Under the pieces are notes generated by a model. The model saw only the letters and a program-made list of their open reading frames with translations, was not told where the DNA came from and searched no databases. Source: a virus (lineage: Duplodnaviria > Caudoviricetes). Taken from it: 64,000 nucleotides of DNA. The translations under genes were made by a program, and so were the position numbers. Of the stretch, positions 1 to 64,000 are shown in pieces; positions within the stretch are counted from its first letter, which is position 1, and every line of letters begins with the position of its first letter. The stretch spans positions 32,001 through 96,000 of IMG/VR virus record IMGVR_UViG_3300037067_016725. One strand, 5' to 3'.

Positions 1-2
1 AC

Positions 3-1646
3 TCTGACGTGCTAGTCTCGAAGGGGTGGATCCATGGATTGGTAGCTAAAATGGATGGAGTGGACAGACTCGCTGCTTGCGGGGTCCTTTCCAATTGTGA
101 TAGCGGGTGGCTTTTCAATGCCCCCGGAAGACCAAGTTACTCTATGGAAGTTTCTGGAGCAGATCTTACCCTAAGGCCTGGGATGGTTCTAAACGAGATA
201 ATGCCCAAGCTGGATAGCTTGAATCTTTACATGGAAAAAAGCAACCAAGAAAAGAAGGGTGCATATACTCCTCAGCCCTGGGTGGCCTACTATGCCACAA
301 TCTTTGCAAGGTCTGCTTGGGAAGAAGTAGGAGATTTAGACACCGCCTTTAAGAATGGTTGTGAGGATCTTGACCATTGCCGCAGGCTCACTGAACTAGG
401 TTACCAGATCGGACAGGCTATGGATTCCTTTGTGTTCCATTTTGGAGGGATAAGCAGAGGAGCCTATCAAGAGGTAAATAGAGAAGAGTATGACAAGGAA
501 GATGTCTACAACCATGTTCTGTATAAGAACAAATGGAGTAAAAAGAGAGTTGTTATCTATACCGGCCCTGCTTGGGAAAAGTGGGATAGGGCCACGGTTG
601 ATAAGGGAATGGCTGGTTCAGAAACATGGGCTGCGGAGCTAGGTGCCTCTTTCGTTAAGAAGGGTTTCGAGGTAACAATTTTCAATGATTGCCCGGTGAG
701 TGGAGAGGTGGATCGCTACGGGGTGATCTACAGGGACCATAGCACCATGAGGGAATGGTTGAATGATAAGGTAGTAGACCATATGATCCTATCTAGGACT
801 TGTGAACCATTAAAGTGGTTTAAGTTACACAGCAAGAGAGTGGATGTTATGGTCCACGACGTATTCCTCAGTCAGGATAGAAACTATGATACAAGACAAT
901 GGGAAGTGTCCAAGTTTGCCTGCTTGAGCGATTGGCATGTAGATTTCTTCTCTCAGCACCATAACATAGGGAAAGAGAAAATTCTTCTCTCTGCAAATGG
1001 GGTGAGACCCGAACTGTACGCCAATGCAAAGAATGCTCAGAAGAAAAATATGGCTGTATACAGCTCCTCACCTGATAGAGGCCTTTATCATCTCCTGCAG
1101 ATGATGCCAGAGATCCGTAAGGAAGTACCTGACTTTGAGCTGGTGATCGCTTACGGGTTTCACAACTGGAAATCTGCTGCAAAGAGCAGGAATAACCCTG
1201 AAGAGCTTGAGTACATCGAGGCAATAGAGAAGTTGATAGATACCCAGCCTGGGGTAAAGTACGTCGGGCGTGTGGACAAGGAAACATTAGCTAAATACCA
1301 ATGTGAGTCCAAAGTATGGCTCTACCCTACCTGGTTTAGCGAGACCTTCTGCATCACCCTGGCAGAAAATGGTATGGCAGGTAATGCTGCAGTGACAGTA
1401 CCCTATGCCGGCATACTTACTGTAGGTGGGGAAGCCCCTGTTTATATTAAAGGTCCTGAAAGTCTGCATCCCTCTAAATGGAGCACTTCAGAGGGGTTTG
1501 CTCAGAAATTTGTGGAAGCTACCGTGAGCATTCTAAAGGATGATGCCCTTAGGTTGGAGCTGGCAGACAAGCTTTCTAGACAGGTTTCAAAATACACTTG
1601 GGACCAGGTGGCCGATAGTTGGCTGAAGGAGTGGGGGCTCCTATAA
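3..1646 (+). CDS. Two-domain glycosyltransferase (GT2-like N-part plus GT4/GT-B C-part), 5' truncated by window edge
   Basis: Frame is open from position 3 (SDVLVSKGW); GT2-type GCEDLDHCRRL and FVFHFGG; GT4-type YSSSPDRGL, GRVDKETLA, ETFCITLAE (E-x7-E), YTWDQVA. Confidence 0.85.
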   Translation, partial: SDVLVSKGWIHGLVAKMDGVDRLAACGVLSNCDSGWLFNAPGRPSYSMEVSGADLTLRPGMVLNEIMPKLDSLNLYMEKSNQEKKGAYTPQPWVAYYATIFARSAWEEVGDLDTAFKNGCEDLDHCRRLTELGYQIGQAMDSFVFHFGGISRGAYQEVNREEYDKEDVYNHVLYKNKWSKKRVVIYTGPAWEKWDRATVDKGMAGSETWAAELGASFVKKGFEVTIFNDCPVSGEVDRYGVIYRDHSTMREWLNDKVVDHMILSRTCEPLKWFKLHSKRVDVMVHDVFLSQDRNYDTRQWEVSKFACLSDWHVDFFSQHHNIGKEKILLSANGVRPELYANAKNAQKKNMAVYSSSPDRGLYHLLQMMPEIRKEVPDFELVIAYGFHNWKSAAKSRNNPEELEYIEAIEKLIDTQPGVKYVGRVDKETLAKYQCESKVWLYPTWFSETFCITLAENGMAGNAAVTVPYAGILTVGGEAPVYIKGPESLHPSKWSTSEGFAQKFVEATVSILKDDALRLELADKLSRQVSKYTWDQVADSWLKEWGLL

Positions 1647-1655
1647 TCTGCTAAT
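1643..1655 (+). promoter_or_regulatory. Putative phage late promoter motif ATAATCTGCTAAT
   Basis: One of 8 intergenic copies; overlaps the stop codon of the glycosyltransferase. Confidence 0.65.
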
Positions 1656-1688
1656 GGTAAAAGAACTTCAAAAGTAGAGGTTATTTGT

Positions 1689-2357
1689 ATGGCATCAGTT
1701 TTTCTTCAGTTGAAGCAGCTCTATGATGATAGGGCAGAATTGTTCTTTGACAAGGTTATAGCAACACCGGCTATCTCCTATGTCAACATCTACGTTAGCC
1801 TGGGGGAATTCGCCACATACTATCTGGCGAAGGAAATGGTTTCTAATGTGTCTGCTCGGCAGGCATCCAATCCCCAGGTAAGTTTTGATTTAACCTTGGA
1901 AGAAGTCCAGGCGGCAGATGCCTCTTTGGCAAGTGCCTCCTTCAGTGGGACCATGCTTTTTGTAAAAGCCACCATGGTCGATGTGGAGGGTGCCGAGAGT
2001 GATATCACTGTTGCTACCGCCAAGTCCTTAGGTACTGTAGGGGTGAGAAGGTCTATGACCCAGGACAACCCTGCAAAGTCTGCATACTTGGCAGGATTGA
2101 GCCAGGCGGCAAAAGGGTGGGGCCCTGTGGCGATGTCCTCTTTAGGGGCTATCCATGTATCCCAGATTCCTTTCTATGAGGATGAGTTTGTTATTGAGAG
2201 AACTTTCTCCGGTTCTAATATTGCCACAGAGACCATCTACTTGAAGAATGACCCCGTGGGAGCAAGGGCTCTACTTATTTCCTACTCATCCTATAATGGG
2301 ACACTTGCTGGGAAGGTGGAATACTCCTTTACCACAAGGCCCGCACCAACTCCCTGA
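1689..2357 (+). CDS. Hypothetical protein, probably virion-associated (222 aa)
   Basis: ORF with GAGG RBS downstream of the late motif; beta-rich composition. Confidence 0.6.
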   Translation: MASVFLQLKQLYDDRAELFFDKVIATPAISYVNIYVSLGEFATYYLAKEMVSNVSARQASNPQVSFDLTLEEVQAADASLASASFSGTMLFVKATMVDVEGAESDITVATAKSLGTVGVRRSMTQDNPAKSAYLAGLSQAAKGWGPVAMSSLGAIHVSQIPFYEDEFVIERTFSGSNIATETIYLKNDPVGARALLISYSSYNGTLAGKVEYSFTTRPAPTP

Positions 2358-2370
2358 TAAAGTGAAACTC

Positions 2371-2399
2371 AGCCTATAATCTAGTATTATGGGCTTTTT
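2371..2399 (+). terminator. Hairpin plus U-tract containing a variant late-promoter motif (ATAATCTAGTATT, 2376-2388)
   Basis: AGCCTATAAT/ATTATGGGCT stem (one G-U) followed by TTTT. Confidence 0.5.
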
Positions 2400-2487
2400 G
2401 CTTGTGCAAAAACACAAAGCCCAGTAAACTTAGCACCAAAGGTGGGGGTAGGTTTTAAGGGTTTAACCAGAAACTAAGAGGTCAATT

Positions 2488-2814
2488 ATGGCTGTTTCTA
2501 AGTATACCGTTCTGAGCTACTCCGGTACCAACTACGGTGCTCTTTACCTGGAAGACATTGGTGTTCGTCCTCAGCTCGGAAGGGGCGTGATGGGCAAGAT
2601 TGGCCAGGACATTGTGATCAACCCCGGTGACATCATCGCTGTTGTTACTACTGGCGACGTTCTTCTTTCCCGTGAGAAGGGTACTCTCAAGAAGTACTCG
2701 GATGCAGTCATTGCAACCGATGTTGACTCCTTGGCTGGTATCACTGGTCTGCCTACTCGTGCCGCGCTGACCAACCGCAAGGCCGATCCTGCTATCACCA
2801 TCGGCGACTTCTAA
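2488..2814 (+). CDS. Small, probably abundant virion protein (108 aa; decoration-like, unassigned)
   Basis: GAGG RBS, own motif upstream and strong hairpin downstream; codon choice resembles sheath and tube genes. Confidence 0.55.
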   Translation: MAVSKYTVLSYSGTNYGALYLEDIGVRPQLGRGVMGKIGQDIVINPGDIIAVVTTGDVLLSREKGTLKKYSDAVIATDVDSLAGITGLPTRAALTNRKADPAITIGDF

Positions 2815-2842
2815 CCGTAGGGCTTAGCAGATCCTGAATGAC

Positions 2843-2871
2843 AAGGCTCCCCTAGTGATAGGGGAGCCTTT
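2843..2871 (+). terminator. Rho-independent terminator-like hairpin
   Basis: Perfect 12-bp stem AAGGCTCCCCTA/TAGGGGAGCCTT with GTGA (GNRA) loop; U-tract is short. Confidence 0.75.
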
Positions 2872-2960
2872 CCATATTCTATAAATATCAGGTTTCTTCT
2901 TCATTAACAAGAAACCTCAGCATTGGGGTATGAATAATACATTCTTACAAGGAAATAACG

Positions 2961-3227
2961 ATGTCTGAACAAGTAGACGAATACAAAACTTGTGACATGT
3001 ACCAGGCTGCTAGTTTAATGGCTGCCGGTTGCAAGATGTCTAGGTACACAGCAGAAAGGGGAAGAGTTTACTTCCATCTGGATAACAGGGCAGGGTTAGT
3101 TTCGGGATTGGTTCGAGAGTACCTAGCCCACAGACTGCAGGTAGATGCCCTTTCTCTTGTGGATCATGCTAGATCTCTAAAATCCCTCTGTGGTGAGCTT
3201 ACTGGTAGCCGAGGCCCCAATGCTTAG
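2961..3227 (+). CDS. DUF5659-like small phage protein (88 aa)
   Basis: Pattern YKTCDMYQAASLMAAG...GRVYFHL; AAGGA RBS. Confidence 0.6.
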   Translation: MSEQVDEYKTCDMYQAASLMAAGCKMSRYTAERGRVYFHLDNRAGLVSGLVREYLAHRLQVDALSLVDHARSLKSLCGELTGSRGPNA

Positions 3228-3672
3228 TTATGATGAAGTCTATGCCGCCCTCAAAGAAGCTAGGACAAAGGTCTCTTTTGGGGATCCTATTGTTGCCGAA
3301 GTCCATGACTCCGGTAACAAAGAAGTGGTAGGGATCGAGGAAGAAGACTTTGTAATATACGTCCAATTGGCTGTTCCCTATACAGGTGCTATTCCTGAGG
3401 AGCATAGGGTACTGAATGCCCTAATGTCTGACTATATTTCTTCCCGGGTAAAGAACTTGGAAGTGATGCTGAATAAGCCAGTACTAACCTTTTTATCCAA
3501 TGAATATAAAGGTGTGGCGGATTATAGCGAGCTTCTACAAGGTATGGAAGATTTTCTCTGGGAAGATCAAGTAGACTATGTCCCTCTTGTAGATGCCCCC
3601 AATAAAAAAGTGTATGTGACACTGGAGCTCATGCTGGCTATGGAGCATACTGGGGACGAAGGCCAGGCCTGA
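3220..3672 (+). CDS. Acidic hypothetical protein (150 aa)
   Basis: ATG at 3220 with GAGG upstream preferred over the 3190 start. Confidence 0.65.
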   Translation: MLSYDEVYAALKEARTKVSFGDPIVAEVHDSGNKEVVGIEEEDFVIYVQLAVPYTGAIPEEHRVLNALMSDYISSRVKNLEVMLNKPVLTFLSNEYKGVADYSELLQGMEDFLWEDQVDYVPLVDAPNKKVYVTLELMLAMEHTGDEGQA

Positions 3673-3674
3673 GG

Positions 3675-3687
3675 ATAATCTCCTAAT
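3675..3687 (+). promoter_or_regulatory. Putative late promoter motif ATAATCTCCTAAT
   Basis: Intergenic copy of the repeated motif. Confidence 0.65.
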
Positions 3688-3705
3688 CCTTTTAGGACAG
3701 GCAAT

Positions 3706-4215
3706 ATGCCTGTCTATACACCATCTCTCCAGGCAAGCGTCTTGGAGTCTAGTCCGGTGACGACTGGTTTCTACATAGAAGATCCAGCTAAACCAGGACA
3801 GACCCCTCCTGCCATGAAAAGGAACCCGGATCTTCCTGTCTTTTATCATGGCCAATTCCTAGAAGATAAAGACCTCAATATCATATTTTGCAGCCAGGGT
3901 ACTCTAGGTTTAGAACCCTTGCAGTTATCCTATGCAGTAGGTTTCTTTTATGAGGGTACAGATAGGTTTAGCCCCATAGGTAACCCCAACAGAGAACCTC
4001 TATTTTTGAGAGTAGGCAGATATCGCCCTTCTTTCATTGTTGGGGATAAATGGTACACAGGAAGGTACGCCATTAGGTGGACATATACCTTGCTTCATGA
4101 AGACACACCAAGGGAGACCTGGTCCCTGTTTTGGTTGGATACTGAAGGAGTGCTGGATAAAAAAGCCAGTATGCCATTATTTGATTTACCCGCCACAGTG
4201 GTTGTTATACCTTAA
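3706..4215 (+). CDS. Virion accessory protein with Ig-like domain, paralogous to the N-terminus of 4547..5461
   Basis: Visible alignment FYHGQ..DLNI..EPLQLSY..GRYAIRW versus FQKGQ..DLKI..DPYSISY..GDWVIRW. Confidence 0.6.
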   Translation: MPVYTPSLQASVLESSPVTTGFYIEDPAKPGQTPPAMKRNPDLPVFYHGQFLEDKDLNIIFCSQGTLGLEPLQLSYAVGFFYEGTDRFSPIGNPNREPLFLRVGRYRPSFIVGDKWYTGRYAIRWTYTLLHEDTPRETWSLFWLDTEGVLDKKASMPLFDLPATVVVIP

Positions 4216-4225
4216 GAGGATATAT

Positions 4226-4531
4226 ATGCAGGAAAACAATTCAATTTTCGAAGAAGCTTCTGACAATAAGAAAGATGAAAACGCTAGAGAGGTTAGAGTG
4301 ATAACTCCAGAAATTGCCTCAGCAATAGATGGTGTTCAAGTCAAAGAGGTAAAGGTGGCCTCCAACACGGACCTCTCGTCTTTGACTAAAAACCGAAAGA
4401 ATGACAATCCCCAGGGGATGCCAAACAACAAGACAGATGAAATGCTTTCCTTTATTGGAAAAGAAGCTTCGGTGGATGGGGCGTTTGGTGGTTTTGAAGT
4501 TACTGAAGATCTCAAAGGGCTTTACCTGTAA
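4226..4531 (+). CDS. Small hydrophilic protein (101 aa), candidate internal head protein
   Basis: GAGGA RBS before ATG 4226; KVAS and KEAS motifs. Confidence 0.6.
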   Translation: MQENNSIFEEASDNKKDENAREVRVITPEIASAIDGVQVKEVKVASNTDLSSLTKNRKNDNPQGMPNNKTDEMLSFIGKEASVDGAFGGFEVTEDLKGLYL

Positions 4532-4546
4532 GTAAAGGGGTTCTTC

Positions 4547-5461
4547 ATGAGTGTGGCATTCCAAAAAGGCCAGGCTACTGGCGCTAGCGACTTAAAGATA
4601 ACCATAAGGGATTCCATGGGGAACTTGGCAGACCCCTACTCGATCTCCTACTCCGTTTTTGATTTTACATCAGGAGTAGAGGTACTTATGGGGGAGCCTA
4701 ACCAGATCCCTGAGTCTACGGGGGTTGGTGAGTTCTATGCTCACGTAACTATACCCCTGGATGCCAACATAGGAGACTGGGTAATTCGTTGGAGTTTCAT
4801 GGAAACTGTGAACTCTCCTATACTGCAGGCTATCCAAAATTTTAATGTAGTAGATTCCTCTACCATTGTGTCCGCTTCTAGAGGTTTCCAGAGACCCCAA
4901 CTGTCTTTCCTTGATAGCCTTATCAGGAGACTTCGAATCTCCTTAAGGGATAACAACCCTGATAGAAACTATAGGTTCAGACCACCTAGCACTGAGAAAT
5001 TTCTCCAGACACAGACAGAAGTGTTTGGTTACATATGGGAAGATGAGGAGCTCTATTATTATCTGTTGGAAACCGTGTATGACTTTAACTCTGCCGGACC
5101 CGCAACGGATATAACCCTGGACTCCTTGCCTGACAATTGGTCCGCGGCCATTATTGTTGGTGCAGGGGCCCGAGCTTGTCGTGCCATAGCCCTGAACTGG
5201 ATTGCTGATGAATTTGACTACTCTATCTCCGGGGTATCCCTTAACATAGATAAGAGCTCTAAGTACATGGCAATGAAAGAGAACCTTGAGCAGAGTTATG
5301 ACAAGCTAAAAGAGGAAGCCAAGGAAACTATCAAGATTGTCAAGGGTCTTAAACAACCACGCTTCGGTATAGGTATCAATGCTGCTCTTGGGCCTTATAG
5401 TAGGGTAGGAGTGCAGTCCCGTAGGAACTATGTAAGCAGTGGCGGCGGCTACTGGATGTAA
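4547..5461 (+). CDS. Putative head-tail adaptor/neck protein with N-terminal Ig-like domain
   Basis: C-terminal helical connector-like pattern (IRRLRISLRD...WEDEELYYYL...DYSISGVSLNIDKSSKY); position before closure and tail genes. Confidence 0.6.
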   Translation: MSVAFQKGQATGASDLKITIRDSMGNLADPYSISYSVFDFTSGVEVLMGEPNQIPESTGVGEFYAHVTIPLDANIGDWVIRWSFMETVNSPILQAIQNFNVVDSSTIVSASRGFQRPQLSFLDSLIRRLRISLRDNNPDRNYRFRPPSTEKFLQTQTEVFGYIWEDEELYYYLLETVYDFNSAGPATDITLDSLPDNWSAAIIVGAGARACRAIALNWIADEFDYSISGVSLNIDKSSKYMAMKENLEQSYDKLKEEAKETIKIVKGLKQPRFGIGINAALGPYSRVGVQSRRNYVSSGGGYWM

Positions 5462-5470
5462 GGAGTCAGT

Positions 5471-5731
5471 ATGGCTTTTGAAGTAGAGACAAGAATAATA
5501 ACTGCCCAGGAAAAATTAGACGGGCATCTTACACTGGCATACACCCCGCTTGTTCCTGATGTGGTGTCTGTAGATCCGGAAGGTGGGCCTGCTCAGGAGT
5601 ACAACAGGGATTACTTTGTGAATGGTACTACCCTGTACTGGGATGATCCCTCTATTCCTGATTCGGATATAAAAAGTGTTTTGGGTGATGGGTATGCTGT
5701 TACTCTCAGGATCATGTACGAGAGGGCTTAA
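5471..5731 (+). CDS. Small beta-domain virion protein (86 aa)
   Basis: AAGGAG RBS; similar domain recurs in the next two genes. Confidence 0.6.
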   Translation: MAFEVETRIITAQEKLDGHLTLAYTPLVPDVVSVDPEGGPAQEYNRDYFVNGTTLYWDDPSIPDSDIKSVLGDGYAVTLRIMYERA

Positions 5732-7857
5732 TGGCTGACCTGTCTTTTTACATACCTAAGGATAAGGGTTTGGGGTACCATGTAGGAAGCCTGCCAAGTG
5801 TGGTAGGTCTTTCCTCCGTTGTTTTTACTGGTACAGGGATTCCGGTGGAGTCTGACAGCACCTGTGGTATGTATATCTCGGACAGTGACTATGCCAGCCT
5901 TACCTATCCCTTAACCTTTACAGCTACAGTTACTTCCTTGGTGGACAGCAGTGTTCTAACACATAACATCACCTTGGGGTTAGCTACAGTAAGTAGCACT
6001 AAGCTTTCCACGGTATATGTTAATCCAATAAATGGAAGCAACAACGCTGAGGGTACTGAGCTGGGGCCCATATCCTCCTTGGACTTGGCTCTAGAGAAGG
6101 TAAGGTATGCAGGTACAATCCTTCTGTATGAAGGTGGGTATGGGTCCAGGACTTTCGACCAGGTCCCTATAACTGTTAAGGCTCTTAAGGGTAATCTTCC
6201 TTTCTTTTTAGATATAACCTCTACGGTATCCTCCTCCTATACCTTTGAAGGTTTGACCTTTTTTGGTACGGGGTTGTCTGTAGAAGGGGATGACAGCGGG
6301 GTTGGAAGTCTAACCCTCCGAGGGTGCCAATGGCTGGGTGCAAGTTCTACCTTATCTTGTACCGGTTATAGATATCTGTCTGTAATGCAGAATTACATGA
6401 AGGGTGTCAGTGGTATTCACATAACGGTAAATAATGTTCAGGAAGCTGCATTCACATCTAATATGATCAGTGGCAGTGGTATAGGCTCTTTTATCGTGGA
6501 AGGAACTCATTACTTCACTCTGATGTACAATACGATAAACTATATAGGGACCTTCTCGCTACCAGATGTAGAGGGATCCACAGGTGTTGCCTCTGGAGGG
6601 GTGATCTACCATACCATTGACGAAGCATATACAAAGCAGATTGTGTTCCCTGCATCCTTCAACTACGATGGTCAAGGAAGGCCCTCTGTTGCCATAAATA
6701 TGTTGTCAGGAGCGGAACAGACTTACGGCTTGGATTGGGCTGCTTATGGAAGCATTATCTCTTGGGAAGGATTAGGTGGGGATAAGGACACCTTTGCCTC
6801 AGAAGAGGAAGCCCTGGAAAATGGTGCCTTTATGCCAGGGGATAAGCTCAGGATTATTTATCAGTTTGATGTTGCTGAAGCAAACTACACCTATCGTGTG
6901 GATTCCAACAATCTGACATCAATAGGTACTTTCCATTTTGGTACTTTCACTGCTCTTAATGTTTACTACAATAACTTTTTCAACACTTTTGTGGAAGGGG
7001 CAACTCTATCCACAACTAACATTACAGTAGACCCTTTATATACCAGTGCTATTACCGGTGATCTTTCCTTGCTCAGTGGCTCGCCTGATATCGGTGCAGG
7101 ACGCCCCTGGGATACAGGGAGCTTGAGTATTCCTAAGAATGCCCTTTACCAGAATATGCAGGATATTGCCTCTGCTAACCGCATACAGTTAGGGGTTACA
7201 GACATTGGTGCAAAAGAGACACTGCTTAACGTCCTGCTAAACACATCTCTGTCTGTTTTTATAAAAGAGGGTTCTTATGACCTTATCCGTTCAGGGACTG
7301 AAAGCAGTCCTATAAAAAGAGTCAGTGCTGCCATGAAGGGCAATTCCTCAAAACCGGTAAAGGTAATTCTTGGGGAAGAGACCCAAGGAGTATCCACGCG
7401 AAAGGATTACTTCGATGAGAAGGTTATAGAGCTTACCTCAGTACCTATAGGGGTAGCCGATATTCGGCCCGTAGTTGCTGATCTAGAGAAAAGTGACTAT
7501 GCCGTCATCAATCCAATGGACTCCTTTATACCTTATTCTTCCGATGAGGGTAAGGTGTTTGTGGCTCCTTCAGGTGATGATGATATTGGAGAAGGTACCC
7601 TGGAGAAACCTTACCGGACAATAGATGTGGCTATTGCAAAAAGTGCTGCACCCACCATCTGTGTTCTTGCGGGAAGCTACCCAATGTTTACGGGTGCTGC
7701 AGGCAGAACCCTTGTGTTTATCAAGAACATACAAACAATGGGGCCCGAGGATGCTTTCTTGTTTGATGGCTTTACTGCTGCCTCTTGGGTAATCACAGAA
7801 AGCACGGGTACTACCTACACTATAAACGATAGAAAGCTAACTATAGCCCACCCCTAG
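5731..7857 (+). CDS. Pectin-lyase-like/DUF1565 beta-helix virion protein (neck appendage or fibre-like)
   Basis: Two DUF1565-type starts (VYVNPINGSNNAEGTELGP; VFVAPSGDDDIGEGTLEKPYRTI) and C-cap DPLY..GDLSLLSGSPDIGAG. Confidence 0.65.
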   Translation: MADLSFYIPKDKGLGYHVGSLPSVVGLSSVVFTGTGIPVESDSTCGMYISDSDYASLTYPLTFTATVTSLVDSSVLTHNITLGLATVSSTKLSTVYVNPINGSNNAEGTELGPISSLDLALEKVRYAGTILLYEGGYGSRTFDQVPITVKALKGNLPFFLDITSTVSSSYTFEGLTFFGTGLSVEGDDSGVGSLTLRGCQWLGASSTLSCTGYRYLSVMQNYMKGVSGIHITVNNVQEAAFTSNMISGSGIGSFIVEGTHYFTLMYNTINYIGTFSLPDVEGSTGVASGGVIYHTIDEAYTKQIVFPASFNYDGQGRPSVAINMLSGAEQTYGLDWAAYGSIISWEGLGGDKDTFASEEEALENGAFMPGDKLRIIYQFDVAEANYTYRVDSNNLTSIGTFHFGTFTALNVYYNNFFNTFVEGATLSTTNITVDPLYTSAITGDLSLLSGSPDIGAGRPWDTGSLSIPKNALYQNMQDIASANRIQLGVTDIGAKETLLNVLLNTSLSVFIKEGSYDLIRSGTESSPIKRVSAAMKGNSSKPVKVILGEETQGVSTRKDYFDEKVIELTSVPIGVADIRPVVADLEKSDYAVINPMDSFIPYSSDEGKVFVAPSGDDDIGEGTLEKPYRTIDVAIAKSAAPTICVLAGSYPMFTGAAGRTLVFIKNIQTMGPEDAFLFDGFTAASWVITESTGTTYTINDRKLTIAHP

Positions 7858-7863
7858 GTATTT

Positions 7864-8679
7864 ATGTTCAAGATGAAAAGTAATGCCATATTCAAGAACA
7901 AGAACCTTGTGAATAACGAGGCGGAGGGGGTGTACCTTAAGTTTTCTGTATCCTCCTCGACTAACCCTGTGTTACTCAATGTTTCCTTGAAGAATCTTTA
8001 CCATAACATACAGTTTTCCATGACCCCTGAGAAATTGGGGATAGCGATAGCAACACCAACTAATAGTACCAACCTCGATGGAGACTCTTTGACTTCTGTT
8101 AGTGGACAGTCCCTGTTTCTACCTTGGAATGGGTCTTTTCCTGATACCATTGTTGAGCTACGTGTGAAGGGAAAGGACTTATCCGCAAAGATGTACTCCT
8201 CGACCTTTTCCAAAACAGTAGCCTATCATATGGAGCTAGATAGTCTGGGAGCACCCCTCTTTGACGGGTATGAGGGATGGCAAATTTATATAGACAGCGA
8301 AGGGGACCCCGTCTCTGAGTCAATTATTAGGAATCTTATTATTCTTGCAGGGGATATTGGGGAGATAGAAACCTACTCAATCGTTCAGGAATTTTTTGAC
8401 CTAACAGACTATATTGCTGCTCATAAGTTTGTTCACTTGAAATACGTCCCCAGTGGGAAGGTGGCTGTGAATATAGGGCAGGCAACAACACAAGGGCAGG
8501 GGGTAGACTTTGAGGTGACCTATAATACTCTCTCCTGGGGGAACATGGGGTTAGATACTCCGCTAATGAAGGCGGGGGTAGTTATAAGGGTTATCTATGA
8601 GACTGCCGGTTTGATAAGATATTCCACCAAACAGACCATAGGAAGAAATATTGTTTCCTTGAAGGGGCCAGGTGCATGA
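7864..8679 (+). CDS. Virion protein, beta-sandwich plus shared C-terminal beta module (271 aa)
   Basis: ORF; C-terminal region resembles 5471..5731. Confidence 0.55.
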   Translation: MFKMKSNAIFKNKNLVNNEAEGVYLKFSVSSSTNPVLLNVSLKNLYHNIQFSMTPEKLGIAIATPTNSTNLDGDSLTSVSGQSLFLPWNGSFPDTIVELRVKGKDLSAKMYSSTFSKTVAYHMELDSLGAPLFDGYEGWQIYIDSEGDPVSESIIRNLIILAGDIGEIETYSIVQEFFDLTDYIAAHKFVHLKYVPSGKVAVNIGQATTQGQGVDFEVTYNTLSWGNMGLDTPLMKAGVVIRVIYETAGLIRYSTKQTIGRNIVSLKGPGA

Positions 8680-10061
8680 CAGAGATAAATAGAACAAGTC
8701 TTGTTCAGGGAATGGGCAGCCCCAATTTCAACCTTCCCTACAGGGGACCCTACAAGGCCCCCTCGTTGCCATTGCCCCCGGCTAATGTATTTGTGACTAG
8801 CCCCTATCTCATAGGGGTCTTGGACATACGTTGGGATAATCCCGCTAAGATTCCCTACAACAGTGACCTTACCGTGCTTGGGGTGAACATCTATAGGGCT
8901 TTCGATGCTCCTGGGGCAACATATCGAAAGCTGAACATTAATCCTGTCTCTAGCCTTACCTGGAGGGACCAAACTTCAGAGGTACTGGTATCCCAGGAAG
9001 ATGTACTGCCTACTCTTAACCCAGGTAATAACCCTGATAAAAGGTGGTACTTTACAACAAAGTTCAAACCCCTAATATCTGTAGGCACAAATGGACAAGG
9101 GCAGGTCAGCCCCTCTGATATCATGCTGGAGATTGATAATGGGTCAGGCTATGTGGTAGTCCCTGCTTTCAAGGTGGTGCCCGAAGAGGGTCTGGTATAC
9201 CTGAACATTAACCGTACCTATGACCCCCAGCAAAATATGTATATGCCTCCAGTACTGCCCGATATGCTAAACGGGGGTATCAGGGTTACCTACTACTATC
9301 TATCGGGCCTAATCGCCACGGACTATTACAGAAAACTTTACTACAAGGTGACAACGGTAGCACGGGACGAGGCCACAGGGGAAGTAAGAGAAACCCCTTT
9401 GGATGAGGTGGAAGCCAAGACTCCTTATCAAATGGAGGAGACAGACTGGATCTGGAAGGAAGCTATCCGTAGAAACAGGTGGCTTCTAGAAAGAGAAGGT
9501 GAGAGGGTGAAACTCTTTTTGAGGAAGTGGAACGGTGTACGCTGCACATGCTATGACGACACTTATGGGTACTCCAAGGGAATAGGACTAAAAAAGGGTG
9601 GATGTCCTGTATGCTTTGGTACCGGATTTGTTGGTGGCTATGAGGGTCCTTATGATATACTCATAGCTCCTCCTGAGACAGAGAAGCAGGTAAGCCTTAC
9701 TGATGCAGGGTTTCATGTTATCTATGATTGGCAGACGTGGACAGGTCCTGAACCACTAATTACTGATAGGGATGTCATTATCAGACAGAATAACGACAGG
9801 TCCTTTATAAATAGACCTAACCCCCAGGGAAGCCGTGGAGCTATCTATCAGCAGCATTTCAGTTTAGATCATGTTGATCAAACTGACCCAATATACTTGA
9901 TACCCGTTAACGGAGGGGAGATAGCAACCCCAGCCTCCTGGAATGCCTTCAGGGAAGCCCAGCCCTCAGATGCGAGCCCGGTTATACCTGTCAAGCCAAC
10001 TGTACCCGAGGGTGTTCTACCCAAGGGGAGGACTGTTACTTTTGAAAATATCACTGTGTAA
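8676..10061 (+). CDS. Putative head-closure/neck protein with FN3-like domain and Zn-binding motif
   Basis: PPANV..IRWDNP..GVNIYR..YYKVTTV (FN3-like); RCTC...CPVCFGTGFVGGY; position. Confidence 0.6.
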   Translation: MTEINRTSLVQGMGSPNFNLPYRGPYKAPSLPLPPANVFVTSPYLIGVLDIRWDNPAKIPYNSDLTVLGVNIYRAFDAPGATYRKLNINPVSSLTWRDQTSEVLVSQEDVLPTLNPGNNPDKRWYFTTKFKPLISVGTNGQGQVSPSDIMLEIDNGSGYVVVPAFKVVPEEGLVYLNINRTYDPQQNMYMPPVLPDMLNGGIRVTYYYLSGLIATDYYRKLYYKVTTVARDEATGEVRETPLDEVEAKTPYQMEETDWIWKEAIRRNRWLLEREGERVKLFLRKWNGVRCTCYDDTYGYSKGIGLKKGGCPVCFGTGFVGGYEGPYDILIAPPETEKQVSLTDAGFHVIYDWQTWTGPEPLITDRDVIIRQNNDRSFINRPNPQGSRGAIYQQHFSLDHVDQTDPIYLIPVNGGEIATPASWNAFREAQPSDASPVIPVKPTVPEGVLPKGRTVTFENITV

Positions 10062-10072
10062 CTTCTAAGGGG

Positions 10073-10085
10073 ATAATCTTCTAAT
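10073..10085 (+). promoter_or_regulatory. Putative late promoter motif ATAATCTTCTAAT
   Basis: Intergenic copy heading the unit that contains the actin gene. Confidence 0.65.
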
Positions 10086-10150
10086 CTAAAAAGGGGTTAG
10101 TAAGACTTTTTCACAATAGCCATTGTGATTTTCCTTTAGGAGTACATACC

Positions 10151-10759
10151 ATGAGCAGATTAGTAACAGCCGCCACCCAGCTTCTAAAACTGGCTGATGA
10201 GCTAGAAGCCCAGGCTGAATCCAAGACAGCCTTTGTTTGTGCAGGTTGCGGACATGTTAATACCCTGGGTGGTATTAACTCTGCTATTCGCAAGTATGCT
10301 TCCGAACAGGTGGAGCCCTTTGATCTCCAGAACAACCTGGTTACCGTGGATGACTCCTGCAAGTGCCCCTCTTGTGGAGGGGCTATGAAATACATGCCCA
10401 CAGCAGAAAGTGAAAAGTTCTATGTCGTTATGGCTGATGAGGGTCCAGAGTCCCCAGTAGTTCCTGAAGGTGTACCAGGCATTCTTCCTGAAGGTACTCC
10501 GGTCACCCCAGAAGTAGCAGTCCCGGGAGAAGGTATTCCCCCTGAAGTGCCTGAAGTGCCTGAGGGGTCTGAGTCACCCGAAGCAGCTCCTGCTGCCCCC
10601 GGAACTGAGATCCCCGGAACTGAGATCCCCGGTGCTGAAGGGATTCCTATGGGTTCCCCAGAAGAGGGGAAAAAGGATGACGATGACGATGACGATGACG
10701 ATGATGCCACCCCAGAAGTTGTGATAAACCAGGAAAAACTGGCCATGTACCTGGGCTAA
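10151..10759 (+). CDS. Zn-ribbon protein with Pro/Glu-rich and poly-Asp tail (202 aa)
   Basis: CAGC...CKCPSC; PEG-type repeats; D10 tract; AGGAG RBS. Confidence 0.7.
   Translation: MSRLVTAATQLLKLADELEAQAESKTAFVCAGCGHVNTLGGINSAIRKYASEQVEPFDLQNNLVTVDDSCKCPSCGGAMKYMPTAESEKFYVVMADEGPESPVVPEGVPGILPEGTPVTPEVAVPGEGIPPEVPEVPEGSESPEAAPAAPGTEIPGTEIPGAEGIPMGSPEEGKKDDDDDDDDDDATPEVVINQEKLAMYLG
10597..10632 (+). repeat. 15-bp in-frame tandem repeat CCCCGGAACTGAGAT x2.4 (PGTEI)
   Basis: Read directly from sequence. Confidence 0.85.
10676..10705 (+). repeat. (GATGAC)4 GATGAT microsatellite encoding Asp10
   Basis: Read directly from sequence. Confidence 0.85.
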
Positions 10760-10771
10760 CCAAGTGGACCC

Positions 10772-11434
10772 TTGTTTAGACAAGGGTCTCCCTTATACTA
10801 CATAATAAATATGATTCGAGTAAAAGGTACAGATTTTAAGACTGTCGAACTCCCCGATCTAGGGGATAGGATTTTCTTTGGCCAAACTAAGTCTTATTCA
10901 GAAAATGCTTTTTCCTCTTCAAGGGATCTGGCTGAGGCAATCAAAAATAATAGGGTAGCTGTTGTTTCCGGTACAGAACCCCCTCCTTCCCTTTACCTTT
11001 CTAAAAAGAAAGAAGTTACAGAAATATCTATCCCTGTAGAACCCTCTAAGGTAGAAGAACCTCCTAAAGTAGAGGTAGTTCCTGTTCCTGCTCCTGAGGT
11101 ATCTTCTGCGGTACTGGACAAGATCACTGACGTTCTAGGGGAGATACAGAATACCCTAAAGACACAGAGGGAAGATACCACTAAGGCTATACAGGAGAAC
11201 ACCACTAGGGTAGAAAAGGCCATGGCTGGTTTAACTATCTCTGGTGTTAATGTATCCTCTCCTGTAAGGTCAACACATACCCGGGTGGAAGAAGTCTTTG
11301 TACCCAGTACACTCACAGTAACCGACATGACGAATCACGTTAACCTGAAGACCCAAGAGATTGGACAAGGGGACTCGGTTCGAAATTCACTGAACAAGCT
11401 AAAGAAGCTGAAAAATCAGCCCGCACAAGGCTAA
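10772..11434 (+). CDS. Hypothetical protein upstream of actin (globular N-domain, Pro-rich linker, coiled coil, basic C-terminal helix); candidate actin adaptor
   Basis: Domain-like composition of the translation; start uncertain (TTG 10772 or ATG 10811). Confidence 0.55.
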   Translation: MFRQGSPLYYIINMIRVKGTDFKTVELPDLGDRIFFGQTKSYSENAFSSSRDLAEAIKNNRVAVVSGTEPPPSLYLSKKKEVTEISIPVEPSKVEEPPKVEVVPVPAPEVSSAVLDKITDVLGEIQNTLKTQREDTTKAIQENTTRVEKAMAGLTISGVNVSSPVRSTHTRVEEVFVPSTLTVTDMTNHVNLKTQEIGQGDSVRNSLNKLKKLKNQPAQG

Positions 11435-11445
11435 GGAGATAACAC

Positions 11446-12453
11446 ATGGCAAAGGGACTAGACATCGGAACTTGTTTTCTTGTAGGAGCTTCCTACACCG
11501 ATAAAACGGAAATGGCAGGGGTAGGTATAAAGTCAGTAAGGGATGCCTTCCTCGACTTGGAGAATGAGCCTACTATCAAGAACGTACTCAAGATGAGCAA
11601 AGCTCACTATATTGAGAAAGAAGACACCGTATACATTATTGGGGATTCTGCCCTCCGTATGGCAAATCTCCTTAAAAAGGAGATCCGTAGGCCTCTTTCC
11701 CAGGGTGTTATCGCCGCCGGAGAAAGAGAGGCCGAAAAGATTCTTGTTATGCTTCTAAAGGAAGTCGTAGGAGAACCCGAAAAGGGCGGGGAGACTGTGT
11801 ACTTCTCCGTCCCGGCAGCGCCCATTGACAAGGTCGCGGATGTCATCTATCACGAAGCTATCTTCAAAAAGATACTGACGGATTTTGGATACAAAGCTGT
11901 GGCTATGAATGAGGCGGCTGCAGTGGTTTACTCCAATGCAGAACCCGAAGGGTTTACCGCTCTGGGCATTTCTTTTGGGGCGGGCATGACCAATGCCGCA
12001 CTCCTATACCAAAGCATGCCTGGAATGCAGTTTTCAGTAGCCCGAGGTGGTGACTGGATTGATGCAGGATCTGCAGGTGCTACTGGTCGTACCCAAGCCC
12101 AAATCATGGCTACAAAGGAAAAGGGGGTAGATCTCCTGAAACCGGAAGCTGGTGACCCCAAGACCACTCGGGAAAGGGAAGCAGTTGCGGTCTACTACAA
12201 GAATCTGATCAACTACGTCGTGGAGTCCATCAAAAAGGAATTCCGGAAGACGGAAAGTGCAGTACAGATTGACTGCCCTATCCCTATCATTATCTCTGGG
12301 GGAACTTCCAAGGCAGGAAACTTCTTGGAATTGTTCAAGCAGGAGTTCTCCAAGATTAAGGATTTCCCTTTCGAAGTTTCCGAAATCCGCATGGCCCAGG
12401 ATCCCCTGGCTGATGTAGCTAAGGGACTCCTGATCGCGGCTTCCCTGGACTAA
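11446..12453 (+). CDS. Actin-like ATPase (MreB/MamK-related)
   Basis: Phosphate-1 GLDIGT, RRPLSQGVI, SVP, connect-1 NEAAAVV, phosphate-2 ISFGAGMTN, ARGGDWID, adenosine IIISGGTS, connect-2 DVAKGL; AAGGAG RBS. Confidence 0.9.
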   Translation: MAKGLDIGTCFLVGASYTDKTEMAGVGIKSVRDAFLDLENEPTIKNVLKMSKAHYIEKEDTVYIIGDSALRMANLLKKEIRRPLSQGVIAAGEREAEKILVMLLKEVVGEPEKGGETVYFSVPAAPIDKVADVIYHEAIFKKILTDFGYKAVAMNEAAAVVYSNAEPEGFTALGISFGAGMTNAALLYQSMPGMQFSVARGGDWIDAGSAGATGRTQAQIMATKEKGVDLLKPEAGDPKTTREREAVAVYYKNLINYVVESIKKEFRKTESAVQIDCPIPIIISGGTSKAGNFLELFKQEFSKIKDFPFEVSEIRMAQDPLADVAKGLLIAASLD

Positions 12454-12458
12454 GCTGA

Positions 12459-12500
12459 AGGCTGGGACGATAATTTCCTAATCGTTCCAGCCTGTTTTTT
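12459..12500 (+). terminator. Rho-independent terminator whose loop carries the late motif (ATAATTTCCTAAT, 12470-12482)
   Basis: 13-bp stem AGGCTGGGACGAT/ATCGTTCCAGCCT (one G-U) followed by GTTTTTT. Confidence 0.75.
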
Positions 12501-12515
12501 ACAGGCGGTTACCCG

Positions 12516-13898
12516 ATGCTCGAAAACAACCTCTACCAGGTTATTAAGAAAAGGATGCTAGACGAGATGAATGATTCTCTTCGTCGTCATCCTGTATACC
12601 GTGGGGATGTTAAGGCATACGGTAAATATCACATGGGCAAGGAAAGGCCTCAGGTTGGAGTAAGCCTAGTTAACGTAGGCAGTAATCGTGAGACCCTGAG
12701 CCCGGATGATACCCTGGGGGACCTTATTTCTATGGTGGTTGCTACCCGTGTAGGGAACTGTCCTGGGACAAGTATCGAATGGGTTTGGGAGAATTCTGCT
12801 AACATCTCCAAGTACGTGAAAGATGAGGTAGCCACAGGAACCCTTAGCCCTGATCGAATGGCATTCACTACAAGCCATCCTTTTGTTACAGAGGGACCCC
12901 AGAGCCCTAACCCCGCCAGCAATGTGGGTCAAGTCCGAGTCTATGTAGGCGGTAAACATCAGATACCTAGAAGTATTGATGCAAGTACCGGAAGAGTTGT
13001 GTTGTACTCTGCGGTACCCTCCAATACGGAAGTACTGGTATCCTACTATTATAAGGACGTGGATCCTCCCGGATTCTACTTCATAGAAATTCTGGATAAA
13101 ACATCATTCATAATGACACCCATGTTCTCCGTAGAGGAAGAGCTGGTTGCCCCTAAGGTTACGGGTACTGAGACCACCCTGAACCTGGCCAACGCCCCTG
13201 TTCTGGTGGACTACGTTCTTTCCCTTTACCTTAGGTGGTCTCCAACAGCTCCAAGGGTATTCTTGGATAGAAACGTGGACTACACCATCTTAGAGGATGG
13301 AACCATTACTATTCTAACCCCACTTCCTGCAGGGTACTCCCTATATGCCTCTTACAGATGGAGGGGTGCTAACAAGGGACCTTTTACAATTGATGGGGAG
13401 TATTCATTCAATACTGATGCCATCAAAGGTGTAGTTCTGGCATTTGGGTCTAGAGTGGAGGAAGGGGACAAAGTTTGTGTTGTCTTCACAGACAAGAGGG
13501 AAAGATGTGCCCAAGTAAAAGGTGGACACTATATAATGAATTTTGAGTGGAAGGTTTTTTCCAGGGATCCCATGACCACCTCGGAAATAACTGACCATCT
13601 GGTTTCTGATATCTGGGCATTCCGAAAGGAACCCTTAAGAAGTGAAGGGATTACTGTACAAGACTGTACAGGGAGTGGAGAAGCAGAATCCTCTTATGAT
13701 GATGCCACCCAGGCCATGTATTTTGAAAGTTCTATCTCCATGGAGATCAGAACAGAATGGAAACTCTTTATCCCATACATACTGAAACTAAAACAGTATC
13801 GAGATTTGACTCAGTATCACCATTCTTATGGAAACACTGAGATAGTCAACTATACCACAATCAGGGCACCTGAACTTGGGTACCCAACAATAGTATAA
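12516..13898 (+). CDS. Putative tail terminator/tail completion protein with inserted beta modules
   Basis: Position before sheath; N- and C-terminal terminator-like alpha/beta segments (ERPQVGVSLV...FEWKVFSRDPMTTSEITDHL). Confidence 0.55.
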   Translation: MLENNLYQVIKKRMLDEMNDSLRRHPVYRGDVKAYGKYHMGKERPQVGVSLVNVGSNRETLSPDDTLGDLISMVVATRVGNCPGTSIEWVWENSANISKYVKDEVATGTLSPDRMAFTTSHPFVTEGPQSPNPASNVGQVRVYVGGKHQIPRSIDASTGRVVLYSAVPSNTEVLVSYYYKDVDPPGFYFIEILDKTSFIMTPMFSVEEELVAPKVTGTETTLNLANAPVLVDYVLSLYLRWSPTAPRVFLDRNVDYTILEDGTITILTPLPAGYSLYASYRWRGANKGPFTIDGEYSFNTDAIKGVVLAFGSRVEEGDKVCVVFTDKRERCAQVKGGHYIMNFEWKVFSRDPMTTSEITDHLVSDIWAFRKEPLRSEGITVQDCTGSGEAESSYDDATQAMYFESSISMEIRTEWKLFIPYILKLKQYRDLTQYHHSYGNTEIVNYTTIRAPELGYPTIV

Positions 13899-13916
13899 CA
13901 AAACAGGAGAAAAAAC

Positions 13917-14351
13917 ATGCCTACATACAGATATACCTGCGAAACTTGCAAGCAGGAAACAGATCTTTTGGTTCTTCCGAAGGTAAGGGACAGTCAGGTA
14001 TGCAATACCTGTGGTAGCCCCCTGGTAAGGAAAGGTTCTGAGGGGTTCTCAGTAAATACACCTTTGGACACAAGTAAGAAGGATGCCTACTCGAACTCTG
14101 AAATAGACAAGGTCATAGGAGCCTCTGCATCTAAAAAGTGGGACAAACTCCATAAGAAAATAGATGAGAAGCTGGCAGGACCCAATGTGGTAACTGTAGA
14201 CATCAAGCCCGGCCAACCTTTCAACCCTGAGCATCTGCTAGGTGACTCCGAGAGAAAAGAAAAAGCGGCTATTTACTCAAAACACGTCAAAGACACTCCC
14301 TCTGAAACCTTGGGGCTTGAAAAGTCCGGTTTTAAGAGAGTTGATATCTAG
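13917..14351 (+). CDS. FmdB-family zinc-ribbon protein
   Basis: MPTYRYTCETC...CNTCGS signature; AGGAG RBS. Confidence 0.8.
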   Translation: MPTYRYTCETCKQETDLLVLPKVRDSQVCNTCGSPLVRKGSEGFSVNTPLDTSKKDAYSNSEIDKVIGASASKKWDKLHKKIDEKLAGPNVVTVDIKPGQPFNPEHLLGDSERKEKAAIYSKHVKDTPSETLGLEKSGFKRVDI

Positions 14352-14360
14352 TAAACCCAG

Positions 14361-14373
14361 ATAATCTTCTAAT
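14361..14373 (+). promoter_or_regulatory. Putative late promoter motif ATAATCTTCTAAT upstream of sheath
   Basis: Intergenic copy. Confidence 0.7.
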
Positions 14374-14500
14374 TCACGTAGGGGCATTAACGAAATTAGT
14401 GCCCTGTGGTTTTCTGTACACTGCCTGCGGGAGCACTCAACTGAAAGATACCTTGCACCCAATGCAAGTTAAGGCACGGCAGAAAACGAGGAGATACATC

Positions 14501-17356
14501 ATGGCTATTGGACCATTGGAAGAGTTTGCTTTCCCAGGTACCTACACAAGGACCTTTACAGAGGCTCCCAAGGCTACTGCCGCAGGTGCCCAGCGTTATG
14601 CAGCCCTGATCGGGGTAGGTCCTGAGGAAGAAAGGATCGAAGGTTTTGAAATGGTCCGTGGTTCCTCTGCCACGGCTGCCAATATCATTCTAGGCGAAGT
14701 CGCCCTTGAGAATGGTCGTGGTAACGTCGTGGATGGTGTGAACGTAGATTTCTACGTAAGGCACTACCCTATCGTCGTAAACGACGGACAAGGCACCTAC
14801 GCAACACAGCCCAGCGATGTCATCGTTGCTGTGAATGGTGAGAATGTGCCAGTGCAGTCGGTGTCCGCTTTGACCGGAAAGATTACCCTGGTGAATCCCC
14901 CTTCCGCAGGGGATCTGGTAGTACTGAACTACTATTTCAAGCGTCGAGACCTGTACGTTGAAAATGAAGACCAGAGCACTCAAGCTGATGGTTCCACAAC
15001 CATTTTCAAGGTAGGTGCCTCTCGTATCGTTACTGGTGACAACGGTGGCAACAGTGCTACCAGCTCCATCATTGATGGTAGTACTGGTTTCAGCTATACT
15101 GTGAAGAATGAGATCAACGGTCTCATGATAACCGTCCCCATCCTCCAAGTTTTGGTGAATGGTGAAGTGGCTGCTATTTCCGCGGTATCTGGTGCCTATG
15201 GTACTTTCACTCTGGCAACTGCCCCTGCTGCAGGAGCCGAGGTGCTAGTTAGCTACTTCCGTAATGACTGGCAGAACACCTTTGATATCCTACCCGCGGC
15301 ATATGTCGCTAATATTACTCAGGTTGGTTTTACCCCGGGTAGAACTGACTTCAAGGGTGACGTGGACTATGTCCTAGCCAATGAGAATGAGATCCATTGG
15401 GGTAACTCTTTCTCTGTTACCGCAGGTGTCAATACCTCAGGTACCTCTGTCTTCGGGCCTAACCAGGTTGCTGGTTCCCAAGTGGACTACCGCTATTACA
15501 TGGTGGAGGCTACATCCAGTGCCTCAAGTTCCAAGCAGTATGTGCTTCCCTACACTCCTGTTAATGGGGATGGTACTGGCACTCCTATGACAGCCCCCAA
15601 CAACAACACCGCAAGTACCTACGACGATCTCGTGGCCTATGTTGGTGTGGACGAAGAAGCTGCCAAGACCAATCCGGTTACCGTGGTCAGCATCAGTGGT
15701 TCTGTCATCACCCTGAGAACAGCTCCTGCTACTGGTATGAAAGTGTTTGTGAGCTACTTTGTGAACAAGCTTACTGATGACACTTGGACAATCACAAACA
15801 AGGTGTCTGGTGATACTGGTGTAGGAAAATATACCGTTATCGGTTCTTCCCTAGGCAATGCCCGTCAGGTGGTTCTTGATAGTGCCAGCACTTCCACTGC
15901 TACATTCCTTGATACAGGTGTTGTGGTGTGGGATGGCGTTGCTGGTACAAGCAATGCCTACATCAACCCCTCTCGCGTATTTGGTGATGAGACCATCACC
16001 GTTACTGTAGATGCTGCAGGTGCCTTCATTGTCACCTCAAACGTGGCAACGGGTACAGGGTCGGGGACAGTGAACACGGGCTTGGTAGGCAAGACCTACA
16101 TTGACCCCATCACAGGTTTCACTTTCGCACTTGCTACTGCCACTGCAGGTACCCTGGTATTTAAGGTTACCAAGACCTTCACTATCTTGAACCAGTGGGA
16201 TCTAAGTATTCCTGGTATCCGCCTGAGTGTTACTGACACTTCTGACGTAGGTACTTCTGATACGGCTATCCTGGATACTTTCAACTTGGTAGAAGATACC
16301 GAACCTAGCAACGGTGACAACTACTATGTCACTTTTGATAAGGAGAAGATTGACTACTCCGCTAAGTATGTCACTTCCTTCCCCGAAGTAGTTACAAAGT
16401 TTGGTGCTCTGGCTCAGAATAACCCCATTGTTATGGGTGCCTACCTGTACTTCAAGAATGGTGGCCAAGCTTTGGTTATCAAGCAGATCAAGAAGGCAAC
16501 TGGTAGCAATGATGCATCCGTGGCTTCATACATCGAAGCTATAGATACTTTCAATGAGCCTATCTCCAATGGTACTCGTCCTTCCTTGGTTAGTGTGATG
16601 ACAACTAACCGTCAGGTTACCAACTACCTGAAGACCTCTAATGCTCAGCAGTCCAGCATTCGTTTCCAGAATGAGAGGACTTCTTATGCAGGTGTGGCAG
16701 CAGGTACGGTTCCCGAGGATGTACTCGCTTATGCAAAGGCTTTGTCTACAGAGCTGATTACCCTGGTCTATCCGGACTCGGCCATCATGACTATCCCTGA
16801 CTCCAATGGGGTTGATCAGGATATCCTGGTTGGTGGTGAATACATTGCAGTAGCCCTTACCGGTGCTGATGTTTCCCCTACCTATGATATTGCAACTCCT
16901 CTCACGGGTGTGCAGTTGGTTGGCTTGTCTCGCCTGGGTAGGATTCTGACAAAGGCAACTGCCGCATTGGTAGCCCAGAATGGTGTTACCGTGATGGAAT
17001 ACAAGAACAATGTCATCAGGGTGATGATGGGTCTTACTACAGACCTGACTTCTCCTTTGACAAGGGATCCCCGTATTATCGAAATCAAGCACTTCGTACA
17101 GCAGGGTGTCCGTGAGGTGTGTGACAAGTTCATTGGCCGCAAGAACATTGGTGGAATCACCAATGAGATTAAGACAGCCTTGGTCTCTTACTTCAACTCG
17201 CTGAAGGGTGTATACCTGATTGGTGGGTTTGACAGTAACATGACTGTGGAAGTTGATGCTAATGATCCAACTATTGTCAATGTGGCAGTTCAGTACAAGC
17301 CGATCTTCGGTGTTAACTGGATCATGGTTACTCACTACCTCAGAAGTACCCTGTAA
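14501..17356 (+). CDS. Contractile tail sheath protein (951 aa) with extra beta domains
   Basis: N-terminal PGTYTR..AALIGVG; C-terminal sheath core (YLYFKNGG, LVAQNGVTVM, VEVDANDPTIVNVAVQYKPIFGVNWI); GAGGAG RBS before ATG 14501. Confidence 0.9.
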   Translation: MAIGPLEEFAFPGTYTRTFTEAPKATAAGAQRYAALIGVGPEEERIEGFEMVRGSSATAANIILGEVALENGRGNVVDGVNVDFYVRHYPIVVNDGQGTYATQPSDVIVAVNGENVPVQSVSALTGKITLVNPPSAGDLVVLNYYFKRRDLYVENEDQSTQADGSTTIFKVGASRIVTGDNGGNSATSSIIDGSTGFSYTVKNEINGLMITVPILQVLVNGEVAAISAVSGAYGTFTLATAPAAGAEVLVSYFRNDWQNTFDILPAAYVANITQVGFTPGRTDFKGDVDYVLANENEIHWGNSFSVTAGVNTSGTSVFGPNQVAGSQVDYRYYMVEATSSASSSKQYVLPYTPVNGDGTGTPMTAPNNNTASTYDDLVAYVGVDEEAAKTNPVTVVSISGSVITLRTAPATGMKVFVSYFVNKLTDDTWTITNKVSGDTGVGKYTVIGSSLGNARQVVLDSASTSTATFLDTGVVVWDGVAGTSNAYINPSRVFGDETITVTVDAAGAFIVTSNVATGTGSGTVNTGLVGKTYIDPITGFTFALATATAGTLVFKVTKTFTILNQWDLSIPGIRLSVTDTSDVGTSDTAILDTFNLVEDTEPSNGDNYYVTFDKEKIDYSAKYVTSFPEVVTKFGALAQNNPIVMGAYLYFKNGGQALVIKQIKKATGSNDASVASYIEAIDTFNEPISNGTRPSLVSVMTTNRQVTNYLKTSNAQQSSIRFQNERTSYAGVAAGTVPEDVLAYAKALSTELITLVYPDSAIMTIPDSNGVDQDILVGGEYIAVALTGADVSPTYDIATPLTGVQLVGLSRLGRILTKATAALVAQNGVTVMEYKNNVIRVMMGLTTDLTSPLTRDPRIIEIKHFVQQGVREVCDKFIGRKNIGGITNEIKTALVSYFNSLKGVYLIGGFDSNMTVEVDANDPTIVNVAVQYKPIFGVNWIMVTHYLRSTL

Positions 17357-17374
17357 TAGTAAAAGGAGAAAAAC

Positions 17375-18100
17375 ATGGAATACCGTAGTAAACTCGCCGG
17401 ACTTTTCAGGGAAGCTTCCCAGGCTGTGTCGGCTAACACTCACATGGCCTCGGACTTGCTCACGATGGCCTCAGCCTTGGACAAAATGACTGACGAGAAG
17501 TTTGCATCCTTCACAGATGCAAAAGCTCTCAAGGGTATGTTCGAAGGCAAGATGGTTCTCGAAGGCAAGGGACTCCCTGAAGGAGTTTCCTTTGAGAACA
17601 AGAATACTGAAGTGCAGGACAACAAGTCCCAGTGGGATAAGAAAGCTTTCTCCTGGAATGGAAAGGCTGCCTCCATGGTCAAGAGCAAGCTTGCCTCTAC
17701 CTTCAAGAAGGCAGGGGATGTGGGAATTGACACAGGCCGTCCGGATGCTGTTGCCCAGGCAAAGCTCACTCCTGAACAGACTCCTGATGGTTCCCATAAC
17801 CAGGGCACTGTAAAGGGCACCCCCGAAGAGACTCCTGCTGCTTTGACCAAGGAGCAGACTCCCGATCAGAAGGAAGTGCTGACTTCGGACATGGTTGCAA
17901 AGAGTGAAAAGGGTGAGAAGGAAGCTGCAGCCCCTGCAGCCCCTGCAGCTGAACCTACACCCGCTCCTGCTGCTACCCCTGCTCCTGCAGAAGCTCAGGC
18001 TTCTAATGGTGGGTACACTTTTGCGGGTATCGAGATGCAGGCAAGTGAAGGGCTTTCTTCCGTTGCAGATATCGATGCAGATCTGAAGGGTCTGTTTTAA
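17375..18100 (+). CDS. Hydrophilic Ala/Pro-rich protein with many K-x-A motifs (candidate internal head/ejection protein)
   Basis: AAGGAG RBS; LTPEQTPD/LTKEQTPD repeat; AAPAAP linker. Confidence 0.6.
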   Translation: MEYRSKLAGLFREASQAVSANTHMASDLLTMASALDKMTDEKFASFTDAKALKGMFEGKMVLEGKGLPEGVSFENKNTEVQDNKSQWDKKAFSWNGKAASMVKSKLASTFKKAGDVGIDTGRPDAVAQAKLTPEQTPDGSHNQGTVKGTPEETPAALTKEQTPDQKEVLTSDMVAKSEKGEKEAAAPAAPAAEPTPAPAATPAPAEAQASNGGYTFAGIEMQASEGLSSVADIDADLKGLF

Positions 18101-18121
18101 CAATAAGGAAGGGTAAGCTTT

Positions 18122-18772
18122 ATGGCTACATCAACGAAAGGTGCATATGTTAATAGGAGGGGGTATTCTCCGAATACCGTCTCCGAGATCTCGTCAAAAA
18201 CGAAGATCTATGCGAAGGACGCAGATCTAGATGGACTTGTCCAGGTAGGTGTGATTGCTTCGTTCGATCCGAACGAATCCAGGAACATTGAACCCGTCCG
18301 CGGTATTGGTTTCGGAGATCAGGTAGCTGAGCTTATCCCTGGTGTTACCGAACCCATGACCATCAGTGTTGTTAGGACTGCCCAGTACCTATCTTCCATA
18401 TACCAAGTCTTTGGTTATACTGGAGGAGTCAGTGGTCTGGTACGTTCCTTAAAGCATCACAGGTGGCCCTTTGACGTTAAGAAGGAAACAGTATTCTCCG
18501 AAATCGTAAACAGTGATGCAGCCCAGCTGTCCACCGTTGGCGATGAGACTACCCCGATTGACAGTGGCGATGGATATAAGGCGCTGGTAACCTACTATGA
18601 AGGTTGCTGGTTCTCCTCTTGGTCCACCAGCTACTCTTCGGATACCGCCCTTGTTCAAGAAAACTGTGAAATGATGGTATCAGATGTATGGGATGGCACC
18701 AACCAGGTAGCTATCAGCGGCATCCAGGATACCGGTAACAAGCTTACCTCCCAGCGTTTTGGTGGGAAGTAA
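18122..18772 (+). CDS. Tail tube protein (T4 gp19-like)
   Basis: Size, position and motifs VGVIASF..RGIGFG..ELIPG..WPFDV..YYEGCWFSSWS. Confidence 0.85.
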   Translation: MATSTKGAYVNRRGYSPNTVSEISSKTKIYAKDADLDGLVQVGVIASFDPNESRNIEPVRGIGFGDQVAELIPGVTEPMTISVVRTAQYLSSIYQVFGYTGGVSGLVRSLKHHRWPFDVKKETVFSEIVNSDAAQLSTVGDETTPIDSGDGYKALVTYYEGCWFSSWSTSYSSDTALVQENCEMMVSDVWDGTNQVAISGIQDTGNKLTSQRFGGK

Positions 18773-18792
18773 GTAGTTCGATAGATTGAAGG

Positions 18793-18824
18793 AAGCTCCC
18801 CCTGTCTCACACCAGGGGGAGCTT
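18793..18824 (+). terminator. Terminator-like hairpin after tail tube
   Basis: 12-bp stem AAGCTCCCCCTG/CAGGGGGAGCTT; weak U-tract. Confidence 0.65.
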
Positions 18825-18831
18825 ATCAAAT

Positions 18832-18952
18832 AACACACATCCAGATAGAAAATACGCCAAGGCGAACCCCCACTGAAAAGTGAGGCAACATGAATATAAA
18901 ACAACAGAATCTTAGCCTAAGTAAGAAGGCTACCTTCCTATCTATGTGTGTT
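18832..18952 (+). ncRNA. Candidate multibranch structured RNA/leader
   Basis: Closing stem AACACACAT+AGATAG / CTATCT+ATGTGTGTT enclosing three short hairpins. Confidence 0.4.
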
Positions 18953-18990
18953 GCAAAAAGTAAGACAACGTGTAGCATAGGAGATAAAAC

Positions 18991-19572
18991 ATGGGTAGCA
19001 AATACCTGAACCTCATTCAAGAAACCCTAAAAAATACTTCACTTCGTACAGATGTTGTTGTACAGGGTATTACCTTCACACTGACTCCGTCTTCGACAAA
19101 GGATGAGTACATCCTTGCCGAGCACATGGCGTCTCTTTCCCAGAATCAGGATGACATGTTTTCGTCCCTTCAGTCTATCAGGGCAAGGGCTTTGGCCTCT
19201 ATGATCTGCGCCATAAATGGAGAAGAGATTCCTGACATGGTGGTGAGGGATAATGGGACCAGTGTAGAGAGAGTTCTCTACTTGGCAGAGGACATTGTCC
19301 AGTGGCCCTCAGTCATCGTGAACAACCTGTTTACGGTTTCTACGGATTTTAAGAAAAGAGTCCGTGATACCGTAAGAGGCTCCGTTCAATATGAATGGTT
19401 TGGCGTTGACCTTATTGCGGAAGAGATCAAAGAGGAGCTTGAGGCAGAGAAGATGGATAAGCTGGCGGAAGAGGCAGAGAAGGCACAGCTATCTGTCGTT
19501 CCGGACAGCGCCCCTTCTCCGGAGGCCAGCTCTTTCAGTACTCCTGAAGAGCCCACAACTCCTACAGAGTAA
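18991..19572 (+). CDS. Putative tail assembly chaperone
   Basis: Acidic protein between tube and tape measure; AGGAG RBS. Confidence 0.6.
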   Translation: MGSKYLNLIQETLKNTSLRTDVVVQGITFTLTPSSTKDEYILAEHMASLSQNQDDMFSSLQSIRARALASMICAINGEEIPDMVVRDNGTSVERVLYLAEDIVQWPSVIVNNLFTVSTDFKKRVRDTVRGSVQYEWFGVDLIAEEIKEELEAEKMDKLAEEAEKAQLSVVPDSAPSPEASSFSTPEEPTTPTE

Positions 19573-19584
19573 TGAGGCTTCCCC

Positions 19585-20646
19585 TTGGATGTGGATAAGG
19601 CATATACGGTACTACAGAGGGTAGTGGAGACAGGGTACGACATGGCCGGAGTATCTGTTTTAGGTATTCCCATTGTACTTAAGACCATAACCCCTCTGGA
19701 AATATCCTTGGCACGACAGCACTCCTTTGGAGGGGAGCTGAAAGTGTTCAGACTGTATCTATTGGCTTACCACACCTTGATGATAAAGGGCAAAACTTGC
19801 ATAGAAGAGCGTCCTAGATCCATAGAGGACCTGGTGGACTTCTACAAGTCCCTTCCCAAGGAAATTCTAGAGCTGGTTGAAGAGACTGCATATCAGTTAC
19901 AACAAAGATACCGTAGATATATGCGTCTGATAGAGGGGTTCACTTTATCAGACAGTTCTCGTACCCTATGGAAGCTCCGCAAAGGTAATGCCTGCATAAA
20001 CGAGGAGACGACTGGAATCCCTGGGTCCACCTACCTTGGCGTATCCGAATGCACCCTGGCCTGGTCTGTAGTAAATACCTCCCTAGATCAGAATGAAGAG
20101 TATGAGAGAGGGATGGAGGAAGCAATGTTTATTGCTTCTGCCTCAAACCCTAAGGGTGTGGACAAGATAAGCAAGAGCATGGAAGTCTCCAAAAAAGAGG
20201 CCCAGGAAAGAAAGAAAATCCTAATAAAGTACGGGAGCATTATACATAAGGATCTTATAGAGGGTAACGAGATAGTCAAGAAAGAAAAGTGGGCTGCCTC
20301 TGTTACAACCAGTGAAGACCTTGTGAAAGAGCTTAATCGCCAGATGAAAGGGGAAAAGGATAGGCATGATCTCTTTATGGAGTCCTATCTCGAAAGGATA
20401 AGGAAGGCTGCTGAAGAAGAACAGCGAAAGGCAGAAGAGAAACTTCATGAGATTCGAGAGAATCGAAAACTGGTACCTATTCCAACGGGGAGCTTTGAGC
20501 TCACCCCAGAAGACAGGGAAAGGATGAAGAACAGGGAAGTGGCCGCGTTCGATCTGGCTACCCAAAAAAGGGATAACTCCCTAAATGGGGGAAGCCAGAG
20601 GGTTTCTACAGTAGGAAAGAGAGTGCTAAGGGCAGGTAGGAGATAG
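19585..20646 (+). CDS. Putative second tail assembly chaperone (TTG start)
   Basis: Position just before tape measure; charged helical C-terminus; GAGG upstream. Confidence 0.55.
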   Translation: MDVDKAYTVLQRVVETGYDMAGVSVLGIPIVLKTITPLEISLARQHSFGGELKVFRLYLLAYHTLMIKGKTCIEERPRSIEDLVDFYKSLPKEILELVEETAYQLQQRYRRYMRLIEGFTLSDSSRTLWKLRKGNACINEETTGIPGSTYLGVSECTLAWSVVNTSLDQNEEYERGMEEAMFIASASNPKGVDKISKSMEVSKKEAQERKKILIKYGSIIHKDLIEGNEIVKKEKWAASVTTSEDLVKELNRQMKGEKDRHDLFMESYLERIRKAAEEEQRKAEEKLHEIRENRKLVPIPTGSFELTPEDRERMKNREVAAFDLATQKRDNSLNGGSQRVSTVGKRVLRAGRR

Positions 20647-20648
20647 GT

Positions 20649-23600
20649 ATGAGTGACGGGATACTAAACAGTGCTAACATCGAAGAAGCCAATAGGGGTA
20701 CTGCTACACTAGCCAGTAACCTTAATAGTGCTGCAGCAGCCCAGGCCAAGCTTACCTCCGAAGAAGAAAAGCAGTTAAAGGTAATACGGGAAGCCCTAAA
20801 AGATAAGAGATCTCTGACTCAAGAGGAAGAGAAGTACCATGACAGTGTCAAGAAGACTCTTTCAGCAGAGAGAAAGAGGGCGGACTATGTAGAGAGAACC
20901 AACAGGAGGATGGAGAGGTTCCTTAAGGAAGCTCCAGAGCTCGTTGGTGATCTAGACAAGAGCTTTGCTCTTGCAGGAAACAAGCTTGAGAAGTCTGTAA
21001 ATGCTGAATTGGAAAAGATGCTAAAGGACTTGGACAAAGCCCTTGAGTTAGGTACTGAGATAAAAAAAGTTGACCTGTTCAATATCGACGATCTGAAGAA
21101 AGCACAAAAGGTCATCAAGGGAATAAACGATGATCTAAGCAAGTTTGACGATAGAACCTTTGGGAAAGGGATGCTGAAGAGATCAGCCCAGATGAAGGGT
21201 GTTCTGGGGGGAGTTAGGTCTGGTTGGAAGGACAGAACCGGAAATGGCTGGAGAGAATCCGGAGAGTACCTTAAGAAAATGGGAGCCAACAGGATTGCAG
21301 CAAAGGGAGGGTCCTCCATAGCCGGCTCCGCTGCATCCATGATGGGTGGGGCGATGGCAGGTGCTGCCAAGTTTGTTCCTGTAGCTGGTGCCGTGGTGTC
21401 CGCGGTATCCGCAATAAACGATGCCATAAATGCTGCAGATAGAATAGCTAAGGGTGCTCACAAAGATTACAAAGCCTTGGCAGGCCCCATATTTCAAGGT
21501 GGAAAGTTTGAAGGGGATTCTCGTAGGTATAACAAGGAGATTCGCAATGTAAGCAGGAATCTAGACCTTGGTGTAGACTATGAAGAATGGAATGCCATGT
21601 TTGAATCTATGAAAGGAGCAGGCATGACACTTCAGGGGGTTGAAAAGAACTTTGGTTCCTTTGGCGACACCATGGAGTCTGTGCAGCAGACAAGCGTTAT
21701 GTTGGGAACTAGCCTTGAGGTAACTGGGGACTACTTTGCCAAGCAATCACAGATGACAAGGTCTGGCCTAAAGACCATGGAAAAAGGATTTTTGGAAGTA
21801 GCCAGGGGTGCTAAAGTAGCGGGCATGGAAACCAATAAGTTTTATGATTATGTCTTACAGACTACAAACGCGATGGCGCTTTATGGGGACTACACTGCTG
21901 CCGCTGCCGTAGCCGTTAAAAAGGGAGCATCGAATGCTACAACCAGCCAGGAGAAGGGAGCACAGGCTGCCACGGATATAGCTTCCTGGTTAGGTAAGAT
22001 GGATAACTCTACGGCCATGAACATTGGTGCCTTTGTGAATAAGAGTGGTGCCAACGCCAACGACATTGCAGACAACCTGGCCAGTAAATTTGCTGAAAAG
22101 ATGGCTTCTCTACAGGAGGGTTCCCAAGAGTGGCTTAAATATTCTAATCTAAAGAAGGATGTGGAATCGGTTAAAGCTTCCACAGGAAATAACGCTTTGA
22201 AACTGGGCATGCTCGCTAGAATGTCTAGCACAGAGGTAGGTCCCTCTATGCTTATTCAGGCGGTTAAGCAGCTAACCGGTGCAGGAAACAAAGACCTGCT
22301 GAGCATGATGAGAAGTGGGAACACTGGGATGATGCTGCAGAAGGTAGAAGCCCTGGGACTTCCTAGGGAAATAATGGACCAGCTTACCCAGATGATGAAG
22401 GGTGCAGGTACTTCCGGTGATGTCTTTGCAAAGCATCTACAGCCCCTCTTTGACAAGATCCTTAAAATAGAGGATGAGGGGGAAAGGAAGAAGCAGATAC
22501 AGGAGCTTCAGAATATAGCAGATATCCTTAAAAAGGGGGAAGCTGCAAGTACCGAACAGATGGATATAGCTGCTGCCTTCATGTCAAAACAGGGGATTTC
22601 TAGGGAATTCTTCATGAACGAAGCGGTTAAGGATGCTATGACCATAGGAGAAACCCTTGATGCAAGCTTGGGTAACCTTCGAAAGGGAAAACCTACGGGG
22701 TTTAGCGTAGGGGCATTTGCTGAAAAGTCCGTAGCTAACCTGGCTGTGGAGAGCAGAGGATTCCTTCCCGCTTCGTTAAAGCCCGCAGATCAGAAGTCTG
22801 TGAATAAGCTCACAACTCCTTTGGAGAAGCTAACCAAGATAACAATGGACTCCATTAAGTTTGATGCTTCTGATAGCCAGCTGGCAAAGGTAGGGATAGC
22901 CATATCTGCATCTATTAGAGATGGTGTTGGTAATATCTATGACTGGTTAATGCACAAAGACGATATGAAGCCTAAGAAGGAAGCAGAAGCTTTCTTGAAG
23001 AGCGAAAAGATGACTGTCATAGGGCAAAGTACTCGAGCTCTCAACAGTATTGTAGAGGGTCAGGATGCCCTAGTTAAGAGACTCAACGCCATAGATGACC
23101 CTACAAAGAAAAAAGAAGAGATGGAAAAGGCTCATCGTAGAAATGAAGAGGCTTTCAAAACTGCTGTTGATGCTATCATTCAGAACACTGAAGGAAAGGA
23201 TAAGGAAAGACTATCTCAGTACAAGTCAGAAGCTCTGAAAAAAGGAGGACCTGTAGCGGATATGGTGAGCTACTTCCTCGATAAAGCCCGTACAACAGAA
23301 AGCTGGAAATCCATGCAGGCTAAGACTAAGGGGACCCTGGAAGTCTTAAAAAATCAGAAAGGTGGAGACTTCTCGGAGAGCACCCTACTACAGATAGCTG
23401 ACTTAGAACAGACAGCTAAAGATCTTTATGATCTTCAGACGGGTTCCAAGTATAAGGACCCCATGCAGGATCGCAGTAACTGGGAGTTTCAGCCTCCTCC
23501 TGGTATGGTTTCGGATAATGGCACTCCTAAACTTCCCGCGGACTTTGGTAAAAACATTCCTGCAAATATGAAGTTGCTCCCACTAGGTAACTCCCCTACA

Positions 23601-23723
23601 AACACTTCCACTGCAGGTGGGAAGAACCCCATTAATATCACTGTAGTCGAAGACAACTCAAAGGAAGGTAAGGGTACCTGGAGTGCCTCCACCAACACAA
23701 ACCTTTACCCTTCCACTCCCTAA
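20649..23723 (+). CDS. Tape measure protein (1024 aa)
   Basis: Long helical A/K/M/G-rich protein with a hydrophobic segment, after chaperones and before baseplate genes. Confidence 0.8.
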   Translation: MSDGILNSANIEEANRGTATLASNLNSAAAAQAKLTSEEEKQLKVIREALKDKRSLTQEEEKYHDSVKKTLSAERKRADYVERTNRRMERFLKEAPELVGDLDKSFALAGNKLEKSVNAELEKMLKDLDKALELGTEIKKVDLFNIDDLKKAQKVIKGINDDLSKFDDRTFGKGMLKRSAQMKGVLGGVRSGWKDRTGNGWRESGEYLKKMGANRIAAKGGSSIAGSAASMMGGAMAGAAKFVPVAGAVVSAVSAINDAINAADRIAKGAHKDYKALAGPIFQGGKFEGDSRRYNKEIRNVSRNLDLGVDYEEWNAMFESMKGAGMTLQGVEKNFGSFGDTMESVQQTSVMLGTSLEVTGDYFAKQSQMTRSGLKTMEKGFLEVARGAKVAGMETNKFYDYVLQTTNAMALYGDYTAAAAVAVKKGASNATTSQEKGAQAATDIASWLGKMDNSTAMNIGAFVNKSGANANDIADNLASKFAEKMASLQEGSQEWLKYSNLKKDVESVKASTGNNALKLGMLARMSSTEVGPSMLIQAVKQLTGAGNKDLLSMMRSGNTGMMLQKVEALGLPREIMDQLTQMMKGAGTSGDVFAKHLQPLFDKILKIEDEGERKKQIQELQNIADILKKGEAASTEQMDIAAAFMSKQGISREFFMNEAVKDAMTIGETLDASLGNLRKGKPTGFSVGAFAEKSVANLAVESRGFLPASLKPADQKSVNKLTTPLEKLTKITMDSIKFDASDSQLAKVGIAISASIRDGVGNIYDWLMHKDDMKPKKEAEAFLKSEKMTVIGQSTRALNSIVEGQDALVKRLNAIDDPTKKKEEMEKAHRRNEEAFKTAVDAIIQNTEGKDKERLSQYKSEALKKGGPVADMVSYFLDKARTTESWKSMQAKTKGTLEVLKNQKGGDFSESTLLQIADLEQTAKDLYDLQTGSKYKDPMQDRSNWEFQPPPGMVSDNGTPKLPADFGKNIPANMKLLPLGNSPTNTSTAGGKNPINITVVEDNSKEGKGTWSASTNTNLYPSTP

Positions 23724-23740
23724 TGAGAAACTGGTGACCT

Positions 23741-24955
23741 ATGGATTTTTATACTGATGCAGCACAGACACAGCAAGCAAGTGAGGCCAATCCCTTTCTC
23801 AGAGGGGACCTTGTTTATGAGGCTTTGGGCAAGATAGCCAAGGATAGGGAGTACCTGATTACTGTAGATGAATTTCTAGGTTCCTTCTATAACTCGTTGA
23901 TTGATATTTCCGAGACGGACACCACCTCCTTGTGTGTAGACAAGCAGGCCCTTATCACTCTGTTACAGCCTGGGGATAGTGCTCCTTACCTTCACATCTC
24001 ATTTATTCCAAGGATAATGGATCTTACCTCCACTACCCCTCCGGTATCGAAGGTTCCGGTGTCTTGGTCCGCCTCAATGAAGGAGCAGGTTAGCATCGCA
24101 TGGCTTAAGACATACTCCCATGCGATCTTCATACCCTACAATGATCTTGTTGCATACACAACACAAACTCCCGGATTTTCTAAACAGGATGCTATTGATA
24201 TCCTGAACAGCATTTCTGTAGGGAACGATAGAAGGGAATCAGGAAAGGCAAGCACCCTGGTACTTAACCCTGTAGAGATTAAATCCTCTACAGAAGTCAA
24301 TGACTTTACTGAGCCAGGGCTTACCCAATATACAATGCTACAGAAAAGGCCTCCTGGGGATTTTTTCAAGGTTGAGCTTATAGCCCCTTCTGGAACTCCC
24401 GGAGGAATAGAACGACATAATATTGCTACGGCAACAGGAGAGGAAGTAACCTCCCTAATTCTGAATATGTCCCCAAACTCGTTAGTAGTAAACTCTGCTA
24501 AAAAAGTGAATAGGGTTCAATCCTTTACCCGATGGGTGGAAGAGCACTGGGGAGATGAAATAGATCAGATTTCCTTTTCAGGAAATACCTTTGCCTTCAT
24601 CACTGAGGATTATGGGTTGGCGGTTGTAAATAGGGACACGTCTAGTCCCTACAAAGAATTACAACATCTTGTAAATATATATCTGCTTAATGGGGCCGTT
24701 TACCATAAGGAAGAGGACAGCACCCAGGACAGGCGTATGTTCTGGGATTATACCTCTGTGGGTAAAGCCAGTATGACCATAAATAGGCACCCCAGGGCAG
24801 GTCTTATCAGTATGAGGTTGTACATAAAACTGAGTTGTGACTTTGCCCAGTTTGTAGGGTACTTCGAATCCTTTGACATAACAGAGGATGCCGTAAATCC
24901 GTATAGAATGGCATACACTGTATCCTTCAAATCTGAGTACACTAAGTGGTTGTGA
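23741..24955 (+). CDS. Baseplate/tail tube initiator-like protein
   Basis: LNMSPNSL...WVEEHWGDEIDQISFSG...FVGYFESFDITEDAVNPY pattern. Confidence 0.65.
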   Translation: MDFYTDAAQTQQASEANPFLRGDLVYEALGKIAKDREYLITVDEFLGSFYNSLIDISETDTTSLCVDKQALITLLQPGDSAPYLHISFIPRIMDLTSTTPPVSKVPVSWSASMKEQVSIAWLKTYSHAIFIPYNDLVAYTTQTPGFSKQDAIDILNSISVGNDRRESGKASTLVLNPVEIKSSTEVNDFTEPGLTQYTMLQKRPPGDFFKVELIAPSGTPGGIERHNIATATGEEVTSLILNMSPNSLVVNSAKKVNRVQSFTRWVEEHWGDEIDQISFSGNTFAFITEDYGLAVVNRDTSSPYKELQHLVNIYLLNGAVYHKEEDSTQDRRMFWDYTSVGKASMTINRHPRAGLISMRLYIKLSCDFAQFVGYFESFDITEDAVNPYRMAYTVSFKSEYTKWL

Positions 24956-24956
24956 T

Positions 24957-26537
24957 ATGAACGAGAATGATTTAACATATGTATTTGGAAGGAAGCTGAA
25001 GGATGCAGGGGACACTGTTCTTCCTGATTCTGCTTTACCGACAATCGGAAATGGGATAGACACATATTCTCTCTCTATTAAAACACATACTGACGTTACC
25101 TCGGTTTTATCGGGTTTCAAAAAGGAGGGGTACCTTCCCTTCCTGATATCTCAGATAGACTCTAACAGAATAGCTAGCTCCTGGAAACTAGGGTTACTTG
25201 TAAATCCTTCTGATATAAATTTTGGTTCTTCACAAAATGTGGATACCAAGTTTGGACGCAATTCCCATATAGTGACATTGTGGGGTGCAAGCCAGTTAAC
25301 CATTACTGGAAACGGATCTTCTGCAGCCTTTTTTGACCCTGACACGGGTTTGGCGGACGTATTCACTCGAAAGACTACTAAGGCTTATGCCAATCTAATG
25401 TCCTTTGTTCAGACAATGCGGAACAATGGGTATTATGCTCTATCCACCACTAAAATGGTGGAGGTGCGTAGGGAGAGCTCTTTCCAAGAGGGAGACAATA
25501 GTGCAACGGGGGAAGATGCTGCTCAAAAAGAGAAGAATAGTCAGAATGTGTCTTCTGTAGAAAACACGGGAAACCCCTTGTCCTCCTCTAAAGATGGGGA
25601 ATCATACATTACCCCTATTGTGGGAGGAAACAATAACAGAGTCATTCATGTTATGGACAACATGTCCATTTCTTATGGAGGCACTTCCTACTTAGGGTCC
25701 TTTGCATCTTTCTCTATAGAAGCTTCGGGGGATTCCCCCTATTCATTAAAGTATTCCTTTGTTTTCATAGTGTCTGGTCTTGACGGGGATACCGTAGATG
25801 GCCATATCAATGATGGAAATAATAAGGACACAGGGATAGTTGTAGGGAAGCAGGGGACTAACTTTATATATTCCCTTGGTATAAGTAAGGACTTCCTGGG
25901 AAAGGCCTCGGGAATGGCCAGCTATCTCATAAACACAGCAGATACCCAACTCTCCGGTAAATACTATTTGCCAACACCAACCAGTTATGGGGCCCTGGCA
26001 ATCCCCCCAGAGTGGGAAGCTGTTGTTAAAAGTGCTGCACAGGCTAATGGAATCCTTCCCTCTTATGTAGCAACGGTTATTTGTAACGAGTCTGGTTGGA
26101 ATCCTAAGGCAAAAGGTCCTGCAGTGACGGGGTCCACTACTGCCAGCAACAATGGTAGACATGCTTTGGGCCTAGGACAGTTTATGCCAGCCACAGCAGA
26201 GGATCAGCATCTTGCAGGAGCAATCGCCAACACTACCGATGACCCTAACAATACTCGGGATCAGAGGCTAGACCCGGTAAAAGCAATAAATGCTGTAGCC
26301 CGATACTTGGCCCAGCTTCTAAGGGGGCAGGGAAATGTGATTGAGCTGGGGGTAGCAGCATACAACGCGGGTCCGGGTACCGTGAACAATGCAGTAGCAA
26401 AATGTGGGGGAGATCGTGAAAATCCAAATGTGATTTCTCTTCTTCCTAGACAGGAAACAAAAGACTATGTTGCTAGGTTTTTAGCCAGGCAAAAAGGCTA
26501 TTCTTATTTAGATTCAACCGGTGTACTTCAGGAATAA
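24957..26537 (+). CDS. Tube initiator-like domain fused to C-terminal lytic transglycosylase (SLT)
   Basis: N-part LLVNPSDI...YLGSFASFSI..DSPY parallels the previous gene; SLT motifs NESGWNP, GLGQFMPATA, AAYNAGPG, ETKDYV. Confidence 0.85.
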   Translation: MNENDLTYVFGRKLKDAGDTVLPDSALPTIGNGIDTYSLSIKTHTDVTSVLSGFKKEGYLPFLISQIDSNRIASSWKLGLLVNPSDINFGSSQNVDTKFGRNSHIVTLWGASQLTITGNGSSAAFFDPDTGLADVFTRKTTKAYANLMSFVQTMRNNGYYALSTTKMVEVRRESSFQEGDNSATGEDAAQKEKNSQNVSSVENTGNPLSSSKDGESYITPIVGGNNNRVIHVMDNMSISYGGTSYLGSFASFSIEASGDSPYSLKYSFVFIVSGLDGDTVDGHINDGNNKDTGIVVGKQGTNFIYSLGISKDFLGKASGMASYLINTADTQLSGKYYLPTPTSYGALAIPPEWEAVVKSAAQANGILPSYVATVICNESGWNPKAKGPAVTGSTTASNNGRHALGLGQFMPATAEDQHLAGAIANTTDDPNNTRDQRLDPVKAINAVARYLAQLLRGQGNVIELGVAAYNAGPGTVNNAVAKCGGDRENPNVISLLPRQETKDYVARFLARQKGYSYLDSTGVLQE

Positions 26538-26544
26538 CAGAACC

Positions 26545-29055
26545 ATGGCGAATACAGGTATTTATACTCTACAGGAGTTCAAAAACAGACAGGCCCTCAA
26601 ACTGGCTCCTGATATGTTTATTACGGTCATGGGGAAGACTGATGCTAGGGTGTTGCTGTCCGAATCCAGCATAGTTGAAAAGACTTCTGATGGGGAACTT
26701 ATTGAGAATCAGACAGTAGCCAATGTAAAGAACTTTGACTTCAAAGGAGGCCTCCTAAGTGTTAACACTGATTGTGCTGCACAGCCAGGGGCTGGAACTT
26801 GTACAATATCTTTTTCGTGCCCAACATACGATAGCTTAAACGAGAACTACTATATCACTCTACCGAACGGGACTAAATCCTTATTCTTCCAGTCTATGAT
26901 GGAGGTTAGGGTATATTCGAAGGGTAGGTTCTTGAGCAAGGATGGAACCCCCATTTACTACCCTGTGTTTTGGGGATTTATTACCACAGTTAATGAGGAT
27001 GTCCAAGGAAATAACGCTAATATCTCCTTGGCCTGTAGGGATTGTCTTGGCTGGTGGGAGTACCAATATGTGAATATTGTTAACTCTAGTGTTCAGGAGA
27101 AGTACGGTGGTAACCCTCCAGGCAATGCAGGTAGCCTTTATAGATTCATGAACCCTTGGGCATGCATCCTTAACTTGTTCAGACAGACTGGCTTTGACAA
27201 TTTCATATTCCCTACCTTCACGAAGGGGTCAGATCTGAGCCAGACAGAAGCTCCTTACACCTTGTCCAATCAGGACGGGACTAACAACAAAGGTGCCTAT
27301 GAGTTGTTAGCAGGAGCCGTTATTAAGGATTGGAAAGACAGATATGGCTTGGGGTCTGTACTTCCTACAAGTGGAAAGAAAAACTTTTCAAACTTAGAGA
27401 TGTATGGTATTAGTGGTCGTATAGACCTCAACTCTACCAATGAGCTTACCGCGGTAAGAGAAAAGGATATAGGAGATCAGCAAGCCTCCGCAGCTAGTAG
27501 GAAGGATACCAATGGAGTACCCTCGGCAACGGACGCTGCTAGGAAAATATACAAGGATAACTATGATGCAAAAAAGGTAGCTACTGAGAATACTTCAGGA
27601 ACTTCGGGGGATCAAGTATCTTCAGGGTATGAAGAGGAAGGAGATCCCTTCTATGTAGTTTCCCGTTTTCAGCAGGCAGGTGATGATGTTGTTCCTGACT
27701 TTGGTATAATGGGTGAAACCCTTCCCTTTGGTAACATGGAAGAATACCAAGTAGGTACGGAACCCGTTAAATACACCAAGCTTGAGACAGCCTCCCGTGT
27801 GGCGGATAGCATTGGGTTTGAATTCTTTCAGGATACTAATGGCGTCTTTGTTTTCAAACCTCCCTTCTTCAACATGAATGTTATCAGAAACAAGATCTAT
27901 GTGATTAAGCTGGAGGACATCCTTTCCTTTAATGCTGCAGAGGATTCCACACAGGTGGTTACCTTTATGGAGGCAACGGCTCCACTAATCCAGCTAGGCA
28001 CTGCTGCCCCATATCTAGCCTATCATGTTGACTTTGCTATGATGGACAAGTATGGAATAAGGGAGAAGTCTGCTACCCTTATGTATGGTGGTTCTCCACG
28101 TAGAATAAGGGCTATGGCATGCAGTGAAATGGCAAAGGCAAATATCAATGTGTTCACTGCCAGCCTTACTATTGTGCATAGGCCCGAGCTAAGGGTAGGA
28201 TACCCTATATACATCGACCACTTGGATACCTTCTATTATGTTAAGTCCATAAACCATTCCCTTGCTTTCGGGTCCAGCGCCACTACAACCCTGTCCTTAT
28301 GTGCTCGGAGGACAAGAGTGTATAACAACAATGGTGAACTGATGAGGGGTTATATATACAAACCCTTTGACTCCTTCAAGTATGGGGACAACCTGTCCAC
28401 TTCACAGATAGTAAAGGAAGAAAATAAAGAGGTCATGCGTGTTTTTGATAGTAGGGATGCCTCGAAAAAGCTGGAGGCAGCCAGGGCAATGGATGACTTA
28501 GGGGTGGGGACAAAAGGAGAGTCCAACCCTAGTGCCGCATATGCTAGGAAGCCTACAGCCACTGATAGGTATTACAGGGCAAATAATCTTACAGCTTCAC
28601 CTACCCCCGGCTTTTGGGTTCCTGTACAAGCGACCTCTATGAGGAATCTCCAGGATACCTCTAGTGATGCAAACAAACCTGTGGCTTTTGATGCAACTCG
28701 GTTTAGTGAACTGTATATGTTCCAGGAGCAGTCCGACCCGAGCGAGCCCAACTTGACTGCAGAGGAATCTGCAAAGGGGTCCCACCCCTACACTGACATA
28801 AACGGGTTCCAACATATAGGAGGGTTCCCTTATGGTGCTACTCTTATTATGGGGCCAGACTCTACCATAAGAGGATCATCCTCTGGGTCAGATATATCAG
28901 AAGATGTGGCTACCCTGGATTTACCTGGATTAGAGGGAGCCAGCAAGACTGTGGCTCCGGTGGTTACCCCCGCAAATGCAGGTATGACAATTGCAGGGAC
29001 AAAAGAAGAAACCACTGATAAGTCTGATGATGTTGCTAGTATAGACTTGGCTTAG
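26545..29055 (+). CDS. Baseplate hub protein (gp27-like)
   Basis: VFWGFIT..ISLACRD, FEFFQDTNGVFVFKPP, RPELRVGYPI..FYYVKSINHS; ATG 26545 after AGGA. Confidence 0.75.
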   Translation: MANTGIYTLQEFKNRQALKLAPDMFITVMGKTDARVLLSESSIVEKTSDGELIENQTVANVKNFDFKGGLLSVNTDCAAQPGAGTCTISFSCPTYDSLNENYYITLPNGTKSLFFQSMMEVRVYSKGRFLSKDGTPIYYPVFWGFITTVNEDVQGNNANISLACRDCLGWWEYQYVNIVNSSVQEKYGGNPPGNAGSLYRFMNPWACILNLFRQTGFDNFIFPTFTKGSDLSQTEAPYTLSNQDGTNNKGAYELLAGAVIKDWKDRYGLGSVLPTSGKKNFSNLEMYGISGRIDLNSTNELTAVREKDIGDQQASAASRKDTNGVPSATDAARKIYKDNYDAKKVATENTSGTSGDQVSSGYEEEGDPFYVVSRFQQAGDDVVPDFGIMGETLPFGNMEEYQVGTEPVKYTKLETASRVADSIGFEFFQDTNGVFVFKPPFFNMNVIRNKIYVIKLEDILSFNAAEDSTQVVTFMEATAPLIQLGTAAPYLAYHVDFAMMDKYGIREKSATLMYGGSPRRIRAMACSEMAKANINVFTASLTIVHRPELRVGYPIYIDHLDTFYYVKSINHSLAFGSSATTTLSLCARRTRVYNNNGELMRGYIYKPFDSFKYGDNLSTSQIVKEENKEVMRVFDSRDASKKLEAARAMDDLGVGTKGESNPSAAYARKPTATDRYYRANNLTASPTPGFWVPVQATSMRNLQDTSSDANKPVAFDATRFSELYMFQEQSDPSEPNLTAEESAKGSHPYTDINGFQHIGGFPYGATLIMGPDSTIRGSSSGSDISEDVATLDLPGLEGASKTVAPVVTPANAGMTIAGTKEETTDKSDDVASIDLA

Positions 29056-29070
29056 CCGAGCGAGGGAACT

Positions 29071-31101
29071 ATGGGAATAAGAATAGCCGTACAAGACAAA
29101 AGAGCTCCTTCTCCTAGCAGAAAGACAGGTGCCCACTATCATAAGGAAGAGGCACTTCCTAGGGCTTTGTGGAAGGAAAACGGGAAGAGGACAGTTAAAG
29201 GAGTAATATCCCGTGTGAATGCGGACGCCAATCTTATGGATGTGGCGGTTCAGGGTTCTTCTCAGTTCCTTACAGACATCCCTATTTTCTCTCCTTATGT
29301 AGGACCCGCGGGGTTTATGGGTATCTACCCAGAAGTAGGATCCCTAGTAGTTCTAATGGATTCTTCCTTTGGTTTGGTCCCGGTAGCTTATGCTATACCA
29401 CAACCTGAGTTTGCCCTGCAGTGTGAGCTTCTTTCTCTGTATCCAAAGGAAACAGCAGATAGCATTCGTGAGTTAATGAGGGTAAGGCCTGCCAAGTATC
29501 GCAGGATGCGACCAGGGGAAGGAAGAATGGCATCCTCCCAAGGAGCAGAACTGTTTTTGGATGAGGATGTTGAACTTCTCGATAGCATGGACAATGGATT
29601 TCATATAAGATCTGGTGATGGGAGTGTAATAGCTACTTCACAACAGAACTATATGTTTGCCAACGGTGTATGGAGGAGTGCCGGCCCCATCCAAAGAAAC
29701 TCTCTAGAAACTAAGAACTTTGGTGAGAATGACATAAGCTATGAAGCCACGGAAGTAATTCATTCCGATGGTAACCGTAGTGTTTACATAGGTGGAAGGT
29801 ACCAGTATAACGACCTAGTCTACAATGAGTATCGACTTGAAGTAGAGGACTCATGTGTTCTTTCAAAACCTATAAATGATGTAAACGAGGGGGTAAACCC
29901 TAAGCCCCGGTTGCCTAAGGTTTCTCATATTATGGGGAACATGGTGGGGAATAACCCTAATGACACAGGGACTTACGGTAAATTTCTAGCACCTGCTTTT
30001 ACAAAGGGGACAAGAGGAAACGGTTGCTTACTATTTGAAGCTATCAATCCTGCAGGTAATGGGGATACCCTAGGGTCTCGTGGAGTCGCCTGGGCTTACC
30101 AGATACCGGACAAGGGGTTCTTTGGACAGGACAAGGAAGGAGCTTTGCATGCCTACATAGGGGAGACAAAAGGGGACACCCCGGGCATATCGGTCTCTCT
30201 AGTTGCAAAGGGTGGAAGAAAGGAAGAGTGGGGTTTTGTCAAAGACGGTGGTCTTTCCTGGGACATGTACACCAAGGGAGGTATCTCCTGGGTAGTTGGG
30301 AAGTCTACGGACAGTCCCGCTAAAAGTATTCTTAGCAGAAGCTCCGTTGTTAGATACCTGGGAGGAACCTACACTGAACATGGGTTCTCTCAGGACTATG
30401 ATAAAGATGTCTTGCAGGACTTAGATGGTAATGACCTGGACACAGTGCATCAAGCATCTTATAAAAAAGTTGTAAGAGTTGCAGGTAACTCCCGAGAAGA
30501 GATTGCTGGAGACAGTGAATTCCTTATTGGGGGCAGCATTATCGAAGAAATTCAGGCAGGAAGATCCGTTTCCGTGGGTGGGTCCTATAGTGAGTCAGTC
30601 ATAGGGGATAGAACAATCAGCACCACCTCATCTTTATCCATAAACGCCATAAGAAGCATTAAGGTGCAGACGGCCACACGTACCGAGAAGATAGTCAAGG
30701 GAAGTGACAGCAAAACTATTTTGCTAGGTGATGACGAGACCACCATAGCCCTGGGAAGCCATACCCTTAAGGTAGGTGTTGGTGATGTGAAGAGAACAGT
30801 GGCAACAGGAAATATTGAGGATACCATTGCTGCCGGAAGCCACAAGACTACAGTTGTCCTAGGAAACTATGATGTAAGCGTAGCAACGGGGAATATTGGG
30901 GTTAACACTTCGGTAGGGACTGTCACAGTAGGGGGGACCAGTGTTTCCGTCAAGGGTATGGTGGCAGTAGATATCAATGCACCTATAGTGGGTATAGGTG
31001 ATGTGGCAACAAGGTCAGGGGTCATCACGTTCTTGTCCCATAAGGATTACACCACAGGCGCTCCCCTTATTCCCTCTTTGAAAGTAACTGCGGGGATGTG
31101 A
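29071..31101 (+). CDS. Baseplate central spike (gp5/GpV-like)
   Basis: N-terminal OB-fold pattern (GVISRVN...YPEVGSLVVL) and C-terminal beta-strand repeats (ETTIALGS, KRTVATGN, EDTIAAGS). Confidence 0.75.
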   Translation: MGIRIAVQDKRAPSPSRKTGAHYHKEEALPRALWKENGKRTVKGVISRVNADANLMDVAVQGSSQFLTDIPIFSPYVGPAGFMGIYPEVGSLVVLMDSSFGLVPVAYAIPQPEFALQCELLSLYPKETADSIRELMRVRPAKYRRMRPGEGRMASSQGAELFLDEDVELLDSMDNGFHIRSGDGSVIATSQQNYMFANGVWRSAGPIQRNSLETKNFGENDISYEATEVIHSDGNRSVYIGGRYQYNDLVYNEYRLEVEDSCVLSKPINDVNEGVNPKPRLPKVSHIMGNMVGNNPNDTGTYGKFLAPAFTKGTRGNGCLLFEAINPAGNGDTLGSRGVAWAYQIPDKGFFGQDKEGALHAYIGETKGDTPGISVSLVAKGGRKEEWGFVKDGGLSWDMYTKGGISWVVGKSTDSPAKSILSRSSVVRYLGGTYTEHGFSQDYDKDVLQDLDGNDLDTVHQASYKKVVRVAGNSREEIAGDSEFLIGGSIIEEIQAGRSVSVGGSYSESVIGDRTISTTSSLSINAIRSIKVQTATRTEKIVKGSDSKTILLGDDETTIALGSHTLKVGVGDVKRTVATGNIEDTIAAGSHKTTVVLGNYDVSVATGNIGVNTSVGTVTVGGTSVSVKGMVAVDINAPIVGIGDVATRSGVITFLSHKDYTTGAPLIPSLKVTAGM

Positions 31102-31697
31102 TGCCTTTTGCTGCTCCTACAGCTCAGTCCGCAATAATGGTGGCGGGAGCCTCCCTAGGTATCGTAGGGGGGAATTTCAGCCAAATAGCAATGGCTGTCG
31201 CTATGACCTGCCAGAGTCAGTTTCTGCTACCTGCAACTATGTCCGTGGTAGCTGCAGGAACCGCTGGGGCTGGTGTCGTAGGAGGAGCTTCTCCACCTAT
31301 AGGTGTAACCCCTCCTGCTATGGCTTCTGCAATTTTTTCTTCGATGGCCTCAAAAGGTCTTACAGGGGCTAATAATTTCAACATATGTATGGCGATAAGT
31401 ACGGGTATCTGTAATACCATTCCTTCGTTAGTACTCTTTGGGGTATCCCCTGGGGTAGGAACAGGGACTGGTACTGCTAAGGCTGTATCATTTGACCCCG
31501 CCAGCTTTACGACGATATTGATAACCAATCTTGCGTCGTTAGGGATAGTGGGGTCACAGGCTATGGCGATAGCTGCTGCTATAGCCGAGGGCGTTTGTAC
31601 AACTATGTCCTCATCCTTAGTAGTCCCTGTTTTGGCAATAGTGGGACCATCGGGGCCCGCTCCTGCAACAACAGTATTCCCAGCACAGTTTGTATAA
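31098..31697 (+). CDS. Ala/Gly-rich hydrophobic protein after spike, with three internal repeats
   Basis: ASLGIVGGN / ASKGLTGAN / ASLGIVGSQ; overlaps spike stop codon. Confidence 0.6.
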   Translation: MMPFAAPTAQSAIMVAGASLGIVGGNFSQIAMAVAMTCQSQFLLPATMSVVAAGTAGAGVVGGASPPIGVTPPAMASAIFSSMASKGLTGANNFNICMAISTGICNTIPSLVLFGVSPGVGTGTGTAKAVSFDPASFTTILITNLASLGIVGSQAMAIAAAIAEGVCTTMSSSLVVPVLAIVGPSGPAPATTVFPAQFV

Positions 31698-31715
31698 GAA
31701 ATAACAGAGGTTTTT

Positions 31716-34700
31716 GTGGCAGACGATATTACAAAGTTCAAAAGCTTGAACTACATGAGCAACAGAGTTGTTCGAAATGCCATGTCAGGTAAGAAGAATG
31801 ACCCTGATGCAGGTATGTTGGTAACTGAGACCGCCTCCTTTTCGGATACGGTAACTCCTCAAAGTTATTTGATGAGATCCGAGATAACCTCGGACACTAC
31901 CTTTACAGTGGCCTCTGTGACTTTCCAAGAGGGAAGTGCCGTTGTAACAACAACTACTCCAAATGGGTTTTCTAATGTACAGGTAGGGGACTCTTTAAGG
32001 CCTGAAGAACTCGGAGGGCTTTTTTATACAATCCTTACCAAGGAATCACCTACCCGTCTAGTAGTTAGCTTGCAGTATAGTTCCCCCAACGGGGCTACTA
32101 CCAATACGGGAGTGGCTCAGGTCATGAAAAGGGAATTTGGAAGAGCAAAACTCTATTCCTATTCAGACCCAGGACAGGAGGGGGTAGATGTATTCTCATA
32201 TGATGCTCAGCTAGGTGTATGGACACTAGGCAACGATGCCGCATCCCACAGAAGTGGTCCCTACAGCACCACAAGTGATCAGACTGCTTCTTCCTATATG
32301 GATTCTATTAAGGGGCATTCTGTTCCCAATGGGGAAACAGGGATAGCTGACATTAACCTAGTAGGTATCATAAAGAAGAACCTACAGCCCACGCAAGCAG
32401 ATAACTCTGTGGTAACCTTTTCTCCTGCACCAAATCCTTCTTCGCTAAATGAACCAGGTGATACCTCCAAGGTGGCTGTCAAAGTAAAATATCCCGGTCA
32501 GGACTGGGCAAACCTTGATTATGGGGAGGACTACCTCCTGTCTTACACAAATAACCCAGTGTATGATGGATATAGACCACTTCCCTCCCAGGTTACCTCC
32601 GTCATAATTAGCATGATGAAGGATTTCTCTTACTCAGAGAACGTGGACTCTTCTTTTGCAGGTAAGATAGCGCCAGTAGATAGTGACGGGGAAACAATAA
32701 ATCCTGTTTGGAAAGATTCCATTAGTGTGAACGCTGGTGGACAGCTAACCCCTAACGAGAGTTTCATGGTAGACCCTCTTCAGGGGGTTATTACCCTCTT
32801 TGACAGAGTTGAAAAAGAAGATCTTATAGGGGCAGTCCTTTATGATAAAGGCGCGATATACTCAGGGGTAGAGATAAGACTGTCCGATGATCCTATGGAG
32901 GGTATAACAGAGGAATCCTTTTCTTCGGCCAAGTTGCTGAAGGAGAACATAGACTTTACGGTAAACAGAGAGAATGGAACCTTTTACCTTCTAGGGGAAT
33001 CAGACCCAAACAAAACCCTCCTTCTAAACTATCTGGTTGAGGGAGCTACCCGCACCACAAGCCAACCTGTGGAAGATATTTCTGATCTTAGGACGGATGC
33101 TTTCCCTGTTGCCCCTGGGTCTGTTAGAATAACAGCGACCTATAAGGACGGTACCAAGTCTAAGGAGTTGACATCCTCGGACTATACCATCTTCTACTCT
33201 AACGGTATTATCAGGTTAAGTGATTCCTACGCAGGGGTATTTAAGGCAATATCCATCACATACAAACCCGCGTTAAAAGTCACAGTATATGCCAAATCCG
33301 TGGGAGACAATAAGTTTTATTTCAAGGTGAAAGATATTCCTGTTTTGGCCCTCAATGAAATGTCTGTTGCTGTGGGATTCAAAGATCCTGGTCTTGAAGT
33401 TCTGACGTTAATCACCAAGGAAAAAAGGAGTATCCCCTTAACAGGGAGTAAATACTCAAAGGATAATGGAGTTCTCACTCTTGCAGAGGCAAGCCCCACC
33501 ATGTTCAAGGCAGGCTATGCCTTGGTATCCTTCGGTTATACCTCTTCTAGCCTACCATACTACCCCTTAGTACGCATACTCAGAAGGCTTCCCCAAGGAT
33601 CCTCTAACATCGTACTAGAGAGTACAACGGTATCCTCACTGGGTATTGTAACTGGAGGTTTCTTAAAGTTCACAAGTACAACAGATCCAAAGTCAATGGA
33701 AATTGTGTGTATATCCTCAATCACCAGTATTGACGGGGTTAATGTTCAGGTGAACTTCACACAGCCAACTCGACGCCTGATCGAAAATCTATACTGGTAT
33801 GCTTCGGATAGCTTGGTTCCTTGGGTAGAAGAGACGTATACCACTTCTTCAGCTTTTGCTGAAAAAGCAAGTCAGATAACATTGGAAGGGGTAATACCTT
33901 GTCAAGCTGCCTGCATCTTATCCCTGGAAGGTAATGGCCTTTATCAGATTACAGGAAAGTCCTACTCGAATGGGCAAACAGTTCTTTCGATATCTCCCAA
34001 TTTATCGGCTTCTATTTCTTCAACAATCTCGGCACAGATAACGGTGGCCCCTGTTTATCAGGAGGGAGATAATGGTCTATCTGCAAAGAATGCCATACTA
34101 GGTGAGGCCATTCCTATTGCAACTCTACAAGCTCCCGAAGTAGATGAACCCACCAGGTTTGCTCTAAAAAAGGCAGGGACTACTTACTCAGTCACAAAGA
34201 GTACAGAGACAAGTGCCGAAGTGGTTTACTCAGAGGATTCCTCTGGTAAGACAATAAAGAGCACCCTAGACGCACTGGCGGATTCTTTCTCGGGACAAGT
34301 AACCTACTATGCTAATGCTACTGATATACCTTCTGCAAACCTGGGTGTTATAGTAGCGGAGGTGAACCCCAACCAGTTACCCTATACATTCAGGAGCTTC
34401 CCCACCTTGTATCGAAAGAGGTGGGGAGAAACCAGCTATACCGCATTAACCCTGGGTGTAGAATACTCTTCCGAATCTGGCATTATCAGGTTAACTGAAG
34501 GGAACACAATTGCTAAAGGGGATAGGTTTAAGCTCTCCTATAGCTACCCCTCTAACCAAGGGGCTTCTTCCATAAGTGTTTCCGGGAAGCAGTTTGTGTC
34601 CACGGTAAAGGGGACACAGTTTAATGTGGCCTATGACTACTTGGCTCCTGACCAGTTTTACATAGAAACAATGAAGGAAGGGATCTTTGTCTACGACTGG

Positions 34701-37073
34701 GCCTTGCCCTACCTTGATGCTAAAAAGGAAGCCCTGAAAGGTCCTAAGCCTACAGGAAGTAAGGGCCCTATTGTTGTGTCTACCTCAGGTAAGATAGAAG
34801 GAGCTGTGTATAACACCATCTCTGAGCTAAGGGATATTTACCTAGCGAGCAATGTACTTTGGAAGGTCTCAGATTATTATAAGAACAGAATGCTGCCTTT
34901 TGCTAAGGAGTACTCTGCCCTCTTAGGTCTGAAGGCTGGAAATATTACATTAGAAAGGGATACCAGAACTAGCTGGGTGGATGTTTGTCATCAGATGAAC
35001 TTTGGTATGTCCGAGTTTTTCCCAAATGATTACACATCCCTGGTACCCTTGGAGGATGGACGGTTTGCAAAAACATACACCTGCTGTGATACCGTGGCAG
35101 TGTACAATGATAGTACCTATGGGTACATCGTGGGCCCCTACTCTAACTTTAATGACGTGGCCAATGGCTTGCTAGCAGGAGATAAGGTTGTTTTAGAGGG
35201 CTCCCCCATCGAGTACACCATTGTATCCGTAGATACCTCCTCTAAGGTAAAGGTAACACCTCTTATTGAAGGGGCGACTACAGATGTCCCGGATTTCTCA
35301 AAGGTAAAAAGCTTCTATGGTATTAAATACTCTGTCATAAGAAGTTTGCCTGGAGAGATGTACTTCGTGGATGACAAGGGTCACCATGGGGCAAAGGCTG
35401 TGTCCTCAATGCTTGGTGATGTCTTTGTTATGCAAGGGGTAAAGAATAACTTTGCTCTAGAGTACTCTATAGATGCAGGAAAAACCTGGACGAAGCAAGT
35501 GGTAGACTTGACTGAAAATGATACTCTACCTTTACCTCACTATCTTTCCCTCAAGGAAGTTGCTAGGATCCTGTTTGATAGCTTGTCCTCAGTCTTTATC
35601 GTAGACGTAGAAGATGTTTACTCATGGCCCAACTATACATCTCAACTACAGGAGATGCTATCCTTTCAATGGCCTTTAAGCATCCCTGATACTGGTAAGC
35701 TGCCAGGAAAAAGATCTGCCCTGGTAATAAGGGCCCGAGGTTCTAAGACATGGGTGAGATTCAGTAGCACTGCCTCCTCAGGTAATGTTGATTTAGGATT
35801 CGATAAAAGTACTGTGTACAAGGGTGCTCTTAATGTCCTGAACTGCAAGAATATGGCAAGTGATGAAAAGGAAGAGAGGATAGGTCTCATCACAGGCATT
35901 AATAAAATCTTGGATATCTCGGATAAAATAGATAGAAGTCTTTCTGCAGGTACTTTGGTATCTCCAGTGACCACTATTGTTGCAACAGTTTCCGAGCATC
36001 TAGAACAGCTTAAGAGTGCTTCTGCAGGGGCTTCCGGTATAACCTATGAGAAAGATGCTACGGAACAGGTGGCTCTCTCATATACAGGTGCAAACCAAGC
36101 AATTGCAGTGTATGCCGGGTATATATCTGAGACAGATAGCCAGAAAGCCCAGGACTCTGCTAAGTTGTCTCAGGTTTCAGGAGGGGCTGCCGAAGCTTAC
36201 GTTTGCTCCTTTCAAGGAGAGACCTTGAGCAGATCAGAGGCAAATGGGTTATTAGCTCAGTCCTTTGCCTCCAGCAACATAGGTAAATTTAAGGTAACCT
36301 CGTACTTCCCCTCTACAGTGGACCCTCGAATTGTTTATGGTACAGGAGCAAAGGACGCTACTGTTCCTTTGGGGACGGACGGGGCAGCAAAGGCAGTGTT
36401 CCCAACATATCTGAATAACTCATATATGAAGGGGACTTATGTCACTCAGCCATATGGGTCCTGGGATTCACTGTCTGACAGTACCAAGAGATACTCTTCT
36501 GGGGCTTCTGAGACATTAAAGATGGATGATGCCATAACACTAAAGGCAACGTATGCCACGGGTATCACCCTAAGTTCTACAGAGAATGGTATGACTGTTG
36601 TAGCAGGAGCAACCTCCACCTATATTGCCTATGACTCTTATTCAAACCTGGCAAAATTGGTAAACAAGCTAAACTCTCTAGGAGTTCTGTCTTGTACCAA
36701 GAACGCTAACTACCCCGACACAACCTCCTATGGCACTTTGGTACCTATAAGTACAGCCCGAGTTTTGGCTAATGGGAGTTCATTGACTATACCCTTTGGG
36801 GTTAAGGGAGACATTCTTTTCTACTCTGTTTCTGATGATAATCTATTGACATGGAAAATGGAAGAAGGCTCTAGGATTTCCACTGTTGAAGGATATTTGT
36901 CTTATTACCCTGTAAGGGCAGCAGAGATAAAGAATTCTTTTGGGGTGTCCGGGGAGAGCTTGCACAACAATAGGGAGATGTGGATAAAGAAACTTCTCCA
37001 CAAGACTTTTGGGATGGCAGGGTATTATCTACCTGCCAAGAAGGCTGTAAAGGAGTCCTATGATGAACAATGA
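31716..37073 (+). CDS. Very large baseplate-associated structural protein (1785 aa)
   Basis: S/T-rich with repeated beta modules (DYTI..GII.L); GAGG RBS before GTG. Confidence 0.65.
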   Translation: MADDITKFKSLNYMSNRVVRNAMSGKKNDPDAGMLVTETASFSDTVTPQSYLMRSEITSDTTFTVASVTFQEGSAVVTTTTPNGFSNVQVGDSLRPEELGGLFYTILTKESPTRLVVSLQYSSPNGATTNTGVAQVMKREFGRAKLYSYSDPGQEGVDVFSYDAQLGVWTLGNDAASHRSGPYSTTSDQTASSYMDSIKGHSVPNGETGIADINLVGIIKKNLQPTQADNSVVTFSPAPNPSSLNEPGDTSKVAVKVKYPGQDWANLDYGEDYLLSYTNNPVYDGYRPLPSQVTSVIISMMKDFSYSENVDSSFAGKIAPVDSDGETINPVWKDSISVNAGGQLTPNESFMVDPLQGVITLFDRVEKEDLIGAVLYDKGAIYSGVEIRLSDDPMEGITEESFSSAKLLKENIDFTVNRENGTFYLLGESDPNKTLLLNYLVEGATRTTSQPVEDISDLRTDAFPVAPGSVRITATYKDGTKSKELTSSDYTIFYSNGIIRLSDSYAGVFKAISITYKPALKVTVYAKSVGDNKFYFKVKDIPVLALNEMSVAVGFKDPGLEVLTLITKEKRSIPLTGSKYSKDNGVLTLAEASPTMFKAGYALVSFGYTSSSLPYYPLVRILRRLPQGSSNIVLESTTVSSLGIVTGGFLKFTSTTDPKSMEIVCISSITSIDGVNVQVNFTQPTRRLIENLYWYASDSLVPWVEETYTTSSAFAEKASQITLEGVIPCQAACILSLEGNGLYQITGKSYSNGQTVLSISPNLSASISSTISAQITVAPVYQEGDNGLSAKNAILGEAIPIATLQAPEVDEPTRFALKKAGTTYSVTKSTETSAEVVYSEDSSGKTIKSTLDALADSFSGQVTYYANATDIPSANLGVIVAEVNPNQLPYTFRSFPTLYRKRWGETSYTALTLGVEYSSESGIIRLTEGNTIAKGDRFKLSYSYPSNQGASSISVSGKQFVSTVKGTQFNVAYDYLAPDQFYIETMKEGIFVYDWALPYLDAKKEALKGPKPTGSKGPIVVSTSGKIEGAVYNTISELRDIYLASNVLWKVSDYYKNRMLPFAKEYSALLGLKAGNITLERDTRTSWVDVCHQMNFGMSEFFPNDYTSLVPLEDGRFAKTYTCCDTVAVYNDSTYGYIVGPYSNFNDVANGLLAGDKVVLEGSPIEYTIVSVDTSSKVKVTPLIEGATTDVPDFSKVKSFYGIKYSVIRSLPGEMYFVDDKGHHGAKAVSSMLGDVFVMQGVKNNFALEYSIDAGKTWTKQVVDLTENDTLPLPHYLSLKEVARILFDSLSSVFIVDVEDVYSWPNYTSQLQEMLSFQWPLSIPDTGKLPGKRSALVIRARGSKTWVRFSSTASSGNVDLGFDKSTVYKGALNVLNCKNMASDEKEERIGLITGINKILDISDKIDRSLSAGTLVSPVTTIVATVSEHLEQLKSASAGASGITYEKDATEQVALSYTGANQAIAVYAGYISETDSQKAQDSAKLSQVSGGAAEAYVCSFQGETLSRSEANGLLAQSFASSNIGKFKVTSYFPSTVDPRIVYGTGAKDATVPLGTDGAAKAVFPTYLNNSYMKGTYVTQPYGSWDSLSDSTKRYSSGASETLKMDDAITLKATYATGITLSSTENGMTVVAGATSTYIAYDSYSNLAKLVNKLNSLGVLSCTKNANYPDTTSYGTLVPISTARVLANGSSLTIPFGVKGDILFYSVSDDNLLTWKMEEGSRISTVEGYLSYYPVRAAEIKNSFGVSGESLHNNREMWIKKLLHKTFGMAGYYLPAKKAVKESYDEQ

Positions 37074-37224
37074 AACCCTGCAATGGAAGAGGCCTGCGGA
37101 GTTGCCCCCTTCTGAAGTGACCTCAGGTTTTCAGAGGGTAGTGGGACTTTTACAGGAAGTAGTGGCTAAGAAAAGAGAGGAAGTCTCTGCTGTGACTGGA
37201 GAACTGCATGATTTCGACAAGTGA
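37060..37224 (+). CDS. Small helical protein (54 aa, MMNNETLQWKRP...HDFDK) absent from the ORF track
   Basis: AAGGAG RBS; fills the gap and overlaps both neighbours. Confidence 0.65.
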   Translation: MMNNETLQWKRPAELPPSEVTSGFQRVVGLLQEVVAKKREEVSAVTGELHDFDK

Positions 37225-39118
37225 AAATCAGTCTTTACTGAAAGAATCCATCTTGGTTTTTCCGGATAGCTCTTTTGAGAGTTTGAAAGAGCTGCAGGAT
37301 TCCTCAGTAACACAAGAGCAAAACTCTTCTACCAGCACCGTTACCTCCCAGGTGGCCCCTTCAGATAGATGGAGAGGGTATGCCTCGGGTTTCTCAGCGG
37401 CAAGCCTTGTAGATGACGCCACCAAAGAAGCGGCTAATACCACCATTAACGGGGTAGGCACACTGGTAGATGGTCTTAGTATAGCCATAGAAGTGCTAAA
37501 AGCAGTTTCTGTGGTAATCAACGCTTTCCAACAGGATTGGGACAACCTATTCCTAGTTGTTAACTATGCAGTAAAGGAACTTCTGAAGGTACTTGAAGAG
37601 ATACTTGTGTCTATTGCTTCGACAGGTGTATATGGACTTTTAGTATATCCTAGTATCACTCCTTTCTCACCAGACTACAAACCCGCAGGTTTTCCTGAGT
37701 TCAAGGCCAAGGTCAGCAATGCCTTGACTAATGTGTCTGATCCTAATAGGCCTATATTTTATGAGGGGGATTACCTAGGGGGAGTTGTGTTGGCACTTGT
37801 AGGGGCCACTAACCTGGGGGACTTGTTAAAGGATCTTCAAGCCCTGGCCAAGTACCTAAACGATGAATCCCTGAAGTTAGCTCCAGTAAGTGCCCTGACG
37901 GCCACACCTGGTCTATTTTATAAGACAGAGGAACAAAGTAAAGGGGGCAGTGTTGCGAATGTAGCTTTAACGGCTAGCAACTTTTTGACTTCTTCTATAG
38001 GTGGAGTGAAGTATCCTGCGATCAAGCTGACATGGGCATCTCCAGAGGGGATACCCATAGATGGATATCGTATTAGAAGGAATATGGGAAAACCACAGGG
38101 TGTTTACACCAAGAAGAAGGATGAAGGAAGTCAGATAAATCCTAATGACTACTTTAAGACTTTCTATGACCCAACATTCCGTTTATCTGACACTTTCACA
38201 TCAAAGACAGATCGGTTTTTTGATGTATGGGCCAAGACTTTTGGGGATGATACCTCCTTTACTGATTTTGAAGTAGATGATGGGGCACTGTACTATTACA
38301 GTGTTACTCCACTAATCAAGAACAAGAATGGGGGTATGCTGGAGAGCCCCGGTATTGGAGGCTTTACCTCTGCTGTAGCCTCCACATGCTTACCGGACAG
38401 TGCGCTTAAAACAAGCTATGAGACTCCTGATGGATTTAGACAGGGGGTAGCTACGGGAGATCCTCCTTATTGGGTTAATACCAACTTAAGAGGGATGCTG
38501 GGTGATACCTTTGACTCTCTTATGAGTGGTTTGTATGGGCTGGCAAAGCGATTGGAAACAGTGTCTGAGTCCAATACCAAGCACTTTGATAAGATGATCA
38601 AGACTATGGAAAAGTGGATAGAGAATCTGGAGAAGTTTATTACTAAGCTAAAGGAAGTCTTGGACGCCTTAAGGGCCCTCCAGTTCAGTGGGGCTGCCAT
38701 GATATTAGCAATACCCTCTGAAAAGGGTGGTATAGAAGGGTTCAAGAAAAGATTTGAAGATGCTGCTCTTCCTGACCCCACCCCTTTTTACAAGCATGCG
38801 GGAGAAAGGAAAGTAACTGAAGGATCCACCCTACCTAAAATTCCAAACCCATTTGAGGACAACCTGTGTGCGGTGTGTGGTGGATTGGTTTTGATCGCTG
38901 GAGCTCCTAACCCTGGAGCCAGCTTTGACAAGCTGGCAGGTGCAACTAAGGCTCAGATCCAAAAGGTTAAACAGGCTGGTCAATTTGAGTCTGCAAAAAA
39001 GGCTTTTAAGGAAGCTAGGGAAAGGGACTATACCCAGGGAAAGTCTGATAGTGCTAAGGATCTTTCTAAGTATGCAGATAAGGTTATTTCCACAATAACT
39101 GGGTTCATGGGGGGTTAA
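37208..39118 (+). CDS. Baseplate-region protein with duplicated helical domain and central FN3-like domain
   Basis: IKLTWASP..GYRIRR..YYYSVTP; two similar amphipathic segments each ending GGxVL. Confidence 0.6.
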   Translation: MISTSENQSLLKESILVFPDSSFESLKELQDSSVTQEQNSSTSTVTSQVAPSDRWRGYASGFSAASLVDDATKEAANTTINGVGTLVDGLSIAIEVLKAVSVVINAFQQDWDNLFLVVNYAVKELLKVLEEILVSIASTGVYGLLVYPSITPFSPDYKPAGFPEFKAKVSNALTNVSDPNRPIFYEGDYLGGVVLALVGATNLGDLLKDLQALAKYLNDESLKLAPVSALTATPGLFYKTEEQSKGGSVANVALTASNFLTSSIGGVKYPAIKLTWASPEGIPIDGYRIRRNMGKPQGVYTKKKDEGSQINPNDYFKTFYDPTFRLSDTFTSKTDRFFDVWAKTFGDDTSFTDFEVDDGALYYYSVTPLIKNKNGGMLESPGIGGFTSAVASTCLPDSALKTSYETPDGFRQGVATGDPPYWVNTNLRGMLGDTFDSLMSGLYGLAKRLETVSESNTKHFDKMIKTMEKWIENLEKFITKLKEVLDALRALQFSGAAMILAIPSEKGGIEGFKKRFEDAALPDPTPFYKHAGERKVTEGSTLPKIPNPFEDNLCAVCGGLVLIAGAPNPGASFDKLAGATKAQIQKVKQAGQFESAKKAFKEARERDYTQGKSDSAKDLSKYADKVISTITGFMGG

Positions 39119-39120
39119 TA

Positions 39121-39618
39121 ATGATCTTCGATCCGAAAAGCCTGGTAGAAGCCCCAAGGGCACAGACCTTTGAATGGTTCTTGAAAATAGCAAGGATGTC
39201 CCACCAGCAACGGATGCAGGCTATTCCTGTTATTGAGGGGGAGATACAGGGGATACTGGACTATATCTCAGATTTGAAAAAGGCTGAGGAGAATTATTTG
39301 GATAAGCTAGGGTTCAGGGGTGATGTGTATACAACACTTCCAGAGTTTGATAGCTCTGTTAGAAACACAGCAGCTATGAACTTGGGGACCGTAGATTTTG
39401 TGGAGAACACAAAATCGGGGGATAGTTCCTTGGTAAGGGTAAGCCAGCAAGATGTTCAGTTGGGCATGATCAGTGTACTGCAGAAAATCCGTAACGAGGA
39501 TAGGTACCTCCGTAGGATAAACTACAAGATTCTGAATGCAAAACTACAGGCTAACCTCAAAATGGAAACTCTCCGAAAATTGAAGGAAGATAAGGTAGCT
39601 GTCGAGAATAAGGGATAA
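39121..39618 (+). CDS. Hypothetical helical protein (165 aa)
   Basis: ORF in operon. Confidence 0.6.
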   Translation: MIFDPKSLVEAPRAQTFEWFLKIARMSHQQRMQAIPVIEGEIQGILDYISDLKKAEENYLDKLGFRGDVYTTLPEFDSSVRNTAAMNLGTVDFVENTKSGDSSLVRVSQQDVQLGMISVLQKIRNEDRYLRRINYKILNAKLQANLKMETLRKLKEDKVAVENKG

Positions 39619-39621
39619 CAA

Positions 39622-40800
39622 ATGGCCAACAAGACAATATCTAAGGCAGAAGTATTAAAGAACCTAAGGGAGTACTCCCTTGAGGCCTTGAAAGTCCTTA
39701 AGCTACTTAAGGAGATAAAATCCCTGCTTGAAAAGTACAATATCAATACCGACTATGAATGGGACTGGACTAAGGTTATAGGTGCCAAGCTAGGATGGGG
39801 AGATGCCTCAGCAAATACGGGTCTGCCCCCAGGGGATGCAGATGTTGGGGCCCACGTTTACCTGGTAAAAAGCAAAATAGAGGTAGTAAGGAAGACCTAC
39901 TACTCAAAGTTTCCAGACCAGTTGGTGTATCTTAATCCAGAGAAGCTGCAATCCTTCAAATGCTTACCAACATCAGGAGCCCTGAACAATCCTGATATTT
40001 ATGATGCTGTTAAGAGAAGCATTAAGGAGATGAATACCAAGCTAGATAGTATCGACGAAAAGATCATGGAGCTCAATAACCTAAGTGATACCGACACTGC
40101 TGACGCTAGTATATGGCAGAAGGCCCTTTCTGCTTTTACCTCAGTAGGGTATGCTAATGTCCTTAACTCCTTTACTACCGAGGAAAAGATAGTGCAGGAT
40201 TTTAAGGAGAAGAGAATTACCCAGAACAACGAGCAGAAGAATGGGTATGTTACCATGGTTAATGGGGTGGCTGAGGGCAATAGCAGGTATTCCAGCTATG
40301 AAAAGTATCTGCAGTCAGAGCTGTCTGGTTCTTCTAGCACCCCTGTGGGGCTAAATACAGTAGTCTTAGGGCTTACCCCCGTCCCAGCCTTAGGAACTAA
40401 ATGGCTATCTGACTTTAACATGTGGTGGGCAAGCCGACAAGCACCTAAGTCTATGGATATATGTAGTAACACTAAGTCCCCTATAGATGCGACATCCCTA
40501 AAAGCAGCACTTAAGGATAAGAACCTGGTGGTAAATGGACAAGTACAAAAGTCTGCAGCAGCGGAGGACAGCAGTCCCATACTAGGGGCGGAAATAGTCA
40601 ATAGCCAAGATTTCATCATGCTATCTGCACGTTTTCACTTGGCCCTACAAAAGAATACCTCACTCACAGAAAAAGAGAGGGGAATGTACGAGGACCAGTT
40701 TAAGGCTTTAGAGCAAAGGGTCAAGACAAGCACCACAAGAGAGATGGTTCGTAATGCAATAAGGAGCATTAGTGACCTGACTAAGCAGGTATCAGGATAA
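39622..40800 (+). CDS. Hypothetical coiled-coil protein (392 aa)
   Basis: ORF in operon; AAGGGA RBS. Confidence 0.6.
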   Translation: MANKTISKAEVLKNLREYSLEALKVLKLLKEIKSLLEKYNINTDYEWDWTKVIGAKLGWGDASANTGLPPGDADVGAHVYLVKSKIEVVRKTYYSKFPDQLVYLNPEKLQSFKCLPTSGALNNPDIYDAVKRSIKEMNTKLDSIDEKIMELNNLSDTDTADASIWQKALSAFTSVGYANVLNSFTTEEKIVQDFKEKRITQNNEQKNGYVTMVNGVAEGNSRYSSYEKYLQSELSGSSSTPVGLNTVVLGLTPVPALGTKWLSDFNMWWASRQAPKSMDICSNTKSPIDATSLKAALKDKNLVVNGQVQKSAAAEDSSPILGAEIVNSQDFIMLSARFHLALQKNTSLTEKERGMYEDQFKALEQRVKTSTTREMVRNAIRSISDLTKQVSG

Positions 40801-40809
40801 TCTTCTAAT
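40797..40809 (+). promoter_or_regulatory. Putative late promoter motif ATAATCTTCTAAT
   Basis: Copy overlapping the stop codon at 40798-40800. Confidence 0.65.
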
Positions 40810-40871
40810 CGGTAGCCACTTATCAGCACTTCCCTGTTCCTTGGTGTATCCATAGGAAGGTTCTGCTTTAT

Positions 40872-41612
40872 ATGGCTACAAAAGACATAAAAATTCAGAA
40901 TGTATGCGACCATACCATATACGAGGAGATCCTGACCTTAAAACCGGATCGTCTAACCTTGTACCCCCAATTTCCGGTGGCTTCTAAGTCTTTTGCAGTA
41001 TTGTCCAGGTTTGGGGAGGCCCTAGCAGCGGAGAGATACTCCTATGTGCAGGATAAGCAGCTGCTGTATGAAAACAAGTACTTTAAGATTGTTTTGACAG
41101 AGCCTGAGCTATACCTGTCCCCTATTTACACGCTAACCTATAGTACTTTCCCTCAATTCTGCCCCAAATGCTTGGAGACAGGTTTTGTGGACGATCTTGT
41201 AGAGGTATCCCCAGGGGATGTCAAGATAGTGTCAGGGGCTTACTTACTCATCCAGCAAGTAGAAAAAACCATTGTGACCTCCTTGGGTACCAACAAGTAC
41301 TATCCCTGGGCAGGGTGTGGTCTGAGTGGCTTGGTTGGCTCTAAGATAACAGATTTTCAAATTCTTAAGATGGAAATCGTGTCTAAGGTGCAAACTGCCC
41401 TGAATAACTTGCGGACCATTCAGCAGAAGCATCAAGCTGTGAACCCCTCGGTATCACCTGACGAAGTGCTAAAAACTGTAGAAACAATAGAAGTCACACA
41501 GGATTCGTCTGACCAGACAATAATCAATTTGTTTGTTCAGTACACTAGCCAAAGTGGTAATCCCTATGATTACACTCAGATTTTGGAACTAACAAACTAT
41601 AGGGCTAGGTAG
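40872..41612 (+). CDS. gp25-like baseplate wedge/sheath initiator with Cys/His motif
   Basis: LLIQQVEKTIVTSLGTNKYYPWAGCGLSGLVG...IEVTQDSSDQTIINLFV; CDH...CPKC. Confidence 0.7.
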   Translation: MATKDIKIQNVCDHTIYEEILTLKPDRLTLYPQFPVASKSFAVLSRFGEALAAERYSYVQDKQLLYENKYFKIVLTEPELYLSPIYTLTYSTFPQFCPKCLETGFVDDLVEVSPGDVKIVSGAYLLIQQVEKTIVTSLGTNKYYPWAGCGLSGLVGSKITDFQILKMEIVSKVQTALNNLRTIQQKHQAVNPSVSPDEVLKTVETIEVTQDSSDQTIINLFVQYTSQSGNPYDYTQILELTNYRAR

Positions 41613-41614
41613 AC

Positions 41615-44600
41615 ATGGCTATAAGTTCACCTGTTATTATCGTACCAACTGATTTGGATAGCTTCCGGACTACCTCAAAGTCACAGCTAATTTCTGGTAC
41701 TTTTGTATCCAGCGAGGCGTCTACTGTAAAGTATCGCTACGACATCATTAGCACAGGAACAAGCGAGGAGCCTAATTTCAGTGGCTCATTAAGAGACGAG
41801 GCCATGACCATCATGACCAGTGGGGCGGTCAGCACCGTGTCCACTGATGTTCCTTGGTCTTTTAATGCCTCTTATCTGAATGAAAGCCTGTACAAGGGTA
41901 AAACCCTTTGTTTAGCTTTTTACTCGGTAAATGAAGGTACTGGGGAGGTAAGCATCCCCTCCTACATCCAAATGATTTTTACCACGATAGCTGACAGGGT
42001 AACCTCGGCTCCTACCCCCACTGGGATAGAGGTGCGTAGAAATAATGCATACCTGGAAGTCTCTTGCTCGGAAGTAGATACCACGGGGTACAACGGAACC
42101 TTCCTAGGGTATAACTTCTATGTTGCAACTGTAGCGGGAGGCGGGGCCCAAGGGTACTCCCTGATAAATAGTTCCTATGTCACGATTCCTTCTGGAGTGA
42201 GAACAGTAGAAGTACCTACTTCTAATACAGTCTCTTCCTCTGGTGGAGTGTCTGTTGAAACAACAGTTACAACAGCCCTTACCTCTAAGGAATACTCTAG
42301 CCAGTTGACCGGGGCTATCCTGAGCAAACTGACAGCAGCATCACAACTGGCCAATTCCACTTATGATGCTAATACTACTTTTTACTTCACTGCCACCTCT
42401 TTGATGTACGACAATACCTTAGGGTATGTGGTCGAGAGCCCCTATTCTGTGGAGGTCAGTGGAAGGTTCCTTAACTTTGCTGCGGTATACAACCAGATCC
42501 CTGAGAGAAACAGGGACCAGATAGTATCTTCCCTGATTCGTAGGGTCTTAGGAATAAGTGATAACGCTAGCCTTATGCCCACTACTGTTTACAAGGATCT
42601 TTTGGACCCAGTGAGTGAGGAATTTGCATCTTACTATGTTATCCAGGATTTTCTAGCACAGACAGAATCCTTTAGAACCCTGGTGATGTTTGATGATGAA
42701 AATGGGGACGGAGTCTCTGACCCCGTAAATGCTTCAGTCAAGAAATCGAAGTTGATGGCTGCCCTCAAGGTGAGCAACACAGATGTTGTTCAGAATTTAA
42801 TCAACTCCTTCTTTGATCTAAGAGCATCTAACCATGAGATAACGAGAATGGGGGCAGTAGCCTCGTCAGGGACTGCAACCCTGTACGCTTCTGATATTCC
42901 CGTGGAAGGTCTTCTCATTAATGATGGGTCTGTTATTTCTACAGGGTCGGGGTATAGTTCTAGTGGTGGGTCGGTGAGGTTCCTAATAAAGGGGACCCGT
43001 AAGATGTACTACAGCACTAAGAGTACCTACTACAACTCGGTAACAAAGAGATATGAGATTGAAGTAGACATTGTTGCCTATGTTCCAGGTATTCTAGGTA
43101 ATGTCTCTGCGGGTGCTATTACCCAGATGGTTTCCGGTTGTGATCCTCGTCTGAAGGTAGTGAACAACGCTCCTACATACGGTGGGGCGGACTCTGAAAG
43201 CAATCTATCCCTGGCAAATAGGGCCCAGCTGGCTATTGCTGGTTTGGATACTGGTACTAGGGGAGGCTATCTGCTTAAGTCCCTAGGAGTTCCAGGAGTC
43301 CGGTCAGCCAAAGTGGTCCAGGCAGGTGATGACATGATGATCAGGGATATTGACCCTGACACAGGTAGACACTTGGGTGGTAAGGTTGATATCTATGTCG
43401 AGACCTTTAGCACAGAAGAAAAACAGGATATCATTGCATTCTCCTATAATGGACCTGCCGGGGCAAATGCTGGAGAAAGGTTCTATGTGGAAGATGCCAC
43501 TAACTTCCTAATCAGGACTACAAACCCCCTGGTTACTCCGGCAACACCTATCTTTGAAGTTATCAAGGTTGTTAATGTTACTCGTAGCAAGTCTTATGAC
43601 CTAGCTGGGGTAGTTGCAGGACTGGGTGATGGTGATAGCATTCAGCTATCTCTTAATACCTGGAACCTTACAGTGGGTTTAGCTACTAAGGATGTTATCG
43701 AGGTGGACTATCGTTATAGGGGGTCTAACACCTATGTCCTGGATAACCAGCCCGTTGAAAGTATTGTTTCTGTGGTAGGGGACATAGATGGAACTCTCCC
43801 TACAGCTAGTTTTTCCTTGGTAAAATTGGAGGATCCTCTGCAACTAGGAAACTCCACCCAGGCAAGAGACGGTGTGGCAATACAGTTTTACAATGGTTTT
43901 CCTTCGGAATCCATTCGCCAGGTAGAAGCAGAACCCCATCCCTTTTTCAGCACAAACCCAATTAAGCTGGCCAAGAAAGGGGTGGACACAGACACGGTAA
44001 TTGTCACCTCCGATGAGAATGGTATATTCGAGTATGATAAGGACACAGACTACACAATAGGAAGGGGTGGCCAAGAGGGATATACCTATCTCTATCTCCA
44101 ACCCTATAGCAAGATACGCTCAGGGTCTGTTGTATATGTAAGCTATCAGCACTCCCAGAATCTTTCTGTGACCTATACCGTTAATGGGGCCCTAAGTAGG
44201 GTCCAGACCATAGTGGATCAGTTCAAACATGGTGTTGCTGATGCTGTGGTAAAAGGGTGTGTCCGTAACGAAGTGGATATTTACCTGAAGGTTATAAGGG
44301 AAAAGGGGTACAGCGAGGCAAGCATCGTTGCCCAGATTCAGACGATACTTGGAAACTACATCAGCTCCCAAAAAGTTGGCCAAGGGGTCAACATGGATGA
44401 TGTCATCAAAAAGGTTAAGGATGTCAAAGGTGTTCGTACTTTGTCCTTGCCCCTAGCTAGGATGATGAAGAAGAATGGGTCCTTGATAAAGAAGGATTAC
44501 ATAGGTTACGCTGACTTCAAGGTATATAGCACCAATGCGGGCAAAGGTATAACCTCCTACATCACAGTGGATCCTGTTCTAAACTATGGGACAGTGGAAG

Positions 44601-44896
44601 GAGGGGGGTCTACGGGATTGTTCAAGGGTGTTTATGAAGGAGAGCAGGCCCTGGTATCCGCGGATAGTCCCTTAGGAGTATCCATTGCTGCGGGAAGGTC
44701 TTACATCCGTTCTGATGGAAGGATAATTGTGAGCACCTTTGATGGGACACCTCCACAGACCCATGAATATTGGGCTACATACTATACTTATGTGGCACCC
44801 GGGGAAGAATTTGCTTCAGATCTGGAAGCAATGGAGACAGAAAGCTTAGTGGTAGGCAGTGACAGCATCACAGTAGATGCTTCCACAGAAACTTAA
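41615..44896 (+). CDS. Baseplate J/gp6-like wedge protein (1093 aa)
   Basis: GNVSAGAIT..VVNNAPTYGGADSESNLSLANR..VPGVRSAKV..GGKVDIYV. Confidence 0.85.
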   Translation: MAISSPVIIVPTDLDSFRTTSKSQLISGTFVSSEASTVKYRYDIISTGTSEEPNFSGSLRDEAMTIMTSGAVSTVSTDVPWSFNASYLNESLYKGKTLCLAFYSVNEGTGEVSIPSYIQMIFTTIADRVTSAPTPTGIEVRRNNAYLEVSCSEVDTTGYNGTFLGYNFYVATVAGGGAQGYSLINSSYVTIPSGVRTVEVPTSNTVSSSGGVSVETTVTTALTSKEYSSQLTGAILSKLTAASQLANSTYDANTTFYFTATSLMYDNTLGYVVESPYSVEVSGRFLNFAAVYNQIPERNRDQIVSSLIRRVLGISDNASLMPTTVYKDLLDPVSEEFASYYVIQDFLAQTESFRTLVMFDDENGDGVSDPVNASVKKSKLMAALKVSNTDVVQNLINSFFDLRASNHEITRMGAVASSGTATLYASDIPVEGLLINDGSVISTGSGYSSSGGSVRFLIKGTRKMYYSTKSTYYNSVTKRYEIEVDIVAYVPGILGNVSAGAITQMVSGCDPRLKVVNNAPTYGGADSESNLSLANRAQLAIAGLDTGTRGGYLLKSLGVPGVRSAKVVQAGDDMMIRDIDPDTGRHLGGKVDIYVETFSTEEKQDIIAFSYNGPAGANAGERFYVEDATNFLIRTTNPLVTPATPIFEVIKVVNVTRSKSYDLAGVVAGLGDGDSIQLSLNTWNLTVGLATKDVIEVDYRYRGSNTYVLDNQPVESIVSVVGDIDGTLPTASFSLVKLEDPLQLGNSTQARDGVAIQFYNGFPSESIRQVEAEPHPFFSTNPIKLAKKGVDTDTVIVTSDENGIFEYDKDTDYTIGRGGQEGYTYLYLQPYSKIRSGSVVYVSYQHSQNLSVTYTVNGALSRVQTIVDQFKHGVADAVVKGCVRNEVDIYLKVIREKGYSEASIVAQIQTILGNYISSQKVGQGVNMDDVIKKVKDVKGVRTLSLPLARMMKKNGSLIKKDYIGYADFKVYSTNAGKGITSYITVDPVLNYGTVEGGGSTGLFKGVYEGEQALVSADSPLGVSIAAGRSYIRSDGRIIVSTFDGTPPQTHEYWATYYTYVAPGEEFASDLEAMETESLVVGSDSITVDASTET

Positions 44897-44915
44897 TGAG
44901 ATAGGTGTATAAAAA

Positions 44916-47900
44916 ATGGCAAAGAACCTTGGAACCGATGTTTCTTATACCTTCGACAACGAAGGGTACAACTATGACTCTGTGGTGTATCAGGCAGGAA
45001 AGCCCATACTTGATGCCGAACTTAACCTGCAGCAGCAGCTTCAGGAGGACCTTACTCGTAAGGTCGCCCTTAACCACGGGTCGGGATGGGCCTCTTTCAG
45101 AGAACCCTATGCTAAGCCCGGGATCACAGAAGCCTTTTATACTCAGGATCCTTCAAACCCCATTCCCGAGATGGCAGTAGTCAATGGGTGGCCTGTATAT
45201 GTGACAGGTACCCAGGATGTACGCAAGAATGTCAACAAAGTAGACATGAGCGAATTTCCTTTGGTGGCAGGCGCTCGGGCAGATGGAGTGTTCCTGGAGG
45301 TATGGAGAGGTCTGATAGATGACCAGACCTCAGGAATAACAACTCCTACCGACATCACTGTAATAGGGGCTCTACGAACAGTTTGTACAGTGAATGCAAA
45401 CCTAGCCTGGGCTGCAGGGGATAATGGAATTCTTCTAAAGACAGATAGTGCCGGGGTCACCTGGAAGTCTCAGCCTTCCCCGACTTCCTATGCTATTCGT
45501 GCCATTAAGTTCATCACGGAAACCGTGGGGTTCCTGGCGGGTGACAATGGCATGCTATACAAGACAGAGAATGCGGGTCTTAGCTGGGATAAGATATCCT
45601 TGCCTGTTGCTGACAGCATTTATGATATGACCATAGTAAGTGACACCCTAATGATTCTTGTTGGGAGTAAGGGAACAGTTCTAAGGTCTACAGATATGGA
45701 GAACTTTGTACTTGTGGAAAGTACAGGACAGGCTATCGAAGATCTTTTATCCGTCAACTTCTATACAGAGTATTTGGGGTGGGCTTGTGGGGCTAATGGT
45801 GTTTACCTAAGGACTATTGATGGGGGCCTTAAATGGGATGTTTACAATGTCTACATCCCCGATCCCTCGGATAAGAAAAAGCTGGTGCTGGTCACAGAGC
45901 AGCTAAACAGTGTCCGATTCTCTAACATGAGCGATGGGTGGATGGTAGGTAACAATGGTTTGATCCTTCGTACAACGGACGGGGGTAATCATTGGGCTGA
46001 CATATCCAATTACATCTTTGATGACGCCTCTTCCTCGTATGGTTCCACTTCTAATGACTTGAACAGGATTGAAATTGTTCCTACCTATCCTCTTCAAGTA
46101 ACCATGAGCATACGAAACCCTAGTGTGATCTATGCGGTGACATACACCATCAGCCCAACCAAGCTGACACTATCTTATGCCACGCAAGCGGACCCCACAA
46201 CCTCGATAGATTGTGAGCCTTTGCTTCTAGCGGAGTATGCCACGGACGAAGAACTGGTAGCGGCCATCAATAATGTAAAGGTAGATGGCCTTTACCTGGT
46301 AGATGCCAGCTTAAGCTATACCTCCTCTAGCTATACCTACCACTCAGTTTCTGGAACTGTGAAGGGTTCTGAATCACTGGATATGAAATTTTCCTTAGGG
46401 GATGTAGCTTGGATTGCTGGGGATAATGGCATGATGCTATATACCTCCAATGGAGGCGCTCGATGGAAAGTTGTGGATGTCGCAGCTTCCTTTGACCTCT
46501 ATGGTATTTCTTTCTTGGACATAAACACAGGATGGGCTGTAGGGGATGAAGGAGAAATCTCTAGCTACCTATCCAGTAGGACCACCCAGTGGGAGGGTCA
46601 GGACACTAATCTTGTTAAGCAGATACAAAGAAAGGTGTACCCCTATGGAAACCTAAGTGCCCCTGCTACTTTGTTTTTGGCCAATGATAGCATCCACCCC
46701 GACATTAAAGTGGAGACAACTGCTCGCACCCAGATTCAGTATAGGATTAGGGTAGTGGAGGCCATTGACATTCAAAACTTCAGGAACTCGGGCCTAGGAG
46801 CACCCTATGTGTTTAGTAGGGGCCCTAACTCTACAGTTATCACTGCAGGTAGCTACCCCTATGAAAATATGGGGGCAGTCAATGGTGACTATACTTTGTG
46901 GAGAGCCCCTTGTAGAAATACAGTGGATGGGTTTAGCTATGCTATACCTATGTTTGTCGTGTCACGCAGAAACAAGCAAGCATATAATCCAACTACAAAT
47001 GTGAATGGTTCCTCAGATGATTCCCTGAATGCAATTCGACCTGACGGGCTTATCTATGAAGACATCGTTTCCGACGACATCCTTGATGTAAGAAGGAAGA
47101 TCTTTGACATATCCACATCGGAGCTGCTAGGTAGAAGCTTTGACGACCTGTTAAAGGGGAATCTGAATACCTCTATGATAAATTCTCCTACAAGGGGAGG
47201 ACAGATAGGCAGCCTGCTCACTTATGTGGATGAGTTCGCAGGAACGGCTATGGCCGGGTTCTATACGGGTAACTTCAATTCTCAGGCCATTCCAGGGGTA
47301 ACTGCTTTTGCAGGAGATGACCCTAATGGTATTGTTGGTGTTACTGGGTATACCCCCGCGAATGCCTTGTTCACCTCTCTGGTGGATGGTATGTACCATC
47401 ATTCTCCTGACTACTACTCTGCTACATACGTTAGCACTGACAGCACTACCGCGGGTCTTAGCGGACAGAACATTCCTGGCTTTTTCACGGGAATGGGAAC
47501 AACCCAAGCCCAGTTTGTATTCTATGGGGAATCAGGCATTGCTGGGGCTGGAGTTAACTACAAAATTCAGGGTGCGTACATAGACTACCACAATGTGGCA
47601 CTGTCTAGGACCCCAAATAAACCTCTACAGGTTAAGAACTACTCTGCAGGAAACCCTATCCAGTCCGTTAGCTATAATGGGATAGGTAAGGGAGTTGGTA
47701 GCCAGGTTGTCCGCCAGCTTACCACAGGTGTGGGGGAGCTGTATGACTTTGTTGAGATGACTGCAGAGTCCTTTGGTGAAGAGCCCAAAGTATGTGGATC
47801 CATGGTAAGACTTCATATCTATCGTGAGATCACGGAAAATACTACAACCCTTACAGTTCCCAAGAATATTGAAGGTTTCTTCATTATGGGAATACACAGG

Positions 47901-49115
47901 ATAGTAAATGCTTCTGATGGTGGAGTGTATAGGGTAGCCAACATCTTGGGACATGACGGAGAAGACTATACCTCTATGGTTGTGACTCTATCTCCGACCT
48001 ATACCATAGTAAAGGACTCTATCATTGAGATAGTAGCTGAGGTAACTACCCCTAGCAGCACTACAGCTACTGCGGTGTCCTTGGGTTTCTCCACAATAGA
48101 TAAGGGAGAAACTGTAGATGCAACGAGGAACCCTTTTGTTTCTGTCTTTGACAAGACAGTGAGAGGAGTGGACTCCTTGTATAAAGGGGTTCTGGTAACC
48201 ATGAATTTGGGGAATAGCATAGGCGGGAATACCGCAGCTAATGTGTATACCTTTGACGGAAGCGAAGGGGATGTCCAGGCTTTTGGTGCTATGACCTTTC
48301 CTACCCTGGAAGGGAACAACAAGTACTATGCTTGGGCAGTAGAAACAAGCAACAACTCAAGCTACATTGCTTCCACTGTTATGGTAGAGCCTACCTTTAA
48401 CAGTGAAGGGTATATTGAGAGTGTTCAGGCAGTCCTTGAGGATTACACAGCAGGTAGTCTGCCAAGCAAGATCTTGCTGGGTGTGCTAGCTAAGGAGACA
48501 AACTCCCTAAGCACTAATCCTGGTGTGTATGTGTCATATAAGACACAGGCTCCTCAGACAATCTATCCCTTACCTAGCACGATAGACTTGAAGATCATTG
48601 AGTGCTATTCACACATGGTTCTCACCTCTATCGGAAATGGTGGTGGCTACAGGTGCCCATACTTTGATAATCCTTTGGAGCAGATACCTACCTTTGATAA
48701 GGTTTCAAATCAGTCCTTCTTCTTTAACCTATTTGGCTTGAAGTTCAATTCCTTCACTGAAGACGAGGGGCATGTGACTCTCCCTATGAGGGTGTGCAGA
48801 CACCCTGGTGGAATTGTTACTTTGTCTGGGACGGGTATGGATCCTATGGGTAGGACCTACTACACGAAGAGCTCGGAAAATATGACTTTCAAGGGAGAGA
48901 GCTTATCTTTGGGTAATCCTCGAAAGATGGTTGTCCCTATGCTGGTGAAAGTAGTTTCAGACATGGTTTCTCCTGTGCTTAGAGGGGAACTTCTTTTGGC
49001 TCTAGTGGCAACCTACGACAATACCACTTTAGAGAACGAGATATTCATGGGCCCTAGTGCAGGTAGGTCAGTAATGTCCCTGTACAAGGTGCCTGGTTTG
49101 CCGGTTCTAAAGTGA
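44916..49115 (+). CDS. Fibre/receptor-binding-like virion protein with YCF48/BNR beta-propeller (1399 aa)
   Basis: N-terminal VVYQAGKPILDAELN; seven W/F-x-x-G-x-x-G blades, most ending T-x-D/N-GG-x-x-W. Confidence 0.75.
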   Translation: MAKNLGTDVSYTFDNEGYNYDSVVYQAGKPILDAELNLQQQLQEDLTRKVALNHGSGWASFREPYAKPGITEAFYTQDPSNPIPEMAVVNGWPVYVTGTQDVRKNVNKVDMSEFPLVAGARADGVFLEVWRGLIDDQTSGITTPTDITVIGALRTVCTVNANLAWAAGDNGILLKTDSAGVTWKSQPSPTSYAIRAIKFITETVGFLAGDNGMLYKTENAGLSWDKISLPVADSIYDMTIVSDTLMILVGSKGTVLRSTDMENFVLVESTGQAIEDLLSVNFYTEYLGWACGANGVYLRTIDGGLKWDVYNVYIPDPSDKKKLVLVTEQLNSVRFSNMSDGWMVGNNGLILRTTDGGNHWADISNYIFDDASSSYGSTSNDLNRIEIVPTYPLQVTMSIRNPSVIYAVTYTISPTKLTLSYATQADPTTSIDCEPLLLAEYATDEELVAAINNVKVDGLYLVDASLSYTSSSYTYHSVSGTVKGSESLDMKFSLGDVAWIAGDNGMMLYTSNGGARWKVVDVAASFDLYGISFLDINTGWAVGDEGEISSYLSSRTTQWEGQDTNLVKQIQRKVYPYGNLSAPATLFLANDSIHPDIKVETTARTQIQYRIRVVEAIDIQNFRNSGLGAPYVFSRGPNSTVITAGSYPYENMGAVNGDYTLWRAPCRNTVDGFSYAIPMFVVSRRNKQAYNPTTNVNGSSDDSLNAIRPDGLIYEDIVSDDILDVRRKIFDISTSELLGRSFDDLLKGNLNTSMINSPTRGGQIGSLLTYVDEFAGTAMAGFYTGNFNSQAIPGVTAFAGDDPNGIVGVTGYTPANALFTSLVDGMYHHSPDYYSATYVSTDSTTAGLSGQNIPGFFTGMGTTQAQFVFYGESGIAGAGVNYKIQGAYIDYHNVALSRTPNKPLQVKNYSAGNPIQSVSYNGIGKGVGSQVVRQLTTGVGELYDFVEMTAESFGEEPKVCGSMVRLHIYREITENTTTLTVPKNIEGFFIMGIHRIVNASDGGVYRVANILGHDGEDYTSMVVTLSPTYTIVKDSIIEIVAEVTTPSSTTATAVSLGFSTIDKGETVDATRNPFVSVFDKTVRGVDSLYKGVLVTMNLGNSIGGNTAANVYTFDGSEGDVQAFGAMTFPTLEGNNKYYAWAVETSNNSSYIASTVMVEPTFNSEGYIESVQAVLEDYTAGSLPSKILLGVLAKETNSLSTNPGVYVSYKTQAPQTIYPLPSTIDLKIIECYSHMVLTSIGNGGGYRCPYFDNPLEQIPTFDKVSNQSFFFNLFGLKFNSFTEDEGHVTLPMRVCRHPGGIVTLSGTGMDPMGRTYYTKSSENMTFKGESLSLGNPRKMVVPMLVKVVSDMVSPVLRGELLLALVATYDNTTLENEIFMGPSAGRSVMSLYKVPGLPVLK

Positions 49116-49127
49116 TAGGGGATTGAG

Positions 49128-52100
49128 ATGGCAGATTCTGTGCAGAAAAAGTTACAGGAATTAGGTGGGCTTAGGTTTAAGTCCGGTGCGGAGTTTGAGA
49201 AGGAGATACAGAGTAAGGTAACTCCCTCTGTAGCTCGTATGCTTGGAAACCTTGCAGACAATTACCCTAATGTCCCAGTAACCAAGATAGCTAGGATGTA
49301 CTCGGCTTTTTGTGAGGAACGTGAGAAAGCTCTATCCTCGATGATGCAAATTGCTGAGGATCAGTTCTATGTCAAGACTCGACCTGAGTTCCTTTTCCAA
49401 ATATTAGGGGATCTCCTATTTATTGAGGAGAAGGTAGGAAGCCTCGAGTATACCGATGCTACCTATAGGGATTTTCTGATTAAGGTCAAGAAGGCATACT
49501 TTGGTGGAAGCACCCTTGCCAATATCAACAAGTCCCTGTCTAGCATCTTGGGAGTACCCGTTGCTGTCAAGGAGATGTACCTAGATGCACGTAGGGTAGG
49601 TGCCTACACCTCTATCAAGGACACCCATAGGATGATAGCCAACATCCTTATGGGGGATGAAAATACAACCTTAGTGGGTACCGAGGTTAGCCTTTACATT
49701 AGGGACCTCTACTATTTTATTGATCTTATTCGTCCTTCTCACAGTTTGTTTGAAACAGACCTTATGTGGAAAGAGGGGTACTCCCTTTTGGGGTGTTCTT
49801 CAGAGGACATTGCCCAGGATGAGAATGGCAATAGCTACATCTACGAGCTCACAGATCTGCCCAATTCTATATACTCCTTGTACCGACTTTTCATAGGAAC
49901 CGAGGAGCAGTCCACAGGGTTCATATCCAGTGACTGGGTGGAGGGGACTATCGAGTTCATCGACCTAGACATAGGGGTTATTACCTTACAAGGAAACACT
50001 GAACTGGTGATCTCGGATTTGTCCGTATTTTACAAGTATCAGGAAGATGGAATACATAGAATAGAATGGGAGGATGCTGCTGTAGGTGACCACCTTTACT
50101 TTTTGGGTAATAAGGCAGAAGGAAGCTTTAACTTCCATGAGGGGGCAACTCCAAAAGCTGTTCTGGACAATTACTATGCCCAGTACAATCCCCTGGTGAT
50201 TGCCAGCAGTTCCTTTCAGGCAAACGTCATTAGAAGACGAGATATTAATGGAAGGTCTCAGCAGGTAAAAGCTTGTACTGAAAACTTGATGGATGACACA
50301 CAGGGGACTGCCCTGCTTCCTTTATACGAGGACATGCGGGATAACTGTAACTACCCTTCTCCTCAGCCCTATGCTGAAAAAGTGGTCATACCTGAAGGCA
50401 ACTACGTGGAGGATGGAGAAACCTTCATAAATATCTCGGCAACTATTTCTATATCTGAAGATGGGAACTATCTAAAAATCACCAATGTCCCGCTAGTTGA
50501 CTCTGAGGGAAACCTAGCAACTAAGGATGATCTTGTTGTATATGTTGATGGGCATAAGGTAACCGGAGCAGTCAAAAGCATTGATCCATGGGAAGGGCTT
50601 GTAGCTCTTAACTTCACCCCTCTTACGGGCACTACCCTCCAGGTAAATTATTATTTCCAGAATGTCTACCCTAAGCTGATCAAGGTAGGAGGGTCGGGAG
50701 ATTTTGTTTCTGGAGGAGTAGGAAATGATCTTCCTGCTCAGGTAAACATATCCGAGGCAGGTTCTCCTGTTGTTAGGTTTCAGTGGCCTTTCCGCCCTGT
50801 AAACTATGAGCTATATGGGAACTCCATGTCGTACCAGATGAACCAGTACCCTATCCTGAATAGGGATGGTGATCTGGCTCAAGCAGAGGATGTGAAGGTA
50901 TACCTCAATGGTGTTGAGCTTCCTGGATCAGTTGTTTTTGTAAGGGCTCTACTGGGTCACATCCAGATAAATTTCATACCTCCGGTGGGTTCCTCTTTAG
51001 AGTTTGAATACTATTACCAAAGCCAGAAAAGAACCTATGGGTTTATCCTAGATAGTGACCAGCACTTGTTAGACACTATCTATGGGTCTGAGTCCCCATA
51101 TACTTTAGAGCTGGACCCTGAGCCTTTCAAGGGTCTGTATAATAATCTGGATCAGTTCCGCAAGCCAGCAGAGTACAGCTACAGATACAGGGCTTTTGAT
51201 TCCTCGCAGACATCTGTGGTATCGGGTAAAGACACTGGAAAGTTGAACCAGTATAGCCGTCCAGGGGTAAGAGGCAGCTTCCAGGATTCTGGAAGTAAAA
51301 CAAATCAGTTCAAGGTAGTCTTTAGTGGGGAATACCTCACAGATACCGATAAGTATGTGGAGTTGAACGATCAATACCTAGAAAATGGTCTGCCTGCTTT
51401 GACCGTCCTTAGGAAAGGGATTCCACCATTCTATAGGAGCTTTACAAGCGTGGCTCGTCATGTCTTTAGTGAATTGGTGGTAGACCCTGGCGCAGTAGAT
51501 ACCTCCGCTGGGTATAACTTACCCGCATCGATCAACGTGGATAATCTACCAGGTGGTGTAGTAGAATTCATACCCATAGATGACTACTTCAACCATAATC
51601 GCATAAAGATATACACGGGACTAAAAGAGGTAGTCTCTGTAGATGGGTATGAGGATATTGACCTTAACTCTATCTGTGAAGACAGGAATATGACCTTGCA
51701 GTTTGGGATTGAGGAAGAGTACTACCCCAACAGGGAACTTCGCCTCAATGACTACAAGGACTATCTGCTTAGAAGGGAAAACCCTACTACCTTTGGTAGA
51801 ATCACGGCTATAAACGGAGAGGTTTCTATCTCAGAAGGTGTTAATAACAACTTCATGGAATATGCCGTGGGGTCTGTGATCCACCTATCCACAGGAGGGG
51901 TAGATTACTCCTATACAATAACCGATATAGTGAGCAAAAAGGATTCTCCTACTAACAAGGCTGTGGCATTCCTGGATAGGGCTTTTGAAGGGCCCTCTGG
52001 AAGCTATGACATCACATTAGATCTGCCTGTATATGGTAGCCTTTATGCTATCAAGGGGTCAGACATAGTGAAGTCAGCTACTCCATCTGTAGACTGGGTG

Positions 52101-52910
52101 AACTGTCGTGTCGGGTCTATCGTTTCGATTACCTCTACCATCAATGGTACTCCGAGAACGGTTGAGTTTACCATAGTGGATACGATAAATCGCACCACGG
52201 CCAAGCTGGACAGACCTTTTGTATTCAGTACTGCAACCTCTAAGATTTTTGAATTCACATTAAGGTTCCCCTATATTCAGAAAGCGGATGTTCTATTGAA
52301 CGAGGTGGTACGTAGAAAGAAGATAGACATCAATGAGCTAAAGCCCGGGTACGCCCCTGTGGGGACAGTATTTATCGAGACTAGGTTCAAAGACCCTGAT
52401 CCGGACCCTTATCCACGTAACAGAAGTAACTTTAACTACCCAACCCCAACCCCTCCCTTGCTTACCAGCGAGATACACAATGGACCTGGCGAAGAGGGGG
52501 AATCAGGAGAAAGGGATCTTCTTCTAGAAGAGGCTGTGGCAGATAAGATGGTCAAGTTCCGTAACTGGGACCAGGACATGATTGTCATGACCCCAGGTAC
52601 CTACATGGATGCTTTTGAAGAACCCATGGATGACCTTTCAGATGGAAGTTTGATGTACTTCTGGTCTTTAGCAGAATCCCGAGTGGTAACCTTTTCCTTT
52701 AGGGGGACAGTTCTTATCACAAAGGAATCCTTGGGATCAGTACCCATAAGCCAGTACCCCAACGGGTTGATACAGGTAGAATCTGAAGTGGACACCACGG
52801 AAGTGTTTGACCCAGTAATGAACCTGAAAAGGACAGAAGTGCGTCAGATCCTCCCCGATAACTCGGTAGAGCTGGTGTCCTTCTATGAGCTGGTCAGGAT
52901 AATCTCCTAA
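49128..52910 (+). CDS. Baseplate wedge gp7-like protein with C-terminal repeated beta modules (1260 aa)
   Basis: FLFQILG..TDATYRDFLIKVKKAYFGGST...IDLIRPSHS pattern. Confidence 0.65.
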   Translation: MADSVQKKLQELGGLRFKSGAEFEKEIQSKVTPSVARMLGNLADNYPNVPVTKIARMYSAFCEEREKALSSMMQIAEDQFYVKTRPEFLFQILGDLLFIEEKVGSLEYTDATYRDFLIKVKKAYFGGSTLANINKSLSSILGVPVAVKEMYLDARRVGAYTSIKDTHRMIANILMGDENTTLVGTEVSLYIRDLYYFIDLIRPSHSLFETDLMWKEGYSLLGCSSEDIAQDENGNSYIYELTDLPNSIYSLYRLFIGTEEQSTGFISSDWVEGTIEFIDLDIGVITLQGNTELVISDLSVFYKYQEDGIHRIEWEDAAVGDHLYFLGNKAEGSFNFHEGATPKAVLDNYYAQYNPLVIASSSFQANVIRRRDINGRSQQVKACTENLMDDTQGTALLPLYEDMRDNCNYPSPQPYAEKVVIPEGNYVEDGETFINISATISISEDGNYLKITNVPLVDSEGNLATKDDLVVYVDGHKVTGAVKSIDPWEGLVALNFTPLTGTTLQVNYYFQNVYPKLIKVGGSGDFVSGGVGNDLPAQVNISEAGSPVVRFQWPFRPVNYELYGNSMSYQMNQYPILNRDGDLAQAEDVKVYLNGVELPGSVVFVRALLGHIQINFIPPVGSSLEFEYYYQSQKRTYGFILDSDQHLLDTIYGSESPYTLELDPEPFKGLYNNLDQFRKPAEYSYRYRAFDSSQTSVVSGKDTGKLNQYSRPGVRGSFQDSGSKTNQFKVVFSGEYLTDTDKYVELNDQYLENGLPALTVLRKGIPPFYRSFTSVARHVFSELVVDPGAVDTSAGYNLPASINVDNLPGGVVEFIPIDDYFNHNRIKIYTGLKEVVSVDGYEDIDLNSICEDRNMTLQFGIEEEYYPNRELRLNDYKDYLLRRENPTTFGRITAINGEVSISEGVNNNFMEYAVGSVIHLSTGGVDYSYTITDIVSKKDSPTNKAVAFLDRAFEGPSGSYDITLDLPVYGSLYAIKGSDIVKSATPSVDWVNCRVGSIVSITSTINGTPRTVEFTIVDTINRTTAKLDRPFVFSTATSKIFEFTLRFPYIQKADVLLNEVVRRKKIDINELKPGYAPVGTVFIETRFKDPDPDPYPRNRSNFNYPTPTPPLLTSEIHNGPGEEGESGERDLLLEEAVADKMVKFRNWDQDMIVMTPGTYMDAFEEPMDDLSDGSLMYFWSLAESRVVTFSFRGTVLITKESLGSVPISQYPNGLIQVESEVDTTEVFDPVMNLKRTEVRQILPDNSVELVSFYELVRIIS

Positions 52911-52911
52911 T
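52899..52911 (+). promoter_or_regulatory. Putative late promoter motif ATAATCTCCTAAT
   Basis: Copy overlapping the stop codon at 52908-52910. Confidence 0.65.
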
Positions 52912-52932
52912 CGTTGGCCTCCTATTATAAGG

Positions 52933-52966
52933 GCTCCCATAGGCCAGTATTTTGGCCTATGGGGGT
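52933..52966 (+). promoter_or_regulatory. Strong 5'-leader hairpin
   Basis: GCTCCCATAGGCCA/TGGCCTATGGGGGT, no U-tract, just downstream of the late motif. Confidence 0.55.
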
Positions 52967-52993
52967 AACTATAACACATAGGAAGGATTAGCC

Positions 52994-53569
52994 ATGTCCA
53001 AGGTCAAAGAAGTTTTAAGAAACATCAAAAAGCTTAGTAGCCGCTTGCTCATGTCTCTTCGACACACAGAAGAGGCGTTTCACACGATGAAAGGGCAGAT
53101 TTTCATTAAGGATTCCGAAGGGAATTTGCTATGGGAGTCCCCAAATGTGATAGTCAACACGGCCTCTATCCTTGTTGCTCGTCTCTTGAAGGACTCCAAA
53201 GAACCCTCCCATGGTATTTTTTGTTTGGCAGTAGGTACGGGCTTGCCCACCTGGGACCTTCAGGATCCTCCTGCCCCCACTACCAGTCAGGTTCAGTTGG
53301 AAAATGAGCTTTATCGCAAGGCTATAACCACATCAGTGTTTATTGATCCCACTACGGGAGAAGCCACCCAGGAATTTACAAATATTGTAGACTACTCATT
53401 CAACTTTGCAGAAAGTGAAGCGGTAGGGACACTGGTGGAGTTGGGTCTCTTTGGAGGGGATGCCACGGATGCCCTGAATACAGGAACCATGGTTAACTAC
53501 AGGACTTTCCCTGTCCTGAATAAGACTAACTCAATGGCTTTTGTAATCATCGTTCGAATCACAACCTAA
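52994..53569 (+). CDS. Baseplate/tail-collar fibre attachment-like protein (191 aa)
   Basis: NVIVN..LAVGTG..LENELYRK..EAVGTLVELGLFGG..YRTFPVLNK. Confidence 0.65.
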   Translation: MSKVKEVLRNIKKLSSRLLMSLRHTEEAFHTMKGQIFIKDSEGNLLWESPNVIVNTASILVARLLKDSKEPSHGIFCLAVGTGLPTWDLQDPPAPTTSQVQLENELYRKAITTSVFIDPTTGEATQEFTNIVDYSFNFAESEAVGTLVELGLFGGDATDALNTGTMVNYRTFPVLNKTNSMAFVIIVRITT

Positions 53570-53585
53570 TCAATCAGGGGGTCCT

Positions 53586-54587
53586 TTGAGTCGGATAGTA
53601 AAAAAAGCCTCCGAAAAGAAGGCCGAATTGATTGGTAAAGTTGACCTAGACGATCAGGTTTATACCATAGCTGCGGATGGGAACCTAGCCTTAGGGTTAA
53701 TCAATGGTTATCGTGTTGTTGACGCCAATCTGTATGAAAACCCTATTCCCCTTATAGTCCCGGTCATGGCCGGGCTAATCGCCAAGGCTTATAGGGATTC
53801 TTGGGTAGAGGGCAATAGCGTCTCAGTATACAAAGGGGATTGGGACTCCTTAGGTAAATATCCTTCAGAAGAATATCTAGATGCTTTCCTTAAGGAACTT
53901 TCCCATTTAATAGGAAAGGCAAATATCCTGGTTAAAGAAGGGCCTAGTGACCAGCAAGAATGTATAGGTAATCCTCAGGTCAGTGCAGATAGCCAGCAGA
54001 TAAACACGAATCTAGCCAACTATGGAAAGCAGCTGGAAGAAGTATTGAACGCTGTAGAAGTACTGATGGATAAGACCCAAGCTATTCTAAGGGTAAAGCT
54101 GATAGGGACCATGTGGGGCATCTCTGACGTACAGAAGGAACTTGAACCTGTTCGGATTTATTTCCCTACAATGGATAAAACTTTCAATAGTATTGGACAA
54201 GGGGTGACTCTCACTACTCGTGCCATCAACAGGGTCCTTTACAGGATCAACATGGGCAAGCTTTCCATGGATGACAAAAGGTATATAGGAAGTGTGCTTG
54301 TCCCTGATATAACAAACTCTTTTGAGAGTATAAGGAAGCAAGTATCCTTTTTACTTAAGACCTTGGCCCCTTTATACAAGCTGGAAAGAATGTTCCGCAC
54401 TTACACGGGAAATCCTGTAAGCTGGTCAATTCCAAATAACCTTATAACAGAATTTAAGGATTCCTTCGCGGTGCTGGTCGATTTCTTGGCAGATGTTCCT
54501 GTCATAGAGCTAAGCACTATGGAGCCCCTGGAAGTCGTTCAATCGTCTTTCATGAAAACTCTATCAGAAGGTCCTAGGAGTAACTAA
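53586..54587 (+). CDS. Hypothetical protein (333 aa, TTG start)
   Basis: ORF; N-terminal KKASEKKA. Confidence 0.6.
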   Translation: MSRIVKKASEKKAELIGKVDLDDQVYTIAADGNLALGLINGYRVVDANLYENPIPLIVPVMAGLIAKAYRDSWVEGNSVSVYKGDWDSLGKYPSEEYLDAFLKELSHLIGKANILVKEGPSDQQECIGNPQVSADSQQINTNLANYGKQLEEVLNAVEVLMDKTQAILRVKLIGTMWGISDVQKELEPVRIYFPTMDKTFNSIGQGVTLTTRAINRVLYRINMGKLSMDDKRYIGSVLVPDITNSFESIRKQVSFLLKTLAPLYKLERMFRTYTGNPVSWSIPNNLITEFKDSFAVLVDFLADVPVIELSTMEPLEVVQSSFMKTLSEGPRSN

Positions 54588-57500
54588 TGTCGGATACCTA
54601 TGATACCACAGGACTGGACTTCCAAAGCTTAACCTACGAGGACTGCTCTTGGGATGTATCCTTTATATTGAAACATCGCCCGGGGCTGTCTACTGACATT
54701 ACCTTGCCTGGACAGATGGCTTCTTACAGAGGTCAACAGGATTTGAAGGCAAAGACTGCCTCAGGGTTTTTTGATGTTGGGGCCATTAGACAAGTCCCTG
54801 ATATTAGTGCTGCTCTTGCAGCCTCTCCCTTATCAGGCACTATCCTTACCAGCGAATCTATAGGTACTGACCTTTCCCTTTACATGGCTTCTAGAGATAA
54901 TGGCTGCTGGGCTGTGGTCAATGGTTGGCTGATCAATGTGTCATCTACTGGGGCATCTACAGACACTAAGCATAATCTGATCACTTTGGCAAACATGGAG
55001 CAAACAGCTCCAATCCCAGGTACAAATGCCTTTGTTTTCTTAGAAGTTTGGAGAAGTGTTGTAACAGGACTGGACAACGAGGTTATCAAGAAATATGGTA
55101 ACCAAGGAACCCTTCTTACCGTCCCTAATGATATCTACCATGATGCCAACAAGATGGAGACTGCCCGCAGGGTGCAGGTCCAGTATCGGATCAGGACAGA
55201 GTGGGTGAATGTAAATCCCCACCAAGGAAACATGGACTGCTTCAATAACGCCATAAAGGCATGGGGAGCATCTAATAGCGGGACAACTCTTACTTACTCA
55301 AGTATGGCTTCTGTGGGCGACGCAGGACTTTACCGTGCAGGAAGAGGTAACGAAGCGGACAAGATTAATTTAGGGACAGTCGATGGGTACAGCTATGCTA
55401 TTCCCATGTTCTTTGTGACTTTGAGAGAAGAAAGCAACTATGACCCAACCGTTTATTCCTCTTGGAAAAGTTCTAGGGCTATTTCCAGTGGAAACTCTTT
55501 AAGGCCTGATGGTAAATATGCAGGAGTGGTGTATTCCTCGGACATAGTGGACTTACGCCATCAGGTAGTTCTGGGTAAGGAGAATCTGAAAGAGACTCTT
55601 AATGATACTTTCATGGGGATTGCTACAGGTAAAGCGTCTACTACCCAGGGAAGGGTTACGGACGTGGAAGGAAGCCTTACATCCCTGGATGGGGCAGTTA
55701 CCTTAAAAGCGGACAAAGTAGCTAGCAGTTCTGCTAGTGGAGGGGACAGCATATGCCTGATGGGAACCCTCAAGAATGAAGTTGCCCGGAGATCCTTTAT
55801 CCCAGGAAAGTCTTTTCAGCAGGATACAGTTACTAAGCTGACATGGATTAGCTCCATGGCTAAACTAGACTTTTCAGGGTATAATAGTACTTCCGTCAGT
55901 ATTCGAAATTCAGGTGTAACTGGAAGCACTTTTACTAGCTCTCCTTACTTTTCCATATACGATGATAATGGGTTAGTGGATCCTACAAAGTATACACTAA
56001 CCAAGGTTACATCTTCTTGGGTAGCCACTACTGCACCCACTTCCTATTATCTTCTTACTCTTGTTTCAGGTACTCTGACCGGAAGCTCTTACTTCAAGTG
56101 TGATTTGGAATGGGATGCTAAAGGAGACTCGGGTTTTTCAGATGTTCCTACAGAGATGCTGGAGCAGCGTTTTGATGATACCTACAGGGTCCATGTAAAC
56201 TCTGTATACGGGAATCCTGTAATGCTGTATGGAAGGGATACAGGCGGGACAACCTACCTAAGCACTAACGACCGAATAGAGACGTTGAGTGTGTCCTATA
56301 AAGATGTTTCTTCCTTTGGACAGGTGTTGTTCCTGCACAGGACCGCGGTCAGTGGGGAGTGCTATATATACCTAGAAGAAGGTATGCGCTTACCTGGTAC
56401 AAACCAAATTGTTTTGGGTGTACGCTCAGTACGAAGGTACGATACGGAGCTGGAGGATTTCTCAGGTACATACTCCAATGTGAGCTTTAACATCTATGAC
56501 AGTGCCGACGATGTGGATGGCTACCGCATCAGGGTGTATGGCCTAAGCACCGCATCCTCTACGGAAACAAACGATTTAGAGATAAGCTTCTATCTGGGCA
56601 CCAAGTACTCCTTGTTTGACAGGGAGTCTAATGGTGTTACGGAAACTTATGAGACCCTAGGGCTGCCTGTAACCCAGGTAGGGACAAGCACCTCTTACTC
56701 TTTTACAACAGATGACGGGACAAGCAATAACTTAGGGGATATTACAGGAGTTTGCTCTGTGCTCTATGGCAGTGTTTCTTCTCCTGTTGCTACTCCTTAT
56801 CTCCTTACTAAGGCTCCTGTTAGTGGGGGTGTTATTTCTCCATGGCAGAAGCAAGATAGCGTTAAGCTAGCCTCCATCATTCCTTCCCTATATCCAATGG
56901 TTCTAGGGACTAGCCAATCTAAGTGTTCTCCAGTAAAGGTTACCTGGGATAACACTGAGATTATTGGAACTACTAGCTACTCCATTAAGGTACTCACCCA
57001 CAAGCATTCCTGGTATAAGGTTGGAGCACTTTCGGGAGAGATACTTTACCCCGTTTATAACACTACAGGTTATCAGGGTATGAATTTCACTTCACCTCTT
57101 GTAGGCGACATCCTAGTGGAAGGTGACGCCTTTATCACCACACGAGGAACAGGCAGCTCTTTCTTAGAGAAAAAGGTCTTCTCAGGAGCTTCCCTATCTG
57201 TTTCCTCTACGGGGGTGTGGGATTTTACCTTTGCTGAAGGTGTATTCACACATGGAGAAATAACAAGTGGTGACTACATCTGCATAACCTCCCCTTCTGG
57301 GGACGATTACTCTAACAGGCTAGACGATGGCCTTACCTCGATGTTCAAGGTATCCTATGTGGAAGCTCTTGGCAGTACGGGGACTAGGGTAGTTTTTGAA
57401 AATCCTTCCTCATTGCCGGCATCTCCTCCAGGTTCAGGGGTAGGTGGCTATATTGTGAAAATGGATACCCCTGCGGATGGGATGTACGGAATAATTGCCC

Positions 57501-57958
57501 GTATGCCAAGGGTAGCAGGCCCTGACGCCTATCTCTACGATTCGGGATCTTTGGATGCCTATGGTAGCACAACTATCGTTACACCTCCAAAGGCTTATGG
57601 AAAGAACAACAGGATGGCACAGAAGGGTGGAGTCACTGTAGGGTCTGTAGGAAGCAACACTAAGAGAGGGTATTACAACCTCACTATCAAAACTGAAGAT
57701 TTTGTATCTGGTGGTGAGAATATCCTTTCAGAAGTGTGTACCAAGTACCCTGGGTGTGTGACCCTTACCGGCACCCCCTACAAGGTTTTACAGCCTTATC
57801 TATTTAAGGAGTCCCAGACTGGTCGTCTTTACCTGGTTGTCGTGGCGTCTAGCTACACATCAGGTAGCTTACTCGCTCAGACAAGCCCTTATCTAGGGGT
57901 AGATGTTGTAGATGCCTTTGAGCTAAAAGGAAGACCCCTGCTGAGAGGGGATAACTAA
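54587..57958 (+). CDS. Fibre-like virion protein, paralogue of 44916..49115 without the propeller (1123 aa)
   Basis: Shared motifs VNGW, VFLEVWR, ET.RxQxQYRIR, TVDG.SYAIPMF, RPDG, DIxDxR. Confidence 0.7.
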   Translation: MSDTYDTTGLDFQSLTYEDCSWDVSFILKHRPGLSTDITLPGQMASYRGQQDLKAKTASGFFDVGAIRQVPDISAALAASPLSGTILTSESIGTDLSLYMASRDNGCWAVVNGWLINVSSTGASTDTKHNLITLANMEQTAPIPGTNAFVFLEVWRSVVTGLDNEVIKKYGNQGTLLTVPNDIYHDANKMETARRVQVQYRIRTEWVNVNPHQGNMDCFNNAIKAWGASNSGTTLTYSSMASVGDAGLYRAGRGNEADKINLGTVDGYSYAIPMFFVTLREESNYDPTVYSSWKSSRAISSGNSLRPDGKYAGVVYSSDIVDLRHQVVLGKENLKETLNDTFMGIATGKASTTQGRVTDVEGSLTSLDGAVTLKADKVASSSASGGDSICLMGTLKNEVARRSFIPGKSFQQDTVTKLTWISSMAKLDFSGYNSTSVSIRNSGVTGSTFTSSPYFSIYDDNGLVDPTKYTLTKVTSSWVATTAPTSYYLLTLVSGTLTGSSYFKCDLEWDAKGDSGFSDVPTEMLEQRFDDTYRVHVNSVYGNPVMLYGRDTGGTTYLSTNDRIETLSVSYKDVSSFGQVLFLHRTAVSGECYIYLEEGMRLPGTNQIVLGVRSVRRYDTELEDFSGTYSNVSFNIYDSADDVDGYRIRVYGLSTASSTETNDLEISFYLGTKYSLFDRESNGVTETYETLGLPVTQVGTSTSYSFTTDDGTSNNLGDITGVCSVLYGSVSSPVATPYLLTKAPVSGGVISPWQKQDSVKLASIIPSLYPMVLGTSQSKCSPVKVTWDNTEIIGTTSYSIKVLTHKHSWYKVGALSGEILYPVYNTTGYQGMNFTSPLVGDILVEGDAFITTRGTGSSFLEKKVFSGASLSVSSTGVWDFTFAEGVFTHGEITSGDYICITSPSGDDYSNRLDDGLTSMFKVSYVEALGSTGTRVVFENPSSLPASPPGSGVGGYIVKMDTPADGMYGIIARMPRVAGPDAYLYDSGSLDAYGSTTIVTPPKAYGKNNRMAQKGGVTVGSVGSNTKRGYYNLTIKTEDFVSGGENILSEVCTKYPGCVTLTGTPYKVLQPYLFKESQTGRLYLVVVASSYTSGSLLAQTSPYLGVDVVDAFELKGRPLLRGDN

Positions 57959-58788
57959 TGAGCCTCTTTGAGGGACTTACCTTCGAGCAGAAACTGATTC
58001 TAATAGCAGAAATGCTGTTAGCAGTTTCTGTCCTTATTGTTGTTATCAATTACTTCTTTGGAAAAAAGAAACTAAACCTGAAACTGTCCAAGGGTCAGGT
58101 CTCTTATTCCCAGGAAGCACCCCTGACTCAGGAAGCTCTTAAGGATACCTCTACGGGGGTATTCTTTTTCACCCTAGAAACAGTAGCAATGATGACTCAG
58201 ATTAAGACCAAGCTGATATTACATGATCAGATGACTTATCTTGAGGAACGATTGCTGTTCATAAAGAACTCAGTTCTAGACTCTTATCGAAGAGTCTATA
58301 GAGAGAAAGGCCCTATAAAGGATATAGATGATTTTTCAGCTAAAGAATATACCCTCTATAAGAGTCTCGTGGAGTTGATGAAGGAAGATCTTAAGAGTAA
58401 CATAAGGGTTCTTTTTATGAGGAACCATTTTGCTTCATATGACGATAAAGAGCTGTCTATCTACCTTCAAGAGAAAGGGTCCTGGCTGATCACTAAGATG
58501 ACAGATTTCCTTAGGGATTTGTATCCTTCGGAAAAGATGACAATACCTTTCTCGGACATTGAAAAATCTATTGGTTTTTGCAGGAAGGAGATAGAAGAAT
58601 ACCTTCTCTCTATCTTTAAGAGGGCAGCTCAGATTTACAATGACAGGCATTCCCAGATAGTTTCTCTGGAAACAGGGTTACGGGACAAGATAAAAGAAAC
58701 ATATGGAATAGATATTGATGACCGAGGAATAAGGTCATTCTCAAAAATTTTGAAGGAAGGGGAACCAAACTATGAACGCCGGTCCTGA
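57958..58788 (+). CDS. Single-pass membrane protein (276 aa)
   Basis: Hydrophobic LILIAEMLLAVSVLIVVINYFF followed by GKKK. Confidence 0.65.
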   Translation: MSLFEGLTFEQKLILIAEMLLAVSVLIVVINYFFGKKKLNLKLSKGQVSYSQEAPLTQEALKDTSTGVFFFTLETVAMMTQIKTKLILHDQMTYLEERLLFIKNSVLDSYRRVYREKGPIKDIDDFSAKEYTLYKSLVELMKEDLKSNIRVLFMRNHFASYDDKELSIYLQEKGSWLITKMTDFLRDLYPSEKMTIPFSDIEKSIGFCRKEIEEYLLSIFKRAAQIYNDRHSQIVSLETGLRDKIKETYGIDIDDRGIRSFSKILKEGEPNYERRS

Positions 58789-59704
58789 ATCTAAGAATGT
58801 TTTGACAGAGATGCCTAGCAGTACTGATAACAATGCCTATGCTATTGTATACTTGACTGCTAAGCATGGGACAAGCAATACCACTGCCTTTGACTACGGC
58901 AAGGGTATGGAAATGACTGCCACCGCAGAGGATCTACTGAAAGGTTCTTTCTCTAAGAAAGGTGATAACATGCAGTGGGAAGCCCTCTTCTGGAAATTTG
59001 CTATAGGTGGGATAACCTGCCTGGTAAAAATCTTGATAGACAGCAAAACTCGAAAAGCGGGTGCCACTACCTTTATCTTACCCAAGGAACCTGTTAAATT
59101 TCCGAATGGGGGAGTCCTCGATAGCAAGTACTTGGAAAAGCTTCCCTCTTACCCGTTCAACAACAATGGTCTTCGTCCTTTTGACGAGCTGGAGAGAGAT
59201 GGCCAGCTCGCTATTATTGATGTATCCGACAACAATGGGGTGGATACTAAATCCAAGGAAGTCCAGGAGCATATGATGGTCTCGGATGGGGTTTCTGGGT
59301 TTATGGATGGGGAAGGAGCCGACTTTGGGAAGTACCCTAACGTAAGGTATCTCGGGGTGAATGACCTACTTACCCGCCCGGATGGGATGGCAGATATGGC
59401 TGCCTCTAAAAAGGTATCCGAGATTCTCAAAAATGCGACTAAGGAGGCCCCAGCCACTCCAGCCACAGCCCCTACGCCGGCTCCCGAAGAAGATAAGGAC
59501 AAAAGGTTTGCAGCTGGGATGGCCTTAACGGATTTGGAGGACACTGACAGTGCTCTGTCCAAGATCAAGACTAACCTGGAAAAGATAGAGCCCACAGCCG
59601 TCAAGTTATTTGGAGAGGCTTCTAGCAAGACAGCTTCCTTACATAAGGTTGTAATGGACTTTTATGTCAAGAAAGCCAGTACTTTAACGAAAAAATTGCC
59701 TTAA
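58772..59704 (+). CDS. Hypothetical protein (310 aa) with K-x-A-S motifs
   Basis: ORF; KTAS, KKAS, PATPATAP linker. Confidence 0.6.
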   Translation: MNAGPESKNVLTEMPSSTDNNAYAIVYLTAKHGTSNTTAFDYGKGMEMTATAEDLLKGSFSKKGDNMQWEALFWKFAIGGITCLVKILIDSKTRKAGATTFILPKEPVKFPNGGVLDSKYLEKLPSYPFNNNGLRPFDELERDGQLAIIDVSDNNGVDTKSKEVQEHMMVSDGVSGFMDGEGADFGKYPNVRYLGVNDLLTRPDGMADMAASKKVSEILKNATKEAPATPATAPTPAPEEDKDKRFAAGMALTDLEDTDSALSKIKTNLEKIEPTAVKLFGEASSKTASLHKVVMDFYVKKASTLTKKLP

Positions 59705-59728
59705 AAAATAAAGACTCATTGCGTATTT
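59701..59728 (+). promoter_or_regulatory. Putative early/middle promoter TTAAAAAA-N11-TGCGTA
   Basis: Same two boxes with identical spacing at 61546-61570. Confidence 0.45.
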
Positions 59729-59734
59729 CTATAT

Positions 59735-59766
59735 GCCTCTTCCTCTCCTAGGGGGAGAGGCTTTTT
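59735..59766 (+). terminator. Rho-independent terminator closing the structural module
   Basis: GCCTCTTCCTC/GGGGGAGAGGC stem followed by TTTTT. Confidence 0.7.
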
Positions 59767-59780
59767 AATGAAGGTATCGT

Positions 59781-61526
59781 ATGGCTCCTAGACCTAAAAA
59801 ACCGCATGTTTATCCCATCCCCTCGAACTACGACCAAATTAAGAAGGTCCGGCAGTCCACATCCGTAACCTTGAATACCAACAAGTACGTGAAGGAGACC
59901 ACGGTACCACGGCCTTACCAGACGGTGGGTATCCTTAATATCCTTCTCCTAAAGTACTTTATCTTAGGGGATGATCCTGGTCTAGGTAAGACCCTACAGA
60001 CCTTGGTGGCTTACGCTATAGCGAAGTCCCAGAATCCCAATCTCCAGCTTATGGTGTTCACCACCAAGTCCGCTAAAAAGCAATGGGGTAGGGAAGTTAC
60101 AAAATTTCTGCAAGGAATTTCCTTCCATGTTCTGTCCAACAACTATCGTTCATCTAAACAGAAGAAGTCCTTCACTGGATTGAAGGCTAGGGATGTCCAG
60201 TATGAAGAGCACCTAGGCACAGACATTCTGATCAGTGGTTACTACCCTTTGATGGTGGAGCCCCACAAGCTTAGAAACAGCAGGAATGCTGACCTTATGG
60301 TAGTGTTTGATGAATGTCAAATGCTTAAGAATCAGAAGTCCAAGACACATGTTGGTGCTGAGATTTTTATTGAGAATGTGTCCAGTGTCTATGGCCTGAC
60401 AGCGACCCCTATTAAAAACCGTTTGCTGGAGTTCTACTACATCTTCCGAATAATCATGCCGAAGCTTCTCCCTCTGGTGACACACTTCAAGCTGGAGTTC
60501 TGTGACGAGGAGTTCAAGTTCATTCCTCAAAAAGGAAAAGACAATAAGCCTAAGATGATTAAAGAGGTAGTGGGTTATAAGAACCTGGATCATTTCCGGG
60601 AGATAATTGCCCCTTACTTTTTCCGTCGAGCAGCGGATGACGTGGGGTCTGATTTGCCTGCTATCATGTCAAGGAAGGTTACCTTTGATATGTCCCCTGC
60701 ACAGAGCAAGCTATATAGGGAAGCTCTTACTGGGGTAGTGTATGAGCGCAAGGTAAGGCAAAGATACCTGGAGTTTAAGGAGAAGGTAGACGGAGGAGTT
60801 GTACTCCCACCCAAGACCCAGGAACTCTTTGACGCTCTGGAAGGTAAATACGAGGAAATTCTCTCGGGGGATTTTCTAAAGAAGAACAAGAGCTCAGCTC
60901 TAGCTTATTGCCAGCTCATTGCCAATGGCCCTAAGTGGCTAGGGGTGGATGAAGATGGGGAGTCCACCAAAGAGGAAGCCTTTGAAGATCTCCTAGAAGG
61001 GGAACTTGACGGGCAGAAGGTAATTGTGTATACCCGATTCAAATCCGGTATCCCTCGACTGATGAAGATCGCGGAAAAGCTGGGAATCAAGTATACCCGT
61101 GTAACCGGCGATGAGAACGACAAGCAGCGCGATACTGCTATGGAGGTATTCCAGGACCCTGATAGTGGGGTGGACATCATCTTTATTACCGATGCAGGAT
61201 CAGCAGCTATCAATCTGCAGATCTCAGGTATCCTGGTACTGTTCGACTGTCCCTGGACTTGGGGTGACCTTGTTCAGCTTATTGGTAGAGCTCGTCGCCT
61301 GGGTTCCACCCATGAGTTCGTTCGTATCTATCACATGGTTTCCCTGGGTACCATAGATGAAAGGGTACTAGCAGTTCAGGGTGGTAAGAAGGAACTTGTA
61401 AATCAAACAGTGGGTAAACAGGCCAAGGGAATTCTGGAGTTTGATGGGGAGGATGCTGTAGCCCCTATTGGTATCAATGACCCCCGCAGTGAGATTGAGA
61501 TACTTTTCGAGGATATTTTTAGCTGA
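59781..61526 (+). CDS. SNF2-family (SF2) helicase/ATPase
   Basis: GDDPGLGKT, DECQ, LTATPIKN, KVIVYTRF, AGSAAINLQ, QLIGRARRLG, TIDERV. Confidence 0.92.
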   Translation: MAPRPKKPHVYPIPSNYDQIKKVRQSTSVTLNTNKYVKETTVPRPYQTVGILNILLLKYFILGDDPGLGKTLQTLVAYAIAKSQNPNLQLMVFTTKSAKKQWGREVTKFLQGISFHVLSNNYRSSKQKKSFTGLKARDVQYEEHLGTDILISGYYPLMVEPHKLRNSRNADLMVVFDECQMLKNQKSKTHVGAEIFIENVSSVYGLTATPIKNRLLEFYYIFRIIMPKLLPLVTHFKLEFCDEEFKFIPQKGKDNKPKMIKEVVGYKNLDHFREIIAPYFFRRAADDVGSDLPAIMSRKVTFDMSPAQSKLYREALTGVVYERKVRQRYLEFKEKVDGGVVLPPKTQELFDALEGKYEEILSGDFLKKNKSSALAYCQLIANGPKWLGVDEDGESTKEEAFEDLLEGELDGQKVIVYTRFKSGIPRLMKIAEKLGIKYTRVTGDENDKQRDTAMEVFQDPDSGVDIIFITDAGSAAINLQISGILVLFDCPWTWGDLVQLIGRARRLGSTHEFVRIYHMVSLGTIDERVLAVQGGKKELVNQTVGKQAKGILEFDGEDAVAPIGINDPRSEIEILFEDIFS

Positions 61527-61545
61527 TTGTTTCCTGTGTTCCTGG

Positions 61546-61573
61546 TTAAAAAAGGGGAGATCCCTGCGTAATT
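61546..61573 (+). promoter_or_regulatory. Putative early/middle promoter TTAAAAAA-N11-TGCGTA
   Basis: Second copy, upstream of the loader-like gene. Confidence 0.45.
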
Positions 61574-61592
61574 AGTAATACGGAGAAACATC

Positions 61593-62345
61593 GTGCAGCT
61601 AACACCCGTAGACATTGAAAAGAACAGCACCGTCCAGAAGTGTCCCATCTGTAATGGAAGGGGCACTATCTTGGAGCAGGGGGAGTTTAGAATCCCCACA
61701 AAGAACCCGAGCAGAACACGGGGTTTTACCCAGGCAAGGCTTTGCATTTGCCGTAAGAATGAGATAGTGGAGAATAGCTCTTCCTATTTCAACCCCAACA
61801 GCACCCGTAAGGTGTCTGTTACAGACGCAGTAAAAGCGGCTTCCAAATGCAAGTACAACACAAACATCATCTTCAAAGGGGATGTCCTGAAGGTGTTGGA
61901 CTTCATTAAAGCTGTGTTTGTCTTTCACAGGCAGGATAGCTTGCTCCATTTCCAGATTGCAAATGGGTTAGAGTTCCTGCAGAACTACTATGTAGAACAG
62001 AAGGACGGGGCTTCTCGTACCCTGAATGACATCATAAACAACAGGGATCTTCTGGTTATCCTGGCCAACACCCGAACACCTAATCAGGCTTTGGCGGGGA
62101 CTACCATGCAAATTGTGCAGGGTAGGATGATGGCAGGAAAAGGGACCTGGATATATCTTCCTGATGATTTCACAGCCTGTACAGAATACTCCAAGGAGTT
62201 GATGGCATTGATAGACACTTGGAGAGTTGTGGACTACTCCAAGAAGGCATCTGTAAATAAGAGCAACCTGACTGCTTCTATTGCTGCTGCAACATCTGAT
62301 CAGATAAAGCCAGTATTAGTCAATCCGAACGAAGGCCAAGGTTAG
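61593..62345 (+). CDS. DnaC/DnaI-like helicase loader with Zn motif and degenerate AAA+ domain
   Basis: CPICNGRG...CIC; RDLLVIL and GRMMAGKGTWI resemble DnaC segments; directly upstream of DnaB. Confidence 0.55.
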   Translation: MQLTPVDIEKNSTVQKCPICNGRGTILEQGEFRIPTKNPSRTRGFTQARLCICRKNEIVENSSSYFNPNSTRKVSVTDAVKAASKCKYNTNIIFKGDVLKVLDFIKAVFVFHRQDSLLHFQIANGLEFLQNYYVEQKDGASRTLNDIINNRDLLVILANTRTPNQALAGTTMQIVQGRMMAGKGTWIYLPDDFTACTEYSKELMALIDTWRVVDYSKKASVNKSNLTASIAAATSDQIKPVLVNPNEGQG

Positions 62346-62346
62346 C

Positions 62347-63855
62347 ATGCTTGAGAGAGCTTTTAGATCTATTATTGACATCCCTCTCAATGGCAGGATG
62401 ACCATTGATAAGGAAGAACTTCTAGAGAACTTCCGTTCTTTTCAGAAGTCCCATGTCCGTTGCGAAGAGGAAGCATATAAGAAGCTCTACTATCGGATTC
62501 TGGATCATTTTAAGCGGTATGTAGAATTACCCTGCTTTGACCTTTTGAAGGAGCACTTCTCTAACGAGCCAGGATGCGAAGATGTTCTGGTAACCCTAGA
62601 GGGCATTGAGGCAGAAAAGCCCTATATCGGTGGTAACTACAAATCCATCTTGAAGGAGATTAAGTCCAAACAAGATTTGGAGGCTCTTCAAGAAGCCCTC
62701 AATGAGGCTAATGAGATTGCCATAAAGGGTAGAAAAGTAGGTAAGACACAGATGAAGGGTGTCGAGCAGGCTATTGACTACTTCTCTATAAAGTCTAAGG
62801 AGATCCGTGCAAAGAACATGGATTTCAAGACGGAGCTGCAGGCATTGGACTCCAGAGAAATCCAGGAGGCAAAGGACAGGTATGATCACAGGAAGAACAA
62901 CCAGATCGAATCCCTAGGCATATACACGGGTCTTGAACAGATTGACAAGGCGCTGAATGGTCTTAAGCACACTGAGCTGATGATTGTTGCTGCCTATACC
63001 GCCCAGGGCAAGACAACCTTTTCGATTAATATGCTATACCAGGCCATTCTGTGTGGATGGAACTCAGCATTGTTCACCTTGGAAATGACTGTTGAAGAAA
63101 TGCAAGACATGCTTTATGTTCTTCATACAACAAACTATGAAGTGTGGGGGAATCCCGATAAACCTCACTATCATAAGTACCTTCAGTATGTTGGCCAGGT
63201 AGAGTATAACGACGTTCGTGAAGGACGCCTTACCCCTGAGCTGGAAGAGTTTTACAAAGCTGCTATGGATGACTTGGACAGTGAAGAAGAGTATGGAAGA
63301 CTCTACATTGTTCAGCCCGCAGAAAAAACTTTTACTGTGGATGACATTAATATCAAGTGCCTTGAAATTAATTCTGACCTGAAGACTAAGGATAAGGTGC
63401 TGGAGTTTTGCGTCATTGACTACCTTAGGCTGTTGGGTGTTCCCGGTAAATCTCAGGGTGAACGTGAAGATCTGAACCAGAAAATTATAGGCATCAAAAG
63501 ACTTTTCCTTACCTTCAATAATGGTCAAGGATTGAGGGGTGTTTCTCCTCATCAGATCAAGCGTGAAGGTTATGTAAGGGCTATGGCAAATGGTGGCTTC
63601 TATATGCTTTCAGATCTTTCCGATTCCTCGGAAATCGAAAAGTCAGGAGATGTGGTAATCACCTTGTTTATGGATGATGCCATGAGGAAATCGGGCTTGT
63701 TCAAGATATGTAATCTGAAGGCCAGACGTAATGACCTATTTGATCCGTTCGAGGCTTGTGCCAACCTAGCGGCCAAGAGAATATATACAAGGGCAGACAT
63801 CAAGAAGTCCGATTTAATCCTGGATAGCAAAACTACCTTGGAACTGGGTGGCTGA
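62347..63855 (+). CDS. dnaB: DnaB-like replicative helicase
   Basis: GIYTGLEQIDKALNGL, Walker A AYTAQGKT, FTLEM, Walker B VIDYL, HQIKREG, SSEIEKSGDVV, KARR. Confidence 0.92.
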   Translation: MLERAFRSIIDIPLNGRMTIDKEELLENFRSFQKSHVRCEEEAYKKLYYRILDHFKRYVELPCFDLLKEHFSNEPGCEDVLVTLEGIEAEKPYIGGNYKSILKEIKSKQDLEALQEALNEANEIAIKGRKVGKTQMKGVEQAIDYFSIKSKEIRAKNMDFKTELQALDSREIQEAKDRYDHRKNNQIESLGIYTGLEQIDKALNGLKHTELMIVAAYTAQGKTTFSINMLYQAILCGWNSALFTLEMTVEEMQDMLYVLHTTNYEVWGNPDKPHYHKYLQYVGQVEYNDVREGRLTPELEEFYKAAMDDLDSEEEYGRLYIVQPAEKTFTVDDINIKCLEINSDLKTKDKVLEFCVIDYLRLLGVPGKSQGEREDLNQKIIGIKRLFLTFNNGQGLRGVSPHQIKREGYVRAMANGGFYMLSDLSDSSEIEKSGDVVITLFMDDAMRKSGLFKICNLKARRNDLFDPFEACANLAAKRIYTRADIKKSDLILDSKTTLELGG

Positions 63856-63860
63856 TAGCT

Positions 63861-64000
63861 ATGAAAGACCCTAAGGTAGTGCGAGAACTGATCAATGAGA
63901 ATGTATCCCTTCATGACATCCTGGAAAGTGTAGATGTACACCTTCGCCAGGTCTTAAGGCCTGAGCAAATGAGCTGCCCCTTTCATGGGGCAGACACTAG
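63861..64000 (+). CDS. DNA primase CHC2 zinc-finger N-terminus (3' truncated)
   Basis: Translation MKDPKVVRELINENVSLHDILES...SCPFHGADT; follows DnaB. Confidence 0.75.
   Translation, partial: MKDPKVVRELINENVSLHDILESVDVHLRQVLRPEQMSCPFHGADT

What the first reader, a model, noticed from the sequence alone, without database searches (positions are those of the whole stretch)
10073..12500. Late-expressed phage actin module inside the virion morphogenesis cluster: Zn-ribbon acidic protein, candidate adaptor, MreB/MamK-like actin
Seen: 11446..12453 carries the actin-fold motifs, including MreB-like RRPLSQGVI. It sits between neck and tail-terminator genes, not near replication genes. The three-gene unit starts at the same motif that precedes the sheath (10073) and ends at a terminator (12459-12500). 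The gene before it has a small globular domain, Pro-rich linker, coiled coil and basic C-terminal helix. Known: several jumbo phages use tubulin PhuZ filaments to position DNA and traffic capsids, and plasmid actins (ParM) work with adjacent adaptors. Inference: this could be an actin-based filament plus adaptor for capsid transport or assembly-site organisation, or a virion-packaged actin or host MreB antagonist.
Basis: partly seen in the sequence, partly recalled or inferred. Interest (0 to 1): 0.85.

Follow-up and report, generated by a model that had tools for sequence, protein, structure and literature searches.

The report
Huge-phage volactin-type actin with adaptor
An uncultured giant bacteriophage carries, just upstream of its tail-sheath gene, a strongly conserved actin of the "volactin" family and a partner protein that always accompanies it, so these phages probably build their own actin filaments late in infection, which no paper I could search describes.

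Summary
ORF 11446-12453 is a genuine actin-fold ATPase. It matches Pfam Volactin PF25216 at 251 bits (cut-off 35). Its AlphaFold model (pLDDT 87) is closest to MamK, BeeR and MreB, not to Hsp70 or sugar kinases.

Its transcription unit runs from a promoter-like 14-mer also found before the sheath gene to a strong hairpin followed by a T-run.

The gene order Zn-ribbon protein, 207-aa partner, actin, 460-aa virion protein was the same in all 20 viral contigs retrieved through the partner. The partner/actin/460-aa core persists where actin identity falls to 41-46%. The actin is the best-conserved protein of the block.

In a tree it lies in a 36-cluster clade (support 0.85). Every member whose context I sampled shows this synteny. 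The clade is separate from haloarchaeal volactins (38% identity) and other cellular members, so it is not a recent host capture.

The partner has a confident N-terminal domain, a disordered linker, a long helix and a conserved basic C-terminal helix.

Filament formation, partner binding and cargo are inferred, not shown. The "neck" and "tail terminator" labels are only weakly supported.

The scan had already found this family in at least eight other phage genomes. I found no paper describing it. Novelty: new variant of a known kind.

The parts
10072..10085 (+). Promoter-like 14-mer GATAATCTTCTAAT at the head of the three-gene unit
   Evidence: Six + strand copies of GATAATYTYCTAAT in the window against 0.09 expected. 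The identical 14-mer sits before the sheath gene. L003 and L004 keep it before their Zn-ribbon gene. That it is a late promoter is an inference.
10151..10759 (+). Zn-ribbon protein (202 aa): N-terminal helix plus a CxxC...CxxC domain (residues 1-95), a variable acidic Pro/Glu-rich tail, and a short conserved C-terminal peptide ...KLAMYLG
   Evidence: Alignment A2 has invariant C30, C33, C72 and C75. There are no Pfam hits above threshold. It lies upstream of the partner in 18 of the 20 viral contigs; in the other two the contig end cuts off the upstream DNA. In L013 it is 120 aa and lacks the acidic tail. It was not detected in the more distant LR745208 locus (L011).
10811..11434 (+). Candidate adaptor (207 aa; the ORF opens at TTG 10772, but homologues support ATG 10811). 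No Shine-Dalgarno sequence is visible upstream.
   Evidence: AlphaFold model: N-terminal domain 1-53 at pLDDT above 90, disordered linker 55-98, helix 99-141, beta-hairpin 167-180, basic helix 190-202. The N-terminal domain and the C-terminal 45 residues are the conserved parts. There are 94 homologues and none has a Pfam family. It is single copy and adjacent to the actin. The actin follows in 20 of 20 contigs.
11446..12453 (+). Volactin-family actin ATPase (335 aa) with a strong Shine-Dalgarno sequence, AAGGAG
   Evidence: PF25216 at E 2.9e-74, 251 bits, full length. AlphaFold pLDDT 86.9. Foldseek top hits are MamK, BeeR and MreB. The catalytic Glu (NEA) aligns with MamK E143. It is the most conserved protein of the block.
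12459..12500 (+). Intrinsic-terminator-like hairpin (13-bp stem) plus T6 that closes the actin unit. Its loop holds another copy of the promoter-like motif (12469-12482), ahead of the next gene.
   Evidence: Fold at -21.9 kcal/mol, z -4.97, and 0 of 200 shuffles fold as well. Motif hit.
12516..13898 (+). 460-aa virion protein that always follows the actin; possibly tail-terminator-like
   Evidence: It lies downstream of the actin in every contig with enough sequence. ESM Atlas leads point to SP10_terminator and Phage_tail_terminator_9. There is a weak DUF2460 match in 4 of 8 members and no PDB sequence hit. The label is a lead only.
8676..10061 (+).
   Evidence: It is syntenic in L003, L004, L013 and LR745208. 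The only family hits are weak: phrog_2806 (unknown function) and phrog_38102 'virion structural protein'. There is no PDB hit.
14501..17356 (+). Tail sheath (start ATG 14501 by homologue alignment; the ORF opens at GTG 14399), preceded by the promoter-like motif at 14360-14373 and by a 144-aa Zn_ribbon_8 protein at 13917-14351
   Evidence: PF17482 Phage_sheath_1C and PF09723. Homologues align from residue 35. Sequence read.

Best explanation
This is a phage-encoded actin cytoskeleton module that is expressed with the virion genes.

Shown: gene 11446-12453 encodes a volactin-family actin ATPase with intact nucleotide-binding and catalytic motifs.

Inferred from family membership and extreme conservation: it polymerises into cytoplasmic filaments. 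It has no N-terminal extension that could form a membrane-binding amphipathic helix.

Inferred: the 207-aa protein encoded just upstream is its adaptor. The conserved basic amphipathic C-terminal helix, with the preceding beta-hairpin, docks on the actin. The conserved N-terminal globular domain, held on a flexible Pro-rich linker and a long helix, binds a cargo.

Inferred: because the whole clade keeps the module in the virion gene block upstream of the sheath, under the same promoter-like motif as the sheath, the cargo is most likely a virion part or assembly intermediate. The filaments would position, move or concentrate very large heads and/or tails for assembly, doing for these tubulin-less megaphages what PhuZ does in Chimalliviridae.

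The Zn-ribbon acidic protein is a subclade-specific third component of unknown role.
For: - Family and fold: PF25216 at 251 bits against a cut-off of 35. The AlphaFold model has pLDDT 87 and pTM 0.83. The nearest solved folds are all filament-forming actins: MamK, BeeR and MreB.
- Motifs: D6, G8, T9, E156, S176, G178, G180, G285, G286 and T287 are invariant. E156 aligns with the catalytic MamK E143.
- Family precedent: H. volcanii volactin, after which the family is named, forms dynamic filaments in vivo (PMC10869688).
- Conservation: the actin is the most conserved protein of the block. Against four relatives it is 79/67/62.5/56% identical, where the sheath is 68/62/43/37%.
- Inteins: LAGLIDADG inteins sit exactly at the phosphate-2 site in about 19 of 150 cluster representatives, which marks that site as one that cannot be lost.
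- Synteny: partner then actin in 20 of 20 viral contigs found through the partner. The partner/actin/460-aa core persists down to 41-46% actin identity.
- Tree: the members I sampled with this synteny fall in one clade of 36 clusters (support 0.85), apart from 93 other clusters that include the haloarchaeal volactins.
- Partner: the AlphaFold architecture fits an adaptor.
- C-terminal motif: a pattern phi-x-x-phi-[KR]-x-phi-[KR] ends 6 of 12 genes immediately upstream of volactin-family actins in unrelated contexts, against 1 of 41 other genes in this window. I chose the pattern after seeing the data.
- Transcription unit: shared promoter-like motif and a terminator-like hairpin.
- No tubulin: PF00091 gave no match in two related huge-phage records of 485 and 595 kb, nor in the three fragments. 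Each record has one volactin gene.
Against: - No polymerisation, interaction or localisation data exist, and I could not run a multimer prediction.
- The family-wide phosphate-2 motif is SxGxGMxN, not DxGxG. In MamK the corresponding Asp is reported to matter for ATPase activity (my recollection), so the kinetics may be unusual.
- The cargo is inferred from gene neighbourhood only.
- The partner's N-terminal domain has no informative structural match: best PDB E 0.56, and only small uncharacterised phage proteins in BFVD.
- The 'neck' and 'terminator' identities of the flanking genes are weak.
- Other phages carry volactin-family actins in other contexts, for example next to DnaB (L021). The family is therefore not tied to morphogenesis as such.
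- The host is unknown.
Confidence: 0.5

Rival explanations
1. ParMRC/AlpAC-like DNA positioning: the actin and partner move or segregate phage DNA (replication, partition in pseudolysogeny, or delivery of DNA to proheads) rather than virion parts.
For: Known phage and plasmid actins work this way: AlpC/AlpA of prophage CGP3 (PMC5539076) and ParM/ParR. Some cellular volactin-family proteins are fused to a ParB-type HTH. One phage-like contig has a family member beside DnaB. The first gene of the unit is a Zn-ribbon protein, a fold that can bind nucleic acid.
Against: The partner has no recognisable RHH, HTH or other DNA-binding domain. I found no iterated centromere-like repeats in or beside the unit; the only repeats are low-complexity repeats inside coding sequence. 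The module carries the promoter-like motif of the sheath gene and is fixed in the virion gene block upstream of the sheath across the clade. The Zn-ribbon gene is missing in the more distant members I checked.
Confidence: 0.13
2. Not a cytoskeleton. The actin-fold ATPase is a non-filamentous assembly chaperone, or a structural or ejected virion component of the neck-tail junction, comparable to the Hsp70 homologue of closteroviruses (my recollection). The partner would be its co-factor.
For: Its fixed position upstream of a candidate terminator and the sheath. The actin/Hsp70 superfamily includes chaperones. The unusual Ser in phosphate-2.
Against: The structural neighbours are filament-forming actins, and no Hsp70 or sugar kinase appears in the top 50. 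There is no substrate-binding domain. The family includes a proven filament former. The very high sequence conservation is typical of polymer-forming cytoskeletal proteins.
Confidence: 0.15
3. Host manipulation: late-made filaments, or interference with host MreB or division, reshape, enlarge or stiffen the cell to make room for very large virions or to time lysis.
For: Haloferax volactin affects cell shape. Earlier scan notes report that other phage clades pair the actin with membrane-anchored partners (I did not check this here).
Against: Identity to E. coli MreB is only about 25% over the part that aligned. There is no N-terminal extension that could form an amphipathic helix. The partner in this clade has no predicted transmembrane helix in its model. 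Strict linkage to the virion gene block would be unexplained.
Confidence: 0.1
4. A recently captured host gene with no phage-specific role.
For: Actin-like genes are common in cells, and three MAG contigs carry close relatives.
Against: Those three MAG contigs are short (3.7-29 kb) and come from three unrelated phyla, which fits mis-binned phage DNA. The phage clade is deep, with 41-79% identity inside it and a conserved partner and synteny. The closest named cellular proteins, haloarchaeal volactins, are only 38% identical and fall in the sister group.
Confidence: 0.02

Closest known systems
Volactin (VolA, HVO_2015) of Haloferax volcanii; Pfam PF25216 (Schiller et al. 2024, PMC10869688)
   Same: Same Pfam family by a wide margin (251 bits against a cut-off of 35). 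Identity to haloarchaeal family members is 38-39% over the full length, including one in Halogeometricum that lies near rdfA and an SMC-like gene. Both share the family signature SxGxGMxN at phosphate 2. In both, an upstream gene encodes a protein ending in a short amphipathic helix.
   Different: The phage actin is encoded by a virus, in a separate deep clade. The upstream partner is a soluble protein with a small N-terminal domain, whereas the haloarchaeal neighbour looks like a multi-pass membrane protein. The gene is embedded in the virion gene block upstream of the sheath. No role in cell shape is implied.
MamK (with MamJ) of magnetotactic bacteria
   Same: It is the best solved-structure match by sequence (E 4e-6) and by fold. 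MamK is a cytoplasmic filament that organises bulky cargo through an acidic, repetitive linker protein. Here too an acidic repetitive protein is encoded in the unit.
   Different: Only about 18% identity. The phosphate-2 Asp of MamK is Ser here. No homology between the Zn-ribbon acidic protein and MamJ was tested or claimed.
AlpC/AlpA of Corynebacterium glutamicum prophage CGP3 (PMC5539076)
   Same: A phage-encoded actin with an adjacent adaptor gene.
   Different: AlpA binds DNA (alpS sites), and the system serves viral DNA transport and replication. Here the partner has no DNA-binding domain, I found no repeat array, and the module is in the late structural region. The actin families also differ: only Volactin appears in the Pfam scan.
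ParMRC plasmid partition system
   Same: An actin ATPase plus a small adaptor that is thought to engage the filament through a C-terminal helix.
   Different: No centromere repeats, no RHH adaptor, and no plasmid context.
PhuZ tubulin spindle of Chimalliviridae jumbo phages
   Same: A phage-made cytoskeletal polymer that positions large viral structures and delivers capsids. This is the proposed functional analogue.
   Different: PhuZ is a tubulin, not an actin. It is tied to the phage nucleus. No tubulin was found in these phages.

Membership tests
Volactin family (Pfam PF25216) | Score above the curated gathering threshold over the full-length model | tested here: met
   E 2.9e-74, 250.9 bits against a cut-off of 35, model positions 1-321 of 321. 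Same result from the genome search. It was the only Pfam family reported at E up to 0.1.
Volactin family (Pfam PF25216) | Actin (ASKHA) fold of the MreB/MamK type | tested here: met
   AlphaFold pLDDT 86.9, pTM 0.83. Foldseek against PDB gives MamK, BeeR, MreB, crenactin and actin in the top ranks, at E around 1e-13 to 1e-11.
Volactin family (Pfam PF25216) | Nucleotide-binding motifs, including the family-typical SxGxGMxN phosphate-2 motif and the catalytic Glu | tested here: met
   DIGT, NEAAA, SFGAGMTN and SGGTS are invariant in the clade. The same signature occurs in nearly all 150 cluster representatives and in the haloarchaeal proteins. E156 aligns with MamK E143.
Volactin family (Pfam PF25216) | Dynamic filament formation in vivo, as shown for VolA | not testable with these tools
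   Needs expression and imaging, or in-vitro polymerisation.
Volactin family (Pfam PF25216) | Orthology with haloarchaeal VolA (same subclade) | tested here: not met
   In the FastTree rooted on E. coli MreB, the haloarchaeal proteins fall in the 93-cluster sister group, not in the 36-cluster phage clade. The phage actin is a family member but not an orthologue.
ParMRC / AlpAC-type actin DNA-segregation system | Adaptor with a DNA-binding domain (RHH or HTH) | tested here: inconclusive
   No Pfam, PDB-sequence or fold match of the partner to a DNA-binding domain. The small N-terminal domain has no assigned fold, so DNA binding is not excluded.
ParMRC / AlpAC-type actin DNA-segregation system | Iterated centromere-like repeats next to the operon | tested here: not met
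   There is no intergenic repeat array in 9900-12600. The only repeats are coding low-complexity repeats. A site elsewhere in the genome is not excluded.
MreB (PF06723) proper | Match to the MreB_Mbl model above threshold, and a membrane-binding element | tested here: not met
   PF06723 was not reported for this protein at E up to 0.1. Identity to E. coli MreB is about 25% over the part that aligned. The protein starts MAKGLDIGT, with no N-terminal extension for an amphipathic helix.
Hsp70 / sugar-kinase branches of the ASKHA superfamily | Closest structural or sequence neighbours are chaperones or kinases | tested here: not met
   None appears in the top 50 Foldseek rows or among the PDB sequence hits.

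The most novel reading that the evidence does not exclude
Huge phages of this lineage run an actin-based virion assembly line. Phage-made volactin filaments, through a dedicated soluble adaptor whose N-terminal domain grips a neck or tail component, transport or align giant heads and tails so that they can join in a crowded cell. This would be the first actin cytoskeleton devoted to virus morphogenesis in prokaryotes, and an actin counterpart of the PhuZ tubulin spindle.
Probability: 0.3. Interest if true: 0.85.

Novelty: new variant of a known kind. Interest (0 to 1): 0.68.

Why it matters
Phage-made cytoskeletons are so far known mainly from the tubulin PhuZ of nucleus-forming jumbo phages and from a few DNA-positioning systems such as TubZ and AlpC.

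Here a deep and widespread lineage of uncultivated phages carries an actin that is more conserved than its own tail sheath. Contig lengths and CheckV estimates point to genomes of about 0.3-0.5 Mb. The actin is always paired with a modular adaptor and is wired into the late virion-gene programme.

If it polymerises and carries virion parts, actin-based intracellular transport would extend to bacterial viruses. That would help explain how particles too large to diffuse freely are assembled.

The finding also broadens the newly named volactin family. Members appear as a general "filament plus interchangeable adaptor" kit: with membrane partners in haloarchaea, ParB-HTH fusions in Planctomycetota, inside a gas-vesicle gene cluster, and here beside virion genes.

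The protein is small and soluble, so it is directly testable in vitro.

Tried and rejected
- PHROGs gave no family for the actin, the partner or the 460-aa protein.
- Profiles of the 460-aa and 461-aa proteins found nothing among PDB sequences. The 'terminator' and 'neck' labels therefore rest on weak leads.
- Fold searches with the partner model returned only generic coiled-coil matches for the long helix (VIA Z about 5), weak matches for the N-terminal domain (best PDB E 0.56, YqbF), and small uncharacterised phage proteins in BFVD. No function could be read from these.
- The word-indexed search with the Zn-ribbon domain found only 7 near-identical proteins, a limit of that index, so it says nothing about distribution.
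- The genome-contig scan used patterns specific to the phage clade. It therefore could not find distant cellular members.
- I could not obtain the H. volcanii VolA sequence itself. I used haloarchaeal plasmid-borne family members instead.
- A second gene in the window (39121-39618) ends in a similar LRKLK tail, but it shows no relationship to the partner (hhalign probability 0.2%). I dropped it.
- hmmalign could not place MreB globally, so I added it with MAFFT for rooting.
- No multimer prediction was possible.
Full report
**What the window is.** The window is bases 32001-96000 of a 115.5-kb IMG/VR viral contig. CheckV rates the contig about 25% complete, which implies a genome of roughly 450 kb. 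All long ORFs are on the + strand. Recognisable genes are:
- a tail sheath (PF17482; 14399/14501-17356);
- an SLT transglycosylase (24957-26537) and a baseplate-J protein (41615-44896);
- far downstream, an SNF2 helicase (59781) and a DnaB helicase (62347).

The finding therefore lies in the virion-morphogenesis region, about 2 kb upstream of the sheath.

**The observation.** Three consecutive + strand ORFs occupy 10151-12453.
- The first (202 aa) has an N-terminal helix and a CxxC...CxxC Zn ribbon, followed by a Pro/Glu/Val-rich acidic tail with a run of ten Asp.
- The second opens at TTG 10772. Every homologue aligns from residue 14, so ATG 10811 (207 aa) is the likely start. No Shine-Dalgarno sequence precedes it, whereas the actin has AAGGAG.
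- The third (335 aa) carries the actin motifs DIGT, RRPLSQGVI, NEAAA, SFGAGMTN and SGGTS.

The 14-mer at 10072-10085 is identical to the one at 14360-14373 before the sheath. The pattern GATAATYTYCTAAT occurs six times, always on the + strand, against 0.09 expected. Relatives keep it before their Zn-ribbon gene. Right after the actin stop codon, a 13-bp hairpin (-21.9 kcal/mol, z -5) and T6 close the unit. The hairpin loop holds another copy of the motif, ahead of the next gene. That the motif is a late promoter is an inference from the genes it precedes.

**The actin.** The protein matches Pfam Volactin (PF25216) end to end at 251 bits (cut-off 35). No other Pfam family was reported at E up to 0.1. 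Among 14 control genomes the model passes its cut-off in one only. H. volcanii is among the four that give any match, and it is presumably that one.

By sequence, the only significant solved relative is MamK (E 4e-6). An AlphaFold model built on 17 relatives is confident (pLDDT 86.9, pTM 0.83). Its nearest solved folds are MamK, the BeeR filament, MreB, crenactin and eukaryotic actin. No Hsp70 or sugar kinase is in the top 50.

Seventeen relatives share 64% mean column identity, and all nucleotide-binding residues are invariant. E156 aligns with the catalytic E143 of MamK, and S176 with MamK D161. The Ser is not a phage peculiarity. SxGxGMxN is the phosphate-2 signature of almost the whole family, including the haloarchaeal proteins.

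Haloferax volactin forms dynamic filaments in vivo (PMC10869688). Filament formation by the phage protein is therefore a reasonable inference, but it has not been shown.

**Distribution and phylogeny.**
- The word-indexed protein search found more than 2,300 relatives. Many of the top hits sit on contigs of 100-500 kb.
- The exhaustive search of 50%-identity representatives found 1,009 clusters at E<1e-3 and 328 at E<1e-30.
- INPHARED holds only two matches, both uncultured huge phages: LR745208 (485 kb, 46% identity) and LR756511 (595 kb, 32%).
- A scan of 185,579 species genomes with clade-specific patterns found only three short MAG contigs from three unrelated phyla, most simply explained as mis-binned phage DNA.
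- The named cellular relatives are haloarchaeal replicons at 38-39% identity. One of these genes lies four genes from an SMC-like gene and rdfA.

I built a FastTree of 137 family sequences rooted on E. coli MreB. All the members I sampled with neck/tail synteny (the window, P0118, L009, LR745208, P0222, P0230) fall in one clade of 36 clusters (support 0.85). The other 93 clusters form the sister group (support 0.975). That group includes the haloarchaeal volactins, Planctomycetota proteins fused to a ParB HTH or to Wzz/ParA-like domains, a kinase fusion, a member inside a gas-vesicle cluster, and LR756511. The gene is thus an old component of this phage lineage, not a recent host capture.

**The partner and the synteny.** In the nine loci found through the actin, the order Zn-ribbon protein, partner, actin, 460-aa protein, Zn_ribbon_8 protein, sheath recurs wherever the contig extends far enough. 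The same holds on a 512-kb contig at 56% actin identity, where the Zn-ribbon protein has no acidic tail. The partner/actin/460-aa core also holds at 46%, 45% and 41% identity.

I then approached from the partner's side. A scan with its profile returned 20 viral contigs:
- all 20 carry the actin downstream on the same strand;
- 18 show the Zn-ribbon gene upstream; in the other two the contig end cuts off the upstream DNA;
- every contig with enough downstream sequence shows the 460-aa gene.

The partner is single copy. It has 94 detected homologues and no Pfam family.

The actin is the best-conserved protein of the block in every comparison (79/67/62.5/56% identity). The partner is the fastest evolving (39/35/27/25%). 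Its conservation is concentrated in the N-terminal 55 residues and the C-terminal 45 residues.

AlphaFold gives a confident N-terminal beta/alpha domain (pLDDT above 90), a disordered Pro-rich linker, a 43-residue helix, a beta-hairpin and a basic terminal helix.

The genes immediately upstream of volactin-family actins in unrelated contexts often end the same way, in a short amphipathic basic helix. These contexts include other phage clades, a gas-vesicle cluster and, more loosely, the haloarchaeal membrane-protein neighbour. A strict pattern is met by 6 of 12 such neighbours against 1 of 41 other genes in this window. I chose the pattern after seeing the data, so it is suggestive only. It fits a family-wide design: a conserved filament-binding tail on exchangeable cargo-binding heads.

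**Mechanism.** Best-supported reading: the unit makes actin filaments late in infection. The partner tethers them by its C-terminal tail to a cargo bound by its N-terminal domain. The fixed position upstream of the sheath and the shared promoter-like motif point to a virion part or assembly intermediate as that cargo. The two related huge-phage records (485 and 595 kb) and the fragments have no tubulin (PF00091) and a single volactin gene each. The actin could therefore be their only cytoskeletal polymer.
- Shown: family, fold, motifs, conservation, synteny and transcription-unit signals.
- Inferred: polymerisation, tail docking, cargo and timing.

Rival readings:
- A ParMRC/AlpAC-like DNA-handling role is weakened by the lack of a DNA-binding domain in the partner and of any centromere-like repeat array.
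- A non-filament chaperone or virion component is weakened by the structural neighbours and the family precedent.
- Host MreB antagonism is weakened by low identity to MreB, the lack of an N-terminal amphipathic helix and the dedicated partner.
- Recent host capture is contradicted by the tree.

**Flanking genes.** The 460-aa protein has Atlas leads to tail-terminator families (SP10_terminator, Phage_tail_terminator_9) and a weak DUF2460 signal. The 461-aa protein has only weak PHROG hits, one to a 'virion structural protein'.

**Literature and earlier scan notes.** Full-text searches found no description of an actin in huge or jumbo phage morphogenesis clusters. They covered volactin, phage-encoded actin, huge or jumbo phage with actin or MreB, and MamK with phage. 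A 2021 comparative genomics survey and a 2026 review of jumbo phage biology mention none.

The known phage actin with an adaptor is AlpC/AlpA (PMC5539076), a DNA-handling system of another actin family.

The scan itself had already flagged this family in at least eight other phage genomes with the same reading, and once more on this same stretch. Those notes are not independent evidence. I re-derived every claim I rely on here, except the membrane-anchored partners those notes report.

**Verdict.** This is a real, strongly conserved, phage-specific clade of the volactin actin family with a dedicated co-conserved adaptor, embedded in the late virion-gene programme of huge phages. It is a new variant of a known kind (phage cytoskeletal systems and the volactin family), with an untested but directly testable mechanism.

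Noticed in passing
L010:5995-8094 (= L029:4204-6303); proteins P0215, P0218 and about 17 other cluster representatives: The actin gene of some relatives is split by a 140-440-aa insert exactly at the phosphate-2 motif (...S|C...HN|C-GAGM...). Pfam finds Intein_splicing and LAGLIDADG domains. This is an intein in a phage actin active site, present in about 19 of 150 representatives.
   Followed up: partly
L022:8001-9044 (Minisyncoccales MAG contig, 47.5 kb): A volactin-family actin (41% identical to the window's) sits inside a gas-vesicle gene cluster (GvpA, GvpN-like AAA, GvpH, GvpF/L, GvpG, GvpO, GvpK). This suggests an actin that organises gas vesicles, as MamK organises magnetosomes.
   Followed up: no
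Proteins P0254, P0272, P0276, P0349, P0217, P0238, P0243: Cellular volactin-family proteins occur as fusions. P0254 and P0272 have an N-terminal ParB-type HTH; P0276, with C-terminal Wzz and ParA-like P-loop domains, is from a Planctomycetota MAG. P0349 carries a Ser/Thr kinase. P0217, P0238 and P0243 are tandem double actins.
   Followed up: partly
window 12459-12500: The promoter-like motif GATAATTTCCTAAT (12469-12482) lies in the loop of the terminator-like hairpin that ends the actin unit, directly ahead of the 460-aa gene. Termination and re-initiation therefore seem to be packed into one element.
   Followed up: partly
window 10768-10793: A short hairpin (GACCCTTGT-TTAG-ACAAGGGTC) lies between the Zn-ribbon gene and the partner gene. 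The partner lacks a Shine-Dalgarno sequence, while its neighbours have strong ones. This may set a low adaptor-to-actin ratio.
   Followed up: no
window 14399-14500 and 10772-10810: The longest-ORF starts are probably wrong for two genes. The sheath most likely starts at ATG 14501 (homologues align from residue 35, and GAGGAG lies upstream). The partner most likely starts at ATG 10811.
   Followed up: yes
L007:5050-5964 and 7190-8986; L036, L041, L042: Some relatives have an extra gene of about 304 aa between the partner and the actin, and one of about 598 aa between the actin and the 460-aa gene. The block tolerates insertions but keeps its order.
   Followed up: no
window 12516-13898 versus 14501-17356: Homologues of the 460-aa protein show weak similarity to the N-terminal part of the sheath (23% over 272 aa, E 5e-5 in a small database). 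This hints at a shared domain.
   Followed up: no
L021:2191-3180 and L012:7001-8020: Volactin-family actins of other clades occur in other phage contexts. One lies next to an M15 peptidase, a GIY-YIG nuclease and DnaB. Another lies in the 595-kb phage LR756511 beside PKD-domain proteins and a PD-(D/E)XK nuclease.
   Followed up: partly
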